From: Escherichia coli
GTDB lineage: Bacteria > Pseudomonadota > Gammaproteobacteria > Enterobacterales > Enterobacteriaceae
Assembly (NCBI RefSeq): GCF_024700885.2
Contig: NZ_CP117016.1
DNA length: 64,000 bases
Reading direction: 5' to 3' (one strand)
In this document: piece by piece, positions 1-64,000 of the stretch
How positions within the stretch are numbered: the first letter of the stretch is position 1
Layout of the letters: each line of letters starts with the position of its first letter
Made by a program: the position numbers and the translations under genes
The notes under the pieces: generated by a model
What the model saw: the letters and a program-made list of their open reading frames with translations, nothing else
What the model was told of the DNA's origin: nothing
Database searches by the model: none

Positions 1-350
1 GCTGCAAGGAACATAGTGTAGGTTGCCATATGCGAGGCAGGGAAAAAAAGTGTACAACCACCAATATACAGCGTCAGGCCAATTAAAATTGCCACCTTAT
101 AACTGGTCTTTTTAATCACAAGGGATGCTGGTATTGCAATTAAAAAATAACCTCCATAAAATGCGCTCTGCACCAATGCTGAAGCAAAGTTACTTAGCGA
201 AAATACACTTTTGAATTGAGTGATTAATATGTCATTTAATGCAGCTGCGCATCCCCATAGCGGGAATAAACACGATAACAAAATAAACTGGAACAAGGGA
301 GTCTTATTCAGATATCCATCAGGCATCTGAATGATGTTTTTATCGTTCAT
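1..350 (-). CDS. deoP: Deoxyribose permease (MFS, FucP-like), N-terminal part; gene continues past window start
   Basis: Minus-strand ATG at 350 gives MNDKNIIQMPDGYLNKTPLFQFILLSCLFPLWG..., FucP-like TM segments; lies 27 bp downstream of deoK. Confidence 0.65.
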   Translation of the reverse strand, partial: MNDKNIIQMPDGYLNKTPLFQFILLSCLFPLWGCAAALNDILITQFKSVFSLSNFASALVQSAFYGGYFLIAIPASLVIKKTSYKVAILIGLTLYIGGCTLFFPASHMATYTMFLA

Positions 351-377
351 AGTGCTACCTTTAACTGTGCAGGATGA

Positions 378-1298
378 TTATTCGTTTAAGGTTAAAAATT
401 CATTAAATTGTTCAATACTCGGATAAGATGATTGCGTACCTTTCCCTGTGACGCTGAAAGCGGCAAAGAGAGCGGCTTTTTTCAAAGCGGCTTCAACATC
501 ACCGCTTTGAACATAATAATGGGAAAAGCAACCAATAAATGCGTCACCAGCGCCACTAGTATCAACAGCATTTACTTTGAATGCAGGAACATGGACTTCC
601 TGATCGCGGGTCATCCATAATGCGCCTTTTTCGCTCATGGTAACAATAATATTGTTCAGCCCTTTATCAACTAACGAACGTGCGGCCAAACGAATATGAT
701 CATAAGTATCAACCGACATACCGGTTAATATTTCCAGTTCTGTTTCATTCGGGATAAAGAAATCACATTTGCAGGCATAAGACATATCTAACTCACGCAA
801 TGCCGGAGCCGGATTTAATAACACTTCAATACCATTTATCTTACCAAACTCAATCGCGTGGTAAACTGTTTCCAGTTGAACTTCCAGTTGTAAAACGATC
901 AATTTGCATTTTTTCAGATCTTCTGCAGCTCGATCGATATCTTCCGGGGAAAGAAATTTATTCGCTCCCTTAATTATTAATATACTATTGCTCGAGTTGG
1001 CATTAACAAAGATCGGTGCAACACCACTGCTGGTACAGGGGACCTTCTCAACATAAGTGGTATTAATTCCCCATGATTCAAGATTACGAATAGTATTATC
1101 CGCAAAAATATCATCACCTACTTTAGTCAGCATCAGGACTTTTGAATTCAATTTAGCCGCCGCCACCGCTTGATTAGCACCTTTCCCACCACATCCGATT
1201 TTGAAGGCAGGTGCTTCCAGAGTTTCTCCTTCTTTAGGCATCTGATTAGTGTAAGTAATGAGATCCACCATATTGGAACCAATAACTGCAATGTCCAT
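378..1298 (-). CDS. deoK: Deoxyribokinase, ribokinase/PfkB family (306 aa)
   Basis: MDIAVIGSNMVD... with GG motif (KIGCGGKGANQA) and C-terminal DTSGAGDAF anion-hole motif; start taken at internal ATG with AGAGG RBS. Confidence 0.8.
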   Translation of the reverse strand: MDIAVIGSNMVDLITYTNQMPKEGETLEAPAFKIGCGGKGANQAVAAAKLNSKVLMLTKVGDDIFADNTIRNLESWGINTTYVEKVPCTSSGVAPIFVNANSSNSILIIKGANKFLSPEDIDRAAEDLKKCKLIVLQLEVQLETVYHAIEFGKINGIEVLLNPAPALRELDMSYACKCDFFIPNETELEILTGMSVDTYDHIRLAARSLVDKGLNNIIVTMSEKGALWMTRDQEVHVPAFKVNAVDTSGAGDAFIGCFSHYYVQSGDVEAALKKAALFAAFSVTGKGTQSSYPSIEQFNEFLTLNE

Positions 1299-1603
1299 TT
1301 CACTACCTCTTATAAACTTTCGCATAACAATGGTATTTAAATAACATTAGCATGTTACTTTTGCATCATTTGTGACTGAGATCGCGATTAGCACATCAAC
1401 CCGATGTTTATTTAATAGACTTCCAGTCTCATCACTCAGGCCAACACTATCTAATCATAAGCAACCTAACAAGATTAGTGCCCAAAACTCAGCAGCCTAT
1501 ACCCTTTTCATTTCAAAGGGTCGGTCGTATAGTATGGTAATGAAAACAATGTTTACTAACGCCAAAATGTTATTTTTATAACATTCTTACGGAGAGAGAG
1601 TTG

Positions 1604-2386
1604 ATGGAAACGAAGCAAAAAGAGCGTATCCGACGTTTGATGGAACTGCTTAAGAAAACTGACAGAATCCATTTGAAAGACGCAGCGCGAATGCTGGAAG
1701 TTTCTGTAATGACTATTCGTCGCGATCTCCATCAGGAAGATGAACCTCTGCCACTGACCCTACTGGGTGGCTATATTGTAATGGTGAATAAACCCGCGCC
1801 ATCCATGCCAGTAATCCATGACGTTCCAAAAAATCATCGTGATGACTTACCTATTGCAATTCTGGCTGCCGGAATGGTTAATGAAAATGATCTGATCTTC
1901 TTTGATAATGGCCAGGAGATACCACTCGTTATAAGCATGATCCCGGATGCAATCACCTTCACCGGCATCTGTTACTCACATCGCGTCTTTGTTGCGTTGA
2001 ATGAAAAGCCTAATGTAACAGCAATACTTTGTGGTGGTACGTATCGTGCCAGAAGTGATGCTTTTTACGATGCCAGTAACTCTTCGCCATTAGACTCTCT
2101 CAATCCGCGAAAAATATTTATTTCCGCCAGCGGTGTGCATAATCACTTTGGCGTCAGCTGGTTTAACCCTGAAGATCTTGCCACTAAGCGTAAAGCGATG
2201 AACCGTGGACTACGGAAAATTTTGCTCGCCCGCCACGCGTTGTTCGATGAAGTGGCCTCTGCCAGCCTTGCACCGATCTCTGCATTTGACGTTCTGATTA
2301 GCGATCGTCCGTTACCGGCAGATTATGTTACGCACTGCCAGAATGGTTCTGTAAAGATCATTACACCTGATTCAGAAGACGAATGA
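1604..2386 (+). CDS. deoQ: DeoR-family transcriptional regulator, divergent from deoK
   Basis: N-terminal HTH (RIRRLMELLKKTDRIHLKDAARMLEVSVMTIRRDL) plus sugar-binding-type C-domain; GGAGAGAG RBS before ATG 1604. Confidence 0.75.
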   Translation: METKQKERIRRLMELLKKTDRIHLKDAARMLEVSVMTIRRDLHQEDEPLPLTLLGGYIVMVNKPAPSMPVIHDVPKNHRDDLPIAILAAGMVNENDLIFFDNGQEIPLVISMIPDAITFTGICYSHRVFVALNEKPNVTAILCGGTYRARSDAFYDASNSSPLDSLNPRKIFISASGVHNHFGVSWFNPEDLATKRKAMNRGLRKILLARHALFDEVASASLAPISAFDVLISDRPLPADYVTHCQNGSVKIITPDSEDE

Positions 2387-3431
2387 CTTACTGAAAAAAC
2401 ACCACAATCTTGTTAAACATCGTCGGATTGGACTGATTACGTTGCACTTTCACCACATATTCCAGCTTATCTATTTGGCTTATCACCTACTCCAGACGCT
2501 GGTCATCCTTGACCAGTAGCCAGATATGGCTTTTGTCGCAGTCCTGAATCGGCAGGCAGAGAATGTCTTCAACGTTAAGAGCGCGACGGGCAAAAGCCCA
2601 CAAAGGTGAGTCATTACACCCGGATGGTAAACAGGCACTTCCTTGTTGTAGAAGCCGTTATATTGCCCATAATGTCTGGGTTTTTAATGCATACTGGGTA
2701 ACAACCGGACGAATCTTCGAATATCACTGGCGCTGCCAGCCGGTTTGAATTCATCTCACAACCCTGCATAGAGCGAATCTCCTGCCTGCACGTCACTCCA
2801 CTCCATGGTATCAACTTCACACTCTTTATCTGCGGCTAGCTTCAGCCACCAGATAAGCATCGACTATGAAAGATGAGCCATGACAACATAACGTTGGTAA
2901 CGCTCTGACGCCTTAATGGAAGATGCCTGCCACCATAGGGAATGTAAACGACTGAAGTGTGGCCTTTAATGCCGTGAACGGCTCATGGTCTCCTGGCACG
3001 GTTGCCGCCCCAACCTGTAACAACATTCCACAGTACAATGTCTGCCAGAGTCAGAGCCTCCCATGCTTGTTGTAGTAACTCTACCAGTTACGAACATCCT
3101 TCCTCAAAATTGTTGTCATATCTCGCATGGAAGAAAAGATCCTGGCTAAGGAGCAACACACAACGTATTGCGGAACTTGCATATTTTTCCTGTAACTAGT
3201 GTATTACCACATATGGTAATAGCTACCTGTGTGGTTTCGCTGGATAGCAAGGGGATTTATTCGCAAGTAAAATGCCTGATAAAATACACGAATCTAGTAA
3301 TCATCAATATTTACTCTGGTCGAATGACGCGTGAAAGTGGACGGCCAACAGACGCAGTCAGTGATCTACAGCCTGTTGAATAAAACCCCGGATGCTTCCC
3401 CCGATTCTGCAAGTAATACTTCGGTTATTTG

Positions 3432-3537
3432 CACTATTTTATCCCTGTTGAATTTGGTTAAGCCGGTGCAGACGCGCCGGGAAACGCACACCTGAACCGG
3501 CACAATAAAATACAATACAACCCCCTGTTACTGGAGA
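3432..3537. repeat. 106-bp sequence, identical second copy at 17603-17708
   Basis: Exact match read by eye between the two loci. Confidence 0.85.
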
Positions 3538-3544
3538 AATGCCT

Positions 3545-3838
3545 GCGCCGGGGTCCGATATGGCAGTATTGTTGCAGCCTGCGGCATGGCTCAGGGGATG
3601 GATTTGATGGGCAATATGGCTCCGTTTATTCTGCGTGGTGTCACGCTGAAAGGGATTGATAGCGTCATGTTCGCGAAAGAGAAAAGAGCAGCAATCTGGC
3701 AACAGGCGGTATAGTATTTGCCAGAGTCCAGAATGGATAGTCTCACTACCGTTTATCCGCTCAGTGACGCCATCACTGTGGCTGAAAAACTTCTGAGTGG
3801 CGGAATTCGCGGTCGTGCAGTCATTCAATATAGCTAAT
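3545..3838 (+). pseudogene. C-terminal fragment of a YhdH/AcuI-like quinone oxidoreductase
   Basis: Translation ...VAACGMAQGMDLMGNMAPFILRGVTLKGIDSVMFAKEKRAAIWQQAV(stop)...LSGGIRGRAVIQYS matches the MDR oxidoreductase C-terminus; no N-terminal part, internal stop. Confidence 0.55.
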
Positions 3839-3894
3839 TAGATGGATGCCGAGCTCAGGCTTAGTATAATAAGTTTTAGGGGCTGCGGCCCCTT

Positions 3895-4551
3895 TTACTG
3901 GCCAGTTGTTGCTTCCTGAGAAGACTGATAGCGTACCGAGGTTTTGAAATAGCTCCAGAAGTCGTACACTGGCTCAGTAGAACAATATAGTTTGGAACGC
4001 ATTACCGCACCTTCCCAGCCACTCCAGAAAATAGCCGCCAGTTGTGTATTATTCATATTTGAACTTATTTCGCCTGAAGATAACGCGTCGGACAGGCAGG
4101 CCGCAACAAGTGCCTGCCAGCTCTCAAGAATATTCTGTAGTACTTTAATGAAGGATTGGGGAAGCCCCGGACTCTCCTGCATCATATTTCCAACCAGGCA
4201 GCCGCGGGTAAAATTGTATTTTTTAATCCCCTCACAGGCATCATTGATGAAATTTTCCAGACGTACCATTGGTGTGCAGGATGATTCATGTAGATGTTTT
4301 TTGAGTTTATGCTCGAAGAAACTGTCATAGGCGTTCAGAACGGTCTGAGCATAATCCTCTTTACTCTTAAAGTAGTAATAAAATGAGCCTTTAGGGACAT
4401 TGGCATTTTTAACAATGGCATCGACTCCCGTCGCAAGAAAACCATTCTGCGTCAGCAGTTCAAGGCCACTGCGGATCAGATCATTACGAGTATCTGCATA
4501 GGTACTTTCTGTCTTTCGCGGCCTTCCCCGGCCACGATTTTCGCCTGTCAT
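3895..4551 (-). CDS. TetR/AcrR-family transcriptional regulator
   Basis: N-terminal TetR HTH (RNDLIRSGLELLTQNGFLATGVDAIVKNANVPKGSFYYYFKSKE); GGAG RBS before internal ATG. Confidence 0.8.
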   Translation of the reverse strand: MTGENRGRGRPRKTESTYADTRNDLIRSGLELLTQNGFLATGVDAIVKNANVPKGSFYYYFKSKEDYAQTVLNAYDSFFEHKLKKHLHESSCTPMVRLENFINDACEGIKKYNFTRGCLVGNMMQESPGLPQSFIKVLQNILESWQALVAACLSDALSSGEISSNMNNTQLAAIFWSGWEGAVMRSKLYCSTEPVYDFWSYFKTSVRYQSSQEATTGQ

Positions 4552-4798
4552 GACCCATCTCCTACATTTTATTAACGCAAAAGAATAAGTGATTTTGCGC
4601 GAGAGCTTCAATCAGTTTATCCCCGCAGTGGCAAAGTGTTCGCTTTTGCCGACTGGACAGTGGCAGTGCCTGTCGCTACTGCGCCATCGCTGAACAGTGC
4701 AGAATTAGCAACGTTTGCTTTTGGCACAAAGCATACGCCCATTCTCACGCGAATGCTTTGCCCTTGACTTGCCAACAACCGAATCGCTTGCTCTGCAG

Positions 4799-6091
4799 CT
4801 ATGTTTTTTTATTAGAATATTCGCCACTAAATAAATTATAATAAGTTGATTTTATTAGATATCTATCAGAATCTATATGGTCAGCACGAGTTGCATGCTC
4901 TAATGTTTCAAATGCCAGGGTATGTGCGGCTTCAGCAAATATCCCTGGCCAACCTTTACTCAGCATCGACAGTCCTTTAAGGACTCTTATCTGAATCTCC
5001 CTCATACTGGCACCATCGCGCGCGACAGGTGAGAAAAAGTCTTCCAGTAGATCGTTATTCTGAAGTGGTGCAACATGTACTGAAGGATATTTCACTTCTA
5101 TTTCATCAGATTTATTCTGCGCGTAAGTGGAAAGTATACGAACACCTCTGCCAATGACATCAATGGCGGTTCCAGGATCGTTCACTGCAGGGGAAAGGGC
5201 CCGGCAGGCTATTTCGGCCATGACGCTAAGACAAAATCGAGGATCCTGAGCAAATGAACGTGCATCCGAGACAATAATCGTCTCAAGTAAATCGGTGCTG
5301 ATTGACGACTCCTGGCCCTGACTCAGGTACAAAACTGGCATGGACGGATGTATGAAACTGCCTGGCTGCGCCACGAGGTATACATGACGGGGATCATTGG
5401 TCAGCAGCTTGCTAAGTTTCACCATATCAATATATTCAACATAGCCAATCTTCTTCGGATAAACTGCAACCGTTCCTTTCGGCTGTTCATTGTTCTCAAG
5501 CCATGGATATCCGCCGAGACAGGGATTTCTTGCTCTCGCAATAAATGTTTCGATGGCCGCCTGTTCTACTTGTGCCGTTGTCTCACCAACCCTCCCCAGA
5601 GAGGTCAAATGCTGTATCCAGCGAAGCAATGTGATGAGGATTAAGGCAATGACAACCAGTGTGACAATGAATAAAATGACTCTCCCCCTTTCTCCATAAG
5701 CTCCCATATTGAGGGCAATAATCCCTACCAGACTGAAGAGAAAAGAACCGATGAAGGTGGCCAGTACATTTTGTGTGGTGACGTCTTCAACAACTAAACG
5801 CGTAGCTCTGGGAGTCACATTAGTAGTGGCTGAACCGTAGGCTGTGACCATGATACTCAGCGAAAATGTGGTCACTGCCAGCATACTCGATGCCAGTATG
5901 TTCAGAATGTTATCGACTGCTTCCGCACCAACCTTCACGGAAACCGACTCAGGTATCATTGATTTAAAAAGAATTGATAAAAGGGCCGTTATTATCGCGA
6001 CAATTGCGAATAACGTTGCCCTGAACCATAGTTTTTTAATTGTCTGCTTCAGCATCCATTTCCAGCGTGAAATCATTCTGCATTCCCTCAT
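4799..6091 (-). CDS. Membrane protein, DUF2254-like; start codon uncertain
   Basis: Several N-terminal TM helices followed by a soluble domain; family assignment from memory. Confidence 0.5.
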   Translation of the reverse strand: MRECRMISRWKWMLKQTIKKLWFRATLFAIVAIITALLSILFKSMIPESVSVKVGAEAVDNILNILASSMLAVTTFSLSIMVTAYGSATTNVTPRATRLVVEDVTTQNVLATFIGSFLFSLVGIIALNMGAYGERGRVILFIVTLVVIALILITLLRWIQHLTSLGRVGETTAQVEQAAIETFIARARNPCLGGYPWLENNEQPKGTVAVYPKKIGYVEYIDMVKLSKLLTNDPRHVYLVAQPGSFIHPSMPVLYLSQGQESSISTDLLETIIVSDARSFAQDPRFCLSVMAEIACRALSPAVNDPGTAIDVIGRGVRILSTYAQNKSDEIEVKYPSVHVAPLQNNDLLEDFFSPVARDGASMREIQIRVLKGLSMLSKGWPGIFAEAAHTLAFETLEHATRADHIDSDRYLIKSTYYNLFSGEYSNKKT

Positions 6092-6138
6092 ATTGCGGCC
6101 GGGATAATAATTGCCGCCCCCAGGACGGCATGTTGCTA

Positions 6139-8142
6139 TTAACGAACCAGGTGCAGGAAGTGCAGATGTTTTTCGTACTGGTCCAGTATGTCATTAATCA
6201 GCTGTTCCTGGTTCCAGCCCATCACATCATAATTTTGACCGCCTTCTTTGAGATAAACCTCAGCGCGATAATATCGATGTTGTTCAGTCTGCTGCTCATC
6301 ATTATCCATTGCGGCGAGCGCGAAGGTCGGTGAGATATACCCGCGAAGCCTCACTTCATATATAAAATTCAGCTCGTTGCCCAAATCGACTTCAAGACGA
6401 ATACGATCGTCGACTGCATCACTAATGTGGCTTATCGTCCCCTGCTTGTTCAGTTCCTCCTGAACCAGCGTCATGGCGGGCTGGATAACGTCGTCCATAA
6501 AACGTTTCACAAGAGATCGCTTCGGCAGATACGCGATATTGCGTAACCTTCTCTGCCAAGGAATTGGGTTACGTGCAGCCGTAGGAGCAATTGTCGCCAT
6601 GCTCAGGCTTTCACGCTTGGTCAAATCCCGGCGCAAAGCTTTTAAAAGTCCGTATATAGATATTAGTAAGATCACTGAGAAGGGCAATGCACTCGCTATT
6701 GTCACCGTTTGCAGCGCACTTAGCCCTCCGGCAAGGAGAAGCGCAATTGCAACAATGCCCATGAGCGAGGCCCAGAATATTCGCTGCCAGACGGGTGTGT
6801 TTGCCACTCCACCTGATGCCAGAGTATCCACAACCATTGCCCCCGAATCAGCAGACGTTACAAAGAAGACGATGACCATCGCCATTGCAATGAATGACAG
6901 CACAGAAGAGAACGGGAAATGCTCCAGGAAATTAAACAGGGCCAGCGCCACATCCTGCTGAACAGTATTGGCGAGGTCTGTGGCCCCCTGGTTCATAATG
7001 AGATAGATCGCGCTGTTACCAAACACCGTCATCCACATTAGCGTAAAACCCGCGGGAACAAACAGCACGCCGGTGACAAACTCGCGAATGGTTCGCCCGC
7101 GGGAGACTCGTGCGATGAACATCCCCACAAACGGCGACCATGAAAGCCACCATCCCCAGTACAGTAATGTCCAGCCCCCCAGCCAGTTGCTCGACTTGGG
7201 CTCATACGCGTAAAGGTTGAACGTTTTACTCACCAGTTCCGAAAGATAACCGCCCGTATTTTCCACAAATGACTTCAGCAGAAGCACGGTTGGTCCCAGA
7301 CACAGGACCAGCGCCAGGAGCAACAAAGCCAGACCCAGATTGAGTTCAGACAGGATACGTATTCCCTTATCCAGACCGGACACCACTGAAATCGTCGCTA
7401 ACCCCGTGATGACCACGATCAGAATTACCTGCACCGTTTCATTGATGGGCACCCCGAAAAGATGGTTCAAACCGGCATTCACCTGCAAAACACCGTAACC
7501 CAGTGATGTCGCAACGCCAAAGACCGTGCCTATAACAGCGAAAATATCAACCGCATGTCCTACAGGTCCGTATATGCGATCGCCAATAATGGGATAGAGT
7601 GCGGAGCGCAGAGTTAAAGGCAGACCGTGACGGTAACTGAAGAACGCCAGAATCAGCGCCACAATGGCATAAATTGCCCATGCGTGCAGTCCCCAGTGGA
7701 AAAAGGTCAGACGCATTGCTTCCTTAGCTGCCGCAACGGTTTCTGGAGTGCCAACGGGTGGCGAAAGATAATGCATTACAGGTTCGGCAACGCCAAAGAA
7801 CATCAGGCCGATCCCCATCCCTGCCGAAAAAAGCATCGCAAACCAGGAGTGGTAGCTGAAATCAGGCTGCGCATGGTCCGGGCCCAGCTTGATATCACCG
7901 TAGCGTGAGAGTCCAAGGAACGTGACACTCAGTAAAATCAGGGCCACAGCAAGGATGTAGAACCAGCTGGCATTCGTGAAGATTTGTTGCTGAAGTAGTT
8001 TAAAATTTTTGTCGGCGACATCCGGGAATACGGCGGCAAAGGCGACAAGAAGGAAAATTAGCAAAGCAGATGTAAAGAATACCGCTTTGTTAATCTGACT
8101 TGTAGACTTCTTTGGGATTGTATCATTTTCACTCATAATCAT
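6139..8142 (-). CDS. BCCT-family transporter (BetT-like) with long cytoplasmic C-terminal tail
   Basis: BCCT signature WTLLYWGWWLSWSPFVGMFIARVSRGRTIREF and BetT-like length (667 aa). Confidence 0.8.
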   Translation of the reverse strand: MIMSENDTIPKKSTSQINKAVFFTSALLIFLLVAFAAVFPDVADKNFKLLQQQIFTNASWFYILAVALILLSVTFLGLSRYGDIKLGPDHAQPDFSYHSWFAMLFSAGMGIGLMFFGVAEPVMHYLSPPVGTPETVAAAKEAMRLTFFHWGLHAWAIYAIVALILAFFSYRHGLPLTLRSALYPIIGDRIYGPVGHAVDIFAVIGTVFGVATSLGYGVLQVNAGLNHLFGVPINETVQVILIVVITGLATISVVSGLDKGIRILSELNLGLALLLLALVLCLGPTVLLLKSFVENTGGYLSELVSKTFNLYAYEPKSSNWLGGWTLLYWGWWLSWSPFVGMFIARVSRGRTIREFVTGVLFVPAGFTLMWMTVFGNSAIYLIMNQGATDLANTVQQDVALALFNFLEHFPFSSVLSFIAMAMVIVFFVTSADSGAMVVDTLASGGVANTPVWQRIFWASLMGIVAIALLLAGGLSALQTVTIASALPFSVILLISIYGLLKALRRDLTKRESLSMATIAPTAARNPIPWQRRLRNIAYLPKRSLVKRFMDDVIQPAMTLVQEELNKQGTISHISDAVDDRIRLEVDLGNELNFIYEVRLRGYISPTFALAAMDNDEQQTEQHRYYRAEVYLKEGGQNYDVMGWNQEQLINDILDQYEKHLHFLHLVR

Positions 8143-8246
8143 TTATTCCATTAATTAAATTCGCACTGGATAGAAGGTACTACCTCTCACAAAGTAGCAA
8201 AGTTCAACTGGCTATGCGGCGTTAATCGGAATGCATGGTGGAATGT

Positions 8247-9493
8247 TGAGGTGTACTGGCAATAGCGGACACTACCATTTGTTCTTTTTTTAAGCAGCCA
8301 TCTGATGATATTTTTCCCTGAAGGCTGCCGGGGAGATATTCCCCAGACGAGAGTGACGACGCTGACGATTGTAGAAAATCTCAATGTATTCCCGTATTAC
8401 TGAGATGGCTTCATCCCGGTTATTAAAACGATAGTGGCTCAGGCTCTCATTTTTCAGCGTTCCCCAGAAGCTTTCCATCGGAGCGTTGTCGTAACAGTTA
8501 CCTTTACGCGACATTGATGTTTTCAGACCAAACTGCTCCTGTATGACACGGTAATCGTATGCGCAGTACTGTGAACCTCGATCAGAGTGGTGGATTAGCC
8601 CGGCAGGTGGGCGCTGGCTCCTGAGCGCCATAAACAGGGCTTTACCTGTCAGCTCTTTTGTCATGCGCTCTCCCATGGCGTAGCCGACAATTTCGCACGT
8701 ATAAACATCTTTGATGCCAGCGAGGTACAACCATCCCTCCTGTGTGGCAACATACGTCAGGTCCGCCACCCAGACCTGATTTGGTGCTGTAGGAGCGAAC
8801 GTCTGGTTCAGCAGATTTGGCGCAACTGGCAGATTGTGGTTCGAGTTCGTAGTCGCTCTGAACTTGCGTTTCTGCTTACAGCGTAGCCTTAGCTCCTTAC
8901 GAAGACGTGCCAGTCGGTCACGACCAACGATGATGCCATTCTCTGCCAGCTCCGTCTGGAGCTGCCGGGTTCCATATGTTTCGCGAGTGCGGATATGCGC
9001 CACCTTAATCTCCAGTTTTAGCCGCTCATCACTTTGTTTTCTGTCTGAGGGTTCATGCTGTACCCAGTTGTAATAACCGCTCCTGGATACACCAAATACC
9101 TGACACATCGCTTCAATGGGAAATTGTTGTCGCCATTGTTCGATTAACGCGTATTTTTCAGCGACTCCTGTGCAATTTAATATATCTCGCTCAAGGCGAG
9201 CTTCATTTAACGCCTTACGCAGTTGCAGAATTTCAGATTCCAGTTCAGCCACCGTGCGGGAACCAGGAGTACCGAGCCCTTTTCTGGCGGCGGTAACCCA
9301 TTGTCCTAAAGTGCCTTCAGGAAGAGATAATCGGGAAGCACCTTCACTGATCGAAAGTTGATTTTCAAGAACCGTTCTGACAGCTTCGGCTTTGAACTCT
9401 TTAGAGTAACGTTGGGTTTTTCTGCTCATTATTAGCTCCTTCTGATGCCATTCTATTTCAGGAAGGAGTGTCCGTTAAACTCAGGCTACCTCA
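8247..9493 (-). mobile_element. IS3-family insertion sequence (IS600-like), about 1.25 kb
   Basis: Imperfect terminal inverted repeats TGAGGT...CGGACACT at both ends flanking the transposase ORF. Confidence 0.7.
8290..9429 (-). CDS. IS3-family transposase, OrfA and OrfB fused in one 379-aa frame
   Basis: OrfA-like HTH and leucine zipper (LQLRKALNEARLERDIL) continuous with DDE OrfB (DLTYV, HSDRGSQY, GNCYDNAPMESFW). Confidence 0.85.
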   Translation of the reverse strand: MSRKTQRYSKEFKAEAVRTVLENQLSISEGASRLSLPEGTLGQWVTAARKGLGTPGSRTVAELESEILQLRKALNEARLERDILNCTGVAEKYALIEQWRQQFPIEAMCQVFGVSRSGYYNWVQHEPSDRKQSDERLKLEIKVAHIRTRETYGTRQLQTELAENGIIVGRDRLARLRKELRLRCKQKRKFRATTNSNHNLPVAPNLLNQTFAPTAPNQVWVADLTYVATQEGWLYLAGIKDVYTCEIVGYAMGERMTKELTGKALFMALRSQRPPAGLIHHSDRGSQYCAYDYRVIQEQFGLKTSMSRKGNCYDNAPMESFWGTLKNESLSHYRFNNRDEAISVIREYIEIFYNRQRRHSRLGNISPAAFREKYHQMAA

Positions 9494-9575
9494 TTGGTTC
9501 CCACTACTTATTTGGTGGACACCACTTTGTCTAATTCGTCAGATTCTGACCAGACGGTTCAGGCTGTACGCTTAC
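9494..9575. repeat. 82-bp IS66-family terminal fragment (solo end), identical to 17521-17602
   Basis: Ends in revcomp GTAAGCGTACAGC; identical to the left end of the IS66 copy at 15315-17602. Confidence 0.75.
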
Positions 9576-9609
9576 AAACAACTAGTGGAAATACTTGTAC
9601 TTTATAATT

Positions 9610-10554
9610 TCAAGGGTACGGGTCCGCTTCGTTTGATTTGCGTGTTTTTAACAATTTTAAAACCCAGACATACTGTTCCGGATGTGGCCCCACCAAAATT
9701 TCCACTGTTTTGTTCATTTGTCGGGCAATCATTTTATTGTCCGCGCTGGCAATGCAAGCATCCATTGGTGGCCGAATTTCAATAGTCAGGAGATGTTTTT
9801 TTTCATCATAAACCGGGAAAAGTGGTATAATCATAGCCTGACTGATGTTCATCAGACGTCCAATGATTGGTAATGTCGCTTTATAGGTCGCAAAAAAATC
9901 AGCAAATTCACTGTATTCAGGACCATGATCCTGATCTGGGAGGTAATATCCCCAGTATCCCTGGCGTACTGACTGAATAAATGGTTTTATCCCATCCTCC
10001 CGGGCATGTAAGCGCCCCCCGAATTTACGCCGTACTGAATTCCAGACATAATCAATCACTGGATTTCGTTGCTGATGAAACATGGCGGCCATTTTTTTTC
10101 CCTGAGCTGCCAGCAACATTGCAGGAATATCCACGCTCCAGCCATGGGGAACCAGAAAAATCACATTTCTATTATTGTGTCGAATTTCCTCAAGAATTTC
10201 GAGGCCTTTCCAGAACACTCGTTTCTGGAACTTTTCCGGACCACGAATTGCCAGTTCTGCCATCATCACTATGGATTGCAATGCTGTGGCAAACATTTTG
10301 TCGACAATTATTTCCCGTTCTGTATCACTCTTTTCTGGGAAACAAAGCGATAAATTAATCGTCGCCCTGCGACGAGCTTTTTTGCTCAATCTGCCCACCC
10401 AACGCCCTATTTTTGCCAAGACAGGATCTCTGAATGAAGGGGGAAACATTGAAATACCTGCAATCATTCCCAAAAGGAACCATGTAGACCAGTAAACAGG
10501 GGAAAGGTAATTTTTCTTAAATTCAGGAATAAACTCAGATTTATATTTTTTCAT
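9610..10554 (-). CDS. Lipid A secondary acyltransferase, LpxM/MsbB family (msbB2-like paralog)
   Basis: Lauroyl/myristoyl acyltransferase motifs (FLVPHGWSVD, YLPDQDHGPE); virK fragment immediately upstream as in shf-virK-msbB2 modules. Confidence 0.8.
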   Translation of the reverse strand: MKKYKSEFIPEFKKNYLSPVYWSTWFLLGMIAGISMFPPSFRDPVLAKIGRWVGRLSKKARRRATINLSLCFPEKSDTEREIIVDKMFATALQSIVMMAELAIRGPEKFQKRVFWKGLEILEEIRHNNRNVIFLVPHGWSVDIPAMLLAAQGKKMAAMFHQQRNPVIDYVWNSVRRKFGGRLHAREDGIKPFIQSVRQGYWGYYLPDQDHGPEYSEFADFFATYKATLPIIGRLMNISQAMIIPLFPVYDEKKHLLTIEIRPPMDACIASADNKMIARQMNKTVEILVGPHPEQYVWVLKLLKTRKSNEADPYP

Positions 10555-10618
10555 TATTTAGTGCGAATGCCTCTACCAAAATTATCATTACTGTTTTATT
10601 CAGAGAATACATCAAACC

Positions 10619-11233
10619 TTAATTTAAATTCTGATGTTCTGAGTGTACAGGATATGCATCCAAAGAGCGGATAGTAGTTTCATGGATATAATCCAGCAAA
10701 GCGTATCGTTTTCGGTACTCAGAGCGTTTTTTACTGGCTATATCGCTTAGCGGCTTTCGAATCACCTGGGTTGGTAATCTGTACCAGTCACCACAGGTTT
10801 TTCCTGCTACAGACTCCCAGAAATCACTATAGACCGCAACAAAGGTTTTGCGTTTCTGATACCAGTATCTCAATTGCCGGAAAACATGACTGTGCTCACT
10901 GACTGCCAGACACTCAGAGATATTGCAAGCTTTCATCAACGCACAAAATGCTTCAAAAATAATCCGTTTTGGGAAAATCCCATAACAGGCCCGGGTTGCG
11001 CACCGAATAACATCAGGTCCGGTATTTTTAGGGGCTCCCTGTAATCCGCCAATAAAAGCAATGTGTCCATTTTGAGTCAGAATGACTGAAAATGTTAACC
11101 GGGCAATAACTGTTTTATTGTAAAACAATGACAACATCAACTCTCCTTCCCGGTCAAAACCACTGGGAGAACACTGGATATCAAAATTCTCTCCATCTTT
11201 CCCGATGAATTGGACTAATGATACCGATTTTTG
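10619..11233 (-). pseudogene. virK: virK-like (DUF535) gene, C-terminal part only, cut by IS1
   Basis: Open frame runs from the IS1 boundary (...FIGKDGENFDIQCSP...) to the stop at 10619; N-terminal half absent. Confidence 0.55.
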
Positions 11234-11288
11234 GGTAATGCTGCCAACTTACTGATTTAGTGTATGATGGTGATTTTAAGGTGCTTGC

Positions 11289-11564
11289 GTGGCTTCCATT
11301 TCCATCAGATGTCCTTCCTGCTCCGCTACTGAAGGCGTGGTGCGTAACGGCAAAAGCACTGCCGGACATCAGCGCTATCTCTGCTCTCATTGCCGTAAAA
11401 CATGGCAACTACAGTTCACTTACACCGCCTCTCAGCCCGGTACGCACCAGAAAATCATTGATATGGCCATGAATGGCGTCGGATGTCGCGCCAGTGCACG
11501 CATTATGGGCGTTGGCCTCAACACGGTTTTACGTCACTTAAAAAACTCAGGTCGCAGTCGGTAA
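11289..11564 (+). CDS. insA: IS1 InsA
   Basis: [40 protein letters not shown]... Confidence 0.9.
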
Positions 11565-11986
11565 CCTCGCGCATACAACCGGGCAGTGATGTGATTGTCT
11601 GCGCTGAAATGGACGAACAGTGGGGCTACGTCGGTGCTAAATCACGTCAGCGCTGGCTGTTTTACGCGTATGACAGGATACGGAGGACGGTTGTGGCGCA
11701 CGTCTTCGGTGAACGCACTCTGGCCACACTGGAGCGTCTTCTGAGCCTGCTGTCGGCCTTTGAGGTCGTGGTATAGATGACGGATGGCTGGCCGCTGTAT
11801 GAATCACGCCTGAAGGGAAAGCTGCACGTTATCAGCAAGCGTTACACTCAGCGCATTGAGCGACATAATCTGAATCTGAGACAACATCTGGCAAGGCTGG
11901 GACGGAAGTCACTGTCGTTCTCAAAATCGGTGGAGCTGCATGACAAGGTCATCGGGCATTATCTGAACATAAAACACTATCAGTAA
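11483..11986 (+). pseudogene. insB: IS1 InsB frame with premature stop (TAG at 11774-11776)
   Basis: Copy 2 reads ...VVIWMTDGW (TGG); copy 1 reads ...VVV(stop)MTDGW (TAG). Confidence 0.85.
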
Positions 11987-12071
11987 GTTGGAGTCATTAC
12001 CTCCTCCCGAACTCAAAGCTATCATACAGATAATTACTGGTTAACCCTATATAGGGCATTTTAAAGTGTTG

Positions 12072-12408
12072 TGATCTTACCCAGCAATAGTGGACACGCG
12101 GCTAAGTGAGTAAACTCTCAGTCAGAGGTGACTCACAAGACAAAACAGTTTCAACCAGTAAAAAAACGTAAACACCATTCGCATGAATTTCGTAGTTAAG
12201 ATCTGAAGCTTGCAGAATGCATCGGTGTTACTGCCGGAGTCCGTGAACTTAGTCTGCATGAATCACCACAGCTTTACATCTGTCGCAGTAAACAGCAAAA
12301 TCAGCAAACTTACTTAATTATATCGAGTGCGATTACAATCGCTGGCGATGGTACAGTTGGTGTGGCGGTCTCAGTCCGGAACAATTTGAAAATCAGAATC
12401 TCACTTAA
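12072..12408 (+). mobile_element. IS3 remnant with large internal deletion (left end and orfA 5' joined to orfB 3' end; right IR missing)
   Basis: TGATCTTACCCAGCAATAGTGGACACGCGGCTAAGTGAGTAAACTCTCAGTCAGAGGTGACTCACA then ...[33 protein letters not shown] tail. Confidence 0.7.
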
Positions 12409-12746
12409 AACGGCATCCATTTTACAAAAGATGGCCGTCTGTGTATTTATAATGAATACCTTCTACATGTTTAGAGTGCATAATCCACGACAAGGCGATA
12501 TCCTAAAAATTAGCTAGCAGGCAACTTTGATGGCATAGATAATGTTTTTAGTAAAAAAGAGTTGACTTAATATAATACAGCCTCTTCCTACATAAGAAGG
12601 AATGTGCTCACAAAAAAAAACATTAGTCTGCTTCCTGTTCTTACAATAATCAGTATTATGTATTTTATTTATATAGCAAAATATGCTTGTTACACCTGTC
12701 ATAATTAGGCATGGTAAAATTATTGACTGAACCCTGGGGGAGAAAG

Positions 12747-13004
12747 ATGCACAGTGATTATTATAATATGGTTTTTGGTGAAAAATTGGCCAATATTTTA
12801 TATGAAGCTAACTCTCAATTTTTTTACGAGAGAAATGTCATAGAAGAGGCAGTCAACGCTTTATTCTGTGAGCGTGAAATAATAAACAACAAGAACATAA
12901 TAAAGAAGCTGATGTTCTTTTTGTCAGATGTTAATCACACCAAGAAAGATGTTGTTCAGAGCGCACTTAATATTATCATTGACATTACATCAGGTGATAT
13001 TTGA
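12747..13004 (+). CDS. Hypothetical protein (85 aa), AT-rich
   Basis: ORF with GGGGGAG RBS; no recognisable family. Confidence 0.3.
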   Translation: MHSDYYNMVFGEKLANILYEANSQFFYERNVIEEAVNALFCEREIINNKNIIKKLMFFLSDVNHTKKDVVQSALNIIIDITSGDI

Positions 13005-13264
13005 GATTTTACATAAAAGATAATCTCTCAAGGAGTCTTATCTGAAAACGAAATATATAGTCCCTCTCGTTTTGTAATATCGATTGGCTTTGTTGAATCG
13101 GTTACGTACCCCGGAGCCGGTCATATTTTCAGGTAATACACACGCTTTCAGACATTTCGGCTTTCGTCATTTTGGTATCATGGGCATAGCTTCTGCTACC
13201 TGACCATCATAATCACGCAGCTTCAGTGAAGCAGTGACCACCTGTTTAACCCGGTGTATCGTTA

Positions 13265-13465
13265 TGATCTTATCCAGCAATAATGGACACGCGGCTAAGT
13301 GAACCGCCCCGGGTTTCCTGGAGAGTGTTTTATCTGTGAACTCAGGCTGCCAGATCATCGTTTCCGATGGAAGCATAATAAGCTTTTTCTGCTTCTGCCG
13401 GTGGGATATGGCCCTGCCTTTCCAGCAATCGTCGATTGTTATACCAGTCCACCCACGTGAGTGTG
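13265..13465 (-). mobile_element. IS3-family right-end remnant (transposase C-terminus plus terminal IR)
   Basis: Minus strand encodes ...QYDELTTLTWVDWYNNRRLLERQGHIPPAEAEKAYYA then IR ending ...TGTCCATTATTGCTGGATAAGATCA. Confidence 0.65.
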
Positions 13466-13754
13466 GTCAGCTCATCATACTGACACGTGCATTACCCCTA
13501 CCGCGATAATGCAACCGTACAATATAGGGCGTTTCCTAAACGCAGCCCTCATCACTCCAATCCAACAAGACACAGCATTTTTGATCACGAAGAAAGACAA
13601 ATAATTTCCGTAAATGTTTCCGTTGTTACAAATAACAACAGTGTTTTACATTTCTTTGGCCTCAGGCCCGCGCATGTTGCCATTCGATGTCATTTTCCTG
13701 ACTCGTTTCTTCTTTATGGTGTAGTGTGATCTTCACTTTATGGATGCTAACAAT

Positions 13755-15113
13755 ATGAAAAGAAAAATTATTCCCGTGCTAATCGGTTGTACGCTCTCTT
13801 TCTCTGCCCTGGCGGCACAACCTACGGCTGAGCGCTATGTCGTCAGTTTTCCAGAAGGCACGCACGTGAACTACGCCGGCGCATTTGCCAGTGCATTCCC
13901 GAACGGCCTTCCGGTTGGGATAGGTTCTGGCCTGCTGTTCACCGGTAAACAGGGCGATGCCCTGACATTCGCAACCATTACCGATCGCGGTCCGAACGCG
14001 GATTCACCGAAAGAGGGGAAAAACGAAACTAAAATTTTCGTTACGCCAGATTTCGCGCCGCTGCTGATGACGATTCGTGTACAAAACGGCAAAGCGGAGG
14101 CCATCGATCCCCGTCCTCTGCATGACGATAAAGGCGCGATCAACGGTCTGCCGCTGGCAAGCGACGTGATTGGCTCCACCAATGAAGTGGCCTTCAGCGA
14201 CACGTTACATAGACTGAAGGGGGATAATCGCGGGCTGGATACGGAAGGGATCACTCCGGATGGTAAAGGAGGTTACTGGCTGTGCGATGAGTATGGCCCG
14301 TTCCTGATTAACATCGACAGTAAAGGGAAAATCCTGGCAATCCACGGTCCGCAGGCGGCGGAAGAGGAAAAAGCGATTGCGGGCGGTTTGCCAAATATCC
14401 TCAAATGGCGTCAGGCGAACCGCGGCTTTGAAGGCCTCACCCGTATGCCGGACGGGCGTATTATTGTCGCCGTGCAAAGTACGCTGGATATCGACGCTAA
14501 GAGCAAGAAAAAGGCGCTGTTTACGCGTCTGGTGAGCTTCGATCCGGCAAGCGGAAAAACCGCGATGTACGGTTATCCCATCGACAGCGCGGCCTACAGC
14601 AAAAACAGCGACGCTAAAATCGGAGACATCGTGGCGCTCGATAACCAGCACATCCTGCTGATCGAACAGGGAAGAGATAAAAACAACAGAATGCGTAACC
14701 TGATTTACGAGGTCGATCTCAATAAGGCGAGCGACCTGTCAGGCTTCGACAAGCCGGGTGAGTATCCGGAGTTTGATGATGAGAAAACCCTGTCACAGCG
14801 CGGCATTACCCTTGCGCAGAAAACGCAGGTTGTTGATCTGCGCTCCTTGGGCTGGCAGCAGGAGAAGGCTGAAGGGTTGGCGCTGATCGACAGCAAAACG
14901 CTGGCGGTGGCGAACGATAACGACTTTGGCGTGAAGGTGGCGATGCAACATCCGGTCGAGGGCAAGACATTCAAGGATTATCGGGTGAACGCGGAAGGAA
15001 AGCTGACGCTTGACGACAAGCAGGTTGAAACGACCCTCAGAGTGAAGCCACTGGAGAAACCGGAGTCTGACAGTGAACTGTGGATTGTGACGCTGCCGGA
15101 AGCGTTGAAATAA
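13755..15113 (+). CDS. Secreted phytase-like / esterase-like beta-propeller protein (452 aa)
   Basis: Signal peptide (MKRKIIPVLIGCTLSFSALAAQP); repeated D-x-G/beta-strand blocks; family assignment from memory. Confidence 0.5.
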   Translation: MKRKIIPVLIGCTLSFSALAAQPTAERYVVSFPEGTHVNYAGAFASAFPNGLPVGIGSGLLFTGKQGDALTFATITDRGPNADSPKEGKNETKIFVTPDFAPLLMTIRVQNGKAEAIDPRPLHDDKGAINGLPLASDVIGSTNEVAFSDTLHRLKGDNRGLDTEGITPDGKGGYWLCDEYGPFLINIDSKGKILAIHGPQAAEEEKAIAGGLPNILKWRQANRGFEGLTRMPDGRIIVAVQSTLDIDAKSKKKALFTRLVSFDPASGKTAMYGYPIDSAAYSKNSDAKIGDIVALDNQHILLIEQGRDKNNRMRNLIYEVDLNKASDLSGFDKPGEYPEFDDEKTLSQRGITLAQKTQVVDLRSLGWQQEKAEGLALIDSKTLAVANDNDFGVKVAMQHPVEGKTFKDYRVNAEGKLTLDDKQVETTLRVKPLEKPESDSELWIVTLPEALK

Positions 15114-15351
15114 GTTTATAAGGTACGGACAGCAGTATCGCTTAGTTTTTCAAATTCATGTATGTGAACAATATTGGGGTTCCGGCGTAGACCCCCAATG
15201 AAAGCGTCACCACGTGAAAACATGCCTGCACGGTTTACACGTCATCCCATGGTGGCAGCCGGTTAACTTTCCTGCGCCACCAGTGGAAAAAGGCCATAAG
15301 CAGTCCGAACAAAAGTAAGCGTACAGCGAGGGCCGTATTGACGGGGATGTG

Positions 15352-16736
15352 TTATTCAGCTGGCAGTGCTATGCGCCACGGAAGCAGTTCGCTGACCCGG
15401 TTGACCGGCCAGTCTGCTATGACGCCAGGCACATGGCGAAGGTAGCTTTCTGGATCCACGTCATTCAGTTTGCACGTCCCGATCAGGCTGTACAGTAGCG
15501 CTCCCCGCTCACCACCATGGCCAGAGCCGAAGAACAGGGTCTTCATCTTTTCACGCAACCAGCTTTCCAGGGATTTCAACAGCGGTTTCGTTTTTCGCTG
15601 ACGTTCAGCAAGCCGCTGCTCTGCCGGCATTCCCCTTATATCCGCCTCTATGGCGTACAACTGACCGATCTGCTCCAGGGCTTCTTCCGTCAGTGCTGAC
15701 GGGATGCGGACGTGCACATCGTGGATCTTTCGGCGGGCATGAGCCCAGCAGGCAGCTTCCGTTATCCCACCATTGCGATACAGCTCGTTGAACCCGGCGT
15801 ACGCATCCGCTTGCAGCACACCGCTGAAGCAAGCAAGATGAGTCTGCGGATGGATGCCTTTTCTGTCCGGGCTGTAAGCGAACCTCACTGCAGGTGCCAA
15901 CGCTGACCCGGCATTGCGGTCATCACGAACATACGCCCACAACCGCCCGGTCTTCGTCTTCTTATTACCCGGCAGCAGTACCTGGACCGGGGTATCATCG
16001 GCATGGAGTTTGCCGTCAGTCATGACATAGCCATGAAGCGCCTCTTCCAGCGGAGACAGCAGCCGGCAGCATGCATCCACCCAGCCCGACAGCAGTGAAC
16101 GGCTCAGCTCCACACCTTGCCGGCCGTATATTTCTGACTGGCAATACAGCGGGGTGTGCTCTGCATACTTCGAGGTCAGCACGCGGGCCAGCAGCCCCGG
16201 TCCGGCGATACCCCGCTCGATGGGCCGCGAAGGTGCAGGTGCCTGCACGATGGCATCGCACTGAGTACAGGCATGTTTTTCCCGTACCGTCCGGATAACC
16301 CGGAAGGCGCTACGCATCAACTCCAGCTGTTCGGCGGTATCCTCGCCCAGATAGCTCAGTGAACCGCCGCAGTTCGGGCAGCACGGCGCCGCAGGCAACA
16401 GTCGCTTTTCGTCACGGGGTAGTGATTCAGGGAACGGCTTACGGGTGCGGGTCTGACGCAACGGACGCTGTACTGCCGGGTCATACACCCTACCAGTCAG
16501 CGTATCGCTCTCTTTCTGAAGCCGGTTCAGATCGGCTTCCATTTGTGCGATACGGCGGGAGACTTTTTCGGAACGACTGCCGAAGTTCATCCGGCGGAGT
16601 TTATCCAGCTGCGCCTGCAGATGTCTATTTCGCGCTCCCGGTTGCTCAGCTTTTCCTGCAGGGCGTGGATCAGCGCTTCCTGTTCGGCCAGGCGCTGTTT
16701 CAGCAGGAAGATGTCGTCAGAAGAGATTTCGTTCAT
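15352..16736 (-). pseudogene. IS66 TnpC transposase with frameshift near the N-terminus
   Basis: MNEISSDDIFLLKQRLAEQEALIHALQEKLSNRERE... continues in another frame as ...QLDKLRRMNFGSRSEK...; shift lies around 16600-16630. Confidence 0.75.
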
Positions 16737-16785
16737 AAGCCCGTATTTTACCGGGCTTATTCTGTGACAACCAGGATAAAGAGAT

Positions 16786-17133
16786 TTACAGCATGGTCAG
16801 GGAGGTCAGCAGCCGCTTGGGCTGTCGCCAGTCGATACCTTCCAGCAGCATCGCCAGCTGCGCCTGCGTAAGGAACACTTTGCCATCACGGGCTGACGGC
16901 CAGGCGAAGCGCCCACGCTCCAGCCGTTTGGTCAGGAGGCACAGTCCGTCACCGGTGGACCACAGCAGTTTAACCTGACTGCCGCTGCGGCCCCGGAAAA
17001 TGAAAACATGGCCGGACATGGGATCGTCTTTCAGCGCCGTCTGTACTTTCGCAGCCAGGCCGTTGAAGCCATTTCTCATATCGGTGATACCGGCAACCAG
17101 CCAAATTTTGGTCCCGGAAGGTAACGGGATCAT
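16786..17133 (-). CDS. IS66 Orf2 (TnpB)
   Basis: MIPLPSGTKIWLVAGITDMRNGFNGLAAKVQ... Confidence 0.85.
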   Translation of the reverse strand: MIPLPSGTKIWLVAGITDMRNGFNGLAAKVQTALKDDPMSGHVFIFRGRSGSQVKLLWSTGDGLCLLTKRLERGRFAWPSARDGKVFLTQAQLAMLLEGIDWRQPKRLLTSLTML

Positions 17134-17468
17134 CGCTTCAGTTCCTGTATCAGCAGAGTCAGGAGCTTTTCGCTGACATTGCCATTGAAGCGGAGCGTCC
17201 CGTGCCGGAACGTTACCTCACAGCTGATACTGAGGGTTTCCGGGTCCTCTGCGAGCGATTCTGGCTGTTCGGCAGCTGCATCGGGAGTCACAGGAAGTAG
17301 CTGGGGGCTCTCTGAAGAAGGTAATAGCAGCTTTCCCTCGCGCCATTGTTGTCGCCATTTGAACAACAGATTGGCGTTAATGCCATTTTCAAGAGCAAGT
17401 TTTGAGATGGATATCCCGGGTTCACAGGAGGCAGCAACGAGCTGCTGTTTAAATTCGGGAGGATAATT
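17130..17468 (-). pseudogene. IS66 Orf1 (TnpA) without a canonical in-frame ATG start
   Basis: Frame encodes ...PEFKQQLVAASCEPGISISKLALENGINANLLFKWRQQWREGKL but is preceded by TGA with no ATG. Confidence 0.6.
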
Positions 17469-17602
17469 AGGGCAGCCTTTTCACCTGCCGGGAGTCACAT
17501 TTTTCTGCATATCTGACACTTTGGTTCCCACTACTTATTTGGTGGACACCACTTTGTCTAATTCGTCAGATTCTGACCAGACGGTTCAGGCTGTACGCTT
17601 AC

Positions 17603-17708
17603 CACTATTTTATCCCTGTTGAATTTGGTTAAGCCGGTGCAGACGCGCCGGGAAACGCACACCTGAACCGGCACAATAAAATACAATACAACCCCCTGTT
17701 ACTGGAGA
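17603..17708. repeat. Second copy of the 106-bp sequence at 3432-3537, abutting the IS66 terminus
   Basis: Exact match. Confidence 0.85.
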
Positions 17709-17864
17709 TACGAATGGAATGACGAGGCAGCCTGTCAGTCACAGGGGGCTGTTGGCATAAAATCAACGGAAAGGCCACCAACACCGGAATTAAGCTCCAC
17801 AGTCCCCGCACTGGCAATCCATTCCCGGGAAAGGCATCACCGCAAACTGCTCCGGAGGCAACCA

Positions 17865-18299
17865 TTACAGCCTCTGTAACGGATTATCAGCCCTGGCATC
17901 TTCCGACGGCACCTCCTGCCGCCCCCACGCCCTGCTGTATACCCCGGTACCGCAGCGTGGGCAGCACTTTTCCCCCTCATAATCTTCGTCACACATCACA
18001 CAAAACCACTTTCTCACCTTCACCGTATAATCCGGAACCGTCATGCCCTGCAGATGCAAACGACGGGCCTCTTTCTCCGCCGGGTCAAGCCAGGTACATC
18101 GCAGCAGGATTTTTTCAGCGACAGTCATCTGGTCATGTTCAAACCACGGTGGTTGTCCGTCATTGCCCCGCTGAAGTGTTAACGGGCATCCACAGGACAC
18201 ACAGCACAAAACGTCCTGTCGGTTGTGCTTCGCAGCTTCTTTCGCCGTAACAAAATGGCCTTTGCTGTCATTCGCCATATAACAGTTCAGAATTCGCAT
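17865..18299 (-). CDS. Cys-rich zinc-ribbon protein (144 aa), paralog of the next gene
   Basis: CxxC...PWFEH...WxCxxC...YxGExxCxxCxTG pattern shared with 18287-18694; AGGAGG RBS. Confidence 0.55.
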   Translation of the reverse strand: MRILNCYMANDSKGHFVTAKEAAKHNRQDVLCCVSCGCPLTLQRGNDGQPPWFEHDQMTVAEKILLRCTWLDPAEKEARRLHLQGMTVPDYTVKVRKWFCVMCDEDYEGEKCCPRCGTGVYSRAWGRQEVPSEDARADNPLQRL

Positions 18300-18694
18300 A
18301 TTTCCTCCTGAGTTGTCCGGGGAATACTGAATCCTCCGGTCTGGCAGTGTGTGCAGTACTGCTCCCCATAATAATCGTGGTGACATTGTCTGCAGTGCCA
18401 GCTGGCTTTACGCACCACGGGTAAGGCATCCGATACGAATTGCTGCAGACGTTTAATCAACTGTATTTCTCTGCGCTCCGGCCTGACATAAGGGCACTGT
18501 TGACCGTGCTCTGTCAGCCTGTCGTCAGTGTGTTCAAACCAGGGAAGTTCAGTGTCGTATTGCGGATGGTATCTGAGTGCACTGCCACACAAGTGGCAGG
18601 TGTAGTTAGCATAAGGTGCGTCCTGTGCAGTACGGGCGCCCGTCAGACGTCCGTTGCCATCAAGAGCGATAAAGGATTTTGCGTACATAGTCAT
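18287..18694 (-). CDS. Cys-rich zinc-ribbon protein (135 aa), paralog
   Basis: Same Cys/PWFEH pattern; overlaps the downstream paralog start by 13 bp. Confidence 0.55.
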   Translation of the reverse strand: MTMYAKSFIALDGNGRLTGARTAQDAPYANYTCHLCGSALRYHPQYDTELPWFEHTDDRLTEHGQQCPYVRPERREIQLIKRLQQFVSDALPVVRKASWHCRQCHHDYYGEQYCTHCQTGGFSIPRTTQEEICEF

Positions 18695-18947
18695 ATTCCT
18701 TAGCCGCCAGACGACACGCAGGCAACAGCCGTCCCGGTACGGGCAGCGTGGTCAGGGTGTGAATGGCGGTTCAGTTAAAATCTGGACTGGAGTTTGGGTA
18801 AAGCAGGCTGGTTGCTGTTACAGCACTGTGGTTGTCACACAATGGAACACTGACGTAAAAAACAGTCAGTGGGCGAGTGGATACATCGTTGCCGCCAGAC
18901 AACAACCCATACTTTTGGTTTGCCGGATATTGGCGCGCCAGTCGTGC

Positions 18948-19517
18948 TCAACTCCGGCTACAGCCAAAATTGCGCTCACCGGTGCAGTGAGCTTTGGTAT
19001 GCTCTTTCGCCAGATAGTCAGCACGTTCCAGCACTTGCTGAAAGCCGGTGTCATCATTACGCGCCAGCCACACCGCCGGCCAGGCCGGAAAATGCACCAG
19101 CGTGGCATGGCACCCGACATCCACTCCCAGGGCACTGCACCACGCCTGTTTAATCATCCCGGCCAGAGACTCCGGAGCGCGGTAATCACCGGCACGACAC
19201 CAGGTATCCCGGTTGACCAGCAGCATCAGGTGATAGTGTTTTTTACCTTTGAACTCCCCAAACTCCCGGGCCCAGACGTAATGCAGGGGGGTGGGATGCA
19301 CGCGTTTACCTTTCCGATGCTTACGTTTCTGGTAAGCGTCGATTCGGGCTTTCAGGGCATTGATGAAGCGGGATATCACAGCTGCGTCCGTTGCTGCCGG
19401 TACATCCGGGAGACGCAGGTCAACCCGCAATGCCGTCAGGCGGGGATGAACATTCAGTGCGTGCCGCACCGTCTCACGAATACGTTGCTGCCAGAAGGGG
19501 TTGTATTTGTAGGTCAT
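18948..19517 (-). CDS. Inovirus Gp2-like / YagK-YfjJ family protein
   Basis: LTALRVDLRLPD...HYHLMLLVNRD... resembles CP4-type prophage YagK/YfjJ; GGAGA RBS before MTYKYNPF. Confidence 0.6.
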   Translation of the reverse strand: MTYKYNPFWQQRIRETVRHALNVHPRLTALRVDLRLPDVPAATDAAVISRFINALKARIDAYQKRKHRKGKRVHPTPLHYVWAREFGEFKGKKHYHLMLLVNRDTWCRAGDYRAPESLAGMIKQAWCSALGVDVGCHATLVHFPAWPAVWLARNDDTGFQQVLERADYLAKEHTKAHCTGERNFGCSRS

Positions 19518-21144
19518 GGTTAAATCTCCGTATGGTTCATACGGAATAGCCACGTCGTAAAAAATGCGCAGAGTCCCTGAAGTGACCTCCGGCAGGACAC
19601 TGTCTCAGGCACTCTGTGATAACCCGAACGGTCGTCTCCGGACTGACGGTTGAATTTTCAGCGTCGTTTTTTAATGTAAAAAACCGGTTACGGGTAAGGC
19701 TGTGAGGAGGGAGTGATGGTGATACGCAAAAAGAAGTGCAGGGATTGTGGAAACGCGATTACTCATAATACAGTGTGTTGCCCGTATTGTGGTTCTGTCG
19801 ACCCCTTCGGCTACTACCGGAATACAGACCGTATCGTTACCATACTGCTGGCGCTGATTATTGTGGTCCTGCTGACTACTGTCAGCGTCAGTGTGTGTAT
19901 ACTGTGTAGCTGGTGAGATAACGGTTCATGTATCCCCTGAGCTGACAGTGTACCGTGTATATTAAGCGTAACCGACAGGTTCTCCTTCATACCATATTAA
20001 ATTTTCCAGGGATTGCCGCTGCCTTATTTCGTCTCATACAGGAAAACTCATCTGGGTTTCTGACAAATACGCGAAACTCACAGCCCCTCAATATCAACCA
20101 CACGTTGTAAGCCGGTAATACCTGAAAATCAGCCTATTACCGCCCACGCCTCCGGCACCATTCCCTTTTGATTTCGAATTCTTTGTTGTCGCTATACCGC
20201 TTAATGTTCCCGGTCCTCCGGTGCAGATAACACCGGAGTCATCGTAGCGCTGCTTCAATATTCAGGTGACATATTTCCAGACGGAAGCCGGCGCGCGATC
20301 GTAAAGTTTGTTCATTGTCAGTTCTGCCAGCCGGTTGTCAACGGCAGAGTTAAAGGCTTCCAGCTCCGCAAGGGTAAGTTTATAACGCGTGTGGGAATTC
20401 ACTTTTCCCGCGTCTCCTGACGTATTACGGGCTGCCACTTACCTGGTGTCCCGCAATACAGCCTTAGTGTTCCGTTATCGGGGATCCGGACGCACCGCAA
20501 CAACCGGGGAAGTATTTCTGGTTTAGAGCATTGTCAAGAGGGATTTCTCAGCCCCTCACTCACCGCTCAGTCTCAGGGCAGGAGCATTAATACGCTCAGT
20601 TCATGTCTTATACAGGAATGGGCACAGGGGGAGCTGGCGTGTCACTGCTGATTTTACGCATCAGCGTTCATGTATCTGCACTCTGATACATGAACGATTC
20701 ACAGCGCTCTGTTACCGGAGAGATTTACTCTCTTAGCTTACTCTGGCAAATCCTTTACGTTACTCTCTGATGACTTCTTATATTTATAATACCAATCAGA
20801 CAGCCTTATCCCATCGGTGATATCAGTCTCCTCCTCGCCAGGAACGGGCTGACTCACTGTAACCACCTCCGAAAACAACTCTGCAATTATCAGAACGCCT
20901 GCTTCTCTCCCTGTCCTCACGAAAACTATCCCCTCTTTATCGCGCGTGCGTGCGGAAGCATCTTTTCGCAACAACCACCCGGTATACCGGTACGGCTCAG
21001 CCACCGCAACCTCCCCGTTTATCTCCTGGCGGTCACATTCCCGATTATTTTTTACGTTTCTCCCCGGTTGTTATGCCGGTGAAGGTGGCGCGCTGTTTTC
21101 ATGACCACACCGGCTGGTTTAACAACATCCGGAGGAACATTCTC

Positions 21145-21351
21145 ATGGCTACCCCAGTTTCACTGATGGATGACCAGATGGTCGACATGGCATTTATCAC
21201 TCAACTGAACGGCCTGACAGATAAGTGGTTTTACAGGCTCATCAGGGATGGGGCCTTTCCGGCTCCCATCAAGCTGGGCCGCAGCTCCCGCTGGCTGAAA
21301 AGTGAAGTGGAAGCCTGGCTACAGGCGCGTATTGCACAGCCCCGCCCGTAA
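21145..21351 (+). CDS. alpA: AlpA-family phage regulatory protein (68 aa)
   Basis: MATPVSLMDDQMVDMAFITQLNGLTDKWFYRLIRDGAFPAPIKLGRSSRWLKSEVEAWL; GGAGG RBS. Confidence 0.8.
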   Translation: MATPVSLMDDQMVDMAFITQLNGLTDKWFYRLIRDGAFPAPIKLGRSSRWLKSEVEAWLQARIAQPRP

Positions 21352-21439
21352 TTTCTGACCGTTATCCGTTCACCCGCAGCAGACGTAATCCCCGGCCTGC
21401 CGGCGGCATTCTGCTGCCTGTTATATCCCCGTGAGGAAT

Positions 21440-22048
21440 ATGAAAATGAAACAACAGTATCAGACCCGCTACGAATGGCTCCACGAAAGCTACCAGAAAT
21501 GGCTGACCGGCTTCACCCGGCACGCCGTATCCTGGGGCGTGTGTCATCCGAATATCTACTACTTCCATAATCTGACGCCCGGTTGGGTGTCATTCAATGG
21601 TGAAAAACCGGAGATTGCCATCGTACCCCAGAGCCTGCACCGGCTGATTTATGGCCCTGACAAACGGGCCACGCCGCCCCTGGATGATGATCTGATTGTG
21701 AATTTATGCACCAGTGAACATCTGCTGGTTCATCATCCGATGCTGGAAGGCATTCTCCTGTCTGAATGTGAACGTCTGAGGCAGCGTTCTCTGGCAAATA
21801 AACTGATCAGCCTCTTCCGTCAGTTTGGTGGCACGGAGTTGCGCCTCAAACTGGTCTGGCTTTGCTGGCTTGATTTAATGACCGGAAACAGCCTTGAAGA
21901 CTGGAAAGAGAACCTGAAACGGAAATCAGAAAAAGAGCTGGAGGAATGGATCATCAACCGTCAGAGGCAGAGCGCAGCACTGACGGATCTGATGGATCAG
22001 TACGTGCTCCTGGCATACCGCACAACGGTTGACGATAGCCGCAACTGA
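21440..22048 (+). CDS. Hypothetical island protein (about 202 aa)
   Basis: ORF directly downstream of alpA; no family recognised. Confidence 0.35.
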   Translation: MKMKQQYQTRYEWLHESYQKWLTGFTRHAVSWGVCHPNIYYFHNLTPGWVSFNGEKPEIAIVPQSLHRLIYGPDKRATPPLDDDLIVNLCTSEHLLVHHPMLEGILLSECERLRQRSLANKLISLFRQFGGTELRLKLVWLCWLDLMTGNSLEDWKENLKRKSEKELEEWIINRQRQSAALTDLMDQYVLLAYRTTVDDSRN

Positions 22049-23233
22049 TGCCGGTTGCTTCCGGAAGGTGTGACAAAATACGGAAATGATGATGCTCCCG
22101 GCCCCGCATGCTCACCTGCAGAGCGTGTTCGTCGTCATCATACTGAGCCATGACGGGCGTCTTAAGGGCATCCTGTCATTGCTGAGCAGGCAACACCACC
22201 AGAGGAGCCACGGACAGGGATGTTCTTTACAGCCCGATACACGCCAGGTTCTCAGCAGACTGAATGTGCAGGTGCGGTTATTCACCAGAAATGGCATGCT
22301 GCGGTACATACCCATCCTGGTGACAATATGTACGTGGCGACAGCGATCCCGGCACTGTGGAAGAGACTCACTCAGCCTGCAGGATATTCTTTCCGGCATC
22401 CGGGAATGTCCGCCTGAATGCAAACAGGATGATATTTGAATCCGTAATACTGTTCTTTCATCATAAATAATTTATGCAGATACAGTTAACCGTTACAGTA
22501 GCCGGTTTGTTTTACCGGGAAATAATATCCGTCAGACTGATGCCGGAACATATCTGAAACACGTTATGATGTTTTGTTATCAGAAATGTTGTATATTCTT
22601 ATCCGTGGCGACAGTTTAATGCCCTCTGGTATCACCTTGGATTTGCCCCTATATTTACGGGACACGCCTCTTTTCATTGTGCTCCTTTTCAGACTTCATT
22701 TTCCGTAAGTGTTCCCCGGCATAAAGGAGGTACCTTTCTGGCGTTTATAACTCTCTTTATCGGTGACGCCGGTAATACAGGGAATACCACACCGACAAAC
22801 GAGGTATTAACAGACGATATTTCAGTGTCCATAATTTTTCTGTCCGGTTAAATAACGTCAGTCTGCTGCCCTCTGACTGTAATCATCAAAGCCGGAATGC
22901 ATACCGGGTTACAACGTAAAAAAAGTGATGCTGGCCCCCGGTGCAGCTGGCGGGCGAAACATGTTTACCTTTCAATACCCCCTGTCTGCAGTCTCCACTC
23001 TTCCATCCTCTTAAGCTACGTCGGCCACATGAGTGCACTTCCATGATAACAGGTATTCCTGTCAGCATAACGAAGCCGGTTACCTTCCCTTCCTCCTGCA
23101 TTTCCTGTCAGAATGACTGTACAGCGCGCAGATTGCCTTTTTATTGACCACCTTAATATACCATTATAAACTTCTTTTTATCATGTTATTATCACCTTAT
23201 TATGTTTAATTTTTAAGCAACCGGAGAAAGAGG

Positions 23234-24151
23234 ATGGTTCAGAAAATTTTGTCGGATAAGGTTATGAATGAAAGAACAAATGCGTATTACTCTTATTATC
23301 TTGGAGAGCGTAATATCTCCGTACTGCCCCTTAATGTTTATGATCCCCCGGAACGTTTTATCGCTTACATAAAAAAAAACAGAGAAAATCTGAACATCAC
23401 ACTTTCAGATTTTGAACTTGAACAAATCATTTCTGGTATGCGTCTGAAGGCACTGGCCTCCCTGGTGCCCCTGGAAAAAATATCCTGGATCGCGGGCAGT
23501 GAACGTGCATGCTTATTTTCCTGGTATCTGTTGATGCAGTTTATCCAGAATAACAGGACAAAAATAAGCGCAGACTTGCTTCAAAAGAATAAACTGTATC
23601 TTAAAGAAGAGTATTTAGAAGGGAATGCCTTCCCGTCGGACTCATCGACACAGTTCAGACAAATACTCAGAGTTCTCGATATTCTTTCTGATAAGAATTT
23701 GCGGGATGAGTGGATAATCCAGACCAAAGACAGATGGATGCGGGCATTTAAATCAAAGAGTCCTTTCAGTTACCTCCTCCCGGAGAACGAACATGAATGC
23801 ATATGGACATGGAATTATTTGAAGGGAAAAAATATTGCACTGGAAAAACTGGCCAGTTTTCCTGGTTCTGCTGATATTTACCACGCAATTCACCTTTCAT
23901 TTGACATATGGGTTACCTGTCCACTCACCTCACCTGACGATATAAAAAATTTCAGAAACAGTTTCAATAAGGCCAAGGCGCAGCGCAAGTACAAAAAAAT
24001 GCAGGAAGATAAAGTCAATGTACAGTTTTTTCTTGACGCAGAAACCAGGGCGCAGCTCAAAGAATTATCGAGGGTCAGAAGACTCAGTACCGGCGAAATG
24101 CTGCATGACCTGATTGTTGAAGAGTATAAAAGGTACCGACATTCCAGATAA
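23234..24151 (+). CDS. Hypothetical protein (305 aa)
   Basis: ORF with GGAGAAAGAGG RBS directly upstream of the GTPase gene; no family recognised. Confidence 0.4.
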   Translation: MVQKILSDKVMNERTNAYYSYYLGERNISVLPLNVYDPPERFIAYIKKNRENLNITLSDFELEQIISGMRLKALASLVPLEKISWIAGSERACLFSWYLLMQFIQNNRTKISADLLQKNKLYLKEEYLEGNAFPSDSSTQFRQILRVLDILSDKNLRDEWIIQTKDRWMRAFKSKSPFSYLLPENEHECIWTWNYLKGKNIALEKLASFPGSADIYHAIHLSFDIWVTCPLTSPDDIKNFRNSFNKAKAQRKYKKMQEDKVNVQFFLDAETRAQLKELSRVRRLSTGEMLHDLIVEEYKRYRHSR

Positions 24152-24235
24152 TTTCAGACATATATTATCTCCGTGAGTCCCCCACCACCTTTCCGGTGTG
24201 CGGGGGTTTTGTCTTTTTTCACCGGGAATACATGT

Positions 24236-25108
24236 ATGAATCCGTCTGATGCCATTGAGGCAATTGAAAAACCGCTCTCCTCCCTGCCTTACTCACTTTC
24301 CCGTCACATCCTGGAACATCTGCGCAAACTCACCAGTCACGAACCCGTGATTGGCATTATGGGTAAAAGCGGGGCCGGTAAATCCTCACTCTGTAATGCA
24401 CTGTTTCAGGGGGAGGTCACCCCGGTCAGTGATGTTCACGCCGGCACCCGGGAAGTGCGGCGCTTCCGTCTGAGTGGCCACGGTCACAGCATGATTATCA
24501 CTGACCTGCCCGGGGTGGGCGAGAGCCGGGACAGGGATGCAGAGTATGAAGCCCTGTACCGTGACATTCTGCCTGAACTTGACCTGGTACTGTGGCTGAT
24601 TAAAGCCGATGACCGTGCCCTGTCTGTGGATGAGTATTTCTGGCGACACATCCTGCACCGGGGACATCAGCAGGTGCTGTTTGTGGTGACGCAGGCCGAC
24701 AAAACGGAGCCCTGCCATGAATGGGATATGGCCGGCATTCAGCCTTCTCCCGCACAGGCACAGAACATTCGTGAGAAAACAGATGCGGTATTCCGGCTGT
24801 TCCGGCCCGTACATCCGGTTGTGGCCGTATCGGCCTGCACCGGCTGGGAACTGGATACGCTGGTCAGTGCGCTCATGACAGCGCTTCCCGACCATGCCGC
24901 CAGTCCCCTGATGACCCGCCTGCAGGACGAGCTGCGCACGGAATCTGTCCGGTCTCAGGCCCGTGAACAGTTTACCGGTGCGGTGGACCGGATATTTGAC
25001 ACGGCGGAGAGCGTCTGTATTGCCTCTGTTGCACGCACGGTTCTGCGTGCCGTCCGTGACTCGGTGGTCTCTGTTGCCCGCGCTGTATGGAACTGGATTT
25101 TCTTCTGA
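24236..25108 (+). CDS. YeeP/YfjP-family small GTPase (290 aa), apparently intact
   Basis: P-loop GIMGKSGAGKSSLCNALF, G3 DLPGVGES, G4 TQADK; lies upstream of flu as yeeP does in CP4-44. Confidence 0.75.
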   Translation: MNPSDAIEAIEKPLSSLPYSLSRHILEHLRKLTSHEPVIGIMGKSGAGKSSLCNALFQGEVTPVSDVHAGTREVRRFRLSGHGHSMIITDLPGVGESRDRDAEYEALYRDILPELDLVLWLIKADDRALSVDEYFWRHILHRGHQQVLFVVTQADKTEPCHEWDMAGIQPSPAQAQNIREKTDAVFRLFRPVHPVVAVSACTGWELDTLVSALMTALPDHAASPLMTRLQDELRTESVRSQAREQFTGAVDRIFDTAESVCIASVARTVLRAVRDSVVSVARAVWNWIFF

Positions 25109-25227
25109 ACACTCTGCCAGGGGAAATGCCTGATTACATTGCGTTAACCAACTGAAAACATGACACAAACACCTCATGCCCCTCCTGTTTCTCTTGCGTG
25201 ACTGCTCTGCTGTTAATAGAATAAAAC

Positions 25228-25263
25228 GATCGATAAAACAGGTATCGATCGTTACTATCGATC
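25228..25263 (+). promoter_or_regulatory. Three clustered GATC (Dam) sites in the flu leader: probable OxyR/Dam phase-variation switch
   Basis: GATC at 25228, 25247 and 25260, about 220 bp upstream of the flu ATG. Confidence 0.6.
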
Positions 25264-25480
25264 GTTTATAGTGGTTAATGGTCTGCGAAAAGGCAGCTGA
25301 ATCTCTTCATCATGCAGAACGGAATTGCACACAACGGACTGATACTTCTCTGGCGGATGAGAGAGGGGAAGCATTTATGTCCGGGAAAAACCACTTTATC
25401 TGACCATGCTGTTTTGTACCTGCCGGTATCCACATTTGTGGGTACCGGCTTTTTTATTCACCCTCTGTAAGGAAAAGCTG

Positions 25481-28327
25481 ATGAAACGACATCTGAACAC
25501 CAGCTACAGGCTGGTATGGAATCACATTACGGGCACCCTGGTGGTGGCTTCCGAACTGGCGCGCTCACGGGGAAAACGCACCGGTGTGGCGGTTGCGCTG
25601 TCTCTTGCTGCTGTCACGTCAGTCCCGGTACTGGCTGCTGACACGGTCGTACAGGCGGGAGAAACCGTGAGCGGCGGAACACTGACAAATCATGACAACC
25701 AGATTGTCTTCGGTACGGCCAACGGAATGACCATCAGTACCGGTCTGGAGTATGGGCCGGATAACGAGGCCAATACCGGCGGACAATGGATACAAAATGG
25801 CGGTATCGCCAACAACACTACTGTCACCGGTGGTGGTCTTCAGAGAGTGAATGCCGGAGGAAGCGTTTCAGACACGGTTATCAGTGCCGGAGGCGGACAG
25901 AGCCTTCAGGGGCAGGCAGTGAACACCACTCTGAACGGCGGTGAGCAGTGGGTACATGAAGGCGGGATTGCAACGGGTACCGTCATTAATGAGAAGGGCT
26001 GGCAGGCCGTCAAATCCGGCGCAATGGCAACCGACACGGTTGTGAATACCGGCGCGGAAGGGGGACCGGATGCAGAAAATGGTGATACCGGGCAGTTTGT
26101 TCGCGGAAATGCCGTACGTACCACTATCAATGAAAATGGTCGTCAGATTGTGGCTGCTGAAGGAACAGCAAATACCACTGTGGTTTATGCCGGCGGCGAC
26201 CAGACGGTACACGGGCATGCGCTGGATACCACACTGAATGGCGGTTACCAGTATGTGCACAACGGAGGCACAGCCTCTGACACGGTTGTAAACAGTGACG
26301 GCTGGCAGATTGTCAAGGAAGGTGGTCTGGCGGATTTCACCACCGTTAACCAGAAAGGCAAACTGCAGGTGAACGCCGGTGGTACAGCCACGAATGTCAC
26401 CCTGAAGCAGGGAGGCGCACTGGTCACCAGTACGGCGGCAACCGTCACCGGCAGCAACCGTCTGGGCAATTTCACTGTGGAAAACGGTAATGCTGACGGT
26501 GTTGTTCTGGAGTCCGGTGGTCGCCTGGATGTACTGGAGGGCCATTCAGCCTGGAAAACACTGGTGGATGACGGCGGAACCCTGGCAGTGTCTGCCGGTG
26601 GTAAGGCAACAGATGTCACCATGACATCCGGTAGTGCCCTGATTGCAGACAGTGGTGCCACTGTTGAGGGGACCAATGCCAGCGGTAAGTTCAGTATTGA
26701 TGGCACATCCGGTCAGGCCAGCGGACTGCTGCTGGAAAATGGCGGCAGCTTTACGGTTAATGCCGGAGGACTGGCCAGCAACACCACTGTCGGACATCGT
26801 GGAACACTGACGCTGGCTGCCGGGGGAAGTCTGAGTGGCAGAACACAGCTCAGTAAAGGTGCCAGCATGGTACTGAATGGCGATGTGGTCAGTACCGGCG
26901 ATATTGTTAACGCAGGGGAGATTCGCTTTGATAATCAGACGACACCGGATGCCGCGCTGAGCCGTGCTGTTGCAAAAGGCGACTCCCCGGTAACGTTCCA
27001 TAAACTGACCACCAGTAACCTCACCGGTCAGGGTGGCACCATCAATATGCGTGTTCGCCTTGATGGCAGCAATACCTCTGACCAGCTGGTGATTAATGGT
27101 GGTCAGGCAACCGGCAAAACCTGGCTTGCGTTTACAAATGTCGGAAACAGTAACCTCGGGGTGGCAACCTCCGGACAGGGTATCCGGGTTGTGGATGCAC
27201 AGAATGGCGCCACCACAGAAGAAGGTGCGTTTGCCCTGAGTCGCCCGCTTCAGGCCGGCGCCTTTAACTACACCCTGAACCGTGACAGCGATGAAGACTG
27301 GTACCTGCGCAGTGAAAATGCTTATCGTGCTGAAGTCCCCCTGTATACATCCATGCTGACACAGGCAATGGACTATGACCGGATTCTGGCAGGCTCCCGC
27401 AGCCATCAGACCGGTGTAAACGGTGAAAATAACAGCGTCCGTCTCAGCATTCAGGGCGGTCATCTCGGTCACGATAACAACGGCGGTATTGCCCGTGGAG
27501 CCACGCCGGAAAGCAGCGGCAGCTATGGCTTCGTCCGTCTGGAGGGTGACCTGCTCAGAACAGAGGTTGCCGGTATGTCTCTGACGACAGGGGTGCATGG
27601 TGCCGCAGGCCATTCTTCCGTTGATGTTAAGGATGATGACGGTTCCCGCGCCGGCACGGTCCGGGATGATGCCGGCAGCCTGGGCGGATACCTGAATCTG
27701 ACACACACGTCCTCCGGCCTGTGGGCTGACATTGTGGCACAGGGAACCCGCCACAGCATGAAAGCGTCATCGGACAATAACGACTTCCGCGCCCGCGGCT
27801 GGGGCTGGCTGGGCTCACTGGAAACCGGTCTGCCCTTCAGTATCACTGACAACCTGATGCTGGAGCCACAACTGCAGTATACCTGGCAGGGACTTTCCCT
27901 GGATGACGGCCAGGATAACGCCGGTTATGTGAAGTTCGGGCATGGCAGTGCACAACATGTGCGTGCCGGTTTCCGTCTGGGCAGCCACAACGATATGAGC
28001 TTTGGTGAAGGCACCTCATCCCGTGACACCCTGCGCGACAGTGCAAAACACCGTGTGCGTGAACTGCCGGTGAACTGGTGGGTACAGCCTTCTGTTATCC
28101 GCACCTTCAGTTCCCGGGGTGACATGAGCATGGGGACAGCCGCCGCCGGCAGTAACATGACGTTCTCACCGTCCCGGAATGGCACGTCACTGGACCTGCA
28201 GGCCGGACTGGAAGCCCGTGTCCGGGAAAATATCACCCTGGGCGTTCAGGCCGGTTATGCCCACAGTGTCAGCGGCAGCAGCGCTGAAGGTTATAACGGT
28301 CAGGCCACGCTGAATGTGACTTTCTGA
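25481..28327 (+). CDS. flu: Antigen 43 autotransporter adhesin (948 aa)
   Basis: [35 protein letters not shown]... signal/passenger repeats and C-terminal beta-barrel ending ...GQATLNVTF. Confidence 0.9.
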
Positions 28328-28397
28328 TAATCAGGTCACTCTCCTTCAGGCCCCGGTCATCATGACCGGGGCTTTTTACTTTCAGGGAGCAACAGAT

Positions 28398-28556
28398 ATG
28401 CCGGGTTGTACATCACGTTTATTGCCCGAAGGCCCTTTCTCACGCGAACAGGCTGTTGCCGTCAAAACAGCTTACCGCAATGTATTTACTGAAGATGACC
28501 AGGGAACATATTCCCGGCTGGTTATCCGTAATGCTGAAGGTCAGTTGCGCTGGTGA
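28398..28556 (+). CDS. Small hypothetical protein (52 aa)
   Basis: ORF with AGGGAG RBS between flu and the DUF932 gene. Confidence 0.35.
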
Positions 28557-28710
28557 TGCCGGAACACAGCTTAATACTCAGCTCGCCAGTTAAGGGCTTC
28601 TCAGACAATAAACGTCATTCATTTCATCTGTCAGGCCGCGTCTTCTCCGGGAGACGCAGCTTTTTCATTTATTACACCAGTAAATCGTAACCACCGATAA
28701 GGAGCAAATT

Positions 28711-29529
28711 ATGCGACTAGCCAGTCGTTTTGGTTATGCGAACCAGATACGCCGTGACCGTCCGCTGACACACGAAGAACTGATGCACTATGTTCCCAGT
28801 ATTTTCGGTGAAGACCGGCATACTTCCCGCAGTAAACGATATGCGTACATTCCCACCATCACCGTACTGGAAAGCCTGCAGCAGGAAGGTTTTCAGCCAT
28901 TCTTCGCCTGCCAGACCCGCGTGCGCGACCCGGGCCGCCGGGGATACACAAAACACATGCTGCGTCTGCGGCGGGCCGGAGAGATAAACGGAGAACATGT
29001 CCCTGAAATTATTCTGCTCAACTCTCATGACGGTACCTCCAGCTACCAGATGCTGCCGGGTTACTTCAGATTCGTCTGCCAGAATGGCTGCGTCTGCGGT
29101 CAGTCTCTGGGGGAAGTGCGTGTTCCACACCGGGGAAATGTGGTGGAGAAAGTTATCGAAGGGGCTTACGAAGTGGTGGGGGTTTTTGACCGGATTGAGG
29201 AAAAGCGTGATGCCATGCAGTCGCTGGTCCTGCCGCCACCGGCACGCCAGGCGCTGGCACAGGCGGCACTGACTTACCGTTATGGTGACGAACATCAGCC
29301 AGTCACCACCGCTGACATTCTGACGCCACGACGCCGGGAGGATTACGGTAAGGACCTGTGGAGTACTTATCAGACCATCCAGGAGAATATGCTGAAAGGC
29401 GGGATTTCCGGCCGCAGTGCAAAAGGAAAACGTATCCACACCCGTGCCATTCACAACATCGACACCGATATTAAGCTCAACCGCGCATTGTGGGTAATGG
29501 CAGAAACGCTGCTGGAGAGCCTGCGCTGA
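28711..29529 (+). CDS. DUF932-family protein (YfjQ/YafZ-like)
   Basis: Position and sequence typical of CP4-type prophage DUF932 proteins. Confidence 0.6.
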   Translation: MRLASRFGYANQIRRDRPLTHEELMHYVPSIFGEDRHTSRSKRYAYIPTITVLESLQQEGFQPFFACQTRVRDPGRRGYTKHMLRLRRAGEINGEHVPEIILLNSHDGTSSYQMLPGYFRFVCQNGCVCGQSLGEVRVPHRGNVVEKVIEGAYEVVGVFDRIEEKRDAMQSLVLPPPARQALAQAALTYRYGDEHQPVTTADILTPRRREDYGKDLWSTYQTIQENMLKGGISGRSAKGKRIHTRAIHNIDTDIKLNRALWVMAETLLESLR

Positions 29530-29870
29530 TGCAGCATGTCCCTGAAGGCGTGATTCAGGCACCAGAATCACCCGACGCCCCGGAGGCGCTGCCGGGGTGT
29601 CGTTCCATTTCTGATGATGACCTGTGCGCCTGGTGTACCCGTCTGCTTTACCGTCCCGGAGAAATCAGTCTGTGCAGACTGAGTATACAGGCAATGGCAT
29701 CTGGCCATCCGTCTGTGACCGGAACGGTTACGCGTACGGCTGTCCGGAATTTCAGCCGAATATCATTCATCCCTGATATTACCGGGTCATCACGGTCAGT
29801 GATGAACGTGATGTTGCCAGGTCCCGACCTTTACTCCCTCTCATTTATTCACATTACAAGGATTTCATAC

Positions 29871-30344
29871 ATGAAAACATTGTCTCAGAACACCACCTCT
29901 TCGGCCTGTGCACCGGAGACTGACCTGCAACAACTGGTTGCCACCCTCGTCCCTGATGAACAGCGCATCAGCTTCTGGCCGCAGCACTTTGGCCTCATTC
30001 CACAGTGGGTGACCCTGGAGCCCCGTGTCTTCGGCTGGATGGACCGTCTGTGCGAAGACTACTGCGGTGGTATCTGGAATCTGTACACCCTGAACAACGG
30101 CGGGGCATTTATGGCACCCGAACCGGATGACGATGATGACGAAACATGGGTACTGTTCAATGCCATGAACGGTAACCGCGCTGAAATGAGTCCGGAAGCT
30201 GCCGGCATTGCTGCCTGTCTGATGACGTACAGTCATCATGCCTGTCGTACGGAGTGTTATGCCATGACGGTCCATTATTACCGGCTGCGGGATTACGCCC
30301 TGCAGCATCCGGAATGCAGCGCCATTATGCGCATCATCGACTGA
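29871..30344 (+). CDS. Antirestriction protein, KlcA/ArdB-like (YfjX family)
   Basis: MKTLSQNTTSSACAPETDLQQLVATLVPDEQRISFWPQHFG...; upstream frame open to 29490 but homology begins here. Confidence 0.65.
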   Translation: MKTLSQNTTSSACAPETDLQQLVATLVPDEQRISFWPQHFGLIPQWVTLEPRVFGWMDRLCEDYCGGIWNLYTLNNGGAFMAPEPDDDDDETWVLFNAMNGNRAEMSPEAAGIAACLMTYSHHACRTECYAMTVHYYRLRDYALQHPECSAIMRIID

Positions 30345-30359
30345 ATGGAGAGAAGTACA

Positions 30360-30836
30360 ATGCAACAGCTTTCCTTTCTGCCCGGAGAGATGACGCCCGG
30401 CGAGCGCAGCCTCATTCAACGGGCCCTGAAAACCCTGGACCGCCATCTTCATGAACCCGGCGTGGCCTTCACCTCCACCCGTGCGGCACGAGAATGGCTG
30501 ATTCTGAACATGGCGGGACTGGAGCGTGAAGAGTTCCGGGTGCTGTATCTGAACAACCAGAATCAGCTGATTGCCGGTGAAACCCTCTTCACCGGCACCA
30601 TCAACCGCACGGAAGTCCATCCCCGTGAAGTGATTAAACGCGCCCTGTATCACAATGCCGCTGCTGTGGTGCTGGCACACAATCACCCGTCCGGTGAAGT
30701 CACACCCAGCAAGGCAGACCGCCTTATCACGGAACGTCTGGTACAGGCACTGGGCCTGGTGGATATCCGGGTGCCGGACCATCTGATAGTCGGTGGCAGC
30801 CAGGTTTTCTCCTTTGCCGAATATGGTCTGCTTTAA
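30360..30836 (+). CDS. RadC-like JAB-domain protein (YeeS/YkfG family)
   Basis: JAMM motif HNHPSGEVTPSKADRLIT; GGAGAG RBS. Confidence 0.75.
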   Translation: MQQLSFLPGEMTPGERSLIQRALKTLDRHLHEPGVAFTSTRAAREWLILNMAGLEREEFRVLYLNNQNQLIAGETLFTGTINRTEVHPREVIKRALYHNAAAVVLAHNHPSGEVTPSKADRLITERLVQALGLVDIRVPDHLIVGGSQVFSFAEYGLL

Positions 30837-30898
30837 CCCGTCACAACCACATCACACCTGTTTTCACTTTTATCTTCTGTCTTCAGAGGTATCCCACT

Positions 30899-31120
30899 AT
30901 GAAAATCATCACCCGTGGCGAAGCCATGCGTATTCACCGTCAGCATCCGGCATCCCGTCTTTTTCCGTTCTGTACCGGCAAATACCGCTGGCACGGCAGT
31001 GCTGAAGCGTATACCGGTCGTGAAGTGCAGGATATTCCCGGTGTGCTGGCCGTGTTTGCAGAACGCCGTAAGGACAGTTTTGGTCCGTATGTCCGGCTGA
31101 TGAGCGTCACCCTGAACTGA
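30899..31120 (+). CDS. YeeT-like DUF987 protein (73 aa)
   Basis: Position and size as yeeT upstream of cbeA. Confidence 0.6.
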   Translation: MKIITRGEAMRIHRQHPASRLFPFCTGKYRWHGSAEAYTGREVQDIPGVLAVFAERRKDSFGPYVRLMSVTLN

Positions 31121-31282
31121 TGTTCCGTCACCCGGAAAACGAGTACGACTGGCTGAGCTCAGACGCCGCTGTGGATGAGGCCCTGCTCATCAACGAATAC
31201 ACCTTCACCGAAGCCGGTCTGTGCACCGGCTGACCCGTCATCGTTAAACTATCATTCACCGATTTTCTGTGAGGATTTTATC

Positions 31283-31651
31283 GTGTCAGACACACTTTCC
31301 GGGACAACGCATCCCGATGACAATGACGACCATCCCTGGTGGGGACTACCCTGCACAGTGACGCCCTGTTTCGGCGCCCGTCTGGTGCAGGAGGGTAACC
31401 GGTTGCATTACCTTGCCGACCGTGCCGGTATCAGAGGCCGGTTCAGAGATGCGGATGCGTACCCTCTGGACCAGGCCTTTCCGCTGCTGATGAAACAACT
31501 GAAATTAATGCTCACCAGTGGTGAACTGAATCCCCGCCATCAGCATACCGTGACACTGTATGCGAAGGGGCTGACCTGTGAAGCCGACACCCTCGGCTCC
31601 TGTGGTTACGTTTATCTGGCTGTTTATCCGACACCTGAAACGAAAAAGTAA
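31283..31651 (+). CDS. cbeA: CbeA/YeeU-family antitoxin (122 aa), GTG start
   Basis: [50 protein letters not shown]...; GAGGA RBS before GTG. Confidence 0.75.
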
Positions 31652-31740
31652 ACCACCAGAATAACCTTCTGCTCCGGCCTGGTGTTTTCACCACGCCACT
31701 GTCCCATTTTTTATCTCTGCATATCAGGAAAATCTTCAGT

Positions 31741-32115
31741 ATGAAAACATTACCCGACACGCATGTACGGGAGGTATCGTGCTGCCCGTCTCCCGTCACC
31801 ATCTGGCAGACACTGCTCACCCGGTTACTGGACCAGCATTACAGCCTTACGCTGAATGACACACCGTTCGTGGATGAACGCGTGATTGAGCAGCATATTG
31901 AGGCAGGCATTTCACTGTGTGATGCAGTGAACTTTCTCGTGGAAAAATACGCACTGGTACGAACTGACCAGCCGGGATTCAGCGCAGGAGCCTCGTCGCA
32001 GTTAATCAACAGCATTGATATTCTCCGGGCTCGCCGGGCAACAGGCCTGATGACCCGCCACAACTACAGAACGGTGAACAATATCACCCTGGGTAAGTAT
32101 CCGGAGGCGAAATGA
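31741..32115 (+). CDS. cbtA: CbtA/YeeV-family toxin (124 aa)
   Basis: [43 protein letters not shown]...; follows the antitoxin. Confidence 0.75.
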
Positions 32116-32603
32116 TGAAACTGGCCCTGACACTGGAAGCCGACAGTGTTAACGTACAGGCACTGAATATGGGGCGAATTGTCGTTGACATTGATGGTGT
32201 TAATCTCGCTGAACTGATTAACATGGTCTGCGATAACGGCTACTCCCTTCGTGTTGTTGATGAATCTGACCGGACCTCAGCAGACTGCACGCCACCATTT
32301 GTTGCCCTTACCGGCATACGCTGCAGTACCGCACATATCACGGAAACGGACAACGCCTGGCTGTACTCGCTGTCACACCAGACCAGTGACTTCGGTGAAT
32401 CAGAATGGATTCATTTTACCGGTACCGGTTATCTGTTACGTACCGATGCGTGGTCATACCCGGTTCTGCGGCTTAAGCGCCTGGGGCTGTCAAAAACGTT
32501 CCGTCGTCTGGTCGTCACACTCATCCGGCGTTATGGTGTCAGTCTCATTCATCTGGATGCCAGTGCCGGATATCTGCCGGGTTTACCCACTTTCGACTGG
32601 TAA
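32112..32603 (+). CDS. YeeW-like hypothetical protein (163 aa)
   Basis: Start overlaps cbtA stop (ATGA); position as yeeW in CP4-type elements. Confidence 0.5.
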
Positions 32604-32619
32604 TCCGGAAATTCACAAC

Positions 32620-32796
32620 ATGAAATCATTAACCACGGAAACAGCGCTGGATATTCTGATTACGTGGCTGCAGGACAATATCGACTGCGAATCGGGAATT
32701 ATCTTCGACAACGATGAGGATAAAACAGGTTCGGCAGCACTGTTGCGCTGTATCGAACAGGCCAGGGAGGGTATCCGTACCCTGCGCCAACAGTAA
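32620..32796 (+). CDS. Small hypothetical protein (58 aa)
   Basis: MKSLTTETALDILITWLQDNIDCESGIIFDNDEDKTGSAALLRCIEQAREGIRTLRQQ. Confidence 0.4.
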   Translation: MKSLTTETALDILITWLQDNIDCESGIIFDNDEDKTGSAALLRCIEQAREGIRTLRQQ

Positions 32797-33706
32797 CTTT
32801 TGCACCAGAACCAGTGAAGATCACTCACCCGATTTCACTTCCCTGACGTCAGCCTGAACACGGCTGGCGTTTTCATTTATAAACAGAAAGGAAAAATGAT
32901 GATGTCAGATACCACACTCTCCCGCCCGGAGGTGGTCAGCGGGCATACGGACGTTATCTATTCCACCTCAGTCTGCCACATTCTGGCTGTACGAAAGAGT
33001 ACACTGTTGCCAATCGACACAATTATCCGGCATCAAGTAAGCGATATCAGTTAACCGATATAGATGGGGAAGATGCTTTTATCCGGATTGGTTCTATCGC
33101 GATGGTGCGAGTACCACTTGATGCAATGGAGCCTGTCGAGGAAGATGACGAGTAACAGAGCTCGGTATCTCAATCAGGACCTGATTGTCCTGGTTCGATG
33201 CCGAAAACCAGTGATTTTTCGTGTTGGTATCTGTGTTGGTATAGGATGGTGTTGTTTATTATTAACAATTTTAAATCATGAGGTTAAATCGCATGTTTGA
33301 GTCCGGCCTTCGCACCACATCGTATGCAAATCGAGTCGCTCAAGGGCGGCTTTTTTTGTGCCTGTGTTTTCACTACTTTGTTTGTATGTAACGCTGATAA
33401 TCTAAGAACTTCGGAAGCCCCATTCCCATCAATGATGTTCATTCATCATCCTGAAAATTAAGTAGATATAAAACTTCATTGCCTTGGTCTAATGGCTCAG
33501 GAAATAGATTGCATTTAGCGAGTGGCATTCTTAATGTGCCATTGTTTAGCCATGAAACGATGCGTAAAATTGCTGATTTTATGTGTCAAAGGCCCGCAAC
33601 CGGAGATGTCCTTACTTCAAGGATCAACCACTATTGGCGTATCCTTTTACTATCTTGATTCAATTCAGCAGGTTATCGTCAAAAGTACAGCGAAGAGAGA
33701 GAAAAG

Positions 33707-36598
33707 ATGATTGGTACAACACCTTATCATGCGAAATATTTTGCGCATGAACTTTCCATTCTCCATTCAAACAATGGGGTGGACCGTCTGTCTCAATCGC
33801 TGTTTGATGCAAGCGTAGATCTAAATCCTCATCAAATTGAGGCGGCTCTTTTTGCTATTGAAAATCCGCTAAGCAAAGGTGTTGTGCTTGCCGATGAAGT
33901 TGGTTTAGGTAAAACCATTGAAGCGGGGTTAGTGCTTTGCCAGTTGTGGGCTGAAAGAAAACGTAAACTGTTGATCATTTGTCCTGCTTCACTGCGTCGC
34001 CAATGGGCGAGCGAGTTACAGGAAAAGTTCAATCTACCTTCTCAGGTGTTGGACGCGAAAACGTATAGCCAGCTTCAAAAAGAAGGGATCCATAATCCCT
34101 TAAATAATAAATCGATCACTATCATGTCATACCACTATGCTGCTCGGTTAGAAGAAAAATTGGTGGCTGAAATGTGGGATCTGGTTGTTATCGACGAAGC
34201 CCATAAACTGCGTAATGCTCATCGAGAAAGTAACAAAATGGGGCAAGCGTTAAAGCGTGCGCTTGATGGGCGGAAAAAATTACTACTGACCGCAACGCCT
34301 TTACAGAATTCGTTAATGGAACTGTATGGCATGTCGACGCTTATAGATGAACATACCTTCGGCGAAGTTAAAGCGTTCAGAAAGCAATATATGCAGGCAG
34401 ATAGCGATATTGCGGAGTTGAAGGGGCGATTGTCGCGTTTTATCAAACGAACTTTACGCAAGAATGTGCTGGAGTACATCAAGTATACAGAACGTAAAGC
34501 GATCACTATTCCTTTCTATCCGAGCGAACAGGAGCAGGATCTTTATGAACGCGTACAAAAATTGCTTGAACGTGAGGATAGCTATGCCTTACCAAAACGA
34601 CACCGGCATCTGACGGGGCTTATTCTCAGAAAGCTACTTTCCTCAAGTACGAAAGCTGTATTGAATAACTTGCAGATCCTTAAGAGTCGTTTAGAAAGGT
34701 TAAAGCTGGAAGGTATCGTTGAAGATGATATGAACATCATCCAACAGATCATAATGGATGACGATCTTGAAGATGACATCGTGGAAGATGCCGAATCAGT
34801 GGCTTTAGATACCGAGTGCAAAGTTGTCGATTCAGACGCGCTTCAGGCAGAAATCAATGAGCTGGAATCACTCATTGTCAAAGCAGAACAGATTGGCACT
34901 GATACCAAATCAAAAGAGTTGCTTTCTGGCCTGGAGCAAGGTTTTGCACAGCTTGCCGAAATGGGGGCTGCAAAAAAAGTCATCATCTTCACGGAGTCAA
35001 TGCGAACTCAACAGTATCTTGCACATTTTCTGGAAAACAATGGCTACCAGGGGAAAGTAGTAACCTTTAGTGGCACAAACAATACACCGCAGGCAAACAA
35101 GATCTACCAGCAATGGCGCGAGGAATATCAGGGATCTTCTCGTATTACCGGGTCGGCGCAAATTGATAAACGCTCGGCTTTGATCGACCACTTCAAAGAT
35201 CATGCTGAAATCATGATAGCTACAGAAGCTGCAGCTGAAGGGGTGAACCTGCAATTTTGTTCGCTACTGATCAATTACGATTTACCCTGGAACCCACAAC
35301 GCATTGAACAGCGTATTGGACGTTGTCACCGATACGGGCAAAAATTTGATGTGGTTGTTATTAACTTCCTCAATCAGCGAAACCAGGCCGATCAACGCGT
35401 TCTTGAACTCTTAACTGAAAAGTTCAGCCTGTTTGATGGCGTGTTTGGCGCATCGGATAGTGTGCTTGGCAGCATAGAAAATGGTGTGGATTTTGAAAAA
35501 AGGATCCAGTCAATTTATGAGTCATGCCGTACCCCCGAGGAGATAGAGCTGGCTTTTGAAAGGTTGCAGAAAGAGCTGGAAGATGAAATCAATCTCAAGA
35601 TGCAGAAGACGCAAGAACAGTTGCTTGAGCATTTTGATGAAGATATTCACGATATCCTTAAAATAAGGCTTGATGAAGCTCGGGAGCGTCTGGATAAAGT
35701 CGGTCGTTGGTTTTGGGCCGTGACCTGTCAGCAGCTCAAACAATATGCTGATTTTGATCATGAGCATCATCGTTTCACTTTACGTGAATCAGTAAATGAA
35801 CTGCCTGTCGGGCAGTACCAGCTGTTGCGCAAAGATGGTAGGCAAAATAGTGCGTTACAAATGCAGGATCACCACAGTTTTGCATATCGGATCAATCATC
35901 CGCTGGGTGAGTACGTCATTGAGGGGGCTAAGGTCCAGGAGACGAAAACAGCTGAAGTCATCTTCGATTACAGTAACCACACAACGAAAGTCTCGGTGGC
36001 TGAGCAGCTGAAAGGGCAATCAGGGTGGTTAACACTAAATTTGCTTACTGTTGATGCGTTTAACAGGCAGCAATTTTTAGTCTTTACCGCAAAAACTGAC
36101 AACGGACGTGTGGTAGATGGTGAAGCTTGTAAACGTCTGTTCAACTTGTCTGCAATAACCAACGAAAAGCTGGATAATTCGGCAAGTTCAGATGCATTAC
36201 CTGATGACTTGATCTTACTCAAGAACAGGCAAATTGACGCCAGACTTGCGGAAGTTCTGGAGCAGAACAATGTCCTTTTTGAAGCTGAAAGAGATAAGCT
36301 GGAAAAATGGGCTGAAGATATGATCTTTGCGGCGGAAGAAGCATTACGCGATACCAAAATGCAAATCAAGTCGTTAAAGCGAGAAGCCAGACTGGCGCAA
36401 TCGATGGAAGAACAAAAGCAAAACCAGGAAAAGCTGAAGCTACTGGAACGGCAGCAGAAACGCCAACGTATGGAAATTTTTGACATTGAAGATGAGATCG
36501 CTGACAAGCGGGATGAACTCATCAGTGCCCTTGAAGAGCGGATGAAGCAAAAAACGGATATCACCGAGCTTTTTTCCATCCGCTGGAAAGTTATTTAA
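33707..36598 (+). CDS. SNF2-family DEAH-box ATPase/helicase (963 aa) with C-terminal coiled-coil tail
   Basis: Walker A DEVGLGKT (33893-33916), motif II VVIDEAHKLRN (DEAH 34193-34204), motif III LLLTATPLQNS, helicase-C NLQFCSLLINYDLPWNPQRIEQRIGRCHRYGQ; AGAGAGA RBS. Confidence 0.85.
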   Translation: MIGTTPYHAKYFAHELSILHSNNGVDRLSQSLFDASVDLNPHQIEAALFAIENPLSKGVVLADEVGLGKTIEAGLVLCQLWAERKRKLLIICPASLRRQWASELQEKFNLPSQVLDAKTYSQLQKEGIHNPLNNKSITIMSYHYAARLEEKLVAEMWDLVVIDEAHKLRNAHRESNKMGQALKRALDGRKKLLLTATPLQNSLMELYGMSTLIDEHTFGEVKAFRKQYMQADSDIAELKGRLSRFIKRTLRKNVLEYIKYTERKAITIPFYPSEQEQDLYERVQKLLEREDSYALPKRHRHLTGLILRKLLSSSTKAVLNNLQILKSRLERLKLEGIVEDDMNIIQQIIMDDDLEDDIVEDAESVALDTECKVVDSDALQAEINELESLIVKAEQIGTDTKSKELLSGLEQGFAQLAEMGAAKKVIIFTESMRTQQYLAHFLENNGYQGKVVTFSGTNNTPQANKIYQQWREEYQGSSRITGSAQIDKRSALIDHFKDHAEIMIATEAAAEGVNLQFCSLLINYDLPWNPQRIEQRIGRCHRYGQKFDVVVINFLNQRNQADQRVLELLTEKFSLFDGVFGASDSVLGSIENGVDFEKRIQSIYESCRTPEEIELAFERLQKELEDEINLKMQKTQEQLLEHFDEDIHDILKIRLDEARERLDKVGRWFWAVTCQQLKQYADFDHEHHRFTLRESVNELPVGQYQLLRKDGRQNSALQMQDHHSFAYRINHPLGEYVIEGAKVQETKTAEVIFDYSNHTTKVSVAEQLKGQSGWLTLNLLTVDAFNRQQFLVFTAKTDNGRVVDGEACKRLFNLSAITNEKLDNSASSDALPDDLILLKNRQIDARLAEVLEQNNVLFEAERDKLEKWAEDMIFAAEEALRDTKMQIKSLKREARLAQSMEEQKQNQEKLKLLERQQKRQRMEIFDIEDEIADKRDELISALEERMKQKTDITELFSIRWKVI

Positions 36599-36603
36599 TT
36601 GAT

Positions 36604-39600
36604 TTGAAAGAGAAAATAATGAGTAAGTACAACGAATTAGTTAAGAAGCTAAAAGAAATTTTTCAGATTGATCGACCAGAACTGGATTTCGGTATTTATC
36701 GTATTTTAAATGCACGTGCTGATGAAATTAACGACTATCTGGATAATAAGCTGAAGGCCAAAATCCAGTCTGCGCTGGCGGATGCAGGAAATGCCAATAA
36801 ATCAGAATTAGAACATCAGTTGCAACTGACAATAAAAGCGGCAACTGATGCGGGTGTGGACCCTGCTGATAGCCCGAAAGTACAGGAGCTTAAAAAGCAA
36901 CTGGCGGCTATGGCATCCGGAGCAAATGAGCATGAAAATGCAGTATTTTCCCATCTGCTGACTTTCTTTTCGCGTTATTATGACAACGGCGATTTTATCA
37001 GCAAACGCCGTTATAAAGGTAATACCTACGCCATCCCTTATTCTGGCGAAGAAGTGATGTTGCACTGGGCAAATAAGGACCAGTACTACATTAAAAGCGG
37101 TGAAAACTTTGCTAATTATTCATTTAAATTAGATGATGGTCGTAAAGTTAGCTTTAAATTGCTCGCAGCGGACACAGCAAAAGATAACCGTAAAGATAAT
37201 GAATTAGATCGCTGCTTTGTACTTATTGAGCCGCATGTTCGTACCAAAATTGATGAAGAAGGCGATGAGTACGAACAAGAATATAAGCCAGTAGAAGTGG
37301 TGAAAACTTCATCTGTGGTTGACGGTAAACTCGTTGAAACAGAAGAGTTAGTTATTCACTTCGAATATAAGGCCATGAAAAAGGGCACTAAGCAGGATGC
37401 TTTAGTGCAGTCCGCTATTTCAACAATTCTGGCTGATAAAACAGTTCAACAGCATTGGGTTGATCTTGCTAAACGTGCGCCAACAGAAAAAAATCCGTCA
37501 CGTACAGAGTTGGAGCGTCATCTTACAACTTATACCCAGCGTAATACAGCAGACTACTTTATTCATAAAGATCTCGGTGGTTTTTTAACTAACGAACTGG
37601 ATTTTTATATTAAAAATGAAGTAATGAATCTCGATAATGTGCAAAATGCAGAAGTGTTTGCCAATATTGAGAAACAATTGCGCATGATTCAATGTTTGCG
37701 TACTGTTGCGCTGGAACTCATTGCATTTTTGGCACAAATTGAGAATTTCCAGAAGAAACTTTGGACTAAGAAGAAGTTTGTTGTTTCAAGTAATTACTAT
37801 ATTACTATGGACAAAATAAGTTCAGAGTTTTACAGTGAAATAATTAATAATGAAAAAATAGTCCAAGAATGGATTGAATTAGGCATCTTAGATGAGAAGC
37901 CATCTACCTCTGATGTGGAGTTGCTCAAGTTTGCAACAGTTAATTTATCTCATTTAAACGGAGATCTAAGGAAAAAAATATTAAATAGTATCAATGATAT
38001 TGACGATAATGTTGATGGCGTTTTTATTAATGGTGATAATTATCAAGCGTTAAATCTTTTGAAGAAAAAATATAATTCCGTAATTGATTGTGTCCATATA
38101 GATCCACCATATAACACAGATACTAGTGGTTTTTTATATAAAAATAGCTTTAAGCATTCAAGTTGGCTGAGTATGATGGATAGCCGTTTGCTTTTTGTTA
38201 AAAATTTACTCAGTGAAAATGGTGTATTTTTTTGTCATATTGATGAAAATGAATATGAGCGACTTTATTTAATTAATAAACAGTTAGGTCTTATCGATGC
38301 AGGGACAATTATTTGGGATAAACGCAATCCCATGAATGGTGGTAGTGGCATTGCGATTCAACATGAATATACTACTTGTTTTACAAAGAACATGATTTCT
38401 ATTAATAAGAAAAATGAGAATGTATTAGAAATACTCGAATATGCAAAATTAATTAAGAATAAATATCCTGTAATTAACAGTGAAGCAAAGAAAAAATTTT
38501 ATGATTGGGTAACAAAGAATAAAAAACTTACTGGAGGTGAACAAGCTTACAAATATATCGATGAGAAAGGTCGAGTGTACCAGAGTGTCAGCCTCCGTGC
38601 CCCAGAGCCAAGGACTGACAAGAAATTCTATATACCATTAATTCATCCAGTTACCGGGAAACCATGCGCTATGCCACCAAATGGTTTTTCTCGTACCCCA
38701 GAAACATTAAAAGATATGATGGATAAGGGGGATATACTATTTGGTGTTGATGAAACAACGCAACCTAGACAGAAAGCATATTTATATGCTGACGCTAAAA
38801 AGCAAATAACATCAATAATTCAGGATGCTAAAAAAGGAAAAACTCAAACAACTCATCTTGGAATTGATTTTCCTTATTGTCACTCAACTTCTTTATATAA
38901 TTATTTAATTGGGAGTGCATCTCATAATAAAAATGAGATAATATTAGATTTTTTTGCTGGTTCAGGAACAAGTGGCCACTCAGTCATAGAGTTGAATCGT
39001 AAGGATGCGGGTTCAAGGAAATATATACTTGTTGAACAGGGGGAGTATGCACAAAATGTAACTTTAAGCAGGTTGAGAAAAGTTATATTCAGTAGCAATT
39101 GGAAAGATGGTAAAGCTATGGATTCAACGACAGGCTCATCTCATATACTTAAAGTTATGAAAATAGAAAGTTACGAAGATGTATTAAATAGCCTTCGATT
39201 TGAACAACAAAAAGAAATAAAAGATCTTTTTGATACAGTGAATGAATCAGTAGCAAATGAGTATTTAATAAAATATATGCTTGAAACAGAAAGCAAAGGT
39301 TCACTACTCAGTACTGATAATTTCAAAAAACCATTTAACTACGAAATGGATATTGCGACGGATTCCGCCGGTGCCACTGAGCGTAAAAACATCGATTTAG
39401 TTGAAACTTTCAACTATCTCATTGGTTTACATGTGAAATCCATCGAATCCAATATCGAACGTGGCTATGTGCGTGTTGAAGGAATGCTACCAACAGGCGA
39501 GCGTACCCTTATTCTGTGGCGCGATTGCGACAAGATCGGTTATGAAGAATTGAATAAATATGCCAACCGATTCGATTTATATGCAAAAGAAAACACGTTC

Positions 39601-39741
39601 GACGTTATCTATATCAATGGCGATCATAACTTACCTACCGCCTTTACTGTTGATGAAGAAGACGGCGAGATTGTTCGTAGCCTGAAAATCCGCCAGATCG
39701 AACCTGAATTCTTGAACCTGATGTTTGCGGAGGAGGTTTAA
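36604..39741 (+). CDS. Large beta-class DNA methyltransferase (N6-adenine/N4-cytosine type; 1045 aa) with about 490-aa N-terminal extension
   Basis: Motif IV HIDPPYNTD (38101-38112) precedes motif I ILDFFAGSGTSG (38951-38977), the order seen in Type III Mod; starts 6 bp after the SNF2 stop. Confidence 0.8.
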   Translation: MKEKIMSKYNELVKKLKEIFQIDRPELDFGIYRILNARADEINDYLDNKLKAKIQSALADAGNANKSELEHQLQLTIKAATDAGVDPADSPKVQELKKQLAAMASGANEHENAVFSHLLTFFSRYYDNGDFISKRRYKGNTYAIPYSGEEVMLHWANKDQYYIKSGENFANYSFKLDDGRKVSFKLLAADTAKDNRKDNELDRCFVLIEPHVRTKIDEEGDEYEQEYKPVEVVKTSSVVDGKLVETEELVIHFEYKAMKKGTKQDALVQSAISTILADKTVQQHWVDLAKRAPTEKNPSRTELERHLTTYTQRNTADYFIHKDLGGFLTNELDFYIKNEVMNLDNVQNAEVFANIEKQLRMIQCLRTVALELIAFLAQIENFQKKLWTKKKFVVSSNYYITMDKISSEFYSEIINNEKIVQEWIELGILDEKPSTSDVELLKFATVNLSHLNGDLRKKILNSINDIDDNVDGVFINGDNYQALNLLKKKYNSVIDCVHIDPPYNTDTSGFLYKNSFKHSSWLSMMDSRLLFVKNLLSENGVFFCHIDENEYERLYLINKQLGLIDAGTIIWDKRNPMNGGSGIAIQHEYTTCFTKNMISINKKNENVLEILEYAKLIKNKYPVINSEAKKKFYDWVTKNKKLTGGEQAYKYIDEKGRVYQSVSLRAPEPRTDKKFYIPLIHPVTGKPCAMPPNGFSRTPETLKDMMDKGDILFGVDETTQPRQKAYLYADAKKQITSIIQDAKKGKTQTTHLGIDFPYCHSTSLYNYLIGSASHNKNEIILDFFAGSGTSGHSVIELNRKDAGSRKYILVEQGEYAQNVTLSRLRKVIFSSNWKDGKAMDSTTGSSHILKVMKIESYEDVLNSLRFEQQKEIKDLFDTVNESVANEYLIKYMLETESKGSLLSTDNFKKPFNYEMDIATDSAGATERKNIDLVETFNYLIGLHVKSIESNIERGYVRVEGMLPTGERTLILWRDCDKIGYEELNKYANRFDLYAKENTFDVIYINGDHNLPTAFTVDEEDGEIVRSLKIRQIEPEFLNLMFAEEV

Positions 39742-39743
39742 GA

Positions 39744-42700
39744 ATGGCTAAAAAACCGACCACCGGTAAAGCTGTTAAAAAAGAGACAAACAGCAAACTG
39801 AGCTTTCATAAGCAACTGGTTTTGAACCGCTTTATGTTCCATTTTTTTAAAGATGGCACATTGCAAGGTTTAAAAAATCGGTTAGGTGAAGATCGCTTTG
39901 AAGGCATCCATGAAGATGGCCAAAGCTTGTTCTTCCATGAGCTGAGTAACTATTTATTCGAGGTCGATCTTATCGATCTCGATGAACTGCGTCGTTACGA
40001 TCTCAATATCGTACAGCACTGGCAGCAGATAACTGAGCACCGTAATCGCAAAGAAGACACCGTGCTGAATATGAAATATTTTCAGTACTTGTCGCTTCTG
40101 TTTACCGAGATCTACCTGGACTGGTACTTCAATCGTAAACAGCAATTACTCGATGGGCTAAATAACGAGCTGGCAGCATACAATGCTGAAAATGATAAAA
40201 CAGCAAAAGACCGGGCTAATCAGTTCAAATCATACATTCTAGATGACTTGAATAAACTTGCATACTGGAACGCTACCGGTTCGGGTAAAACACTGCTATT
40301 GCATGTCAATATTTTGCAATATTTACATTATTTCCAGAACGGTAATACCCACCATTACCCGGATAAAATCATCCTGCTTACGCCGGATGAACGCCTGTCG
40401 AAGCAACATTTAGATGAGCTGGAAAACTCAGGATTTACCCAATACCAGTTATTCGATAAGAGTAAATCTGCGCCCTTCAAAGGCACGATTGAAGTTATTG
40501 ATATCAATAAACTTGCCGATGAAATGGGTGACAAAACTGTTGCCGTTGAGGCATTTGAAGGCAACAATCTGGTTCTGATTGATGAAGGGCATAAAGGCAC
40601 CGGAAGTGCTGCTGGTGCCTGGATGCGCCGTCGTGACAAATTAACACGTGACGGATTTGCGTTTGAATATTCAGCAACTTTTGGCCAGGCAGTAGCCGGT
40701 GGCAATAATGTTGAGGCAGTTGAAACAGAAATTCAGAAGAAAAAAGCAAAGCTGCTTTTTGAAACAACGGCCTTAGGTAAACTGAACGAAGAAGAGTTAG
40801 CGCAAATAGCATTAACCAGCGAAGAAAAACGAGATGCGCGTATTCAGGCGACGCGAGAGGTCTATGGAAAATCGATTCTGTTCGATTACTCCTATAAATT
40901 CTTCTATGAGGATGGTTATGGTAAAGAATCACTGATTCTTAACCTTAATCCTGAAGAGGATAAAAAAGATGAGCGTCGGTATGAGTATTTTACCGCGTGT
41001 TTGCTCAGCTTTTATCAGCAACAATATTTATTCAATAAGAATAAAGAAAAATTAAGTGAATTTAATATCGAAAAACCGCTGTGGGTTTTTGTCGGTAATA
41101 CGGTAAGTGGTGAAGATTCAGACATTCACGCAGTATTGCGTTTTTTAGCATGGTTTTTAAACCACGAAACGCAGGCAAAAGCGTGGATTAACGATCTCAT
41201 TAAAAATAAAGCGCGAATCCTCGATACCAAAGAGCGTAACATTTTTGAAAATCGCTTTACTGCACTAATGAACGCTCCGGAAGATATCTACGCAGATATT
41301 CTTTCTCGCTTGTTTAACACCACTCACTCTGGTCAGCGACTGCGAGTTCTGAATTTAATAGGCAGTAAAGGTGAACTGGCATTACAGGTTGGTGAGGCCG
41401 AACCGTTTGGCCTTATCAATATTGGTGATGCACCGTCTCTTTACAAAATGTGTGAAGAGGATACGACATTTGATTATCAGAGAGATGATTTTGCAAAGTC
41501 ACTCTTTCATACGTTAAATGACAAAGACTCGCGACTACATATTTTGATCGGCTCGCGAAAATTTACTGAAGGCTGGAGCAGTTGGCGCGTCTCAACGATG
41601 GGATTGCTCAATATGGGCCGTGGAGAAGGTTCACAGATCATTCAGTTATTTGGTCGTGGCGTACGCCTTAAAGGTCGCAATTATTCTTTGAAACGCAGTA
41701 CACCCGGTGAGCGTCCGAAAGGGTTGCATCTGGAAAAATTAGAGACACTGAATGTATTCGGTGTACGTGCCGATTACATGGCAACCTTTAAACAATACCT
41801 GGAAGATGAAGGGATTACGCCAAGTGACGAGATCCTTGAGCTGAATTTTGAAACTCGGCCAAATATGCCAGCAACCAGGCTTAAAACACTTAAGCTTAAA
41901 GATGGTTATAAAGATAATCAAAGACTCGGCTTTAAACGTGTCTATTTTCCCGAATTGTATGAAGTTCCTGCTGATTTTCAGGGGAAAATTAAGCAGCCGC
42001 ATATTAAGCTGGACTTATACCCGAAACTTGAGTCGATTGATACCAGCAGAAAAGGGGACAATACTCCGGTTAACGTGCGCAATGAAGCGAAGTTAGATTA
42101 TAAAATCATTAGTGCATTTGATTTTGATCGGCTTTATCTCGCCATTCAGAATTATAAACTACAACGCGGCTGGTCAAATTTACGTGTGGATAAACAACGT
42201 TTGATCGACTTTTGTACCGGTAAGACAAAGATCGGAAATAGTTGGTATACCCTTTTGATTCCAGCTTCAGAGCTTGAGATTAAGCAATATGCAGATATTG
42301 CTAAGCAGGAAGATATTATGCTTCGTCTGCTGACTGATTATACTGATCGCTTTTACAACACCTTGAAAAATGCTTATGAAGGTCAGTTTTATGAAGTCAC
42401 GCAGGTGAAAGAAGATGATCCTGGTATGATCAAAATGTACCATTTCGAGATCGAAGAAACTGATGATGGGTTGGCTTATGCCAGTCGGCTGGAACAATTA
42501 CAACAATTGGTCATCGACGGCGAAATCGGTAAAGCAAAATCCTGGAGTGCATCCGGGATGGTTGCTATTACCTTTGATAAACATCTCTATTACCCGCTTC
42601 TTTCGATTGAAAAAAATGCCAATATACCGCTAAAAATGCGACCGGCAGCACTTGGTGCGCCAAGCGAGATTACTTTTGTTCAGGATCTTCAGTCTTTTGT

Positions 42701-51862: not shown

Positions 51863-52765
51863 ATGAAACGAGTTATTAACCTGTTTGCTGTACTGCTGAT
51901 GGGCTGGTCGGTAAATGCCTGGTCATTCGCCTGTAAAACCGCCAATGGCACCGCTATCCCTATTGGCGGTGGCAGCGCCAATGTTTATGTAAACCTTGCG
52001 CCCGCCGTGAATGTGGGGCAAAACCTGGTCGTGGATCTTTCGACGCAAATCTTTTGCCATAACGATTACCCGGAAACCATTACAGATTATGTCACACTGC
52101 AACGAGGCTCGGCTTATGGCGGCGTGTTATCTAATTTTTCCGGGACCGTAAAATATAGTGGCAGTAGCTATCCATTTCCGACCACCAGTGAAACGCCGCG
52201 GGTTGTTTATAATTCGAGAACGGATAAGCCGTGGCCGGTGGCGCTTTATTTGACGCCTGTGAGCAGTGCGGGCGGGGTGGTGATTAAAGCTGGCTCATTA
52301 ATTGCCGTGCTTATTTTGCGACAGACCAACAACTATAACAGCGATGATTTCCAGTTTGTGTGGAATATTTACGCCAATAATGATGTGGTGGTGCCCACTG
52401 GCGGCTGCGATGTTTCTGCTCGTGATGTCACCGTTACTCTGCCGGACTACCCTGGTTCAGTGCCGATTCCTCTTACCGTTTATTGTGCGAAAAGCCAAAA
52501 CCTGGGGTATTACCTCTCCGGCACAACCGCAGATGCGGGCAACTCGATTTTCACCAATACCGCGTCGTTTTCACCTGCACAGGGCGTCGGCGTACAGTTG
52601 ACGCGCAACGGTACGATTATTCCAGCGAATAACACGGTATCGTTAGGAGCAGTAGGGACTTCGGCGGTAAGTCTGGGATTAACGGCAAATTACGCACGTA
52701 CCGGAGGGCAGGTGACTGCAGGGAATGTGCAATCGATTATTGCCGTGACTTTTGTTTATCAATAA
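51863..52765 (+). CDS. fimH: Type 1 fimbrial adhesin FimH (300 aa)
   Basis: MKRVINLFAVLLMGWSVNAWSFACKTANGTAIPIGGGSANVYVNLAP... Confidence 0.92.
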   Translation: MKRVINLFAVLLMGWSVNAWSFACKTANGTAIPIGGGSANVYVNLAPAVNVGQNLVVDLSTQIFCHNDYPETITDYVTLQRGSAYGGVLSNFSGTVKYSGSSYPFPTTSETPRVVYNSRTDKPWPVALYLTPVSSAGGVVIKAGSLIAVLILRQTNNYNSDDFQFVWNIYANNDVVVPTGGCDVSARDVTVTLPDYPGSVPIPLTVYCAKSQNLGYYLSGTTADAGNSIFTNTASFSPAQGVGVQLTRNGTIIPANNTVSLGAVGTSAVSLGLTANYARTGGQVTAGNVQSIIAVTFVYQ

Positions 52766-52838
52766 AGAAATCACAGGGCATTGCTAATGCAGGTACGCAA
52801 TATTACCTGAAGCTAAAACCTGCACGTTAGCCCTTTGT

Positions 52839-52883
52839 AGGCCAGATAAGACGCGTCAGCGTCGCATCTGGCATAAACAAAGC
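52839..52883. repeat. REP (palindromic unit) element
   Basis: GCCCTTTGTAGGCCAGATAAGACGCGTCAGCGTCGCATCTGGCAT. Confidence 0.6.
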
Positions 52884-52908
52884 GCACTTTACCGACAATC
52901 CGAACAGA

Positions 52909-52940
52909 GCCTGCCAATGGCAGGCTCAGGTGCTCTTTTA
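52909..52940. terminator. Hairpin between convergent fimH and gntP (possible bidirectional terminator)
   Basis: AGCCTGCC-AAT-GGCAGGCT stem-loop followed by a T-rich run. Confidence 0.35.
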
Positions 52941-54281
52941 CGCTACCATGCTAATAATCAGCACAATAATCAGCCCAACCACGGAGTTGACCAGCTCCAG
53001 CAGACCCCAGGTTTTCAACGTGTCTTTTACTGACAGGTCAAAGTAACCTTTGAACAACCAGAATGAGGCATCGTTAATGTGGGTGAGGGTGTTGGAACCC
53101 GCAGCCGTCGCCAGTACCAGCAGCGCCGGATTCACGCCAACCAGCTGACCAGTTGCTGGATCAAGGATTGCTGCACTGATAATCCCGGCGGCGGTCATCG
53201 CTGAAACCACACCCTGACCCGTCGCCAGACGAATCAGTACGGTGATCAGCCATGCCATGATGTAGGGCGAGATATTGCCGTGGGACATCAGCATGCCGAT
53301 GGTGTCGCCGATGCCGGTGTCGATGATGGTCTGCTTCAGCACGCCACCTGCACCGATGATCAGAATCACCATTGCAATGCTTTTCACCGCGCTTTCAAAA
53401 GCGTTCATTACCCACTGCATATCGTGCCCGCGCGCGGTGCCAAAGAGTACGAATGCAACCACCATCGCAATAAACATTGCAATCGGCGAGGAACCGATAA
53501 AGTTAACCACTTCCCACGCAGGGGTATCTTTTACCAGCCAGATATTGGCGATGGTGGTAGAGATCATAATGATCGCCGGGATCAACGGCACCAGAATCGA
53601 AACGCCGAAAGAGGGCAGATTATTCATATCTACCGGTTGATCTGCTTTCAGGAATGATGGCGTTGGGCGCTCAAGATTGCCGAGGAACTTCGGCAGGATC
53701 AGACCTGCGCAGATGACACTTGGGATCGTCACCAGTACGCCATAGATATAAACCATCCCCATATCCGCGCCATAAGCATTCACCAGCGCCACCGGACCCG
53801 GCTGCGGTGGGAACAGTGAATGTGCGGTAGTGGCAGCTGCTACTGCCGGGATCGCCAGTTTCAGGAACGGAATTTTAGCTTCGGCGGCAATAACAATAAC
53901 CAGCGGTGCTAACATGATAAAGGCCACTTCATAGAACATCGCCAGACCGAAAATCAGGCCGATGATAATCACCGACAGCTGTACATAACGCAGACCGAGA
54001 CGTGCCAGCAGCGTATGCGCTATCTGGTGAGCCGCGCCGGAGTCGACCATCAATTTACCGATGACCGCACCGAACACCACGATGATAGCCAGTTCCCCCA
54101 GCGTGTTGCCGAAGCCCGCTTTCATGGTGTGCAGCAGCGACATCAAATCCATGCCCGCCAGCATCCCGACGGACAGCGCCGCCACCAACAAGGCCACCAT
54201 TGAATTGATTTTGAACTTCAAATTCAGTACCAGCATCAGACCAATGCCGAATACCACCCAGAGAATGTTAAGCACATGCAT
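52938..54281 (-). CDS. gntP: Fructuronate/gluconate transporter (447 aa)
   Basis: [43 protein letters not shown]... Confidence 0.9.
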
Positions 54282-54620
54282 AACGTTTTACCTTACCTGG
54301 TTGAACCGTTGTTATTTTGGGCGATATGTTATGTAAATTGGTCAACCATTGTTGCGATGAATGTCACATCCTCTGATCAATAACCATCGATTACCTTTTG
54401 CTGCAATTTGCAGCAACAACCAGGAGAGTGAAATTCTTGTGATGTGGTTAACCAATTTCAGAATTCGGGTTGACATGTCTTACCAAAAGGTAGAACTTAT
54501 ACGCCATCTCATCCGATGCAACGCCACGGCTGCGGTCTGGTTGTTCATCCGGATACCTAAACAACTCCAGGGTTCCGCGTCTCTTTGCTGTGGAACCCAC
54601 TATGTGAAAGAGGAAAAATC

Positions 54621-55805
54621 ATGGAACAGACCTGGCGCTGGTACGGCCCAAACGATCCGGTTTCTTTAGCTGATGTCCGTCAGGCGGGCGCGACTGGCGT
54701 GGTTACCGCTTTGCACCATATCCCGAACGGTGAAGTATGGTCCGTAGAAGAGATCCTCAAACGCAAGGCTATCGTTGAAGATGCAGGCCTGGTGTGGTCT
54801 GTCGTAGAAAGCGTGCCAATTCACGAAGATATCAAAACCCACACTGGCAACTATGAGCAGTGGATCGCTAACTATCAGCAGACTCTGCGCAACCTGGCGC
54901 AGTGCGGTATTCGCACCGTGTGCTACAACTTCATGCCGGTGCTCGACTGGACCCGTACTGACCTCGAATACGTGCTGCCAGACGGCTCCAAAGCTCTGCG
55001 CTTCGACCAGATCGAATTCGCTGCATTCGAAATGCATATCCTGAAACGCCCAGGTGCGGAAGCGGATTACACCGAAGAAGAAATTGCTCAGGCAGCTGAA
55101 CGCTTCGCCACTATGAGCGACGAAGACAAAGCGCGTCTGACCCGTAACATCATTGCCGGTCTGCCGGGCGCGGAAGAAGGGTACACCCTCGACCAGTTCC
55201 GTAAGCACCTGGAGCTGTACAAAGATATCGACAAAGCCAAACTGCGCGAAAACTTTGCCGTCTTCCTGAAGGCGATTATTCCGGTTGCCGAAGAAGTTGG
55301 CGTGCGTATGGCTGTTCACCCGGACGATCCGCCGCGCCCAATCCTCGGCCTGCCGCGCATTGTTTCTACCATTGAAGATATGCAGTGGATGGTTGATACC
55401 GTAAATAGCATGGCGAACGGTTTCACCATGTGCACCGGTTCCTACGGCGTGCGTGCTGACAACGATCTGGTTGATATGATCAAGCAGTTCGGTCCGCGTA
55501 TTTACTTCACCCATCTGCGCTCCACCATGCGTGAAGATAACCCGAAAACCTTCCACGAAGCGGCGCACCTGAACGGTGACGTTGATATGTACGAAGTGGT
55601 GAAAGCGATTGTTGAAGAAGAACACCGTCGTAAAGCGGAAGGCAAAGAAGACCTGATCCCGATGCGTCCGGACCACGGTCATCAGATGCTGGACGACCTG
55701 AAGAAGAAAACTAACCCAGGTTACTCCGCAATTGGTCGTCTGAAAGGCCTGGCCGAAGTTCGCGGTGTCGAACTGGCGATCCAGCGCGCTTTCTTTAGCC
55801 GTTAA
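54621..55805 (+). CDS. uxuA: Mannonate dehydratase (394 aa)
   Basis: [41 protein letters not shown]... Confidence 0.92.
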
Positions 55806-55885
55806 TATCCACCGGCATGGCTGCGCGCCGTGCCGGTTCCTTCTTCCTTGCCGTCACTCTCTGAAGACGGATTCTGGAGTTTACG

Positions 55886-57346
55886 ATGACTACTATTGTT
55901 GACAGCAATCTGCCGGTTGCCCGCCCGTCATGGGTGCATTCTCGTCTGGAATCACGCATTGTGCATCTCGGTTGCGGGGCGTTTCACCGCGCGCACCAGG
56001 CGCTGTATACCCATCATCTGCTGGAAAGTACCGACAGCGACTGGGGTATCTGCGAAGTTAACCTGATGCCAGGTAACGACCGTGTGCTGATTGAAAACCT
56101 GAAAAAACAGCAACTGCTGTACACCGTGGCGGAAAAAGGCGCGGAAAGCACCGAACTGAAAATTATCGGTTCGATGAAAGAAGCGCTGCATCCGGAAATC
56201 GACGGCTGCGAAGGTATTCTCAACGCGATGGCGCGTCCGCAGACGGCGATTGTCTCTCTGACGGTCACGGAAAAAGGCTACTGCGCTGATGCGGCAAGCG
56301 GTCAGTTGGATCTCAATAACCCGCTGATCAAGCACGATCTGGAAAACCCGACTGCGCCGAAGTCTGCGATTGGTTACATCGTCGAAGCCCTGCGTCTGCG
56401 TCGTGAAAAAGGGCTGAAAGCGTTTACGGTGATGTCCTGCGATAACGTGCGTGAAAACGGTCATGTGGCGAAGGTCGCGGTACTGGGGCTGGCTCAGGCG
56501 CGTGACCCGCAGCTGGCGGCATGGATTGAAGAGAACGTCACCTTCCCGTGCACCATGGTTGACCGCATCGTTCCGGCGGCGACGCCAGAAACCTTACAGG
56601 AAATTGCTGACCAGCTGGGTGTTTATGACCCGTGCGCCATTGCCTGCGAACCGTTCCGTCAGTGGGTGATTGAAGATAACTTCGTTAATGGTCGTCCGGA
56701 CTGGGATAAAGTGGGCGCACAGTTCGTTGCAGACGTTGTGCCGTTCGAAATGATGAAGCTGCGTATGCTGAACGGCAGCCACTCTTTCCTGGCATACCTC
56801 GGTTACCTCGGCGGCTATGAAACTATTGCCGACACCATGACTAACCCGGATTATCGCAAAGCGGCCTTTGCCCTGATGATGCAGGAACAAGCGCCAACGC
56901 TGTCGATGCCGGAAGGTACGGACCTGAACGCCTATGCGACGCTGCTGATCGAGCGTTTCAGCAACCCGTCTCTGCGTCACCGTACCTGGCAGATTGCGAT
57001 GGACGGCAGCCAGAAGTTACCGCAGCGTCTGCTGGATCCGGTGCGTCTGCACCTGCAAAACGGCGGCAGCTGGCGTCACCTGGCGCTGGGCGTGGCTGGC
57101 TGGATGCGTTACACCCAGGGCGTGGATGAGCAGGGTAATGCCATTGACGTGGTCGACCCGATGCTGGCCGAGTTCCAGAAGATTAACGCGCAGTATCAGG
57201 GCGCAGACCGCGTGAAAGCGCTGCTGGGCCTGAGCGGTATTTTTGCCGATGATCTGCCGCAGAATGCCGACTTTGTTGGCGCGGTGACGGCGGCATATCA
57301 GCAGCTGTGCGAACGCGGTGCGCGCGAGTGTGTGGCTGCGCTGTAA
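55886..57346 (+). CDS. uxuB: D-mannonate oxidoreductase (486 aa)
   Basis: MTTIVDSNLPVARPSWVHSRLESRIVHLGCGAFHRAHQALY... Confidence 0.92.
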   Translation: MTTIVDSNLPVARPSWVHSRLESRIVHLGCGAFHRAHQALYTHHLLESTDSDWGICEVNLMPGNDRVLIENLKKQQLLYTVAEKGAESTELKIIGSMKEALHPEIDGCEGILNAMARPQTAIVSLTVTEKGYCADAASGQLDLNNPLIKHDLENPTAPKSAIGYIVEALRLRREKGLKAFTVMSCDNVRENGHVAKVAVLGLAQARDPQLAAWIEENVTFPCTMVDRIVPAATPETLQEIADQLGVYDPCAIACEPFRQWVIEDNFVNGRPDWDKVGAQFVADVVPFEMMKLRMLNGSHSFLAYLGYLGGYETIADTMTNPDYRKAAFALMMQEQAPTLSMPEGTDLNAYATLLIERFSNPSLRHRTWQIAMDGSQKLPQRLLDPVRLHLQNGGSWRHLALGVAGWMRYTQGVDEQGNAIDVVDPMLAEFQKINAQYQGADRVKALLGLSGIFADDLPQNADFVGAVTAAYQQLCERGARECVAAL

Positions 57347-57482
57347 CTAACTGATTACCCTACAGACTTACTGGTCAATCAAACTGATATTTGGTTGACC
57401 AGTTTTCGTTTTTTTGCCCACCTGTACGTGCCAACTTCCAGTGCTAATGGTATAGTTTGAGATTAACGGGTGCCGTAAAATT

Positions 57483-57524
57483 GCCCGTTGTAGGCCGGAT
57501 AAGGCGTTCACGCCGCATCCGGCA
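57483..57524. repeat. REP (palindromic unit) element
   Basis: GCCCGTTGTAGGCCGGATAAGGCGTTCACGCCGCATCCGGCA. Confidence 0.6.
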
Positions 57525-57560
57525 AAAATTTGATTAACCGCACCTAACGGACACAACACC

Positions 57561-58334
57561 ATGAAATCTGCCACCTCTGCGCAAAGACCTTACCAGGAAG
57601 TCGGGGCGATGATCCGCGATCTGATCATAAAGACGCCGTACAATCCTGGCGAACGGTTGCCGCCGGAGCGTGAAATTGCAGAAATGCTTGATGTCACGCG
57701 GACGGTGGTACGTGAAGCGCTGATCATGCTGGAGATCAAAGGGCTGGTGGAAGTGCGCCGGGGTGCCGGTATCTATGTTCTTGATAGCTCAGGCAGCCAC
57801 AACACAGACAGTCCGGATGCCAACGTTTGCAATGATGCGGGTCCTTTTGAGCTGTTGCAGGCGCGACAGCTTCTTGAGAGCAACATCGCCGAGTTTGCCG
57901 CCCTGCAGGCTACCCGCGAAGATATCGTCAAAATGCGTCAGGCATTGCAACTGGAAGAGCGTGAACTGGCTTCCAGTGCGCCGGGCAGCAGCGAAAGCGG
58001 TGACATGCAGTTCCATCTCGCTATTGCCGAAGCAACGCATAACAGCATGCTGGTGGAGCTGTTCCGTCAGTCCTGGCAGTGGCGGGAAAACAATCCAATG
58101 TGGATCCAGTTGCACAGCCATCTGGATGACAGCCTGTATCGCAAAGAGTGGTTGGGCGATCACAAACAGATCCTCGCCGCGTTAATCAAAAAAGATGCCC
58201 GAGCGGCGAAGCTGGCAATGTGGCAGCATCTGGAAAACGTTAAGCAACGTCTGCTGGAATTCTCGAACGTTGACGATATTTATTTTGATGGCTATCTGTT
58301 TGATTCATGGCCGCTGGATAAAGGCGACGCCTGA
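57561..58334 (+). CDS. uxuR: GntR-family regulator of hexuronate metabolism (257 aa)
   Basis: MKSATSAQRPYQEVGAMIRDLIIKTPYNPGERLPPEREIAEMLDVTRTVVREAL... Confidence 0.9.
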   Translation: MKSATSAQRPYQEVGAMIRDLIIKTPYNPGERLPPEREIAEMLDVTRTVVREALIMLEIKGLVEVRRGAGIYVLDSSGSHNTDSPDANVCNDAGPFELLQARQLLESNIAEFAALQATREDIVKMRQALQLEERELASSAPGSSESGDMQFHLAIAEATHNSMLVELFRQSWQWRENNPMWIQLHSHLDDSLYRKEWLGDHKQILAALIKKDARAAKLAMWQHLENVKQRLLEFSNVDDIYFDGYLFDSWPLDKGDA

Positions 58335-58346
58335 CTTATTATAATA

Positions 58347-58378
58347 AGCGCAAGGGTAAACGTTCCTTGCGCTTTCTT
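58347..58378 (+). terminator. Rho-independent terminator after uxuR
   Basis: AGCGCAAGG-GTAAACGTT-CCTTGCGCT stem-loop followed by TTCTT. Confidence 0.6.
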
Positions 58379-58571
58379 AAATTAAGAAGTCGCAATGAGT
58401 ATTACTTTGTAAATTGCAGGGGATTGTTTAGCTATCTGTATAACCTGAATGTTAGTACTCATTCTTCCTGGTAGTTATTTACCAATATAATTCCATTCAC
58501 CATTTTTTAATTCAAACAGTTCTGGAAGAGATGACGGTTGCAGAGTCATACGTTTGAGTGGTGCATTTTCA

Positions 58572-59150
58572 TCACCCGGGATAGGCTTCTATACCAATTA
58601 TTGGGTCATTACCCAACTCAATATTAGCATTAAGTAATGCGGCAAGGGCGAATCCGGAAGAATTTGCTACCCCTGTTACCGTCATTATCTGATCAATATA
58701 GATATCAATCCTTGGCTGCTCATTGGTCCATCTTTTTGCCTGAGAAGCTGGAAGGGTTGAAATATATCCTATCGTGGTTCCGGCATAACCAGGAACATTG
58801 CAACCAGGGCCTAATGTTATTTCATGAACTGTATAGTCCTCAACAGGATCGAAAGGGCCTTTCATAAATAAATTTAGCCGTAATCCTTTTGCTAACTCTG
58901 TGGCAGCATGCGCCTTTTTACATATACCACCATATATTTCGTCTAAAGCTGAGGTGATTTTCAAGTTTCGATAGAGCATACGTCCTGTTGTTGTAATACC
59001 ATTGAATTCTCTGCATGTTTCTGTCACATAATTAAATGGCCAGGACTCTTTACTAATATCAAGTTTTCTAATTTCGACAACGCTTTTTCCATCGTAATTA
59101 TGGTTATTGCCACGAGCAAGAGGCGGAAGATAGATATTTTCCGTATCCAT
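58572..59150 (-). CDS. yjiC: YjiC-like hypothetical protein (192-aa ORF; true N-terminus uncertain)
   Basis: Position between uxuR and iraD as in E. coli; sequence not independently recognised. Confidence 0.45.
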   Translation of the reverse strand: MDTENIYLPPLARGNNHNYDGKSVVEIRKLDISKESWPFNYVTETCREFNGITTTGRMLYRNLKITSALDEIYGGICKKAHAATELAKGLRLNLFMKGPFDPVEDYTVHEITLGPGCNVPGYAGTTIGYISTLPASQAKRWTNEQPRIDIYIDQIMTVTGVANSSGFALAALLNANIELGNDPIIGIEAYPG

Positions 59151-59932
59151 GCGTGCACGTTCATGTTTACGTGTTAACTCACTGTCGACTTTTGGATGAT
59201 GAAGGAAGTGATTATCTGTAATAATTTAACTCTGAAGGGCATTGCTTAATGGCATAGACATAATAGTTACCTTTTATGAGTATTTCACTGATGTTTAGAA
59301 AAATAGATAAATTTTTCTGTAGTAAAAGAGAAGTAAACAAATGACATGCATGTTTCTGTTGTAGTGATATCAACTCTACACAGTGATATTAAAGGGTAGG
59401 AAACACTATAAAGTATCAAAAAACGCTCATTTAAAATTATTTGCATGCAATTTAAAAGCATATCTTATTACTAATTGGAATTTGATGTTGCTATATTGAT
59501 GTCTATATTAATAATGCCTGTGAATGGTATTTTTGATGTATTTGATATGTTATCAATTTATATTATTTACAAACTAATTGTTTCAAATAATACATGGCTG
59601 ATTATGCGGAAATAAATAATTTCCCACCGGAATTAAGTAGCGGTGGTGACAAGTATTTTCATCTACGTAACTATTCGGAATATTCAGAATATACTAGCGG
59701 TTTTTTTTTGAGTTTGATGATTTTTATCAAATCATGACTTTTTTCCTGAAAAGTCAGTAGATATTCATAGGCAAGTAAGGTTTTATACTTTGCTGACAGG
59801 ATTCAGGCCTGTCTCAGACTGACATGGATGTAATGAACAAAAGGGAATGGCTATGGAAAATGAGCATCAATACAGTGGTGCCCGGCATTCAGGGCAAGCC
59901 GCATATGTTGCTAAACGTCAGGAGTGCGCAAA

Positions 59933-60325
59933 ATGATGCGCCAATCACTTCAGGCTGTTTTACCTGAAATTTCAGGCAATAAAACGTCATTGCTGCGTAA
60001 ATCGGTATGCAGCGATCTCCTCACTCTTTTTAATTCTCCTCATTCGGCATTACCGTCATTACTTGTTTCAGGCATGCCCGAGTGGCAAGTGCATAACCAG
60101 AGCGACAAACATCTTCAGAGCTGGTATTGCCGTCAGCTGCGTTCTGCACTGTTATTTCATGAGCCACGGATTGCGGCGTTGCAGGTCAATTTGAAAGAAG
60201 CGTACAGCCACACGCTGGCGATCAGCCTTGAGATAATGCTGTACCACGACGATGAACCGCTAACGTTTGATCTGATCTGGGATAATGGCGGTTGGCGTAG
60301 TGCGACGCTGGAGAATGTCAGCTAA
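59933..60325 (+). CDS. iraD: RssB anti-adaptor IraD (130 aa)
   Basis: [52 protein letters not shown]... Confidence 0.85.
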
Positions 60326-61229
60326 GCACAATCTCCAGCTCGCGCAGTTCACGCCAGAAGCGTTCGGCAACTGGATTCATGCGGGTATTCATCCGGTATG
60401 CGTAGGCCTGAATCGGGATCACCAGTTCTTCCCGATTCAGTACAACGAGCTGCCCGCTGCGAATTTCTTGTTGGATGGCGTACTCCGGCAGCCAGGCAAT
60501 CCCACAGCCGTCGAGGGCAACCTGCTTTAAAAGCTCGCTCATCGAAGAGACAAAAAAGGTGCTGAAACTCAACTCACTGTGGCGCGTCAGGGTGCGATTA
60601 ATCAATCGCCCCATGTAGGAGTTGCGGCTGTAATTCAGTAACGGAAAGTGTGGCTGCGCGAGGTTAAACAGTGCTTCTCCGTGTTCGTCACTGGCGCAGA
60701 CGGGGAACAATTGAGATTCAAATAAGCGAATGTGGTCAAACGGTGCTTCCAGCAAATCTTCGTCGTGAAAGGAAAAAATACAGTCACTTTGCCCTTCACG
60801 CAGTTTATCGACCGCTTCATCGACATCAATGGCTTCAATCGCCCAGGTAAAGAGCGGCGGCATCTGGCTGATAATGGACGGTAACAGACCGAGGGAAAGA
60901 GAGTGTGCAGCGGCAATCTTGATTTTACGTTGCGCGTAATCGCTGCCGCCACGCAGCTCTGCCAGGTTGCTTTCTAACTGTTGTAACAGATGGCGGATCT
61001 GCGAATGAAAGATTTTCCCTTGTTCCGAGAGTTGCAGCGGCGTCACCTGGCGGTTAAACAATTCAACGCCAATCGCCTGTTCCAGTGCACGGATGCGGCG
61101 GCTGAATGCCGGTTGCGAGACGTTGCGACTGACTGCCGCCTGGGAAAAGTTGCGGCATTTTTCCAGGGTCAGAAAATCATAAAGCCATTTTGTTTCAATA
61201 TTATGCAAAACCGCACCACAGTCATCCAT
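60318..61229 (-). CDS. hypT: LysR-family regulator HypT/YjiE (303 aa)
   Basis: [50 protein letters not shown]... Confidence 0.85.
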
Positions 61230-61293
61230 TACGTTTTACTCTGTCAGCCGCCCTTGCGGGCATTCTACGTCCATTCGGGCGGCTGACAACCGT

Positions 61294-62466
61294 TTAAGCC
61301 ATTTCAAACGTTCCTTTCACGCAGGCTTTGCCGTCTTTGACCATCAGTTTGCCGCGAGCGTATACCTGCTCAATGCGCAATTCTGGCGTCATGACCAGTA
61401 AGTCTGCGTCATTGCCTGGCAGAATTTCGCCTTTCCCGCTCAGGTTAAGGAAACCGGCTACGCTACTGGTGAGCGGGCGAAGGGCATCGCTGATACTGAA
61501 ATCATAGTCCTTGACCAGCACCTGCACGGTTTCCAGCAACGTTTCAAAACCTGCAACACCGATATGGGTTAAATTCCCTTCGTCATCGAAGAACGGCTGG
61601 CTACCGTTGCCGTCGGAGCTGAGGGTGACGCGTGCCAGCGGAATACCGGCCTGAACGGCGCGGGCAATACCTTCGGCAGGGGCGACCGGTTCGTCAATGC
61701 TGCTGGTGATGTCGATAGTGCCGCCTTTGTGCGCAAACTCCAGCGCCTGCTCAAACAACGGAACGTTGCGGTTAACGTGGGTCGGCAGCAGCTTGCTGAT
61801 CGGCACATCGCAGTTTTCCAGCAGGTCATAGACAGGCTGTAACGCCTTTTTGCTGTCGCCCATGTGGAACACGGTGACGCCAGGTTTGCCGCCGAGCAAA
61901 CCGCCAACGCGGGATTCCGCCGCCATATTAGCCAGGTGATAAACGTCAGGTGCGGCAGAACGGTGATCAGAGATGGCGCATTTCACACCAATCACGCGAT
62001 CGATAATCGCCACGTCTTTTTCCACGGAACCTGTAATGGTGCGGGAAGGGACATGATAAGCGCCGGTCAGCATCCAGGCGCTGATGCCTTCTTCATTGAG
62101 CGCACGGGTCTTGGCGAGCAGGGATTCCGGGTGACGAGAGATAGAGTCAGTGCCGAGCAGACCAACCACTGACGTGACGCCCGCTTCCGTCAGACGACTT
62201 AACGCCACTTCCGGCGTGCGCGTCGTGGGACCTGCTTCACCGCCACCGCCAATTAAATGAACGTGTTGATCAATAAAACCTGGGCAGAGGATCTGCCCGC
62301 TGAGATCGACAACCGTGCAGTCCGGTACAATATCAGAAGGGATATTACTGGCAACGGCGATAATTTTGCCGTTAGCGACGAGGACATCGCAAACTCCCCG
62401 ATCTTCCGGCGCATACAAATGCGCTCCCTGCAGCAGGGTAAAACCGGCTGCGGTATAATCAATCAT
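61294..62466 (-). CDS. iadA: Isoaspartyl dipeptidase (390 aa)
   Basis: MIDYTAAGFTLLQGAHLYAPEDRGVCDVLVANGKIIAV...HVHLIGGGGEAG. Confidence 0.9.
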   Translation of the reverse strand: MIDYTAAGFTLLQGAHLYAPEDRGVCDVLVANGKIIAVASNIPSDIVPDCTVVDLSGQILCPGFIDQHVHLIGGGGEAGPTTRTPEVALSRLTEAGVTSVVGLLGTDSISRHPESLLAKTRALNEEGISAWMLTGAYHVPSRTITGSVEKDVAIIDRVIGVKCAISDHRSAAPDVYHLANMAAESRVGGLLGGKPGVTVFHMGDSKKALQPVYDLLENCDVPISKLLPTHVNRNVPLFEQALEFAHKGGTIDITSSIDEPVAPAEGIARAVQAGIPLARVTLSSDGNGSQPFFDDEGNLTHIGVAGFETLLETVQVLVKDYDFSISDALRPLTSSVAGFLNLSGKGEILPGNDADLLVMTPELRIEQVYARGKLMVKDGKACVKGTFEMA

Positions 62467-62478
62467 GGTAACTCCTTG

Positions 62479-62940
62479 TTAAACAATAAGCTGCATAACC
62501 CAGATCGACAGCAATGCGTTAATCACGCAGACCGTAATGATATGCGGGTAATATTTGGCATTCACTTCGGCTGTCCCCAGGCAGCGACCGACATTTTGCA
62601 CCGGGTTGCCCATTAAATACATCGCGGGCAGTAAAACGGTGACATCGTGACCGGTTAATGCGCCAGCGGTTGCCAGACTGGCGGCAACACCGACTGCGCC
62701 GCCCATACTCATTAATGCGGCTAAAAGGACGGTTGCCGCTTCACCGGGCAATCCCCACAGCGCCATTACCGGTTCACAGATATGCCCCACCCAGTCGAGC
62801 AGGCCGGTAATTTTCAGCGCCTGAATGATGACAAACGCCATCACCACGTTTGGCAGCAGGTTGGTGGTGGCGATAGTAAAGCCACGGCGCGCGCCATCGA
62901 TAAACATATCCATGACGTTTTTGCGGACCTGAGTTGTCAT
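62479..62940 (-). CDS. yjiG: Inner-membrane protein YjiG (153 aa)
   Basis: Position and size immediately downstream of iadA as in E. coli. Confidence 0.75.
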   Translation of the reverse strand: MTTQVRKNVMDMFIDGARRGFTIATTNLLPNVVMAFVIIQALKITGLLDWVGHICEPVMALWGLPGEAATVLLAALMSMGGAVGVAASLATAGALTGHDVTVLLPAMYLMGNPVQNVGRCLGTAEVNAKYYPHIITVCVINALLSIWVMQLIV

Positions 62941-63620
62941 GCTTGCGCTCCTTGCGTTGGGTTGCGACGTTCTTCGAAGTTAAGCCAGACGCGCAAAATG
63001 TTGGCTCCGACAAATTTAAACACCAGGATGACTGCTAAAGGTACGATTACGGACGTGCCCAGAAAGGCAAACACCGCGACGCCGGAAGAGAAGTAGTTGG
63101 TGATAATGGCGCTACCGCTGGTTTGATATGCGGCGAAAATCACTTTATCGCGTTCGGTAATTTCACCTTCCTGCGCCAGCTCTTTGGTCATACCGGCGGC
63201 GGCATCGGTGTTTTGCAGGTTAGCGATCAGCGCCAGCGAGCAGATCCCTGGAATGCCCAACAACGGTTTTAGCACTGGCGTCATTAACTGCTGCGCGGCG
63301 CGTAATCCACCAAGACCATCGGTAATTGAAATAATCCCCAGAGAGAGAATGACTGACGGTGCCAGCTCCAGCGCAAAGAGAAAGCCATCTTTAGCCCCCG
63401 CGCCACCCGCGCCGCGAAACGAGGTGGTGGCTCCGTTCGCACCAGGCAGTTGCCCAAATGATCCGTTCAGCACGGAAAAATCAAAAACGCGCCACCAACT
63501 GTCTGTCCCGGAAAAAACACCGGAAAAAAAGATTATGGTGAGAAAAAAAGCCAGATACCCTTTAATGCCCACTTTTTCTGTCGCCAGCTCCCCGGCTACA
63601 GCATCCCCTTGTTGTGTCAT
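62937..63620 (-). CDS. yjiH: Inner-membrane protein YjiH (227 aa)
   Basis: MTQQGDAVAGELATEKVGIKGYLAFFLTIIFFSG...; overlaps yjiG start by 4 bp. Confidence 0.75.
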   Translation of the reverse strand: MTQQGDAVAGELATEKVGIKGYLAFFLTIIFFSGVFSGTDSWWRVFDFSVLNGSFGQLPGANGATTSFRGAGGAGAKDGFLFALELAPSVILSLGIISITDGLGGLRAAQQLMTPVLKPLLGIPGICSLALIANLQNTDAAAGMTKELAQEGEITERDKVIFAAYQTSGSAIITNYFSSGVAVFAFLGTSVIVPLAVILVFKFVGANILRVWLNFEERRNPTQGAQA

Positions 63621-63869
63621 AACAATCCCCATTGTTTTTTTGTGTTTGTGTGTTGCTTGAGCCAGGAAAATTCCTGGAGCTGAAAAACCTTATCAGCCAT
63701 GTGGGTATGGGGAAAATGCAAGTATGTTTCTGGCTATGCGTTTTTTGCATAGCGGAAAAATTACGCTATGGGGAAAAGGTTCTGCGCAGGATTGAGTTGC
63801 AGTAAATTCATAAACCCAGTGACAATGACATCAGTAAATAAAAACAGAAAATCCAGGGACGAAAACGCG

Positions 63870-64000: not shown

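Follow-up and report, generated by a model that had tools for sequence, protein, structure and literature searches.

Small connector proteins set the choice that enterobacteria make between capsule, curli and biofilm, and acid resistance. Within the YmgB/AriR family of such regulators, the chromosomal AriR branch is the only one that has been studied. Overexpression of YmgB (AriR) activates the Rcs phosphorelay, with an increase in colanic acid and a decrease in curli via RprA (PMC3509220). [quoted passage not shown] YmgB also binds SpoT and raises ppGpp; the R74G substitution abolishes SpoT binding but spares both Rcs activation and dimerisation (PMC10704370).

The gene described here, for which we use the working name W, was found in a 64-kb window (the whole stretch of DNA that was analysed, 64,000 nucleotides) that represents a chromosomal island of E. 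coli and matches strain MLI114 with 100% identity over 12 kb. W encodes an 85-aa protein of the YmgB/AriR family; its coding sequence, called from an uninterrupted open reading frame together with a family match, occupies positions 12747–13004 of the + strand, from the ATG at 12747 to the TGA stop codon at 13002–13004. A previous sequence-only reading of this DNA had described an 85-codon ORF with a good ribosome-binding site in a very AT-rich pocket, and each of these elements was found: the ORF is intact on the + strand, a Shine-Dalgarno-like GGGGGAG is read at 12736–12742 (+ strand), ending 4 nt 5' of the ATG, and the GC content over 12450–13050 is 0.31–0.33, compared to 0.45–0.57 in the flanks. 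An ATG-initiated ORF of at least 85 codons appeared in 83 of 5,000 dinucleotide shuffles of the 650-nt pocket (1.7%); by itself, the length of the ORF is therefore mildly unusual and constitutes weak evidence of a gene. W was counted as real because of its homology and not because of its length.

The same reading had regarded the ORF as an orphan of no recognisable family, possibly spurious, and had proposed a homology search as a check. This search did return homologs, and both suggestions had to be abandoned. The W protein matches Pfam family PF10798 (YmgB/AriR) with 27.3 bits, where the gathering threshold is 22.3, and its residues 28–84 align to positions 2–59 of the 59-position profile. 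In a pairwise BLASTP comparison it displays 30% identity to K-12 AriR (E 3e-8), and a sequence search of the PDB matched the crystallised YmgB fragment 2OXL. When 23 sequences from five clades are aligned, ten columns are invariant, all of which are kept in W (L14, E28, A35, N48, K49, I51, L55, D68, L74 and T81), and a profile search with the family alignment retrieved the AriR clades at an E value of 1e-31. The protein is acidic (pI 5.0) and predicted to be all-helical. Its AlphaFold2 model has a mean pLDDT of 81.9, approximately 90 over residues 30–60; in Foldseek, the only significant PDB structural match of this model was 2oxl_A (probability 1.00, RMSD 0.9 Å over 57 residues, target-normalised TM 0.86), an agreement that is partly circular, as AriR sequences were present in the AlphaFold input alignment. 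By these comparisons W is a divergent, mobile member of the PF10798 YmgB/AriR family and a real gene. RefSeq already labels it "biofilm development regulator YmgB/AriR family protein", and a literature search by accession and name found no paper mentioning the W paralog; the gene is thus annotated automatically, yet unstudied. The further suggestion that the ORF could be a small regulator arriving with mobile DNA agrees with both its family and its context, its function being proposed below by analogy.

The start codon of W varies among RefSeq records. The reading frame extends 5' to an ATG at 12711, which would yield 97 codons, and the records use the ATG at 12711 (97 aa, WP_000239862.1), a TTG at 12723 (93 aa, WP_223349491.1) or the ATG at 12747 (85 aa), so that the longer models fall within 12711–13004 of the window; the 85-aa call for this gene was made by PGAP on pP393F10IncF. 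Neither of the alternative starts, ATG 12711 and TTG 12723, is preceded by a Shine-Dalgarno sequence comparable to that of ATG 12747. In orthologs with 87% protein identity, a 1-nt deletion in the G/A run GGGGGAGAAAG places ATG 12711 out of frame and leaves the 85-codon ORF intact, so that neither of the two longer models is in frame there. Because the deletion in the orthologs breaks the 12711 frame, and because the sole Shine-Dalgarno sequence is located at 12747, the latter is the conserved start. This is the start that had been picked from the sequence alone, and it is preferable to those of RefSeq, whose 97- and 93-aa models are probably over-extended at the N-terminus. Correction of these two models is a practical outcome of this analysis.

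Comparison with orthologs of 87–89% identity, found on IncFII-type plasmids beside Tn3 and IS1 fragments, delimited the unit to which W belongs, since the sequence common to all is limited to 12496–13069. This core module (+ strand) measures 574 bp, with 251 nt before the ORF and 65 nt after it. Homology to the orthologs begins exactly at 12496, and the conserved non-coding upstream region (12496–12746, + strand), presumed to hold the promoter and the 5' UTR, displays 92% identity to the orthologs when a 28-nt indel is not counted. Homology stops at 13069, the end of the conserved 3' flank (13005–13069, + strand). A consensus scan of the upstream region yielded no sigma-70 promoter on the + strand; a scan of 13005–13069 detected no terminator, and as this segment folds no better than its shuffles (z = -0.41) it holds no convincing intrinsic terminator. 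An RNA element was also considered and rejected, Rfam having returned only a chance-level ctRNA match (E 0.77). A 19-nt direct repeat with 79% identity has one copy 5' of the ORF (12558–12576, AGAGTTGACTTAATATAAT) and the other within it (12958–12976, AGAGCGCACTTAATATTAT), and is probably a chance occurrence in AT-rich DNA; a perfect TATAAT, without a good -35 element, is located at the 5' copy (12573–12578).

The flanks of the module are made of insertion sequence remnants. Upstream lies an internally deleted IS3 (12072–12410, + strand), in which the left end and the 5' part are fused to a transposase C-terminal fragment; positions 12072–12310 are ~89% identical to IS3 copies, and RefSeq places the IS3 transposase C-terminal fragment at ~12311–12409. 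Downstream, a second IS3-type end (13261–13302) and an IS3-family transposase C-terminal fragment (13342–13476) occupy 13261–13476 of the - strand, as judged from sequence and annotation; the 42-nt end is a second copy, 93% identical to 12068–12109. The deleted IS3 and the IS3-family end fragment had both been noticed in the sequence-only reading. To them we add an IS5/IS1182 transposase fragment downstream of W (approximately 13130–13260, - strand), taken from the RefSeq annotation of a 100%-identical chromosome. Further upstream, an IS1 (11234–12001, + strand; inverted repeats located, supported by annotation) forms a variable left junction, with virK'/lpxM in the window and fecI-ykiE or other genes elsewhere. 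The local order is BCCT transporter, IS3, lpxM, truncated virK, IS1, IS3 remnant, W, IS5 and IS3 remnants, a phytase-like esterase, IS66, and CP4-type island genes with Ag43.

A scarred block of 1.4 kb (12072–13478), comprising the IS3 remnant, W and the IS5 and IS3 remnants, recurs with ~99% identity in unrelated backbones. On chromosomes it is found beside fecIRABCDE-ykiE-IS1 or, as in the window, beside virK'-lpxM-IS1; on IncF plasmids it is found beside a copy of evgAS, a fimbrial gene, or an MBL-hydrolase/HTH/ester-cyclase cluster. No neighbouring gene was constant beside W in the contexts examined, nor was ycgZ, ymgA, bluR/bluF or a BluR-type promoter encountered there. On this sequence comparison, W is a solitary gene-plus-upstream cassette without a fixed partner gene.

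Several of the neighbours were considered as possible partners. The window carries a second, island-borne lpxM (9610–10554, - strand; msbB2-type lipid A myristoyltransferase) and a virK/DUF535 gene cut off by the IS1 (10619–11233, - strand), which are chromosomal remnants of a shf-capU-virK-msbB2 type cluster known from virulence plasmids. An ancestral link between W and this cluster was rejected, as the junction between them is the IS1 and fecI-ykiE is found there in other strains; the presence of a VirK gene near the P0064 paralog described below as well is a co-occurrence that we record as a curiosity. On the other side, between the IS fragments and IS66, a 457-aa ORF (13740–15113, + strand) with an N-terminal signal-peptide-like sequence matches PF13449, "esterase-like activity of phytase" (E 3e-43), and accompanies W on chromosomes and not on plasmids. 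The possibility that W and this esterase form an ancestral pair, mirrored by P0064 and its 445-aa neighbour, was discarded: the latter is an MFS transporter, to which the esterase shows no relationship in BLASTP (E 1.3). An IS1 composite transposon on the IncF plasmids was likewise rejected, the two IS1 copies being without matching 9-bp target duplications.

A 751-bp segment around W was present in 1,774 of 5,426 complete E. coli genomes, nearly always on the chromosome and with at least 99% identity, and in 94 plasmid records (85 from Escherichia, 8 from Salmonella and 1 from Shigella). In a large protein collection, the exact W protein was encoded on at least 1,000 contigs. Among complete E. 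coli genomes, one in three thus carries the supposed orphan, O104:H4-type strains among them, and it is also found on IncF plasmids in Salmonella and Shigella. As the canonical ariR operon was found in 4,951 of the same 5,426 genomes, at least ~1,300 carriers of W have both proteins. In a rare allele of W, seen on 3 contigs, the entire upstream region and codons 1–7 have given way to a fragment of a Tn3-family transposase.

To find relatives of W, 1.84 billion representative proteins were searched exhaustively with its sequence alone. Only two of the matches were truly diverged, all others being fragments or frameshifted calls of the W gene itself. Thus P0036 and P0052, taken at first as diverged homologs, proved to be frameshifted versions of it, and P0028 was rejected as a common truncated form, being a cluster representative only, on 3 contigs. 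Further YmgB/AriR clades in E. coli, beyond the result of this search, were found by the later profile search. The closer relative, P0064 (86 aa, 46% identity to W), is encoded on E. coli IncF plasmids (e.g. pP393F10IncF, NZ_CP076275.1), between a polysaccharide deacetylase and an MFS transporter and near genes for an SMR protein, VirK/YbjX, PmrD and a GT4 glycosyltransferase; on NZ_CP076275.1 and NZ_CP076277.1 (~6500–13800) it lies inside a plasmid cluster of envelope-related genes. A copy of W with 89% identity is found on the P0064 plasmid too, 3' of a chaperone-usher fimbrial operon. The second relative, P0068 (84 aa, 36% identity), is chromosomal and stands beside genes for an EAL protein and a BluR/MlrA-like regulator, ycgX, PmrD and icd, a setting that is AriR-locus-like. 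PmrD, another two-component connector, is thus encoded beside the chromosomal P0068-type ymgB gene and in the vicinity of P0064.

The length and the frame of the W ORF are kept in the 87–89% orthologs and in the 46% paralog. The ORFs of W and the 87% orthologs differ at 15 nucleotides, of which 3.5 count as synonymous and 11.5 as non-synonymous, which gives a dN/dS of ~0.75; these are too few changes to tell from neutrality, and this comparison provides no significant indication of purifying selection. One amino acid difference may bear on function. At the position of AriR R74, on the surface of helix 3, W and two 87% orthologs have Gln, whereas all 20 of the other 20 aligned sequences have Arg. 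Within the 23-sequence alignment, the Arg74-to-Gln change is thus confined to the W clade.

The upstream region was also compared between paralogs. Conservation between the W and P0064 modules is highest in non-coding DNA: 12578–12620 displays 81% identity over 43 nt, against ~60% in the ORF. Within this block lies an inverted repeat, TTCCTACA-TA-AGAAGGAA (12585–12602), which is invariant in the 87–89% orthologs and resembles the binding site of EvgA, the inverted repeat TTCYTACA-N2-TGTARGAA. To validate this consensus it was checked on 35 kb of K-12 DNA, in which 0.16–0.27 matches were expected by chance: all six of the six intergenic matches were located directly upstream of evgA/emrK, frc, yfdX (two sites), safA-ydeO and ydeP. 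A weight matrix was then built from only these six K-12 sites, located with this consensus. Both evgA/emrK and safA-ydeO are EvgA targets. EvgA regulation of yfdX, the yfdWUVE operon (of which frc is the first gene) and ydeP has been reported (PMC3720670), and EvgA-bound inverted repeats upstream of yfdX and yfdWUVE are cited in the same paper (PMC3720670).

In the 64-kb window, 12585–12602 is the sole match to TTCYTACANNTGTARGAA with two mismatches or fewer, where 0.07 were expected. It lies 145–162 nt from the ATG, and the K-12 sites span 112–269 nt. Its score is 9.8 bits, compared to 16–25 bits for the real K-12 sites in a leave-one-out analysis; the score is low because both mismatches affect the TGTA core, in which the K-12 sites show no variation. 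At the equivalent place in the P0064 module the sequence is TTCCTACA-CA-TGCAGGAA, which scores 16.7 bits and is within the range of real sites. Two additional EvgA-like sites were detected upstream of W. One of them, at 12638–12655, contains the perfect half-site TTCTTACA, scores 9.8 bits and is specific to the lineage of the window; the other, TTGTTACA-CC-TGTCATAA at 12687–12704, is with 13.8 bits the best of the 64-kb window, and is located within a 28-nt segment missing from the 87% orthologs. Three of the six window sites with at least 9.5 bits thus fall in the 251 nt upstream of W, a number that was reached in none of 20,000 dinucleotide shuffles. All of the W sites, at 9.8–13.8 bits, nonetheless score below every real K-12 site.

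As a control, AriR-type promoters were scanned and displayed no EvgA-like sites. In ~330 kb of other DNA, the only other strong sites outside the training set were the evgA-promoter box of a plasmid evgAS copy (17.6 bits), an ortholog of one of the training sites, and a single site within a gene on NZ_CP019074.1. The latter, TTCTGACAACAGTAAGAT (4821–4838, 16.3 bits), lies inside the MBL-fold hydrolase gene of a plasmid that carries W and was counted as background. A complete evgS-evgA copy, ~96% identical to the chromosomal locus and encoding an EvgA identical at 202 of 205 positions, is found on the IncFIB plasmid NZ_CP018207.1 (243–4833); it has its own EvgA box, its emrK side is cut by an IS1, and it adjoins the W block. 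Plasmids do not usually carry a second copy of an acid-sensing two-component system. The evgAS genes beside W on pMRSN346647_113.1 were considered as a functional unit with it, and this was rejected, as they are a captured 96% chromosomal copy, joined by IS1 and missing from other W plasmids. Taken together, the motif cluster makes direct EvgA control of W a computational lead, which we consider possible, at clearly less than even probability.

We read W as a functional, horizontally spread AriR/YmgB paralog that would serve as an Rcs-modulating cytoplasmic connector without the SpoT branch, and that is perhaps controlled by EvgA; by analogy with AriR, we hold this reading with slightly better than even confidence. 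According to it, W would be expressed as a small acidic three-helix cytoplasmic protein acting by protein-protein contact, and would be neither an enzyme nor a toxin. By analogy with AriR, it would most likely bind the cytoplasmic part of the Rcs phosphorelay on the RcsC histidine-kinase side, and this contact would switch the capsule, curli and biofilm programme of the host along with its acid-stress programme. It moves as a self-contained 574-bp module, free of the YcgZ/YmgA partners and of BluR/BluF control. W probably does not trigger ppGpp accumulation, because its clade has lost the Arg that AriR needs for SpoT binding, and the acid-sensing EvgS/EvgA system may switch it on, given the EvgA-box-like sites in its upstream region. 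A number of observations speak against this reading. The scans found no sigma-70 promoter or terminator; the dN/dS is ~0.75, albeit from only 15 substitutions; the EvgA-like sites are weaker than every real K-12 site; and the AriR complex includes YcgZ and YmgA, neither of which W has beside it. W is also located amid IS debris in very AT-rich DNA, and such DNA is often silenced by H-NS in E. coli.

One alternative casts W as a decaying passenger: a ymgB-like gene that once functioned and is now caught between IS scars, silent or unselected, and intact only because its block has spread recently. Its main support comes from the dN/dS value obtained with the 87% orthologs; the ~99% identity of block 12072–13478 across chromosomes and unrelated plasmids does indicate recent spread, the promoter and terminator scans were negative, and a Tn3-truncated variant and frameshifted calls exist. 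The truncated form, however, occurs on 3 contigs only, the frameshifts affect homopolymers and may reflect errors of sequencing, and at least 1,000 contigs carry the ORF intact. The 87% orthologs and the 46% paralog have preserved its length, its frame and all invariant residues of the family, and conservation extends to the upstream region, including the best-conserved block between the paralogs. On balance we regard decay as unlikely. W could also be active in the opposite sense, as an antagonist that forms mixed dimers or complexes with AriR, YmgA or YcgZ, or occupies RcsC unproductively, and so damps signalling from the Ymg proteins to Rcs. AriR does dimerise and bind YcgZ and YmgA, at least ~1,300 carriers have both W and AriR, and the most changed part of W is the third helix, the partner-binding surface of AriR, the core helices being conserved. 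An identity of 30% is nevertheless too low for heterodimerisation to be assumed, and we find antagonism highly doubtful.

Two further explanations would place W outside of connector signalling altogether. The sequence-only reading had suggested a small toxin, and a toxin or toxin-antitoxin component delivered by an IS would be compatible with the small size and mobile context of W, with the toxin-antitoxin pairs found nearby on some plasmids, and with the rise in ppGpp upon AriR overexpression. These nearby pairs are complete by themselves, however, and the 574-bp module holds one gene with no conserved adjacent partner ORF. Pfam, PADLOC and PHROGs gave no credible toxin or defence match (the only PADLOC match, to a type II restriction enzyme model, was weak, with E 0.0086 and 13 bits), the residue required for the ppGpp effect is lost in W, and the protein is an acidic all-helical member of a regulator family, so that the suggestion found no support and its probability is next to negligible. 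W might instead be a Hha/YmoA-like partner of H-NS that tunes the silencing of AT-rich island DNA. Modulators of this type are often carried on islands and plasmids, one is encoded in the window itself, and the original YmgB structure paper reportedly noted a structural likeness to Hha. Yet W had no Hha-family Pfam match at E values up to 1, no Hha chain was among the best 50 of its 64 Foldseek matches with E up to 10, and its pI is 5.0; we consider this role most improbable. The Hha/YmoA-family nucleoid-associated regulator gene of the window is located at 20262–20438 (- strand), among CP4-type genes encoding zinc-ribbon proteins, an inovirus Gp2-family protein and Ag43.

Four modest additions result: the start codon is corrected, the gene is recognised as a solitary cassette of 574 bp, its clade alone has lost the SpoT-binding Arg, and an EvgA input is possible. 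W would represent a natural separation-of-function variant, in which the core is kept and the SpoT-binding arginine is missing. If the EvgA lead holds, a link between acid sensing and Rcs would be present in some strains and absent in others. A bolder version of the same idea is that W is a mobile connector cassette of ~0.6 kb, with which plasmids and islands rewire host two-component signalling from EvgS/EvgA acid sensing to the Rcs-controlled envelope and capsule, deliberately uncoupled from SpoT/ppGpp by the change of Arg74 to Gln. We think this quite unlikely; if true, the cassette would be the first case of a two-component connector, equipped with an input logic of its own, that spreads by horizontal transfer.

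Compared to AriR of K-12 (YmgB, b1166), W belongs to the same Pfam family, has a similar length (85 vs 88 aa) and acidity, and shares the predicted three-helix core, including the NNKNII motif. The two differ in their setting: ariR is the third gene of ycgZ-ymgA-ariR-ymgC, beside bluR/bluF, whereas W is solitary and resides in DNA of 31% GC on IS-scarred islands and IncF plasmids. P0064, the closest diverged relative, resembles W in being plasmid-borne and solitary and in sharing the upstream block with its EvgA-box-like repeat; unlike W, it keeps Arg74, and its EvgA-like site is nearer to the consensus (16.7 bits vs 9.8 in W). Outside of the family, a parallel is offered by SafA (B1500), another small protein, in K-12, with an EvgA box 112–129 nt upstream of its start codon. 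SafA, a membrane protein acting on PhoQ, is an EvgA-induced connector from EvgS/EvgA to PhoQ/PhoP, and as such offers a conceptual precedent for a connector that EvgA would induce between two-component systems.

Follow-up and report, generated by a model that had tools for sequence, protein, structure and literature searches.

A gene that stands by itself between remnants of insertion sequences raises two questions, namely what its product does and how it came to lie there. Such a gene is found at positions 13755-15113 of the Escherichia coli DNA analysed here (64,000 nucleotides of one strand, hereafter called the window). The original prediction, made from the letters of the window, described a secreted protein with a signal peptide and beta-propeller-like repeats, assigned it tentatively to a phytase-like family and considered it a plausible host-interaction factor.

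The gene and the island that carries it

Among the open reading frames of the window, the one under study spans 13740-15113 on the + strand. The ATG at 13755, which opens the 452-aa protein (MKRKIIP...), is the RefSeq start and is kept in the orthologues of other genera. The alternative start at 13740 was rejected, as it has no counterpart in orthologues and E. lignolyticus displays no upstream ATG. With a dN/dS ratio of about 0.10 against the Enterobacter orthologues and 1728 homologues at E<=1e-5, a chance reading frame is excluded: the 452-aa protein first proposed is encoded by a real, intact E. coli gene under purifying selection. The gene is already annotated and has already been published as an ORF, orf34 of the Shigella SRL-type pathogenicity island (SRL PAI), where the table of the corresponding paper gives 99.8% for it. 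Annotation of the flanks was taken from RefSeq on the 100%-identical chromosome of E. coli MLI114 (human stool, Mali), the window coordinates being the locus coordinates minus 2. The gene and its immediate flanks are as follows.

13129-13259, - strand: IS5/IS1182 transposase remnant (RefSeq of MLI114)
13342-13473, - strand: IS3-family transposase remnant, the upstream boundary (RefSeq pseudogene in MLI114)
13755-15113, + strand: phytase-like gene, 452 aa
15235-15312, - strand: DUF6404 gene remnant, the downstream boundary (RefSeq of MLI114)
15352-17414, - strand: IS66 element, composed of tnpC (frameshifted here), tnpB and tnpA (ORFs and RefSeq of MLI114)

The position between an IS3 remnant and IS66 is therefore as first described, with the DUF6404 remnant as a further element on the IS66 side. 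The tnpC gene (15352-16736, - strand) is intact in strains SK1144 and ATCC 25922; because it is frameshifted here, the IS66 copy at this locus is probably inactive. The downstream order orf34-IS66(orf35-37)-orf38-Gp2/YfjJ-Hha-AlpA is shared with the published SRL PAI. Nothing differs in sequence from the SRL-type relatives, and the arrangement departs from theirs on the upstream side. The gene usually lies between fecI and IS66 in most strains, and other strains show the order virK-capU-polysaccharide deacetylase (shf)-IS3-fecEDCBARI ahead of it; here IS1 has deleted the capU-shf-IS3-fec segment, and an lpxM (msbB2-like) paralogue adjoins an IS1-truncated virK (9610-11986). No tRNA is present in the 64 kb of the window, nor are the island integrase and the tRNA end seen in it.

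The remainder of the island displays a varied content. A small gene of the YmgB/AriR family (biofilm/acid-response regulator; 12711-13004, + strand) is located just upstream of the phytase-like gene, where the DNA between IS remnants is very rich in AT (about 32-36% G+C). Two adjacent paralogues on the - strand (17865-19553), each combining DUF7828 with a zinc-ribbon, stand beside a gene of the inovirus Gp2 family, and this DUF7828 group is kept in every island variant seen. The interval 25406-32000 holds an Ag43/Cah autotransporter adhesin and then CP4-type prophage-remnant genes (DUF932, antirestriction, a JAB-domain protein and a YeeU/CbtA toxin-antitoxin pair). The three co-directional genes of 33707-43124 (+ strand), coding for an SNF2-family helicase (963 aa), an N6/N4 DNA methylase (1045 aa) and a ResIII/DEAD helicase (1126 aa), resemble a DISARM- or restriction-like defence module lodged inside the island.

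Export signal, family and fold of the protein

The protein is acidic, with a mass of about 47 kDa, and can be divided into the following parts.

13755-13814, + strand: predicted Sec (SPase I) signal peptide, residues 1-20, cut after A-L-A (heuristic)
13917-14927, + strand: PF13449 Phytase-like propeller domain, residues 55-391 (Pfam limits, conserved columns and AF2 model)

The signal peptide was called heuristically from charge and hydrophobicity, low pLDDT and A-x-A conservation. By this measure it is tripartite: the n-region is K2R3K4, the hydrophobic core covers residues 5-18 (mean Kyte-Doolittle up to 2.4) and A18-L-A20 precedes the predicted cleavage, the A-x-A motif being conserved among homologues. 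The AlphaFold pLDDT is 56 over residues 1-20 and at least 93 beyond. A lipoprotein reading of the motif 'LIGC' was rejected, a lipobox being unlikely because its Cys12 is not conserved in homologues. The announced signal peptide can thus be retained as one of Sec type, while the word 'secreted' is better replaced by Sec-exported and probably periplasmic.

The Pfam search produced a match to PF13449 ('Phytase-like', also named 'esterase-like activity of phytase') at E=2.8e-43 and 149.3 bits, for a cutoff of 27.6 bits, in which positions 4-284 of the 284 of the profile align to residues 55-391. No other Pfam family matched at E<=0.1, PF02333 (canonical beta-propeller phytases) and PF05787 (PhoX) included, and an NCBIfam search of the protein returned no match. 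The tentative family assignment is thereby confirmed over the whole profile; the domain search had been named as the check on it, and a different, well-characterised family, which would have refuted it, did not turn up.

The AF2 model is all-beta (pLDDT 94.7, pTM 0.91) and its structural matches consist of propellers only, so that, as far as the model can tell, the propeller-like character suspected at first is borne out. The matches themselves are distant. Foldseek against the PDB returned generic propellers only, with TM <=0.37, and among solved folds the nearest are those of YjiK, glutaminyl cyclase and a Ca2+-activated nucleotidase. The two best neighbours are not phosphatases, YjiK being of unknown function and the other being the glutaminyl cyclase, and no beta-propeller phytase is found among the best 60 structural matches. 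A single-sequence search of the PDB identified no related chain and a profile search gave blade-level NHL/'Pizza' matches only. Most of the best structural neighbours are presumably five-bladed; the model would correspond to a five-bladed core carrying a hairpin insertion and a C-terminal extension.

Conservation was analysed over 46 homologues, down to 29% identity. The residues conserved in at least 90% of these comprise an acidic set (D77, D162, E164, E179, E226, D291, E304, D327, E339, E373, D388 and D390) together with R78, N81, N222, R223, R258, K288 and K371; Y180 and Q305 are further conserved residues of the domain. The conserved columns are therefore mostly Asp/Glu plus Arg/Lys/Asn. 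In the same alignment no His or Cys that could act as a nucleophile is conserved, and among hydroxyl residues the only conserved candidate is Ser58. Propeller hydrolases that depend on Ca2+ employ a metal-plus-anion site and no covalent nucleophile, and we infer from the conserved residues the signature of a site of this kind. 'Phytase' is a family label and not a supported function, since no beta-propeller phytase ranks in the top 60 structural matches and neither PF02333 nor PhoX is matched.

Pho-box promoter, distribution and origin

The Pho box consensus, CTGTCAT-A(AT)A(TA)-CTGT(CA)A(CT), consists of two 11-bp repeats (PMC3465305). Candidate boxes were scored over 14 positions (CTGTCATnnnnCTGTMAY), and for each locus the highest-scoring sense-strand site no more than 200 nt from the start was retained. 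An alignment of the upstream regions of five genera displays one conserved block only, a direct repeat that corresponds to the Pho box of PhoB. A score of at least 12/14 is reached in 76% of the sense-strand upstream regions (79 orthologue loci, about 80 species), the control rates at the same threshold being 0.19% for shuffles, 0.07% for other 200-nt windows and 0% for the reverse strand. The box is situated 62-80 nt ahead of the start codon in most orthologues, and a 44%-identical homologue from another gammaproteobacterium carries a 12/14 box at -65. A de novo information profile yields TGTCAT-n4-yTGTCAy followed by 10 nt and TAnnnT, with no conservation further upstream, and in 51 of 72 orthologues the TAnnnT hexamer follows the box at a distance of exactly 10 nt. 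The -35 element is thus replaced by two 7-bp CTGTCAT-type direct repeats of 11-bp periodicity, placed 10 bp upstream of a -10 hexamer. The layout of K-12 phoA obtained with the same script is identical (box, 10 nt, TATAGT). The corresponding elements of the E. coli copy are given below.

13687-13704, + strand: predicted Pho-box-like PhoB site ATGTCATTTTCCTGACTC at the -35 position (repeats ATGTCAT and CTGACTC separated by TTTC), 11/14
13715-13720, + strand: -10 hexamer TATGGT, exactly 10 nt past the Pho box (orthologue spacing)

The second repeat of the E. coli site, CTGACTC, is degenerate. Taken alone, this 11/14 site is not above chance, 19 sites scoring at least 11 in the 64-kb window, and for this reason PhoB control of the E. 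coli copy rests on orthology. Its score equals that of ugpB, exceeds that of phoE and lies within the range of proven PhoB sites (ugpB 11/14, phoE 10/14 and phoB 12/14, from PMC3465305; phoA 13 and pstS 14). No sigma-70 -35/-10 pair was found in the region around the gene, as expected for an activator-dependent promoter. Taken together, these promoter sequences give strong support to Pho control in the orthologue family and make it probable for the E. coli copy. The new point is one of regulation, orf34 having previously been without assigned function or regulation: a PhoB-type promoter is conserved ahead of its orthologues. The Pho-box ORF c1153 of an APEC pst mutant was rejected as a candidate, since the CFT073 numbering falls around phoH, where no phytase-like gene is present. 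The RNA-seq of a preprint on phosphate limitation in ESKAPE bacteria covers Acinetobacter only.

Of 5426 complete E. coli genomes, 2261 (about 42%) contain the gene at an identity of 99% or more, with 2237 chromosomal and 66 plasmid copies; ST131 and ATCC 25922 are among the carriers. Strain K-12 lacks both this gene and the rest of the island and displays an IS1 junction next to fecI (fecI-ykiE-IS1F, then unrelated genes, yjhU and following; NC_000913.3 4518235-4519338). The Pho regulon maps based on K-12 (ChIP, array) can therefore not include it.

In other genera the homologues are single chromosomal genes, with identities of 90% in Enterobacter and Lelliottia, about 80% in Pantoea, Scandinavium and Pluralibacter, and 60-66% in Buttiauxella, Cronobacter, Serratia, Yersinia, Pectobacterium and others. 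The hosts of the orthologues are soil-, plant- and gut-associated Enterobacterales. The native neighbourhoods inspected (Pantoea, Cronobacter, Serratia and E. lignolyticus) display no conserved neighbours and none related to phosphorus. Homology at the DNA level with the Enterobacter loci extends from about 13600-13687 to the stop codon, and the gene has 54% G+C vs 48% for the window. These limits, together with the dN/dS ratio and the G+C contrast, argue for a functional cassette of promoter and gene acquired horizontally; the comparison indicates an Enterobacter-like lineage as the source from which E. coli gained the cassette, now located inside the SRL-type island. A version 99% identical to that of E. 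coli, with the E. coli-type Pho box, was also encountered on the 2971-bp contig CAJKJS010000287.1 of an 'uncultured Ruminococcaceae' MAG, where contamination from E. coli during binning is the most likely explanation.

Function of the exported propeller

The explanation favored here, to which we give slightly better than an even chance, is that of a PhoB-induced, exported periplasmic propeller of about 47 kDa which acts as a metal-dependent phosphoesterase and scavenges phosphate. Under phosphate limitation, PhoB~P would bind the direct repeat at 13687-13704, standing in for the -35 element, and would recruit RNA polymerase to the -10 hexamer at 13715-13720. In the exported protein the conserved Asp/Glu cluster would bind Ca2+ or another metal and the conserved Arg/Lys residues would bind phosphate, as judged from sequence conservation. 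Organic phosphate esters would then be hydrolysed in the periplasm and the freed phosphate, or a monoester product, would be imported. The most plausible guess at the substrate would be an ester derived from nucleotides or of glycerophospho type.

A phosphate-scavenging phosphoesterase is supported by domain fusions and by the induction of related proteins in phototrophs, in addition to the Pho box. The partners found in 37 multidomain homologues include choice-of-anchor I (13), a T9SS sorting tail (12), SLH (3) and LTD (1), as well as phosphoesterase or nuclease domains, namely the 5'-nucleotidase C-domain (3), a calcineurin-like phosphoesterase (2) and a ParB-like nuclease (1). Judging from these domains, the multidomain homologues are extracellular proteins and several are phosphoesterases. 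Choice-of-anchor I, the commonest partner, was discarded as a clue to activity, being an MSP130 Ca2+-binding propeller without proven activity. Secreted proteins described as phytase-like are reported from Nodularia (NSP_RS03145), Synechococcus WH8102 (NP_896855) and Phaeodactylum (PtPhos2/HASP1), where they count among the proteins that respond most strongly to phosphate starvation; all bear the same Pfam-type label, which is explicitly PF13449 for that of Nodularia only. Their strong induction parallels the Pho-box promoter of the E. coli gene, but they are likened to the E. coli protein by domain label, are more distant and often multidomain, and obey other regulators. No biochemically characterised member of PF13449 was found in the literature searched. 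At a single locus (L095, 657-7159), the gene for a 40%-identical homologue (P0134) is adjacent to, and divergent from, genes for a GDPD (UgpQ-like) and for a UgpBAEC-like ABC transporter, an anecdotal neighbourhood which hints at a link to glycerophosphodiester scavenging.

The phosphate-starvation signal could also belong to a periplasmic propeller that is not a phosphatase, for instance a non-catalytic protein binding Ca2+ or another ligand, or an enzyme acting on substrates other than phosphate esters. The closest solved folds (YjiK and glutaminyl cyclase), the frequent partnership with the MSP130-like choice-of-anchor I, the lack of a conserved His or Cys nucleophile with only Ser58 as hydroxyl candidate, and the fact that the literature searched records no activity for the family all agree with such a protein. 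However, a set of approximately 12 near-invariant Asp/Glu and 5 Arg/Lys residues, kept even in homologues of 30% identity, is more usual in a catalytic metal/anion site than in a scaffold. The fusions to bona fide phosphoesterases and the co-induction with alkaline phosphatases also count against this possibility, which we regard as rather unlikely. A true phytase, that is, a Ca2+-dependent beta-propeller enzyme freeing phosphate specifically from phytate (InsP6), is judged less probable still. The name used by Pfam and RefSeq, the propeller fold with its many conserved acidic residues and the Pho-type regulation would all suit it, and an orthologue is listed, by annotation only, as a 'phytase encoding sequence' in the phytate-degrading Pantoea brenneri; nevertheless, the PF02333 match and the structural similarity to beta-propeller phytases both failed, and one Pantoea strain degrades phytate without the gene.

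The role in host interaction put forward originally would make the protein a virulence factor of the island, such as an exported enzyme or an adhesin-like propeller acting on host molecules. Its appeal lies in the company of the gene (an SRL-type island with an lpxM paralogue, virK, the Ag43 autotransporter and fec), in the predicted export of the product and in the frequency of the gene in human and animal E. coli, ST131 included. Yet the orthologues, 60-90% identical, are ordinary single chromosomal genes of environmental or plant-associated Enterobacterales, placed in unrelated contexts without conserved neighbours, and the regulatory signal conserved with them, the PhoB-type promoter, is nutritional. 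Neither a dedicated secretion system nor an effector-type signal is linked to the gene, and its surroundings of IS remnants reveal the manner of its arrival rather than its role. The proposal is thus left unsupported and appears very improbable.

The favored phosphoesterase can be placed among several known propellers. The canonical beta-propeller phytases (PF02333; Bacillus PhyC / TS-Phy) are likewise exported propellers with many acidic residues and are linked to phosphate scavenging, but their HMM does not match the present protein and they do not rank among its best structural neighbours; they are six-bladed and operate by a Ca2+-dependent mechanism with no covalent intermediate. The YjiK / SdiA-regulated family (PDB 3QQZ, PF06977) is one of the nearest in fold but belongs to a different Pfam family and has no known Pho link. 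The soluble Ca2+-activated nucleotidase/apyrase SCAN-1/CANT1 (PDB 2H2N), also a fold neighbour, is eukaryotic and shares 12% identity with no sequence-level relationship. The alkaline phosphatases PhoX and Psip1 come close in character, as exported, Pho-regulated propeller phosphatases dependent on Ca2+ and also on Fe, and a phytase-like domain is appended to some Psip1 proteins. The phytase-like protein differs from PhoX by the lack of a PF05787 match, of the conserved Cys ligand and of a twin-arginine motif, its n-region being KRK.

A broader reading is offered more tentatively, at somewhat less than even chance: PF13449 may form its own class of Pho-regulated, exported, metal-dependent propeller phosphoesterases, extending from Enterobacterales to cyanobacteria and diatoms and distinct from PhoA, PhoD, PhoX, PafA, Psip1 and the true beta-propeller phytases. 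On that view, about 40% of E. coli strains would possess, on the SRL/fec island, an accessory member of the Pho regulon overlooked in work based on K-12.

The textbook picture of the E. coli Pho regulon was established in K-12. Should the conserved Pho-box promoter prove functional, some four strains in ten of the species would possess one more phosphate-starvation enzyme, encoded on an iron-uptake and virulence island and occasionally on plasmids. In practical terms the consequences are modest, the gene being annotated, common and without evident virulence link. The members of the PF13449 family are numerous, and phototrophs of ecological importance induce them strongly when starved of phosphate; E. 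coli offers a convenient organism in which to determine its activity.

Follow-up and report, generated by a model that had tools for sequence, protein, structure and literature searches.

Structure and identity of the element

A copy of the insertion sequence ISEc8, which belongs to the IS66 family, was found on the minus strand at positions 15315 to 17602 of the 64-kb stretch of Escherichia coli DNA analyzed in this study (called the window below). The copy is 2288 bp long, compared with 2442 bp for full-length ISEc8. The inverted ends, each of which carries GTAAGCGTACAGC, have their outermost bases at 15315 and 17602, and the boundaries proposed in an earlier note on this DNA were thus exact. 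The inverted repeats are of the IS66 type and start with 5'-GTAAGCG. They match each other at 22 of 30 positions, including 13 bp of perfect identity. The tnpA-proximal repeat (IRL; 17573 to 17602, minus strand) is identical in four full-length references, and alignment of the other end to the same references showed an intact IRR (15315 to 15344, minus strand). Further, the first 108 and the last 113 bases of the window copy are identical to those of all four references, in agreement with the statement of the earlier note that both terminal repeats are intact.

The genes tnpA, tnpB, and tnpC lie consecutively on the minus strand, and the ATG of tnpB overlaps the stop codon of tnpA (ATGA), an arrangement that is characteristic of IS66. 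Pfam matches were obtained for tnpA (HTH_Tnp_1), tnpB (TnpB_IS66), and tnpC (LZ_Tnp_IS66, zf-IS66, DDE_Tnp_IS66, and DDE_Tnp_IS66_C). In addition, the NCBIfam models IS66_TnpB and IS66 TnpA were matched within the element.

As references for ISEc8, four full-length copies from plasmids of E. coli, E. albertii, and Salmonella were used. The 2442-bp plasmid copies are named "IS66-like element ISEc8 family transposase" in RefSeq. The window copy showed 99.7% identity to full-length ISEc8 over reference positions 1 to 2070 and 99.1% over positions 2219 to 2442, corresponding to approximately 99.6% nucleotide identity across the shared 2288 bp. Because of this identity to copies so named by RefSeq, the element was regarded as ISEc8; judged by near-identity of sequence, it can be assigned to this species, which makes the IS66 family membership given in the earlier note more specific. 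Among 5,426 complete E. coli genomes, 4,063 contained a match to the element (megablast), and copies identical over all 2288 bp were present in six complete E. coli chromosomes.

The tnpA and tnpB genes

The tnpA pseudogene (17130 to 17510, minus strand) begins with an ATG at 17510-17508 and is interrupted by a premature TGA at 17483-17481. Codon 10, which is CGA in every reference copy, is TGA in the window copy. The defect is a nonsense mutation, and the start codon is not missing. TnpA contains no methionine besides the initiating one, hence no in-frame ATG lies 3' of the TGA, as had been pointed out in the earlier note. Intact tnpA encodes an ATG-initiated protein of 126 aa in the four full-length ISEc8 copies and in the orthologue of E. 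coli 55989. In the window copy, the frame past the TGA retains a Pfam HTH_Tnp_1 match, and RefSeq annotates a 94-aa "transposase" from an ATA start (approximately 17130-17414). In the protein read from this ATA, the initial third of the HTH domain is missing.

The tnpB gene (16786 to 17133, minus strand) is intact, and its product is identical to the TnpB protein of full-length ISEc8 (WP_000612591.1).

Lesions in tnpC

The tnpC gene, which encodes the transposase, is a pseudogene (15352 to 16736, minus strand) damaged by a -1 frameshift, by the in-frame loss of 153 bp, and by missense changes. It is split over two frames, an ORF of 49 aa beginning with MNEISSDD (16587-16736) and an ORF of 412 aa beginning with MNFGSRSEK (15352-16590). 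Alignment to the 55989 orthologue and the four full-length ISEc8 copies revealed the loss of a single base, which changes GACCAT to GACAT. The site is at position 16623 (IS reference position 980), where the plus strand has a single G instead of the GG of the full-length copies. The frame is lost past codon 38 and meets a stop 11 codons later, at residue 49; the N-terminal frameshift suspected in the earlier note was thereby located. RefSeq also labels tnpC as "frameshifted," as seen in strain MLI114, the closest relative. In the repaired TnpC frame, R199C replaces an arginine found in all 68 aligned sequences and L488P a residue that is hydrophobic in all 68. W285R is a further missense change at a conserved residue.

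The junction of the 153-bp deletion lies at 15534 to 15538 (minus strand), in the 5-bp microhomology CCTGT, and the missing bases correspond to reference positions 2066 to 2218. Together with the base lost at the frameshift, the deletion accounts for the whole shortfall of 154 bases relative to full-length ISEc8. It takes out 51 residues of TnpC, from 402 to 452 (SRHSELAKAF...IDNNIAENALRAVSLGRKNFL). Full-length TnpC matched the Pfam domain DDE_Tnp_IS66 over positions 1-283 of 284 with 355.7 bits, whereas the deleted form matched positions 1-222 of 284 with 258.2 bits.

Conservation was assessed using the full-length protein and 67 homologues (68 sequences, 34-52% identity) from a cluster-representative library, for which a first set of close relatives at ≥74% identity had been set aside. 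D247 was invariant (68 of 68 sequences), D311 was shared by at least 90%, and E438 was found in 66 of 68; E364 was also near-invariant. The deleted block contains the conserved residues A410, Y413, G428, D433, N434, N435, E438, R442, G447, R448, K449, and N450, and spans the conserved DNNxAExxR motif of the DDE domain. Judging from their conservation, from their position in the domain, and from the IS66 literature, which we take to support E438 as the catalytic glutamate, D247, D311, and E438 probably constitute the catalytic triad, the glutamate of which is deleted in the window copy. The 153-bp deletion thus probably inactivates TnpC on its own account. IS66 has been placed in the RNase H-like superfamily (Majorek et al., 2014).

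The window copy is a member of IS66 by descent and not by function: its TnpC lacks a complete DDE_Tnp_IS66 domain, and the 38 codons at the N terminus are read in a frame other than that of the remainder. An autonomous IS encodes all three transposition proteins intact, and this copy does not. Owing to the nonsense codon, the frameshift, and the 153-bp deletion, it can make neither TnpA nor a working transposase. In the earlier note, the copy had been described as doubly inactivated. Both lesions named there are real, but the number was an undercount, since the 153-bp deletion of tnpC is a third lesion and is found in all copies at the locus. Among the three, the deletion, which probably removes a catalytic residue, is probably also the oldest.

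Distribution of the lesions and sister copies

The variants were counted in the 5,426 complete E. coli genomes, the TGA and the 1-bp loss using queries with every 28-base seed across the variant. The junction of the 153-bp deletion was detected in 2,209 genomes, at 2,397 places in total (at most three per genome, 58 on plasmids), and in 2,180 genomes the junction was accompanied by the same DUF6404-side flank as in the window. The TGA of tnpA was detected in 165 genomes and the tnpC frameshift in 152, both on chromosomes only and at up to two places per genome counted. Expressed as shares of the complete E. coli genomes, the deletion is carried by approximately 41%, and the sublineage with the TGA and the frameshift represents approximately 3%. 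Since the same variants recur in 165 and 152 genomes, the TGA and the 1-bp loss were considered inherited mutations.

The corresponding island site holds a deleted ISEc8 copy in E. coli 55989, O26:H11 strain 11368, and RS571, with the junctions, the deletion, and the flanks in common with the window. In these three copies, tnpA and tnpC are open and the 461-aa TnpC is annotated as intact in RefSeq, whereas the window copy has the TGA and the frameshift in addition. The closest genome was that of MLI114, which, except for a single indel, was 100% identical to the window across 24 kb and contained six places matching the window element.

The earlier note had allowed for the frameshift and the missing start to be normal features of this subfamily. 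The copy would then be functional, for example through a programmed frameshift in tnpC or a non-ATG start of tnpA. Frameshifting of the programmed -1 type is widespread among IS1 and IS3 elements, and the RefSeq call of a 94-aa protein with an ATA start is in line with such a reading. The alignment to reference members, which the earlier note had suggested, nevertheless refuted it: in the four full-length ISEc8 copies as well as the 55989 orthologue, tnpA starts with ATG and is uninterrupted, and tnpC is a single open frame without a shift. The lesions of the window copy are therefore genuine. In addition, the variants are restricted to 152 and 165 of the 5,426 genomes, the shifted tnpC frame runs for only 11 codons before its stop, and the HTH domain of the ATA-started ORF is incomplete by a third. 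A functional copy with programmed frameshifting and an alternative start is virtually out of the question.

Sequencing or assembly errors, such as a miscalled base or short homopolymer, were likewise rejected as the origin of the lesions. The frameshift does lie in a two-base run (GG to G), a context prone to indel errors, but 152 complete genomes, assembled independently of each other, share the 1-bp loss, and 165 share the TGA. Moreover, six chromosomes were 100% identical over the 2288 bp, and the 153-bp deletion was present in 2,209 genomes, which makes an artifact extremely unlikely.

Flanking sequences and island context

On the IRR side, the element is flanked by the 3' remnant (approximately 80 bp; 15235 to 15312, minus strand) of a DUF6404 gene that was cut by the IS. 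This gene is intact on F-type plasmids, and its 5' 268 bp were found nowhere in the 64-kb window. At the IRL, the edge of the IS coincides exactly with the start of a 106-bp sequence (17603 to 17708, plus strand), which is repeated at 3432-3537. In other E. coli chromosomes, the left neighbor, a single copy of the 106-bp sequence, and the right neighbor are uninterrupted; the region from 3538 to 17602 can therefore be viewed as an insertion of 14 kb that has the IS at its edge. An 82-bp remnant of the ISEc8 left end, 100% identical to reference positions 1 to 82, was identified within this region (9494 to 9575, minus strand). Beyond this remnant, no other IS66-family sequence, and hence no helper copy, was present elsewhere in the 64-kb window.

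The 8-bp flanks of the window copy differ from each other (AAATAGTG and TTTTGTTC), and no 8-bp direct target duplication was present at its boundaries. Insertion of IS66-family elements yields 8-bp target duplications, and flanks that do not match have been described as the mark left when one IS66 copy recombines with another (PMC6778807). Other ISEc8 copies, compared at the same element boundaries as the window copy, were bordered by perfect 8-bp duplications: full-length copies on an E. albertii plasmid (GGAATAAT) and a Salmonella plasmid (CCTTAAAC), a copy in the yehR gene of O26 (GAACGGCA), and a copy in yehR of O157 (AAGCAATC). Because the two flanks derive from unrelated loci, a DUF6404 gene of plasmid type and DNA of the island, and the 8-bp duplication is absent, the present position of the window copy is best explained by recombination or rearrangement of ISEc8 copies. 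The sequence at its borders points to placement by IS-mediated recombination and not by simple insertion.

The absent duplication, the 153-bp deletion, and the three missense changes R199C, L488P, and W285R had all been overlooked in the earlier note.

The yehR copy and possible mobilization in trans

In EHEC of serogroups O26, O103, and O111, a deleted ISEc8 copy was identified within yehR, bordered by a perfect 8-bp duplication. In O26:H11 strain 11368, the yehR copy and the island copy are 100% identical, with no differences over 2289 bp. At 12 places in this genome, sequences matched the right end of ISEc8, compared with at most three places per genome for the deletion junction. The same insertion in yehR occurs in strain 03_3013, for which a full-length ISEc8 carried by a plasmid was among the matches listed. 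Both genomes contain candidate helper copies. No full-length ISEc8 was found at the exact yehR site in any of the 5,426 genomes. Some O157:H7 strains do carry a full-length ISEc8 in yehR, but this is a separate insertion located 52 bp away and has a duplication of its own.

These data suggest, as the most economical reading, that a full-length ISEc8 copied the deleted element in trans into yehR. Residual activity of the deleted TnpC is a possible alternative, and so is gene conversion over the whole length of an existing insertion. Conversion of a full-length yehR insertion is weakened by the count of 0 of 5,426 genomes with such a copy at the site and by the 52-bp offset of the O157:H7 insertion.

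Deleted copies on plasmids were also considered as possible products of repeated transposition, and this was rejected. All seven plasmid copies examined keep the phytase-side junction, and six of the seven are truncated at IS position ~1312, beside IS1. From this shared junction and common truncation, the plasmid copies were regarded as passengers of the flanking DNA. Outside yehR, all deleted copies examined share one context (7/7 plasmid copies), and mobilization of the deleted form must therefore be rare at best. Among approximately 2,400 deleted copies, yehR was the single secondary site found.

The earlier note had proposed that the copy could still be mobilized in trans by another IS66. 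This is a reasonable proposal, and the yehR copy of O26:H11 strain 11368 supports it for the form with the 153-bp deletion, but not for the exact window copy. The window copy could plausibly move only with TnpA and TnpC, and possibly TnpB, supplied by full-length ISEc8. Taken as a whole, there is about an even chance that the deleted ISEc8 present in approximately 41% of genomes is catalytically dead and was copied in trans once, from the island into yehR in the O26/O103/O111 EHEC lineage, and that the window copy is still a mobilizable substrate by virtue of its intact ends.

Proposed history and significance

The window copy is very probably a degenerate, non-autonomous ISEc8 that has been passed on vertically at a single location in a chromosomal island of mosaic make-up, with staged decay, recombined flanks, and movement in trans only. 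In the simplest history, in which the decay took at least two stages, an early in-frame loss of 153 bp between the 5-bp microhomologies would have removed residues 402 to 452 of TnpC. Much later, one sublineage would have gained the nonsense mutation at codon 10 of tnpA and the base loss in tnpC. The outcome would be a copy with neither TnpA nor a working transposase, in which tnpB and both ends are kept.

A different account is that the copy has been retained because it is useful, either through co-option of tnpB or through a dead TnpC of the deleted ancestor that inhibits or regulates full-length ISEc8. Truncated transposases serve as inhibitors or regulators in other systems. Such a role would be consistent with the decay of tnpA and tnpC next to a 348-bp tnpB that still matches the tnpB of active copies exactly, and with the occurrence of the deleted form at one site in 2,180 genomes of many lineages, often with tnpC open. 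However, the copies diverge by only ~0.3-0.5%, so an unmutated tnpB of this length is expected by chance. The tnpC frame of the window copy is destroyed, so an inhibitor cannot be made here, and vertical inheritance of an immobile element accounts for the persistence more simply. We consider retention for a useful function very unlikely, and vertical inheritance of a decaying element is the preferred account.

The element is confirmed as an ordinary decayed IS copy of a kind already known, within known IS biology. The copy itself has little wider importance, as IS copies in decay are commonplace and this tnpC is already marked in RefSeq as a pseudogene with a frameshift. The 461-aa "IS66 family transposase" that is annotated as intact in more than 2,000 E. 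coli genomes, which is without the most conserved part of the catalytic domain, is probably better treated as a pseudogene. As a stable, vertically inherited marker of the island, the element may also be of use for lineage tracing, for which the deletion, the stop, and the frameshift might serve as nested markers. Further, the yehR copy of O26 suggests, as a naturally occurring case, that the ends of IS66-family elements are open to use in trans.

Comparison with known elements

Full-length ISEc8, which occurs on plasmids of E. coli, E. albertii, E. fergusonii, and Salmonella and on EHEC chromosomes, has the same ends, gene order, ATGA overlap, and TnpB as the window copy. Unlike full-length ISEc8, the window copy lacks 153 bp of tnpC and an 8-bp target duplication, and carries the stop at codon 10 of tnpA, the -1 frameshift of tnpC, and the substitutions R199C, W285R, and L488P.

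IS66 of Agrobacterium and IS679 of E. coli are the founding and best-studied members of the IS66 family. Traits in common are the three-ORF organization, the 8-bp target duplication seen with other ISEc8 copies, and mismatched flanks after recombination between IS copies, although they are different elements and the window copy is non-functional. In the work of Han and colleagues from 2001, transposition of IS679 reportedly required all three ORFs.

A close parallel in kind is with non-autonomous IS derivatives that are mobilized in trans, such as MITE-like and internally deleted forms, which likewise combine intact ends with a defective transposase gene. In contrast to these derivatives, the window copy is nearly full length (94%), and the deleted form is not an amplified family. 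For the deleted form of ISEc8, the yehR copy, which has a target duplication and lies in a genome that also contains full-length copies, may be a comparable insertion made in trans.

The 14-kb segment between the repeats

Sequence comparison identified a perfect 106-bp direct repeat in the window (3432-3537 and 17603-17708), with the second copy starting at 17603, directly against the outermost base of the left ISEc8 terminus. In the DFL.5 chromosome, the left neighbour, a single 106-bp copy and the right neighbour were contiguous at 100%, and the same uninterrupted arrangement with one copy was found in the chromosomes of strains 89-3156, NGF1, and BH100 (97.3%). Given this single-copy arrangement in other E. 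coli chromosomes, the region at 3538-17602 looks like a 14-kb insertion between the repeats. The segment contained TetR, DUF2254, BCCT, IS3, lpxM, virK', IS1, phytase-like, DUF6404', and ISEc8.

A second trace of ISEc8 was present in this segment, namely an 82-bp left-end scrap on the minus strand (9494-9575), which was 100% identical to reference positions 1-82. The scrap ended abruptly beside an IS3-family element (about 8290-9429) and faced lpxM/virK', a gene pair familiar from virulence plasmids. Over 24 kb, one 1-bp indel (window 12611) was the only difference between the window and the closest complete genome, that of strain MLI114 (NZ_CP117013.1). The next closest strain, 200164, was also from Mali, and most of its differences fell at 23-29 kb, around the Ag43 gene.

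Annotation of the damaged transposition genes

For strains MLI114 and F9792, RefSeq lists a 94-aa "transposase" (WP_413464955.1), corresponding to about 17130-17414 of the window on the minus strand. This call sits downstream of the tnpA stop codon, and the codon matching its start is ATA in the window sequence; the call reads as the broken tnpA being rescued through homology, and not as a genuine gene. The deleted form of ISEc8 (with a 153-bp in-frame tnpC deletion) encodes a 461-aa TnpC that RefSeq labelled as an intact "IS66 family transposase", as in comparison loci L002 (6867-8252) and L020 (1424-2809); the same gene in about 2000 genomes is annotated in this way. Since this protein is missing 51 residues from the best-conserved stretch of the DDE domain, its gene is probably a pseudogene, one that goes unflagged because the reading frame is preserved across the deletion.

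Distribution of ISEc8 in other loci

Many plasmids shared a fragment in which the right-hand 977 bp of the deleted ISEc8 were accompanied by the DUF6404 remnant and the phytase-like gene; it was seen at loci L005, L014, L015, L017, L018, and L019, on IncFIB/IncHI1B plasmids from E. coli, E. fergusonii, and Salmonella. The constant break in ISEc8 at one IS position (about 1312) and the usual presence of an adjoining IS1 suggest what looks like a single passenger segment mobilised by IS1.

Two independent ISEc8 insertions, 52 bp apart and identical in orientation, were found in yehR: the deleted form in O26/O103/O111 (L021, O26:H11 11368; duplication GAACGGCA) and the full-length form in some O157:H7 strains (L023, FRIK944; duplication AAGCAATC). 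This gene may be a local hot spot for ISEc8 insertion.

Residue 199 of TnpC was R in all 68 homologues (68/68). R199C and L488P were already present in one otherwise full-length ISEc8 TnpC, that of plasmid pMS20654 (L007), which suggests that some "512-aa" copies may also be impaired. Both substitutions were common to this full-length copy and the deleted ISEc8 lineage.

Follow-up and report, generated by a model that had tools for sequence, protein, structure and literature searches.

A tandem pair of zinc-ribbon genes in the backbone of CP4-like islands of Enterobacterales, next to a putative HUH nickase gene

Two overlapping genes for small zinc-ribbon proteins lie beside a YagK-like gene in a 64,000-nucleotide stretch of Escherichia coli DNA (contig NZ_CP117016.1 of assembly GCF_024700885.2; hereafter the window), and this arrangement raised the question of whether the tandem was an oddity of one island or a regular part of such islands, and of what its products would do there. 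The region 17400-20300 was 100% identical to E. coli strain MLI114 (NZ_CP117013), and the window is part of the E. coli chromosome. Both genes, named here znrA and znrB, were intact (Table 1). An earlier note on this DNA had described two overlapping genes of about 140 codons, which agreed with the 144 and 133 residues and the 13-nt overlap found here. An alternative start of znrA was present at the ATG at 18694, which would give a protein of 135 aa. The sequence AGGAGG was located 5 nt upstream of the znrB start at 18299 as a ribosome-binding site, and AGGA was located 8 nt upstream of the znrA start at 18688. Because the start codon of znrB was placed inside the end of znrA, coupled translation of the two genes is suggested. 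The island also carried Ag43, YeeU/CbtA, antirestriction, DUF932, and RadC-like genes. No origin-like repeat, hairpin or iteron was found within 17400-20300, no notable repeat was seen in the 259-nt gap before znrA, and no Rfam family matched within 16500-23500, including this gap (18689-18947). A promoter and terminator scan gave nothing exceeding chance. Divergent from the YagK-like gene, a 66-aa ORF (19716-19916, plus strand; RefSeq WP_001297219.1, hypothetical) encoded a protein in which a zinc-ribbon motif, CxxC...CxxC, preceded a hydrophobic tail resembling a membrane segment, and this ORF was kept beside the module in other E. coli strains.

Table 1. Features of the zinc-ribbon locus in the window, and degenerate YagK paralogs in related loci (locus given before the positions)
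Feature	Position	Strand	Description
znrB	17865-18299	-	144 aa; non-A clade (B); DUF7828 and Zn_ribbon_11; RefSeq WP_001221615.1, "zinc-ribbon domain-containing protein"
znrA	18287-18688	-	133 aa; A clade, N-terminus MYAKSFIA; DUF7828 and Zn_ribbon_11; RefSeq WP_000270983.1, "putative zinc ribbon protein"
znrA/znrB overlap	18287-18299	-	13 nt, ATGCGAATTCTGA; znrB start codon within the final znrA codons
Gap between YagK-like gene and znrA	18689-18947	-	259 nt, non-coding; site held by alpA in most other species
YagK/YfjJ-type ("inovirus Gp2 family") HUH-fold gene	18948-19517	-	189 aa; PF11726, E 1e-47
alpA-type HTH regulator	21145-21351	+	PF05930, E 1e-7; divergent; 1628 nt from the start of the YagK-like gene
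200-aa protein gene, downstream of alpA	21446-22048	+	RefSeq start; longest ORF 205 aa from GTG at 21431
IS66-family element	15352-17602	-	frameshifted tnpC; 262 nt downstream of znrB; start of variable cargo
YagK/YfjJ paralog	L041 8493-9059		lacks HUH histidines and tyrosine
YagK/YfjJ paralog	L044 5290-5856		lacks HUH histidines and tyrosine
YagK/YfjJ paralog	L020 5906-6454		lacks HUH histidines and tyrosine
YagK/YfjJ paralog	L025 2620-3279		lacks HUH histidines and tyrosine

The paralogy proposed in the earlier note held up in pairwise alignment, in which ZnrA and ZnrB shared 30% identity over 125 residues (BLASTP, E 1e-14). A profile search gave both proteins the same two named domains in the same order, DUF7828 at the N-terminus (PF25165; E 5e-31 and 9e-31 for the two proteins) and a ribbon, Zn_ribbon_11, at the C-terminus (PF11682, formerly DUF3279; E 9e-9 and 2e-18). 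The two domains scored 106.7 and 35.3 bits in ZnrA and 105.8 and 66.4 bits in ZnrB, compared with Pfam gathering scores of 25.7 bits for DUF7828 and 24 bits for Zn_ribbon_11. Both proteins of the window were thus full members of this family, from which no difference was seen. The CxxC...PWFEH...CxxC...YxGE...CxxCxTG pattern that had been read from the letters was likewise present in both. The first CxxC was formed by C31/C34 in ZnrA and C33/C36 in ZnrB, the second by C99/C102 and C100/C103, respectively, and the PWFEH, YxGE, and CxxCxTG motifs were common to the two. Among 35 diverse members, residues C33, C36, F53, H55, C100, C103, C113, and C116 (ZnrB numbering) were invariant and C68 was nearly so. 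The putative zinc ligands followed the pattern CxxC...H...C and then CxxC...CxxC in these 35 members, the window proteins included, which fits two predicted zinc sites per protein, an N-terminal Cys2-His-Cys site and a C-terminal Cys4 ribbon. No further invariant polar residue able to serve catalysis was found across the 35 members.

The AF2 model of ZnrB had a mean pLDDT of 88.8, and no solved structure in the PDB matched the family profile (best E 0.74). The Znr proteins are not obviously DNA-binding, because their net charge was near neutral (mean pI 7.3-7.8). No useful match for the ZnR proteins was obtained in NCBIfam, PADLOC, or PHROGs. The N-terminal zinc finger of CoiA (CoiA_N, PF25164) and DUF7830 shared with the N-terminus of the ZnR proteins the arrangement A..G..v.A ... 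CxxC ... [WH]F.H, and 12 of the 35 members gave sub-threshold matches to CoiA_N (best E 7e-5). ZnrB reached 12.7 bits (E 0.09) against a gathering score of 26.3 bits, and a kinship read from these motifs would be distant at most. CoiA is a DNA-structure, D-loop-resolving nuclease whose N-terminal zinc finger is putative (bioRxiv 10.1101/2024.02.06.579203). In contrast to CoiA, the ZnR proteins had no PD-(D/E)XK nuclease domain and contained an extra Cys4 ribbon. The literature search revealed no functional work on the Pfam families, YagK, or YfjJ, and no paper naming these families was found, in keeping with the remark of the earlier note that the function of the two proteins was unknown. The family defined by DUF7828 and Zn_ribbon_11 is already known and both products are already annotated; it is ordinary in occurrence and uncharacterised.

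The pair was widespread. With the two znr genes as the query, 3795 of the 5426 complete E. coli genomes gave a match, which in 2980 of them covered at least 80% of the query. Genomes with any match contained a median of 2 matching places, with a maximum of 7. The pair occurred in the same order in Salmonella, Trabulsiella, Siccibacter, Buttiauxella, Budvicia, Yersinia, and Ewingella, as well as on Klebsiella IncFIB/IncHI1B plasmids. A scan of one genome per species revealed 24 loci, a sample biased towards loci with an A-type gene because an alignment of the A clade only was used as the query. The genera represented included Salmonella, Trabulsiella, Siccibacter, Tenebrionibacter, Buttiauxella, Citrobacter, Leclercia, Atlantibacter, Serratia, Budvicia, Yersinia, Ewingella, and Enterobacillus, and there were three records labelled Collinsella, Bacillota, and Chryseobacterium, which were taken to be contaminated or mislabelled assemblies. 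The ZnR family is narrow, since a profile search of 1.84 billion representative proteins gave only 264 matches at E <=0.001, and it appears to be confined to Enterobacterales save for a few records labelled otherwise. Neither Znr protein matched anything in 50,697 phage records. OR844780.1 (L046), an unverified, low-coverage contig of 4.5 kb from a phage preparation of E. coli O111, contained a YagK-like gene at 92.6% identity and no znr genes; it was rejected as a phage-borne YagK-like gene, and either contamination by host DNA or packaging of island DNA may explain it. The tandem had been called unusual in the earlier note, which was contradicted by these counts, by the RefSeq names of both products, and by the same order in several other genera. 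Rather than being peculiar to the window, the pair is a common backbone module with existing annotation.

The relation between the two positions was analysed by neighbour joining of 45 ZnR proteins, each marked with the position of its gene in the pair; most of the loci had been found with an A-type query. All first-position proteins fell in the monophyletic clade A, characterised by the N-terminus MYAKSFIA, and all second-position proteins fell in non-A clades, of which B starts with MR[IM]LKCY and Q with MQF[KR]. The three truly single-gene loci (L005, L006, and L007) contained a non-A protein. The split by position was clear despite the A-biased sample. Between orthologs, dN/dS ranged from 0.11 to 0.29 in the A gene and from 0.10 to 0.32 in the second gene, and both genes are under purifying selection. 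The 13-nt overlap recurred in four distant loci (L020, L022, L023, and L041, the last on a Klebsiella plasmid). The order of A followed by non-A and the low dN/dS, together with the constant upstream neighbours described below, mean an ancient duplication whose order is fixed and which selection maintains. Since the second znr gene was frameshifted or truncated in about one third of the A-type loci, an A gene can be retained without its B partner. Chimeric ZnR variants were also present in E. coli, for example with a B-type N-terminal half and an A-type C-terminal half, together with further N- and C-terminal types (P0040, P0031, P0054, and P0033-P0052); the chimeras suggest frequent recombination among paralogs and island copies.

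A comparison of neighbourhoods revealed that a YagK-like gene and alpA were located just upstream of znr in 28 of 28 loci with enough upstream sequence, among which were 24 genomes at the species level and an IncFIB/IncHI1B plasmid of Klebsiella. The usual order on one strand was yagK, alpA, znrA, and znrB. The E. coli layout deviated from it in that alpA and the 200-aa gene were divergent and 1.6 kb away, a distance and orientation of alpA that the earlier note had given correctly. The same note had the YagK-like gene following the pair; the adjacency was borne out and the order was not, since transcription puts this gene before znrA. Its description of a CP4/P4-like module was right as to the CP4-like island genes, whereas "P4-like" was loose in view of the phage search and of the Ogr/Delta comparison given below. 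The pair belongs to the conserved backbone of the CP4-like integrative islands of Enterobacterales.

The YagK-like protein contained the HUH motif H94-Y-H96 and a tyrosine motif, Y168-L-A-K171, and the HUH and YxxK residues were kept in 13 of 14 YagK homologs, the exception being the second paralog of L041. Its structural model (pLDDT 85, pTM 0.83) was closest to HUH nuclease domains, with scores of 8.5 for the parvovirus NS1 nuclease, 8.3 for SIRV1 ORF119, 7.6 for AAV Rep, 7.0 for Helitron transposase, 6.4 for TnpA-REP, and 6.2 for RepB. Judged by motif and by predicted fold, the neighbour is an HUH-superfamily protein and a putative nickase. A degenerate YagK paralog was located directly after the pair on the Klebsiella plasmid, in E. 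coli ChlosBP-23-1, and in Tenebrionibacter and Serratia (Table 1). The presence of an inactive HUH paralog beside the active one suggests a regulatory or structural partner. In one further protein, P0183 (454 aa), a ZnR module was fused to a degenerate YagK-like domain, which matched the adjoining Rep-like gene (BLASTP, E 3e-23) and the YagK profile (E 5e-12); this fusion was a single case on one assembly contig of 4.8 kb. In K-12, no annotated znr gene was found beside either yagK or yfjJ, so the nickase-like protein can do without znr. The 200-aa protein downstream of alpA had no family match. Its homologs were found in L018, L019, L028, and L040, and Salmonella, Citrobacter, and Enterobacillus have them together with the module. 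Between znrA and the second znr gene of L013, L028, and L035 lay a gene of about 200 codons, and the protein of the window matched this intervening gene strongly in L028 (E 5.5e-52) and weakly in L013 (210 aa, 725-1357; E 0.008).

Because homology among the E. coli variants stopped within the 3' end of znrB and the downstream genes varied by locus, the pair is the border between backbone and variable cargo. The downstream content included IS66 or ISL3 elements, conflict-system genes, an Eco57I-type methylase, and WYL proteins: SMEK_N/CTD10, MC6, and DUF2326 in L007, the Eco57I-type methylase with a HATPase protein in L009, and WYL/WCX proteins in L006. In the window, znrB was followed by the IS66 element ending at 17602 and by about 14 kb of IS-rich cargo. 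The module is truncated there, and related islands have the dead YagK paralog at the position of the cargo. A perfect direct repeat of 106 nt (17603-17708 and 3432-3537) flanked this cargo, which contained IS66, a phytase-like esterase, a YmgB/AriR family gene, virK, an lpxM copy, a BCCT transporter, and a TetR regulator. In ChlosBP-23-1 (L044), the distal 42 nt of the repeat occurred once, 310 nt past the dead YagK paralog, and ran into the chromosomal flank; it would thus seem that the 14-kb cargo came to the end of the island later, by insertion or rearrangement. At about 33700-43800 (L001 from 36308 onwards, into L002), genes for an SNF2-related protein, a site-specific DNA methyltransferase, and a DEAD/DEAH helicase were followed by those for a phosphorothioated-DNA-binding restriction endonuclease and an HNH fragment, an array that resembles a defence region and lies at the far island end.

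From these neighbours we infer a possible role, to which we would give somewhat less than an even chance: ZnrA and ZnrB may be zinc-dependent accessory factors, binding DNA or a partner, of a YagK/AlpA module for island maintenance. The two proteins, their translation coupled, would be produced together with AlpA and the nickase-like YagK protein. AlpA would switch the module on, and the Znr proteins, as accessory and probably joint subunits that bind DNA or the nickase, would then help or control YagK, positioning it on island DNA in excision-linked replication or mobilisation. Several observations speak against this reading: the near-neutral charge of the proteins, the lack of an annotated znr gene beside yagK and yfjJ in K-12, the broken second gene in about one third of the A-type loci, the absence of an origin-like hairpin or iteron within 17400-20300, and the occurrence of the fusion in one protein only. 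A more specific form is doubtful. In it, DNA recognition and regulation within a YagK HUH nickase complex would fall to ZnrA and ZnrB, joined in some islands by the dead YagK paralog, and the complex would replicate or mobilise excised CP4-like islands. Zinc fingers are built into the HUH enzymes of Helitron and IS91 elements, and relaxases and rolling-circle Rep proteins have accessory DNA-binding factors; the zinc module that is encoded with an HUH-fold protein here, and fused to one in P0183, would resemble these by functional analogy only. The islands of Pseudomonas with a core of IntY, AlpA, and a Gp2-like protein are mobilisable (bioRxiv 10.1101/2024.08.29.610337). They have in common with the present islands an integrase, AlpA, an inovirus-Gp2-like protein, and RadC as core genes, along with variable defence cargo, and no word beginning with "zinc" occurs in the main text describing them (bioRxiv 10.1101/2024.08.29.610337).

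The pair could instead act in transcription. ZnrA and ZnrB would then be zinc-finger transcription factors like Ogr and Delta, activating genes of the island or of a helper phage downstream of AlpA with no direct link to YagK, which we consider unlikely. The Ogr protein of P2 and the Delta protein of P4 are, like the ZnR proteins, small zinc-binding proteins of elements of the P4-integrase type, and P4 Delta is likewise a duplication, an internal one, of an Ogr-like unit. The predicted zinc binding and small size of the Znr proteins, the position of their genes directly after alpA in most species, and their place at the border with variable cargo would all suit such a role. However, no sequence relation to Ogr/Delta (PF04606) was detected at E <=0.1, each ZnR protein had two predicted zinc sites, and the ZnR pair consisted of two separate genes. 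In contrast to Ogr and Delta, no ZnR protein was present in phage or satellite records among the 50,697 searched. A dead HUH domain fused to a ZnR module, and a dead YagK paralog that recurs beside the pair, point to the nickase and not to RNA polymerase.

A role in conflict was judged less probable still. The pair would serve anti-restriction, or the sensing or regulation of the adjacent defence cargo, and its adjacency to yagK would reflect only the shared backbone. The defence-like cargo of the related loci L007, L009, and L006 is consistent with this, as are the antirestriction and RadC-like genes on the same island and the position of abpAB, which adjoins yfjJ in K-12. However, the only match to the PADLOC-DB defence profiles was one of 10 bits for ZnrB (E 0.06), which is not a meaningful E-value. 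The pair was constant while the cargo varied and is thus not tied to any single defence system, and the fusion to a YagK-like domain would be left unexplained.

That the two genes are decaying remnants with no present function is highly improbable. The island was full of IS elements and pseudogenes, and the second znr gene was broken in several species, but the dN/dS range of 0.10-0.32 covering both genes, the intact ORFs with good ribosome-binding sites, and the invariant putative zinc ligands all argue against decay. An unusual tandem duplication local to this island, as the adjacency of the paralogs might suggest, is scarcely credible and was refuted by the occurrence of the pair in 2980 of 5426 E. 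coli genomes and by the sorting of A and non-A clades by position across many genera, in addition to an identity between the paralogs of only 30%.

What the present analysis adds to the annotated family is the fixed order of A followed by non-A and the association with HUH paralogs, both active and inactive, which together make the function of the pair testable. CP4-like islands bear defence systems, toxin-antitoxin pairs, and adhesins, and more than half of the complete E. coli genomes have the pair, frequently as multiple copies. Its linkage to an HUH nickase-like gene, to AlpA, and to an inactive paralog leads to a concrete hypothesis on how CP4-like islands may be maintained or moved. If the Znr proteins do serve a YagK nickase complex, the "cryptic prophages" of most E. 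coli would own an unrecognised route to autonomous replication or transfer.

Follow-up and report, generated by a model that had tools for sequence, protein, structure and literature searches.

The question raised by this locus is whether the interval of about 1.6 kb between a YagK/YfjJ-family gene and an AlpA-family gene (positions 19518–21144; Table 1) marks the place of a lost integrase. The interval lies in a stretch of Escherichia coli DNA of 64,000 nucleotides, referred to here as the window. A sequence-only reading had described it as a gap without an intact gene where an integrase would be expected, and had taken the surrounding CP4-like module for an immobilised remnant. The boundaries given there were right, as was the lack of a long ORF: none exceeds 88 aa, and the largest three in the gap measure 88, 67, and 58 aa. 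The statement that an intact gene is missing does not hold, because three coding sequences of 66 aa, 58 aa ("Hha/YmoA family"), and 88 aa are annotated here by RefSeq/PGAP in identical or near-identical genomes, and the first of them, a zinc-ribbon gene, is intact and conserved. The overall picture is very probably that of an ordinary island junction in which the hha3 gene has been beheaded and to which an integrase never belonged.

Table 1. Positions in the window of the features in and next to the gap between the yagK-like gene and alpA
Feature	Position	Strand	Basis or remark
YagK/YfjJ-family ("inovirus Gp2 family") gene	18948–19517	−	Left edge of the gap; PF11726, E 1.3e-47; PGAP CDS of 570 nt
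Small gene, 66 aa, N-terminal CxxC...CxxC zinc ribbon, then hydrophobic C-terminal tail	19716–19916	+	WP_001297219.1 in 042, E24377A, and MLI114
Spacer, 345 nt, between the convergent zinc-ribbon gene and hha remnant	19917–20261		Alignment
hha3-type ORF, 58 codons, GTG start, 5'-truncated Hha/YmoA-family gene	20262–20438	−	PF05321, primer matches, WP_001344112.1
A-run, 4 A versus 5 in the alleles of L005, L014, L015, and L019	20403–20406	−	Alignments
Window-type segment, 361 nt	20418–20778		Replaces 569 nt of the islands with full-length alleles
88-codon ORF, GTG start, annotated as hypothetical	20738–21004	−	PGAP/RefSeq CDS
Region upstream of alpA	21005–21144	+	Highly conserved across all sister islands (alignment)
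AlpA-family HTH gene, 68 aa	21145–21351	+	Right edge of the gap; PF05930, 32.2 bits (gathering score 21)

The window is collinear with the genome of strain MLI114 (NZ_CP117013.1, 4559570–4623569, reverse strand) at 99.997% identity. Of 5426 complete E. coli genomes, 3741 contain the 2-kb region around the gap; the copy number per genome has a median of two and a maximum of eight. It belongs to a multi-copy, CP4-44-like backbone that carries two zinc-ribbon genes, the yagK-like gene and alpA together with the genes typical of the "flu-yeeR" type, namely those for a GTPase, Ag43, DUF932, antirestriction, JAB/RadC-like, DUF987, and YeeU/CbtA proteins, all of which were found in the MLI114 segment and the E24377A annotation. 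AlpA, YagK/YfjJ, the YeeP/YfjP-type GTPase, DUF932, antirestriction, RadC-like JAB, and DUF987 proteins and the CbtA/YeeU-type toxin–antitoxin are gene families that the window shares with CP4-57 and CP4-44 of E. coli K-12, and Ag43 is also shared by the window and CP4-44. The copy in MLI114, E24377A, and 042 forms part of the leuX (tRNA-Leu) island, downstream of cargo including fec and lpxM/virK. The affiliation of the right-hand boundary gene, which scored above the Pfam gathering score, is in line with its match to PHROG 66 ("excisionase and transcriptional regulator", E 2.4e-9); no tblastn match at E ≤ 0.01 was obtained between the window AlpA and K-12 alpA. Relative to the sister islands, of which about 15 loci were sampled out of the thousands that exist, the dN/dS values were 0.02–0.18 for alpA and 0.2–0.4 for the yagK-like gene. 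The gap is the normal, conserved yagK-like/alpA junction of a multi-copy, tRNA-associated island backbone, here the CP4-44-like "flu-yeeR" module of the leuX island.

An integrase would be expected in the gap only if the layout of CP4-57 were assumed, which is not applicable to the leuX-island type. CP4-57 of K-12 has the order ssrA, intA, yfjH, alpA, yfjI, yfjJ, with intA 1.2 kb from alpA and intA–yfjH–alpA within 2.7 kb, whereas in the window yagK is located divergently upstream of alpA, and the zinc-ribbon gene and hha lie between them. The arrangement with an integrase beside alpA at the tRNA/tmRNA-proximal end was found neither in the window nor in about 15 sister loci. No integrase is annotated in the window and a tRNA search of it returned none. 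Using K-12 IntA and the integrase of the 042 leuX island as tblastn queries against the 64-kb window, the best E-value was 1.0, and no match fell into 19518–21144. Annotation and tblastn thus agree with the sequence-only reading that the window is free of an integrase, whereas the similarity to P4/CP4 integrases or regulators for which it had proposed a search of the gap did not appear: the search with the two integrases was empty, and the protein fragment encoded there is an Hha and not a P4 regulator.

The sister loci inspected across the gap (042, E24377A, DETEC-P80, OkiPb01692, O157 644-PT8, L009–L012, L014, L015, and L019/L022; those with an intact hha were viewed with 10 kb of flanking sequence per side) share the gene order yagK-like gene, zinc-ribbon gene, hha, alpA, and in none of the approximately 15 loci was an integrase or a remnant of one detected between the yagK-like gene and alpA. 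In EAEC 042, an intact tyrosine integrase of 417 aa adjoins tRNA-Leu (leuX; 5081438–5082975), and the module is situated about 55 kb further in. The search of the flanks for int and a tRNA, which had been proposed as a check, led in MLI114 to leuX 28.5 kb past the start of the window; nearby are a small serine recombinase and just an N-terminal integrase fragment of 150 aa, which is 64% identical to the enzyme of 042. Since the integrase of MLI114 is only a stump, the island in this genome is probably not excisable by its own integrase. Immobilisation is therefore a plausible description of the island as a whole, but its cause is to be found beyond the window and has nothing to do with the gap. 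That a P4/CP4-type integrase or regulator was lost from the gap itself, leaving a scar, and that this loss immobilised a CP4-like module, could be argued from the short distance between intA and alpA in CP4-57, where only yfjH intervenes, from the lack of an integrase in the window, and from an IS66 element that cuts the left side of the module. We regard this as extremely improbable, because two P4-type integrases gave nothing better than E = 1, the fragment in the gap is derived from Hha rather than from an integrase, the 042 enzyme adjoins leuX, and the synteny of about 15 integrase-free sister loci, including those with an intact hha, contradicts it. The comparison indicates that no integrase ever sat in the gap.

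The minus-strand peptide that had been noticed in the gap and suspected to be a piece of a longer protein is encoded by the 58-codon ORF (20262–20438). This ORF is a member of the Hha/YmoA family by its profile match (PF05321, 64.1 bits at a cut-off of 25, E 1.5e-17) and matches Hha of the PDB in a phmmer search (E 2.7e-12); no match was obtained for it in PHROGs and PADLOC. The suspicion was correct, as the coverage of the Pfam, NCBIfam, and PDB versions of Hha is partial and intact 70-aa alleles exist at the same site. The ORF covers positions 14–57 of the 57 in the Pfam HHA model and positions 27–71 of the 72 in the NCBIfam Hha model, the latter with 66 bits and thus under the cut-off of 90 bits, and its C-terminal 46 residues align to residues 26–71 of Hha (PDB 1JW2/4ICG). 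A full-length Hha of about 67–72 aa with the N-terminal helices 1–2 is not encoded by it. In comparison with the H-NS co-silencers Hha, YmoA, and YdgT (Cnu) (PF05321; PDB 1JW2, 4ICG, 2K5S), about the first 25 residues are missing; only codons 12–58 (20262–20405) are in the ancestral Hha frame, whereas residues 1–11 derive from out-of-frame or non-hha sequence.

Judged by its sequence, the ORF is hha3 (EC042_4796) of EAEC 042. Exact matches to the window were obtained for both hha3-specific primers from the supplementary primer list of Prieto et al. (2016, Sci Rep, PMC4864382), one at 20397–20416 (minus strand) and the other at 20263–20284 (plus strand), whereas the hha2 reverse primer has three mismatches. 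The leuX island of 042 encodes a protein of the same accession (WP_001344112.1) next to the same 66-aa and 88-aa proteins, flanked by yagK-like and alpA-like genes, and no difference from hha3 of 042 was found at the sequence level, the neighbouring proteins being identical as well. According to the literature, Hha, which binds the N-terminal domain of H-NS, strengthens both the bridging and the silencing of genes acquired horizontally, and hha-null as well as hns mutants show de-repression of the flu-yeeR cluster. Both hha2 and hha3 have been tied to the flu-yeeR (Ag43) cluster and its repression by H-NS/Hha (PMC4864382; Bernabeu et al., 2019, BMC Genomics, PMC6480617), and as in this published setting, an Ag43 gene follows a few genes downstream of hha3 in the window. 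In qRT-PCR, the expression of hha3 was significantly below that of hha and hha2 (PMC4864382), and the deletion of hha3 altered the expression of one ag43 copy, EC042_2242 (Prieto et al., PMC4864382); in later work by the same authors, "hha null" denotes a strain lacking hha and hha2 only. The locus has therefore already been described: its hha3 is the paralogue known from the publications, the island backbone around it is very common in E. coli, and the feature is an ordinary one. In the two studies, hha3 counts as a paralogue, and their text never uses "truncated" (PMC4864382, PMC6480617), whereas we read it as a 5'-truncated derivative.

Using the reconstructed full-length sequence as a query, intact 70-aa alleles (MEVKTKEDWLYQFRRCSSRETLEKVISHTRYKL...) were found in E. 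coli along with relatives of 68–69 aa in Salmonella. In L019/L022, one intact allele (P0063) is placed precisely between the yagK-like gene and alpA. The intact alleles occupy the same site as hha3 of the window and show 88–92% nucleotide identity to its retained 3' part, but they differ from it in still having the ATG start and MEVKTKEDWLYQFRRCSSRETLE as well as the upstream region, all of which are lacking in the window. In alignments, the homology of the window to the loci with full-length alleles stops near position 20417, and BLASTN gave no HSP to L005 or L006 between 20417 and 20779. The 569 nt that are replaced here (Table 1) include the start codon of hha and about its first 19 codons along with the upstream region. 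A simple deletion of about 138 nt, as suggested by MAFFT, was discarded as the origin of the 5' loss; because BLASTN detected no homology over 20418–20778, the event is termed a rearrangement or a replacement whose breakpoint falls near 20417. An apparent Hha N-terminus in another reading frame (KPEILPRLLRCVRIPDNGTLRL, 20455–20520) was not significant in Smith-Waterman comparisons with three Hha N-termini (2000 shuffles, p = 0.02–0.06). In addition to the truncation, the A-run of the window is one base shorter than in the alleles compared, so that the codons upstream of it are out of the Hha frame. The same one-base loss occurs in the allele of O157 644-PT8, which is annotated as "frameshifted".

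Of 5426 complete E. coli genomes, 2827 contain the junction segment (query 20425–20780) at an identity of ≥95%; among the 2828 records, 819 showed ≥99% and 1999 showed 95–99% identity, and the sampled entries of the latter group were mostly devoid of an Hha annotation. Copies with the same junction (L009–L012) bear deletions of 4, 7, and 11 nt. The identity of the hha remnant drops to about 75% in L009, L011, and L012 and to 89% in L010, whereas the flanking genes there retain 92–99%; the copy in L010 is labelled "incomplete; missing N-terminus" by PGAP. Common variants of the 58-aa protein alter conserved Hha residues (W to R on 419 contigs, M to I on 754 contigs). The deletions, the low identity of the remnant, and the variants at conserved residues argue for a relaxed constraint after the truncation. 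Nearly all sampled island hha alleles have a lesion at the 5' end, namely a 14-nt deletion (L005, L014, L015), the one-base loss in the A-run (L006), or a 12-nt deletion with stops (L016). The 46 C-terminal codons display dN/dS values of 0.07–0.3 at a dS of up to 0.55 among divergent alleles, most of which are 5'-damaged. The simplest reading of these low values is repeated recent inactivation of a selected gene, accompanied by recombination among the alleles, of which that of L010 is a clear mosaic in the alignment.

The hha3 remnant thus appears to be a weakly expressed pseudogene that would give rise to a crippled product at best. A counterpoint is that PGAP calls the 58-aa ORF an intact Hha/YmoA protein and that the exact sequence is found on at least 1000 contigs. 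The alternative would be a functional short Hha3, made either from the entire ORF or as a 46-aa product from a GTG at 20400–20402, which binds the N-terminal domain of H-NS and tunes the silencing of ag43 and the island; it might act as a partial or a dominant-negative co-regulator. Consistent with such a role, about 820 genomes keep the ORF intact at ≥99% identity, and the low dN/dS of the C-terminal 46 codons extends even to alleles that have a 14-nt 5' deletion in common. The residue equivalent to Hha Asp48, which is essential for H-NS binding, is kept. Furthermore, the published effect of the hha3 deletion on EC042_2242 makes some residual activity of hha3 conceivable. Against this stands the loss of the first ~25 Hha residues, which comprise helix 1 and most of helix 2, so that formation of the four-helix fold is unlikely. 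The reported expression is the lowest of the paralogues (PMC4864382), frameshifts occur in same-junction copies, variants at conserved residues are frequent, and the later work of the same authors takes "hha null" as hha hha2 only. Neither a promoter (consensus scan) nor a strong ribosome-binding site (reading of the sequence) was detected for the ORF. We therefore consider a functional short Hha3 unlikely and prefer the pseudogene.

In contrast to hha3, the zinc-ribbon gene to its left is, by all indications of its conservation, a real and intact small gene. The ORF is open in every sister island checked (among them L005, L006, L010, and L015), and the gaps in the most divergent copies are 3 and 9 nt long, so that the frame is preserved. 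Its dN/dS values range from 0.1 to 0.7. Homologues of about 62–66 aa form 75 clusters with the common motif CRDCGNAITHNTVCCPYCG...GYYRNTDR. Pfam zinc-ribbon matches to the 66-aa protein were weak and all below threshold, and the matches in PHROGs were restricted to PHROGs that have no assigned function. The product is predicted to be a membrane protein, and the gene to have belonged to the gap from its ancestral state on. The sequence-only reading had named a small intact gene that has homologs as the kind of result that would speak against it, and the zinc-ribbon gene is such a case.

The 88-codon ORF at the other end of the gap had no match in Pfam, NCBIfam, PHROGs, and PADLOC. It is broken in six of eight other loci by an early stop or by indels of 2 or 11 nt (L005, L006, L009, L011, L014, L015), and only its last ~45 codons, including ...GIRLSDWYYKY..., are open across the sister islands. 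A gene over the whole length was discarded on account of the stops and non-triplet indels in most sister islands, and the ORF is probably not a conserved protein-coding gene. The conserved DNA of this region, together with the stretch immediately upstream of alpA, more likely represents the alpA control region. A consensus scan for promoters and terminators yielded counts at chance level in the gap and nothing above chance upstream of alpA. A TATAAT box facing alpA can be read from the sequence at 20785–20790 (plus strand).

The spacer between the zinc-ribbon gene and the hha remnant contains a block (~20150–20215) conserved in all sampled sister islands and differs by indels among sister copies. 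An 8-bp hairpin can also be read from its sequence. A small RNA or a structured cis-regulatory RNA, for instance an alpA leader, could be encoded in the non-coding stretches of the gap, as blocks of DNA have stayed conserved among divergent islands, including those in which the 88-codon ORF is broken, and as a perfect 12-bp inverted repeat is present at 20665–20696 inside the window-type segment. The lowest folding z-scores, −2.65 for 19917–20261 (plus strand; −0.71 on the minus strand) and −2.31 for 20439–20737 (minus strand), point in the same direction. They are modest, however, and the strand of the alpA leader reached just −0.88; with a range of −0.7 to −2.65, the folding of the three non-coding stretches is not convincing. 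The inverted repeat was dismissed as a functional element, because it is not conserved in the close relatives L010–L012. Rfam returned zero matches for 17000–24000 at E ≤ 1, the promoter and terminator counts correspond to chance, and recent common ancestry could alone account for the conservation. An RNA gene or element in the gap is thus very unlikely, although somewhat less so than an integrase scar, and the control region of alpA remains the preferred reading for the right-hand part.

In the history that we propose, the ancestral gap would have contained the zinc-ribbon membrane gene on the plus strand, a gene for a 70-aa island Hha acting as H-NS co-silencer on the minus strand, and the alpA control region, but no integrase. 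The Hha encoded by the ancestral island itself would have reinforced the silencing of the island by H-NS. A rearrangement with its breakpoint near 20417 then took away the promoter region and the start codon of hha along with about 19 codons, and the loss of one base in the A-run afterwards shifted the frame. What is left is the GTG-started ORF of 58 codons, in which residues 12–58 correspond to Hha residues 26–71, that is, the end of helix 2 and helices 3 and 4. With hha3 lost or crippled, the island, including Ag43 and its neighbours, would be silenced by the chromosomal Hha/YdgT and intact paralogues together with H-NS. AlpA may serve as a regulator of the island or as an excisionase-like factor, with its control region in the right-hand part of the gap.

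A variant of this history concerns the 5'-damaged island alleles in general, which may yield a selected "mini-Hha" of about 46–58 aa that consists of helices 3–4, starts at the GTG at 20400–20402 or 20436–20438, and titrates or re-tunes H-NS. If true, it would be a natural anti-silencer or partial co-silencer on the island, and its selection would explain the low C-terminal dN/dS across differently broken 5' ends. We consider this distinctly unlikely, slightly more so than a functional short Hha3, and the chance that a short C-terminal hha product is itself under selection is similarly small. Repeated inactivation of a formerly selected gene remains the reading that we favour.

For the annotation of such islands, the results imply that the integrase is to be sought beside the tRNA, tens of kilobases away, and not beside alpA. 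The main addition to the existing knowledge is that hha3, which is widely annotated and tracked by PCR, corresponds to a 5'-truncated Hha. PCR assays use the gene as a virulence marker, paralogue counts include it as an additional Hha, and RefSeq names its product an intact Hha/YmoA protein. As the first third of Hha is missing from hha3, which is probably inactive, a tally of the Hha paralogues in a genome would exceed the number of functional copies.

Several insertion elements and further genes were noted in and around the CP4-like module (table below). On its left side, it is cut by an IS66-family element, and a second IS66 is nested at the same place in E24377A. In every sister island, the adjoining zinc-ribbon gene pair is conserved beside the yagK-like gene. 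At its CbtA/YeeU end, the module is directly followed by three large genes and then by the restriction endonuclease gene; judged from the annotation, these genes form a defence-like cluster. With fimD truncated by the second IS1 copy, the window's strain has an incomplete usher for type 1 fimbriae.

Features in and around the CP4-like module
Feature	Position	Strand	Remarks
IS1, two copies	11234-12001; 49127-49894		91% identical to each other
IS66-family element	15352-17366		tnpC frameshifted; adjoins zinc-ribbon genes
Two paralogous DUF7828 + Zn_ribbon_11 protein genes	17865-18386; 18287-18694	-	neighbouring and overlapping
Truncated hha allele	20262-20438	-	58 codons
Block GGGATAAGRCTGTCTGATTGGTATTATAAATATA	~20780-20812		minus-strand sense
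SNF2-related protein, site-specific DNA methyltransferase, DEAD/DEAH helicase	~33708-43125	+	annotation of near-identical MLI114 segment
"Phosphorothioated DNA-binding restriction endonuclease"	~43787-44659	-	annotation of near-identical MLI114 segment
fimD, truncated	~49897-50787		
Island tyrosine integrase remnant	L003 (MLI114 stretch) 45837-46283 = MLI114 record 4645821-4646282		near leuX
Serine-recombinase-family gene	L004 (MLI114 stretch) 104-664		MLI114, close to tRNA

In the near-identical MLI114 genome, only the first 150 amino acids of the island's tyrosine integrase are left near leuX. Close to the tRNA, this strain carries a serine-recombinase-family gene (186 amino acids) in lieu of a full tyrosine integrase.

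The 88-codon ORF surrounding block GGGATAAGRCTGTCTGATTGGTATTATAAATATA upstream of alpA is broken in most of the sampled sister islands, but the block itself is retained in all of them. Within the block, on the plus strand, lies a perfect TATAAT (20785-20790), which points to alpA approximately 350 nt downstream.

The 5' lesions differ among the island-borne hha alleles of the window and the sister-island loci (L005, L006, and L014-L016). A 14-nt deletion, a 12-nt deletion, the loss of one base in an A-run, and the loss of the entire 5' end were identified, and these lesions apparently arose independently. Despite the damaged 5' ends, dN/dS is low in the C-terminal 46 codons of the island alleles. 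Taken together, the lesions and the low dN/dS could reflect either recurrent inactivation of island hha or selection on a short product.

Follow-up and report, generated by a model that had tools for sequence, protein, structure and literature searches.

In islands of the P4-integrase family (CP4-57-like), alpA (PF05930) stands back-to-back with the next operon across a control region of ~420 nt in five of the eight relatives compared below. A second described system is the spacer between yeeP and flu in the CP4-44 island of Escherichia coli K-12, in which isrC is located (PMC3946193); the island family and the succession of a GTPase and then Ag43 are the same as at the locus described in this report. 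Genomic islands of E. coli also contain decaying pseudogene or junk spacers, safe harbours for insertion sequences (IS), which show neutral divergence, indels and recurrent IS insertions and deletions as seen here. A literature search on yeeP, ykfA and yfjP yielded nothing beyond the K-12 promoter catalogue (PMC3946193), the source for the isrC position given above, and a paper on jumbo-phage islands was set aside because it concerns unrelated Pseudomonas elements.

We analysed a spacer of 1185 nt within a 64-kb stretch of E. coli DNA, referred to below as the window (Table 1). Our preferred reading, to which we assign a probability of roughly three in four, is that this is an intergenic mosaic located where modules of a CP4-type (P4-integrase-family) genomic island meet, and neither a gene nor a small RNA (sRNA) locus. 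As such the spacer is ordinary, a new but unsurprising case of known kinds, combining a pseudogene relic with a promoter footprint.

Table 1. Features of the spacer and of the genes around it (positions in the window).
Feature	Position	Strand	Basis or remark
200-aa hypothetical gene after alpA	21446..22048	+	ORF, RefSeq WP_000813456.1; left edge of spacer
65-aa ORFs predicted by PGAP	21954..22151; 22220..22417	-; +	Called in some genomes only
Sequence trailing the AlpA/200-aa module	22049..22370		Common to other E. coli island variants; neutral drift
AT-rich filler, no detectable relative or function	22371..22722		GC 37-41%; 15-nt indel polymorphism at 22639
Truncated, frameshifted alpA pseudogene, ~first 37 codons	22723..22832	-	nhmmer, DNA profile, tblastn, alignment
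Diverged part of ancestral alpA/305-aa control region	22833..23143		50-58% identical to relatives
Putative promoter/operator block of 305-aa/GTPase operon	23144..23216	+	Conservation, sigma-70-like site
Shine-Dalgarno region and 5' UTR end of 305-aa gene	23217..23233	+	GGAGAAAGAGG directly before ATG, read from sequence
305-aa hypothetical gene, first of downstream module	23234..24151	+	ORF
YeeP/YkfA/YfjP-like GTPase	24236..25108	+	PF01926 MMR_HSR1, 1.2e-14; RefSeq 'GTPase family protein'
IS102/IsrC RNA homologue	25226-25462	+	Rfam RF00124, 74.6 bits (gathering score 46), E 1.6e-10

Genomic setting and spread

The spacer fills the interval between the stop codon that ends a 200-aa gene and the start ATG of one of 305 aa. 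Its coordinates (22049-23233) are exact: the upstream plus-strand ORF (205 or 200 aa, depending on a start at 21431 or 21446) has the final base of its stop codon at 22048, and the downstream plus-strand ORF opens with its ATG at 23234. Gene order was read from the RefSeq annotation of E24377A and of a 100% identical 23-kb stretch in strain MLI114. Upstream are two zinc-ribbon genes, a gene of the inovirus-Gp2/YfjJ family, Hha, AlpA and the 200-aa gene; after the spacer come the 305-aa gene, the YeeP-like GTPase, Ag43, DUF905, DUF932, antirestriction, RadC/JAB, DUF987, YeeU/CbtA and further genes. This order is that of a CP4-type genomic island backbone. An initial annotation of this DNA had described ~1.2 kb of non-coding sequence ahead of a yeeP-like/flu block, and both halves of that description stand, the edges being exact, no credible gene lying inside, and the 305-aa gene, the YeeP-like GTPase, an IS102/IsrC match and Ag43 all being present downstream. 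The 200-aa protein matched no family in Pfam, PADLOC or PHROGs, and substitutions in its gene are biased to the third codon position.

The spacer is carried by 1285 of 5426 complete E. coli genomes (at least 80% coverage, 96-100% identity) and is chromosomal every time. Scans of genome contigs with the 205-aa protein and with the DNA pattern ACCAGAAATGGYATGCTNCGGTACAT returned no match, yet ATCC 11775 has the locus, and this result should not be taken for a biological absence.

Elsewhere in the window, a defence-like cluster lies downstream of the island backbone at 33707-44715 according to the RefSeq annotation of an identical strain. It comprises an SNF2-related protein, a site-specific DNA methyltransferase and a DEAD/DEAH helicase (33707-43124, +) and a phosphorothioated-DNA-binding restriction endonuclease (43786-44715, -). 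On the other side, 11140-17420 is dense in IS debris (fragments of IS1, IS3, IS5 and IS66, a frameshifted tnpC and a truncated virK) surrounding a YmgB/AriR-family gene and a phytase-like esterase; E24377A has an extra complete copy of IS66 in the matching region.

The alpA relic and the control region

The 305-aa protein has 28 homologues in the Enterobacterales, none with a Pfam domain, and the window's own protein belongs to no Pfam, PADLOC or PHROGs family. Layouts were compared at eight loci found through the protein database, with 305-aa homologues 49-79% identical, from Salmonella, Serratia, Enterobacter, Edwardsiella and other E. coli. In all eight, the Gp2-like/197-aa/alpA module is encoded on the minus strand and diverges from the plus-strand pair of 305-aa gene and GTPase; five have alpA itself opposite the 305-aa gene at a distance of ~420 nt, and in the other three a Gp2-like gene, not alpA, takes this place at ~600-1000 nt. 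The GTPase always comes next after the 305-aa gene, and the pair is seen in five genera. In other E. coli island variants the position of the 305-aa gene is taken by 290-aa or 383-aa partners, which show only a faint collinear C-terminal similarity to the 305-aa protein (an SPFS..C.W.W motif and an RHH-like tail). Together, the 305-aa gene and the GTPase have the look of a two-gene module that evolves fast. ORF-free DNA of 1 kb or more also precedes the GTPase partner gene in other E. coli variants. A conserved long-leader architecture was considered and rejected, since this DNA spans only ~420-1000 nt in the relatives from other genera and the leaders lack homology to one another.

The spacer of the window retains part of this arrangement. 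With nhmmer, 22723-23231 aligns to the 5' ~110 nt of minus-strand alpA together with the whole spacer in four relatives (E 2e-22 to 1.4e-43), and a DNA profile of alpA matches from 22832 to 22741 on the minus strand (E 1.5e-5). At the protein level, tblastn places AlpA residues 18-38 on 22785-22723 (minus strand, 48% identity over 21 aa). The multiple alignment brings the alpA start codon and RBS into line with those of the relatives and shows a 4-nt gap that breaks the frame. An intact alpA frame has ~68 codons, of which ~37 are recognisable here, with a stop at ~22699 beyond the frameshift. Because only these ~37 codons remain, with the frame shifted and then closed by a stop, 22723-22832 is a pseudogene fragment of alpA, previously unannotated. 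An intact alpA and the 200-aa gene, both on the plus strand, are also present upstream, and we therefore place a rearrangement junction in the spacer near 22723, marked by the pseudogene fragment. The island bearing this junction is found in about a quarter of complete E. coli genomes.

From these comparisons we infer an ancestral layout of a minus-strand Gp2-like gene, 197-aa gene and alpA, then the spacer, followed by a plus-strand 305-aa gene and GTPase. A rearrangement in the lineage of the window's island would have put the intact plus-strand alpA/200-aa pair upstream, leaving behind ~37 codons of the old divergent alpA, now frameshifted, and the old control region (22833-23233). Profiles of the 197/200-aa family, as protein and as DNA, gave no match in the spacer, and no relic of the 197-aa gene was found there.

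The intact alpA and the spacer upstream of it (20779-21351) form a recombination mosaic. Relative to Nissle, the spacer upstream of alpA (20779-21144) diverges by 14%, whereas alpA and the backbone on either side diverge by ~1%; in a set of six alleles, 33% of the third codon positions of alpA are variable, as against 3-9% in neighbouring genes.

Conservation within the old control region is concentrated near its right end. The segment 23164-23216, 18-70 nt upstream of the ATG, is 91-94% identical to the relatives L019 and L020 and to those from Salmonella and Serratia; in the same relatives the DNA of the 305-aa coding sequence is 71-82% identical and the rest of the spacer (22833-23143) 50-58%. 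The segment thus has the signature of a phylogenetic footprint, being more conserved than both the flanking spacer and the coding DNA. Its 23-nt core, GTTATTATCACCTTATTATGTTT (23185-23207), is kept with few changes in nine of nine sequences from five genera, even in relatives with 49-53% protein identity. Small invariant blocks also occur in the diverged part, namely ACGTAAAAAA at 22914-22923 and GCTGGC..G..ACATGTT.AC at 22946-22969. The last 17 nt before the start codon (23217-23233) are purine-rich in all relatives and poorly conserved in sequence (29-53%).

A promoter scanner reports a sigma-70-like site in this block, TTGACC-17-TAAACT (23144-23172, +), and its -35/-10-like hexamers are suitably placed upstream of the Shine-Dalgarno region and start codon. 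The TTGACC/TAAACT pair itself is poorly conserved in the relatives. An extended -10-like element, TGTTATTAT, can be read from the sequence at 23184-23192, and a direct repeat, CACCTTAWTAT, occurs at 23149 and 23193, 44 nt apart. The minus strand of the block also has promoter-like sites, TTAAAA-17-GATAAT (23216-23188) and ATGATA-18-TATATT with a TG (23184-23155), which could be the old alpA promoter. Going by conservation and position, the block 23144-23216 is most likely the promoter/operator of the operon formed by the 305-aa gene and the YeeP-like GTPase; given the poor conservation of TTGACC/TAAACT, the promoter in use may instead be the extended -10-like element, or one on the other strand. 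Visible purifying selection is restricted to ~55-75 nt ending ~20 nt before the start codon (23144-23216, with the core at 23185-23207). We predict that the block comprises the core promoter and operator of the operon, that it may share sequence with the former alpA promoter of the opposite strand, and that a DNA-binding protein encoded by the island or the host would bind the repeated CCTTAWTWT motifs. The earlier proposal that promoter elements of the downstream module lie in this non-coding stretch is consequently supported for the last ~90 nt only, where 23164-23216 is far more conserved across genera than the adjacent coding sequence, and does not extend to the rest of the spacer. A cis-regulatory block of ~55 nt shared from E. 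coli to Edwardsiella offers a handle on the control of the uncharacterised 305-aa/YeeP-like GTPase operon. An IHF site in the core was also considered and is kept as no more than speculation, as its two near-consensus matches occur at chance frequency (80 such matches in the window vs 74 expected).

The minus-strand sites raise an alternative in which the orphaned alpA promoter still fires leftwards, giving a long non-coding transcript through the pseudogene and the filler that possibly ends near minus-strand hairpins and that could be inert or could interfere with the convergent transcription of the 200-aa gene. In its favour, the spacer still has the control region, RBS and start codon of the ancestral alpA, the conserved block contains the two promoter-like sites (23216-23188 and 23184-23155), and minus-strand terminator-like sites are available at 22312-22293 and 22100-22081. 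However, the hexamers match only weakly (9 of 12), conservation of the old spacer is down to 50-58% in the part closest to the pseudogene, and the region to be transcribed is free of constraint, so that we regard such a transcript as unlikely. A bolder combination, in which the core GTTWWTATMWCCTTWTTWTGTTT (23185-23207) and the upstream half-repeat form the operator of a switch and the orphaned alpA promoter at the same time drives a regulatory antisense transcript of ~0.9-1.1 kb, seems to us quite unlikely. If true, the switch (AlpA or the 305-aa protein) would couple excision or regulation of the island to expression of the 305-aa/YeeP-like GTPase pair.

Neutral sequence, RNA and coding signals

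Under our preferred reading of a mosaic spacer, the left 670 nt would consist of the trailing sequence of the 200-aa gene (22049-22370) and an orphan filler (22371-22722). Copies of the trailing sequence occur in diverged islands at 87% identity (M19), 86% (CFSAN004176) and 70% (the COL60J type, ~870 genomes), and in every case they directly follow the homologous 200-aa gene. Relative to COL60J, 24% of sites differ in 22133-22328, compared with 21% at the third codon positions of the 200-aa gene; over the first 84 nt practically no alignment is possible (43%), and the indels of 1, 5 and 8 nt are not multiples of three. Folding z-scores of 22049-22370 are about 0. Judged by these comparisons, the trailing sequence is inherited but unconstrained.

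The filler was found only in copies 96-100% identical to it. Searches with blastn, tblastx and nhmmer detected no relative in 12 related loci or in the rest of the window, nor was one detected in plasmid or phage collections. Variable sites among alleles are densest here (6.4%); over six full-length alleles, 4.8% of spacer sites are variable, as against 2.6-9.0% at the third positions of neighbouring genes. Over 153 nt (22240-22392) the six alleles do not differ at all, although this run is clearly variable in the 87% and 70% variants; its invariance probably reflects sampling or recent recombination rather than constraint, and it could hide a weakly constrained element.

The spacer is interrupted freely. 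IS1A has inserted in H31, H36 and H93, insertions of IS66, IS3/IS600 and IS100 also recur, and in some genomes deletions have removed all but the last 153-224 nt. The left two thirds of the spacer, which are neutral, form a natural safe site for insertions in these islands.

Rfam 15 covariance models were run at gathering score over the 64-kb window and permissively (E<=10) over 21500-23800. At gathering score no family was found in the spacer, and the permissive scan likewise placed nothing there, its three matches all lying at 23368-23472 (E 5.9-8.9). The sole gathering-level match in the window is the IS102/IsrC homologue between the GTPase and Ag43, 2 kb downstream of the spacer. This homologue overlaps the 5' end of the longest Ag43 ORF (25406..), for which RefSeq sets the Ag43 start at ~25481. 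In windows of 120 nt across the spacer, minimum free energy z-scores range from about -2.4 to +2.2 on both strands, no better than in the flanking coding DNA. A consensus scan found no terminator-like site on the plus strand of the spacer and two weak terminator-like hairpins on the minus strand (22312-22293 and 22100-22081), with weak stems and poor T tracts. The 22312-22293 hairpin has no promoter-like site 50-400 nt upstream on its strand, and the only close pairing of promoter and hairpin is a 9/12 site 30-40 nt upstream of 22100-22081. The spacer accordingly has no same-strand promoter-terminator pair bounding 50-400 nt, and neither its stability nor its conservation exceeds that of its surroundings.

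The most stable fold in the 2.6 kb scanned lies at 21940-22060 (z about -3.2 on both strands), inside the 200-aa gene near its 3' end, at the site of a 12-nt inverted repeat (21950-21961/22025-22036, 92% complementary). The COL60J variant has a perfect 12-bp hairpin just after the stop codon instead.

An undescribed RNA, trans-acting or cis-antisense, encoded in the spacer is in our view very unlikely. Its attraction lies in a long ORF-free spacer within an island whose adjacent spacer has an sRNA, in an excess of promoter-like hexamers over both strands (six vs 2.8 +/- 1.8 expected) and in the two weak minus-strand hairpins. The Rfam scans are empty in the spacer even at E<=10, a result that an undescribed RNA could also give, but in addition no window folds better than shuffled controls, the plus strand lacks a terminator-like site, and a plus-strand promoter-like site at 22807-22835 sits within the alpA pseudogene. 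Outside the last ~90 nt, moreover, the sequence drifts at the synonymous rate and is open to IS elements and deletions. The initial annotation had named this spacer as a reasonable place to seek an sRNA, by analogy with the K-12 yeeP/flu area, and had proposed a covariance search over it; that search yielded no match, and with ordinary folding, no plus-strand terminator and mostly neutral drift the sRNA does not hold up. The analogy itself was misplaced, as IsrC lies between yeeP and flu and its homologue here occupies the equivalent position. The spacer is thereby cleared of a false sRNA lead, and the real IsrC-like RNA is located 2 kb downstream.

The coding signals are similarly few. The longest ORFs in the spacer are 22086..22439 (+, 117 aa) and 22112..22423 (-, 103 aa), both of which are split into pieces of 35-58 aa in the diverged copies. 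No Pfam match was obtained in the spacer with all six frames (hmmscan), nor did the spacer ORFs match Pfam or PHROGs. The initial annotation's statement that only short frames and no credible ORF are present agrees with this. A six-frame query joined by X residues and run against proteins returned nothing, missing the RefSeq hypothetical ORFs as well, and this artefact has no evidential value. On identical or near-identical copies RefSeq/PGAP calls at most two doubtful 65-aa 'hypothetical proteins', and often none.

A small protein gene overlooked in the spacer, whether one of these 65-aa ORFs or the 117-aa ORF, is highly improbable. RefSeq does list WP_001333284.1 and WP_001329788.1 in some genomes, and by tblastx one minus-strand frame has 94% amino acid identity over 32 codons to the 87% variant, where other frames have ~80%. 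The annotation nevertheless differs among identical sequences, and the apparent conservation of WP_001333284.1 arises because most of it lies antisense to the 3' end of the 200-aa gene. In the 87% and 70% variants the candidate ORFs are either interrupted or missing, the indels between variants (1, 5 and 8 nt) do not preserve a frame, and family matches are lacking. A small minus-strand ORF containing a patch, MYRSMPFLV, that varies in a codon-like manner between two variants was rejected, its frame being broken in both diverged variants.

A cis-acting mobility or replication site (an oriT, a single-strand promoter of the Frpo/ssi kind ahead of leading-region-like genes, or an origin for the Gp2-like protein) is scarcely credible: the downstream DUF932, antirestriction, RadC/JAB and toxin-antitoxin genes resemble plasmid/ICE leading regions, the island encodes an inovirus Gp2-family protein and an ATCCTG motif lies within an imperfect inverted repeat (22282-22323), but repeat and motif are lost in the 70% variant, 22090-22360 in the 5' third of the spacer forms no stable hairpin when folded as single-stranded DNA (z = -0.36 and +0.11), similarity to plasmids is limited to misassigned island copies and to phages is absent, and divergence proceeds at a neutral rate.

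Comparison with known island spacers

Set beside the alpA-proximal control regions of CP4-57-like islands, the window keeps the characteristic spacer and the first ~37 alpA codons and departs from the pattern in the fate of alpA. The divergent copy is dead, and upstream there is another, intact alpA on the strand of the downstream operon; the spacer therefore measures 1185 nt and is unconstrained over two thirds of its length. From the K-12 yeeP-flu spacer it differs in that the window's IsrC homologue is in a different spacer, downstream of the GTPase, and the spacer studied here has no match to RF00124. From decaying junk spacers, with which it shares its neutral divergence and its tolerance of insertions and deletions, it is set apart by a short cis-regulatory core at its 3' end that is conserved across genera.

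Follow-up and report, generated by a model that had tools for sequence, protein, structure and literature searches.

An intact UTI89-type agn43 allele, most likely phase-variable, in a CP4-type island of Escherichia coli

The published module scheme for Ag43 separates two kinds of allele. SF-I alleles (classes C1 and C3) have a passenger of about 500 aa and a BL1 module of 143 aa, and SF-II alleles (C2, C4, C5 and C6) have a passenger of about 430 aa and a BL2 module of 90 aa. The SF-II classes together account for about 56% of catalogued Ag43 sequences. The Flu (Ag43) protein of K-12 (b2000; class C1, SF-I) has 1039 aa, Cah, also called Ag43-EDL933 (class C2, PDB 7KOH), has 949 aa, and Ag43-UTI89 (UTI89_C1139 of UPEC UTI89; class C4, Ageorges 2019 / Vo 2022) has 948 aa. 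Vo 2022 found that the α-domains of the UTI89 and EDL933 types have four lower-arm rungs instead of seven, and that Ag43-UTI89 pairs via a single interface with 13 hydrogen bonds. In the same study glycine substitution of seven interface residues abolished aggregation, and residues D133 and R161 were suggested to prevent a double interface. Ag43a and Cah both settled faster than Ag43-UTI89, and for Cah fast aggregation and a double interface were reported (Vo 2022). The structure 7KO9 is assigned to Ag43-UTI89 in the structure paper's own table; its PDB molecule name, "AidA-I family adhesin", gives no strain.

Control of agn43 is described best for K-12. According to the K-12 literature, OxyR represses agn43 as long as the GATC sites of the switch lack methylation; methylation by Dam keeps OxyR off, and competition between the two proteins begins anew after each replication. 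Three adjacent unmethylated GATCs have also been reported upstream of Ag43 in CFT073. Expression of flu is further described in the literature, with reference to Wallecha 2014, as controlled by IsrC antitermination.

Here we examined the agn43 locus of a 64,000-nucleotide stretch of E. coli DNA (contig NZ_CP117016.1), the whole of which we call the window. We conclude that the locus very probably holds an intact, single-gene agn43 (flu) in a CP4-type island, that its allele is an SF-II allele of the UTI89 type, and that it is most likely phase-variable by the known mechanism. The locus is part of a composite island flanked by lpxM/virK and nanC/fim. The order of the CP4-type backbone is GTPase (YeeP family), Ag43, DUF905 (frameshifted), DUF932, antirestriction and YeeS/RadC-JAB, and the backbone continues with YeeT, the YeeU antitoxin, the CbtA toxin, DUF5983 and DUF957. 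Over 25 kb the window shows 100% identity to E. coli MLI114, which was isolated from human stool in Mali. Two complete genomes carry the 3.3-kb Ag43 locus at 100% identity; in one of them, DETEC-P80, it occupies the CP4-44 position and adjoins tmaR and yeeA. At a coverage of at least 80%, the Ag43 locus was matched in 3289 of 5426 complete genomes.

The agn43 coding sequence occupies 25481-28327 on the + strand, from an ATG at 25481 to a stop codon at 28325-28327. Its translation gives 948 aa beginning with MKRHLNT, as a preliminary description of this DNA had read it, and the reading frame is free of frameshifts and internal stops. A program-made list of open reading frames starts the gene further upstream, at an ATG at 25406. 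We took 25481 as the start because of the ribosome-binding site AAGGA 8 nt upstream (25469-25473), the ESPR and the RefSeq annotation. The identical protein, WP_000820595.1, is annotated as intact in two complete genomes.

The protein carries the same four Pfam families as K-12 Flu: an ESPR (aa 6-48), AIDA repeats (6 stretches), AC_1 (488-599) and the Autotransporter β-barrel (673-924), each scoring above its own Pfam cut-off. All parts of a type Va architecture are thus present, namely extended signal peptide, β-helical passenger, type 1 autochaperone and C-terminal barrel. The NCBIfam model NF033177, the equivalog for Ag43/Cah, matched at 1991 bits against a cut-off of 1200, and the match spans model positions 1-948 of 948. 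Because the model itself has 948 positions, the "short" length of the window protein is the reference length for the model. The best PDB match was 7KO9, and the passenger also matched the solved structures 7KOH, 4KH3 and 7KOB.

The preliminary description had given roughly 1040 aa for K-12 Ag43, close to the actual length of Flu, and had proposed that the window gene is a passenger-domain variant. To place the difference, we aligned six alleles with MAFFT: the window, UTI89, Cah, M24FEP, K-12 and an Ag43a-like long allele. The proteins of these alleles share 69-97% identity. K-12 Flu contains three extra in-frame blocks of 72, 8 and 16 aa, which follow window aa 471, 487 and 502 and correspond to aa 469-540, 557-564 and 580-595 in K-12 numbering. 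This gap pattern is common to the window, UTI89, Cah and M24FEP, and all published SF-II short alleles lack the three K-12 blocks. In the window the region lies at 26893-26988 (+ strand), in the BL2/AC1 module of short alleles, and the 91-residue deficit relative to K-12 Flu maps to the lower β-helix and the autochaperone region. The sequence that flanks the blocks is only 39-54% identical to K-12. Since these flanks are diverged, we read the length difference as a module swap, not as a recent deletion, and the proposed passenger variant is an allelic length difference with no truncating lesion.

With a passenger of about 430 aa and a short BL2 in place of BL1, the window gene is an SF-II, UTI89-type short-passenger allele by its sequence, and belongs to class C4 in the 2019 scheme. 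In the six-class scheme of 2023 it is either C4 or C6; a search of the supplements of Ageorges 2023 for UTI89, H10407 and WP accession strings returned none. A short passenger is not unusual, given the share of SF-II among catalogued sequences and a leader type that occurs, at a coverage of at least 80%, in 3445 of 5426 complete E. coli genomes.

The closest relative is Ag43-UTI89. The two proteins share 923 of 948 residues (97.4%) and differ by 25 substitutions, which include a small cluster in a passenger loop at aa 206-218 (FVRGN..E in the window and TVYGD..K in UTI89). Marker peptides of the 7KO9 chain were found in the UTI89 gene. The likeness extends to the surroundings: the UTI89 agn43 leader is nearly identical to that of the window, with GATCs at -253, -234 and -221, and the island neighbours are the same, with a GTPase gene upstream and DUF932, antirestriction and JAB genes downstream. 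The chromosomal site differs: the neighbours of the window island are nanC and a truncated fim operon. Using the interface residues listed for Ag43-UTI89 in Vo 2022, we found nine of nine kept in the window protein (G13, G30, T32, N60, D79, T80, T98, N100 and N137 in mature numbering), and D133 and R161 are conserved as well. The question of autoaggregation is in effect already answered, because the data of Vo 2022 cover the near-identical Ag43-UTI89 and the interface is conserved.

Cah has the same short SF-II architecture as the window protein and shares its gap pattern, leader family and GATC arrangement. The two are 89% identical overall, but just 61-73% identical over aa ~100-300, and Cah has the stalk SL2 where the window has SL1. 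K-12 Flu is 74% identical to the window protein, with identity rising to about 86-91% over the first 300 aa and to 88-100% across the β-domain; beyond its extra blocks it differs by a diverged EJ-BL-AC module. The N-terminal 300 aa of the window protein resemble K-12 (86-91%) more than Cah (61-92%), which fits an SL1-EJ2-BL2 mosaic. The K-12 gene also shares with the window its -10 element, leader terminator and ribosome-binding site, together with the three GATCs and their spacing. In its centre the K-12 leader bears no relation to that of the window and is about 30 nt shorter, and the proximal OxyR half-site of K-12 is nearer to the consensus.

Upstream of the gene, the three GATCs named in the preliminary description are present at 25228 (GATC-I), 25247 (GATC-II) and 25260 (GATC-III), within a switch region that we place at 25226-25262 (+ strand) in the register of the K-12 OxyR site. 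They lie 19 and 13 bp apart within a span of 36 bp, and these distances are those of the K-12 flu switch and invariant in the six alleles. In the six-leader alignment the three sites are in register without gaps. A two-sequence MAFFT alignment of the window and K-12 had placed a 13-bp gap in the switch; we rejected it on position counts and on the gap-free six-sequence alignment. A putative sigma-70 promoter lies at 25194-25222 (+ strand), with TTGCGT as -35 (25194-25199), a 17-bp spacer and TAGAAT as -10 (25217-25222). Its position is set by homology to the K-12 flu promoter region; a consensus sigma-70 scanner did not call an agn43 promoter, because the -35 matches at just three of six positions. 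Among the six alleles the -10 and the downstream AATAAAACGATC vary little or not at all, with AAGAAT as -10 in one of them, and the same holds for ATCGATCGTT...ATCGATCG in the switch.

The preliminary description had also called this the arrangement bound by OxyR, which was borne out in part. The K-12 GATC positions and the distal OxyR half-site are conserved, and the proximal half-site is a poor match to the consensus. The distal half-site ATCGTTACTATCGAT (25248-25262) matches at eight of ten consensus positions, and among the six alleles it varies at positions 7-9 only, the N positions of the ATAGnTnnnAnCTAT consensus; such variation, confined to N positions, is the pattern expected from constraint by protein binding. 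The proximal half-site, in the K-12 register, matches at two of ten positions compared with six of ten in K-12, and its right arm is AAACA in the window and TCTAT in K-12. The segment from GATC-I to GATC-II is wholly different between the two leader families. For the full candidate site, consensus matching is a weak test, and it gives 10/20 in the window and 14/20 for the validated K-12 site. Alternative registers in the window reach 13/20, a score (the third best) that occurs twelve times in 64 kb, three of them within this 55-bp region. An OxyR site that overlaps the GATCs is therefore likely in the window leader family, on sequence grounds. In the literature accessible to us we found no published test of OxyR/Dam control on this leader family.

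The agn43 leader RNA (25226-25480, + strand) belongs to the IS102/IsrC family. The Rfam model RF00124 matched 25226-25462 over its full length (1-206) with 74.6 bits (gathering score 46, E=1.2e-11), and the window leader has larger central insertions than the model consensus. The start of the match at 25226 puts the transcript start 2 nt before GATC-I; in K-12, isrC is annotated from GATC-I. Across the six alleles the ends of the leader are conserved relative to K-12 and the centre is replaced between two families, and K-12-type leaders match the window leader at the 3' end only. An attenuator-like hairpin lies at 25422-25455 (+ strand), 26 nt before the start codon, with a 12-bp stem that includes 8 G-C pairs and is followed by TTTTTT. 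It was seen in both the MFE and the centroid folds and is nearly invariant across the six alleles. An intrinsic terminator at 28348-28374 (+ strand), also with a 12-bp stem, 8 G-C pairs and a T-run, starts 21 nt past the agn43 stop codon, and we conclude that agn43 is a self-contained transcription unit.

Three other readings of the locus have to be weighed. The 948-aa ORF could be a deletion derivative or defective copy of a K-12-length gene, as its shortfall of 91 aa relative to K-12 Flu might suggest. We consider this extremely improbable: all four domains are complete, NF033177 matches end to end, there is neither frameshift nor internal stop, the gaps recur, between diverged flanks, in UTI89, Cah and M24FEP, and the crystal structure of an equally long passenger has been solved. 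The alignments rule out a truncated or defective gene. Nor do we give any real credence to the idea that the three GATCs cluster by chance and play no part in regulation. Triplets of GATC within 36 bp are not rare in the window, which contains five where about 0.9 would be expected from random placement. The other four lie inside gntP, uxuB, uxuR and a helicase gene. The 19/13 spacing, unique in the window and identical to the K-12 flu switch, makes the agn43 triplet specific. We rejected a chance cluster on account of this spacing and because the triplet, which matches the characterised K-12 switch and is conserved in six alleles, sits at the transcript start of an Rfam-matched leader, within 9.3 kb that hold no other GATC.

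A more serious concern is whether the window leader family, with its triplet kept and its proximal half-site diverged, is repressed by OxyR weakly or not at all. Expression would then be constitutive, mostly ON, or set by the leader terminator or by another GATC-sensitive factor. The low score of the proximal half-site and of the full site, and the complete difference between the leader families from GATC-I to GATC-II, speak for such a loss. Against it, no variation in GATC-I, in the spacing or in the distal half-site is seen across the two families, alternative registers reach 13/20, the window leader predominates in E. coli, and the retention of the GATCs in a backbone otherwise without them argues for selection on them. 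We judge weak or absent OxyR repression to be unlikely, and retain the reading of an intact SF-II agn43 that is most likely phase-variable by the known mechanism.

Under that reading, and by analogy with what has been published for K-12 and UTI89, the locus would work as follows. The protein would be exported by means of its extended signal peptide and C-terminal β-barrel and would display an L-shaped β-helix, the lower arm of which has fewer rungs than in long alleles. Cells would clump by head-to-tail pairing through a single N-terminal interface, as in Ag43-UTI89, and aggregation would be expected to be slower and looser than with Ag43a or Cah. When the GATCs at the transcript start are unmethylated, OxyR would bind across them and block transcription (OFF); when they are methylated by Dam, OxyR could not bind (ON). 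After replication, Dam and OxyR would compete again for the hemimethylated sites. The 255-nt IsrC-type leader may add a second layer, with the terminator hairpin before the ribosome-binding site stopping a fraction of transcripts.

The surroundings of the switch are unusual in their GATC content. A GATC-free stretch extends from 25264 to 32818 and covers Ag43, DUF905, DUF932, antirestriction, YeeS/RadC, YeeT, YeeU, CbtA, DUF5983 and DUF957, so that the 7.5 kb downstream of the switch contain 0 GATC compared with 26.8 expected. The upstream GTPase gene (24236-25108) is GATC-free too, and the 9.3 kb from 23492 to 32818, for which about 33 GATCs would be expected, contain none besides the three switch sites. 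Other 4-bp palindromes were not purged likewise in the 7.5-kb stretch. The lack of GATC elsewhere in the backbone lends support to selection on the three retained switch sites.

All six Ag43 coding sequences examined contain zero GATC; shuffling of synonymous codons in each gave means of 6.3-8.9 GATC, with P(0) ≤0.0005 for each gene. The codon signature was specific: Asp before a codon starting with C was GAC in 5/5 cases, Ile after a codon ending in G was ATC in 0/9, and an xGA codon was never followed by TCx. Over five islands, conserved backbone genes have 0-1 GATC each, nearly all of them none, whereas inserted cargo has normal GATC density (yeeR; dynamin, RdcB and patatin; IrmA; SNF2, methyltransferase and helicase). 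GATC-free regions of at least 1 kb, enriched in genomic islands, have been published in general terms; no mention of the Ag43 island module, or of a link between it and the switch, was found in the literature on such regions.

The paralogous backbones of CP4-6 and CP4-57, which are without Ag43, are depleted in GATC 2.5- to 4.6-fold but not emptied. GTPase genes adjoining Ag43 have 0-1 GATC, compared with 3-4 in paralogues from islands without Ag43. The Ag43-linked copies form one lineage, 96-98% identical among themselves and about 57% identical to yfjP and ykfA, and since this is a single evolutionary comparison it cannot separate a purge linked to the switch from a lineage effect.

A functional tie between the GATC purge and the switch or the adhesin is possible, though we hold it to be rather improbable. 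Removal of flanking GATCs might insulate the switch sites from processively arriving Dam, shield the switch from spreading of SeqA, or avoid cutting by MutH at unmethylated sites in OFF cells. Alternatively, an Ag43 gene without GATC might be poorly served by methyl-directed mismatch repair and might diversify faster. A plainer alternative is that the purge lets the island escape GATC-specific restriction, or effects of hemimethylation, when it is transferred, and the depletion of the CP4-6 and CP4-57 modules, which are without Ag43, fits this explanation.

We also scanned contigs for the pattern GATCGTTNNNATCGATCG. With 15 defined bases against 298 Gb the scan was unspecific and returned almost only chance matches, and its sole informative match was in Citrobacter werkmanii. 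There a triple GATC with 19/13 spacing and the near-identical core TTATCGATCGTTTTTATCGATCGAT lies at 7176-7211 of locus L017. It precedes the genes for two small unknown proteins, beyond which come a SLATT-like 2TM protein and a SMODS nucleotidyltransferase. No Ag43 homologue was found near this triplet.

Taken together, the allele class, structure, aggregation behaviour, GATC/OxyR switch and leader RNA are all already known, and as a discovery the window gene carries little weight. The same-geometry switch before an unrelated Citrobacter operon may deserve a look, and so may the complete absence of GATC, the switch excepted, from Ag43 genes and the island backbone. The practical value of the result is that the gene should be annotated as an intact agn43 of the UTI89 type (SF-II) that is probably phase-variable, instead of as a truncated flu. 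The window variant is the commoner form of Ag43 in E. coli.

The three switch GATC sites at 25228, 25247 and 25260 are the only GATCs in a 9.3-kb stretch of the window (23492-32818). The absence extends to the Ag43 coding sequences themselves: all six that we examined contained zero GATC, and synonymous shuffling gave P ≤ 0.0005 for each. We also counted GATCs in the conserved backbone genes of the island (GTPase, DUF932, antirestriction, RadC/YeeS, YeeT, YeeU, CbtA, DUF5983 and DUF957) and found 0-1 per gene. Besides the window, these observations cover loci L002, L004, L127, L128 and L129. Cargo genes inserted in the islands had a normal GATC density. The density was also normal in a defence cluster at 33707-44658, which directly follows the Ag43 module and encodes a SNF2-related protein, a 1040-aa site-specific DNA methyltransferase, a DEAD/DEAH helicase and a phosphorothioated-DNA-binding restriction endonuclease. 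Prior publication on GATC absence seems to be limited to a general report that GATC-free regions are enriched in genomic islands (Forde 2015).

Three GATCs falling within 36 bp are not restricted to the switch. Across the whole window we observed five such triplets, compared with about 0.9 expected from random placement, and those other than the switch lie inside the coding sequences of a helicase (42417-42452), gntP (53562-53583, with a period of exactly 9 bp), uxuB (56309-56339) and uxuR (57611-57626). In Citrobacter werkmanii NBRC 105721 (locus L017, 7176-7211, minus strand), a GATC triplet shows exactly the 19/13 spacing of the agn43 switch and nearly the same core sequence. About 45 bp downstream begins an operon without relation to Ag43, encoding in order two small unknown proteins, a SLATT-like 2TM protein and a SMODS nucleotidyltransferase. 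We suggest that this locus may be Dam/OxyR phase-variable, adjoining a CBASS-like defence pair.

The 3.3-kb Ag43 query matched four places in the genome of strain MLI114 (NZ_CP117013.1), so more than one copy of agn43 is probably present, and likely several. Matching genomes had a median of 2 such places and a maximum of 15. Immediately 3' of agn43 is a DUF905 gene (28398-28593) annotated as frameshifted, and the frameshift is annotated in both of two 100% identical genomes. The left part of the island (9609-11232) holds an lpxM gene, which codes for the lipid A myristoyltransferase, together with a virK gene that is truncated, both beside IS elements. A similar pairing, msbB2-virK, is known from Shigella and EAEC.

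At 49182-50787, a 5'-truncated fimD directly adjoins an IS1A copy, and fimB through fimC are missing between nanC and fimD; therefore, the type 1 fimbrial operon of this strain looks inactivated. A passage in PMC10984119, citing Hasman 1999, states that fimbriation reportedly blocks Ag43-mediated aggregation, and thus Ag43 clumping would be unmasked in this strain.
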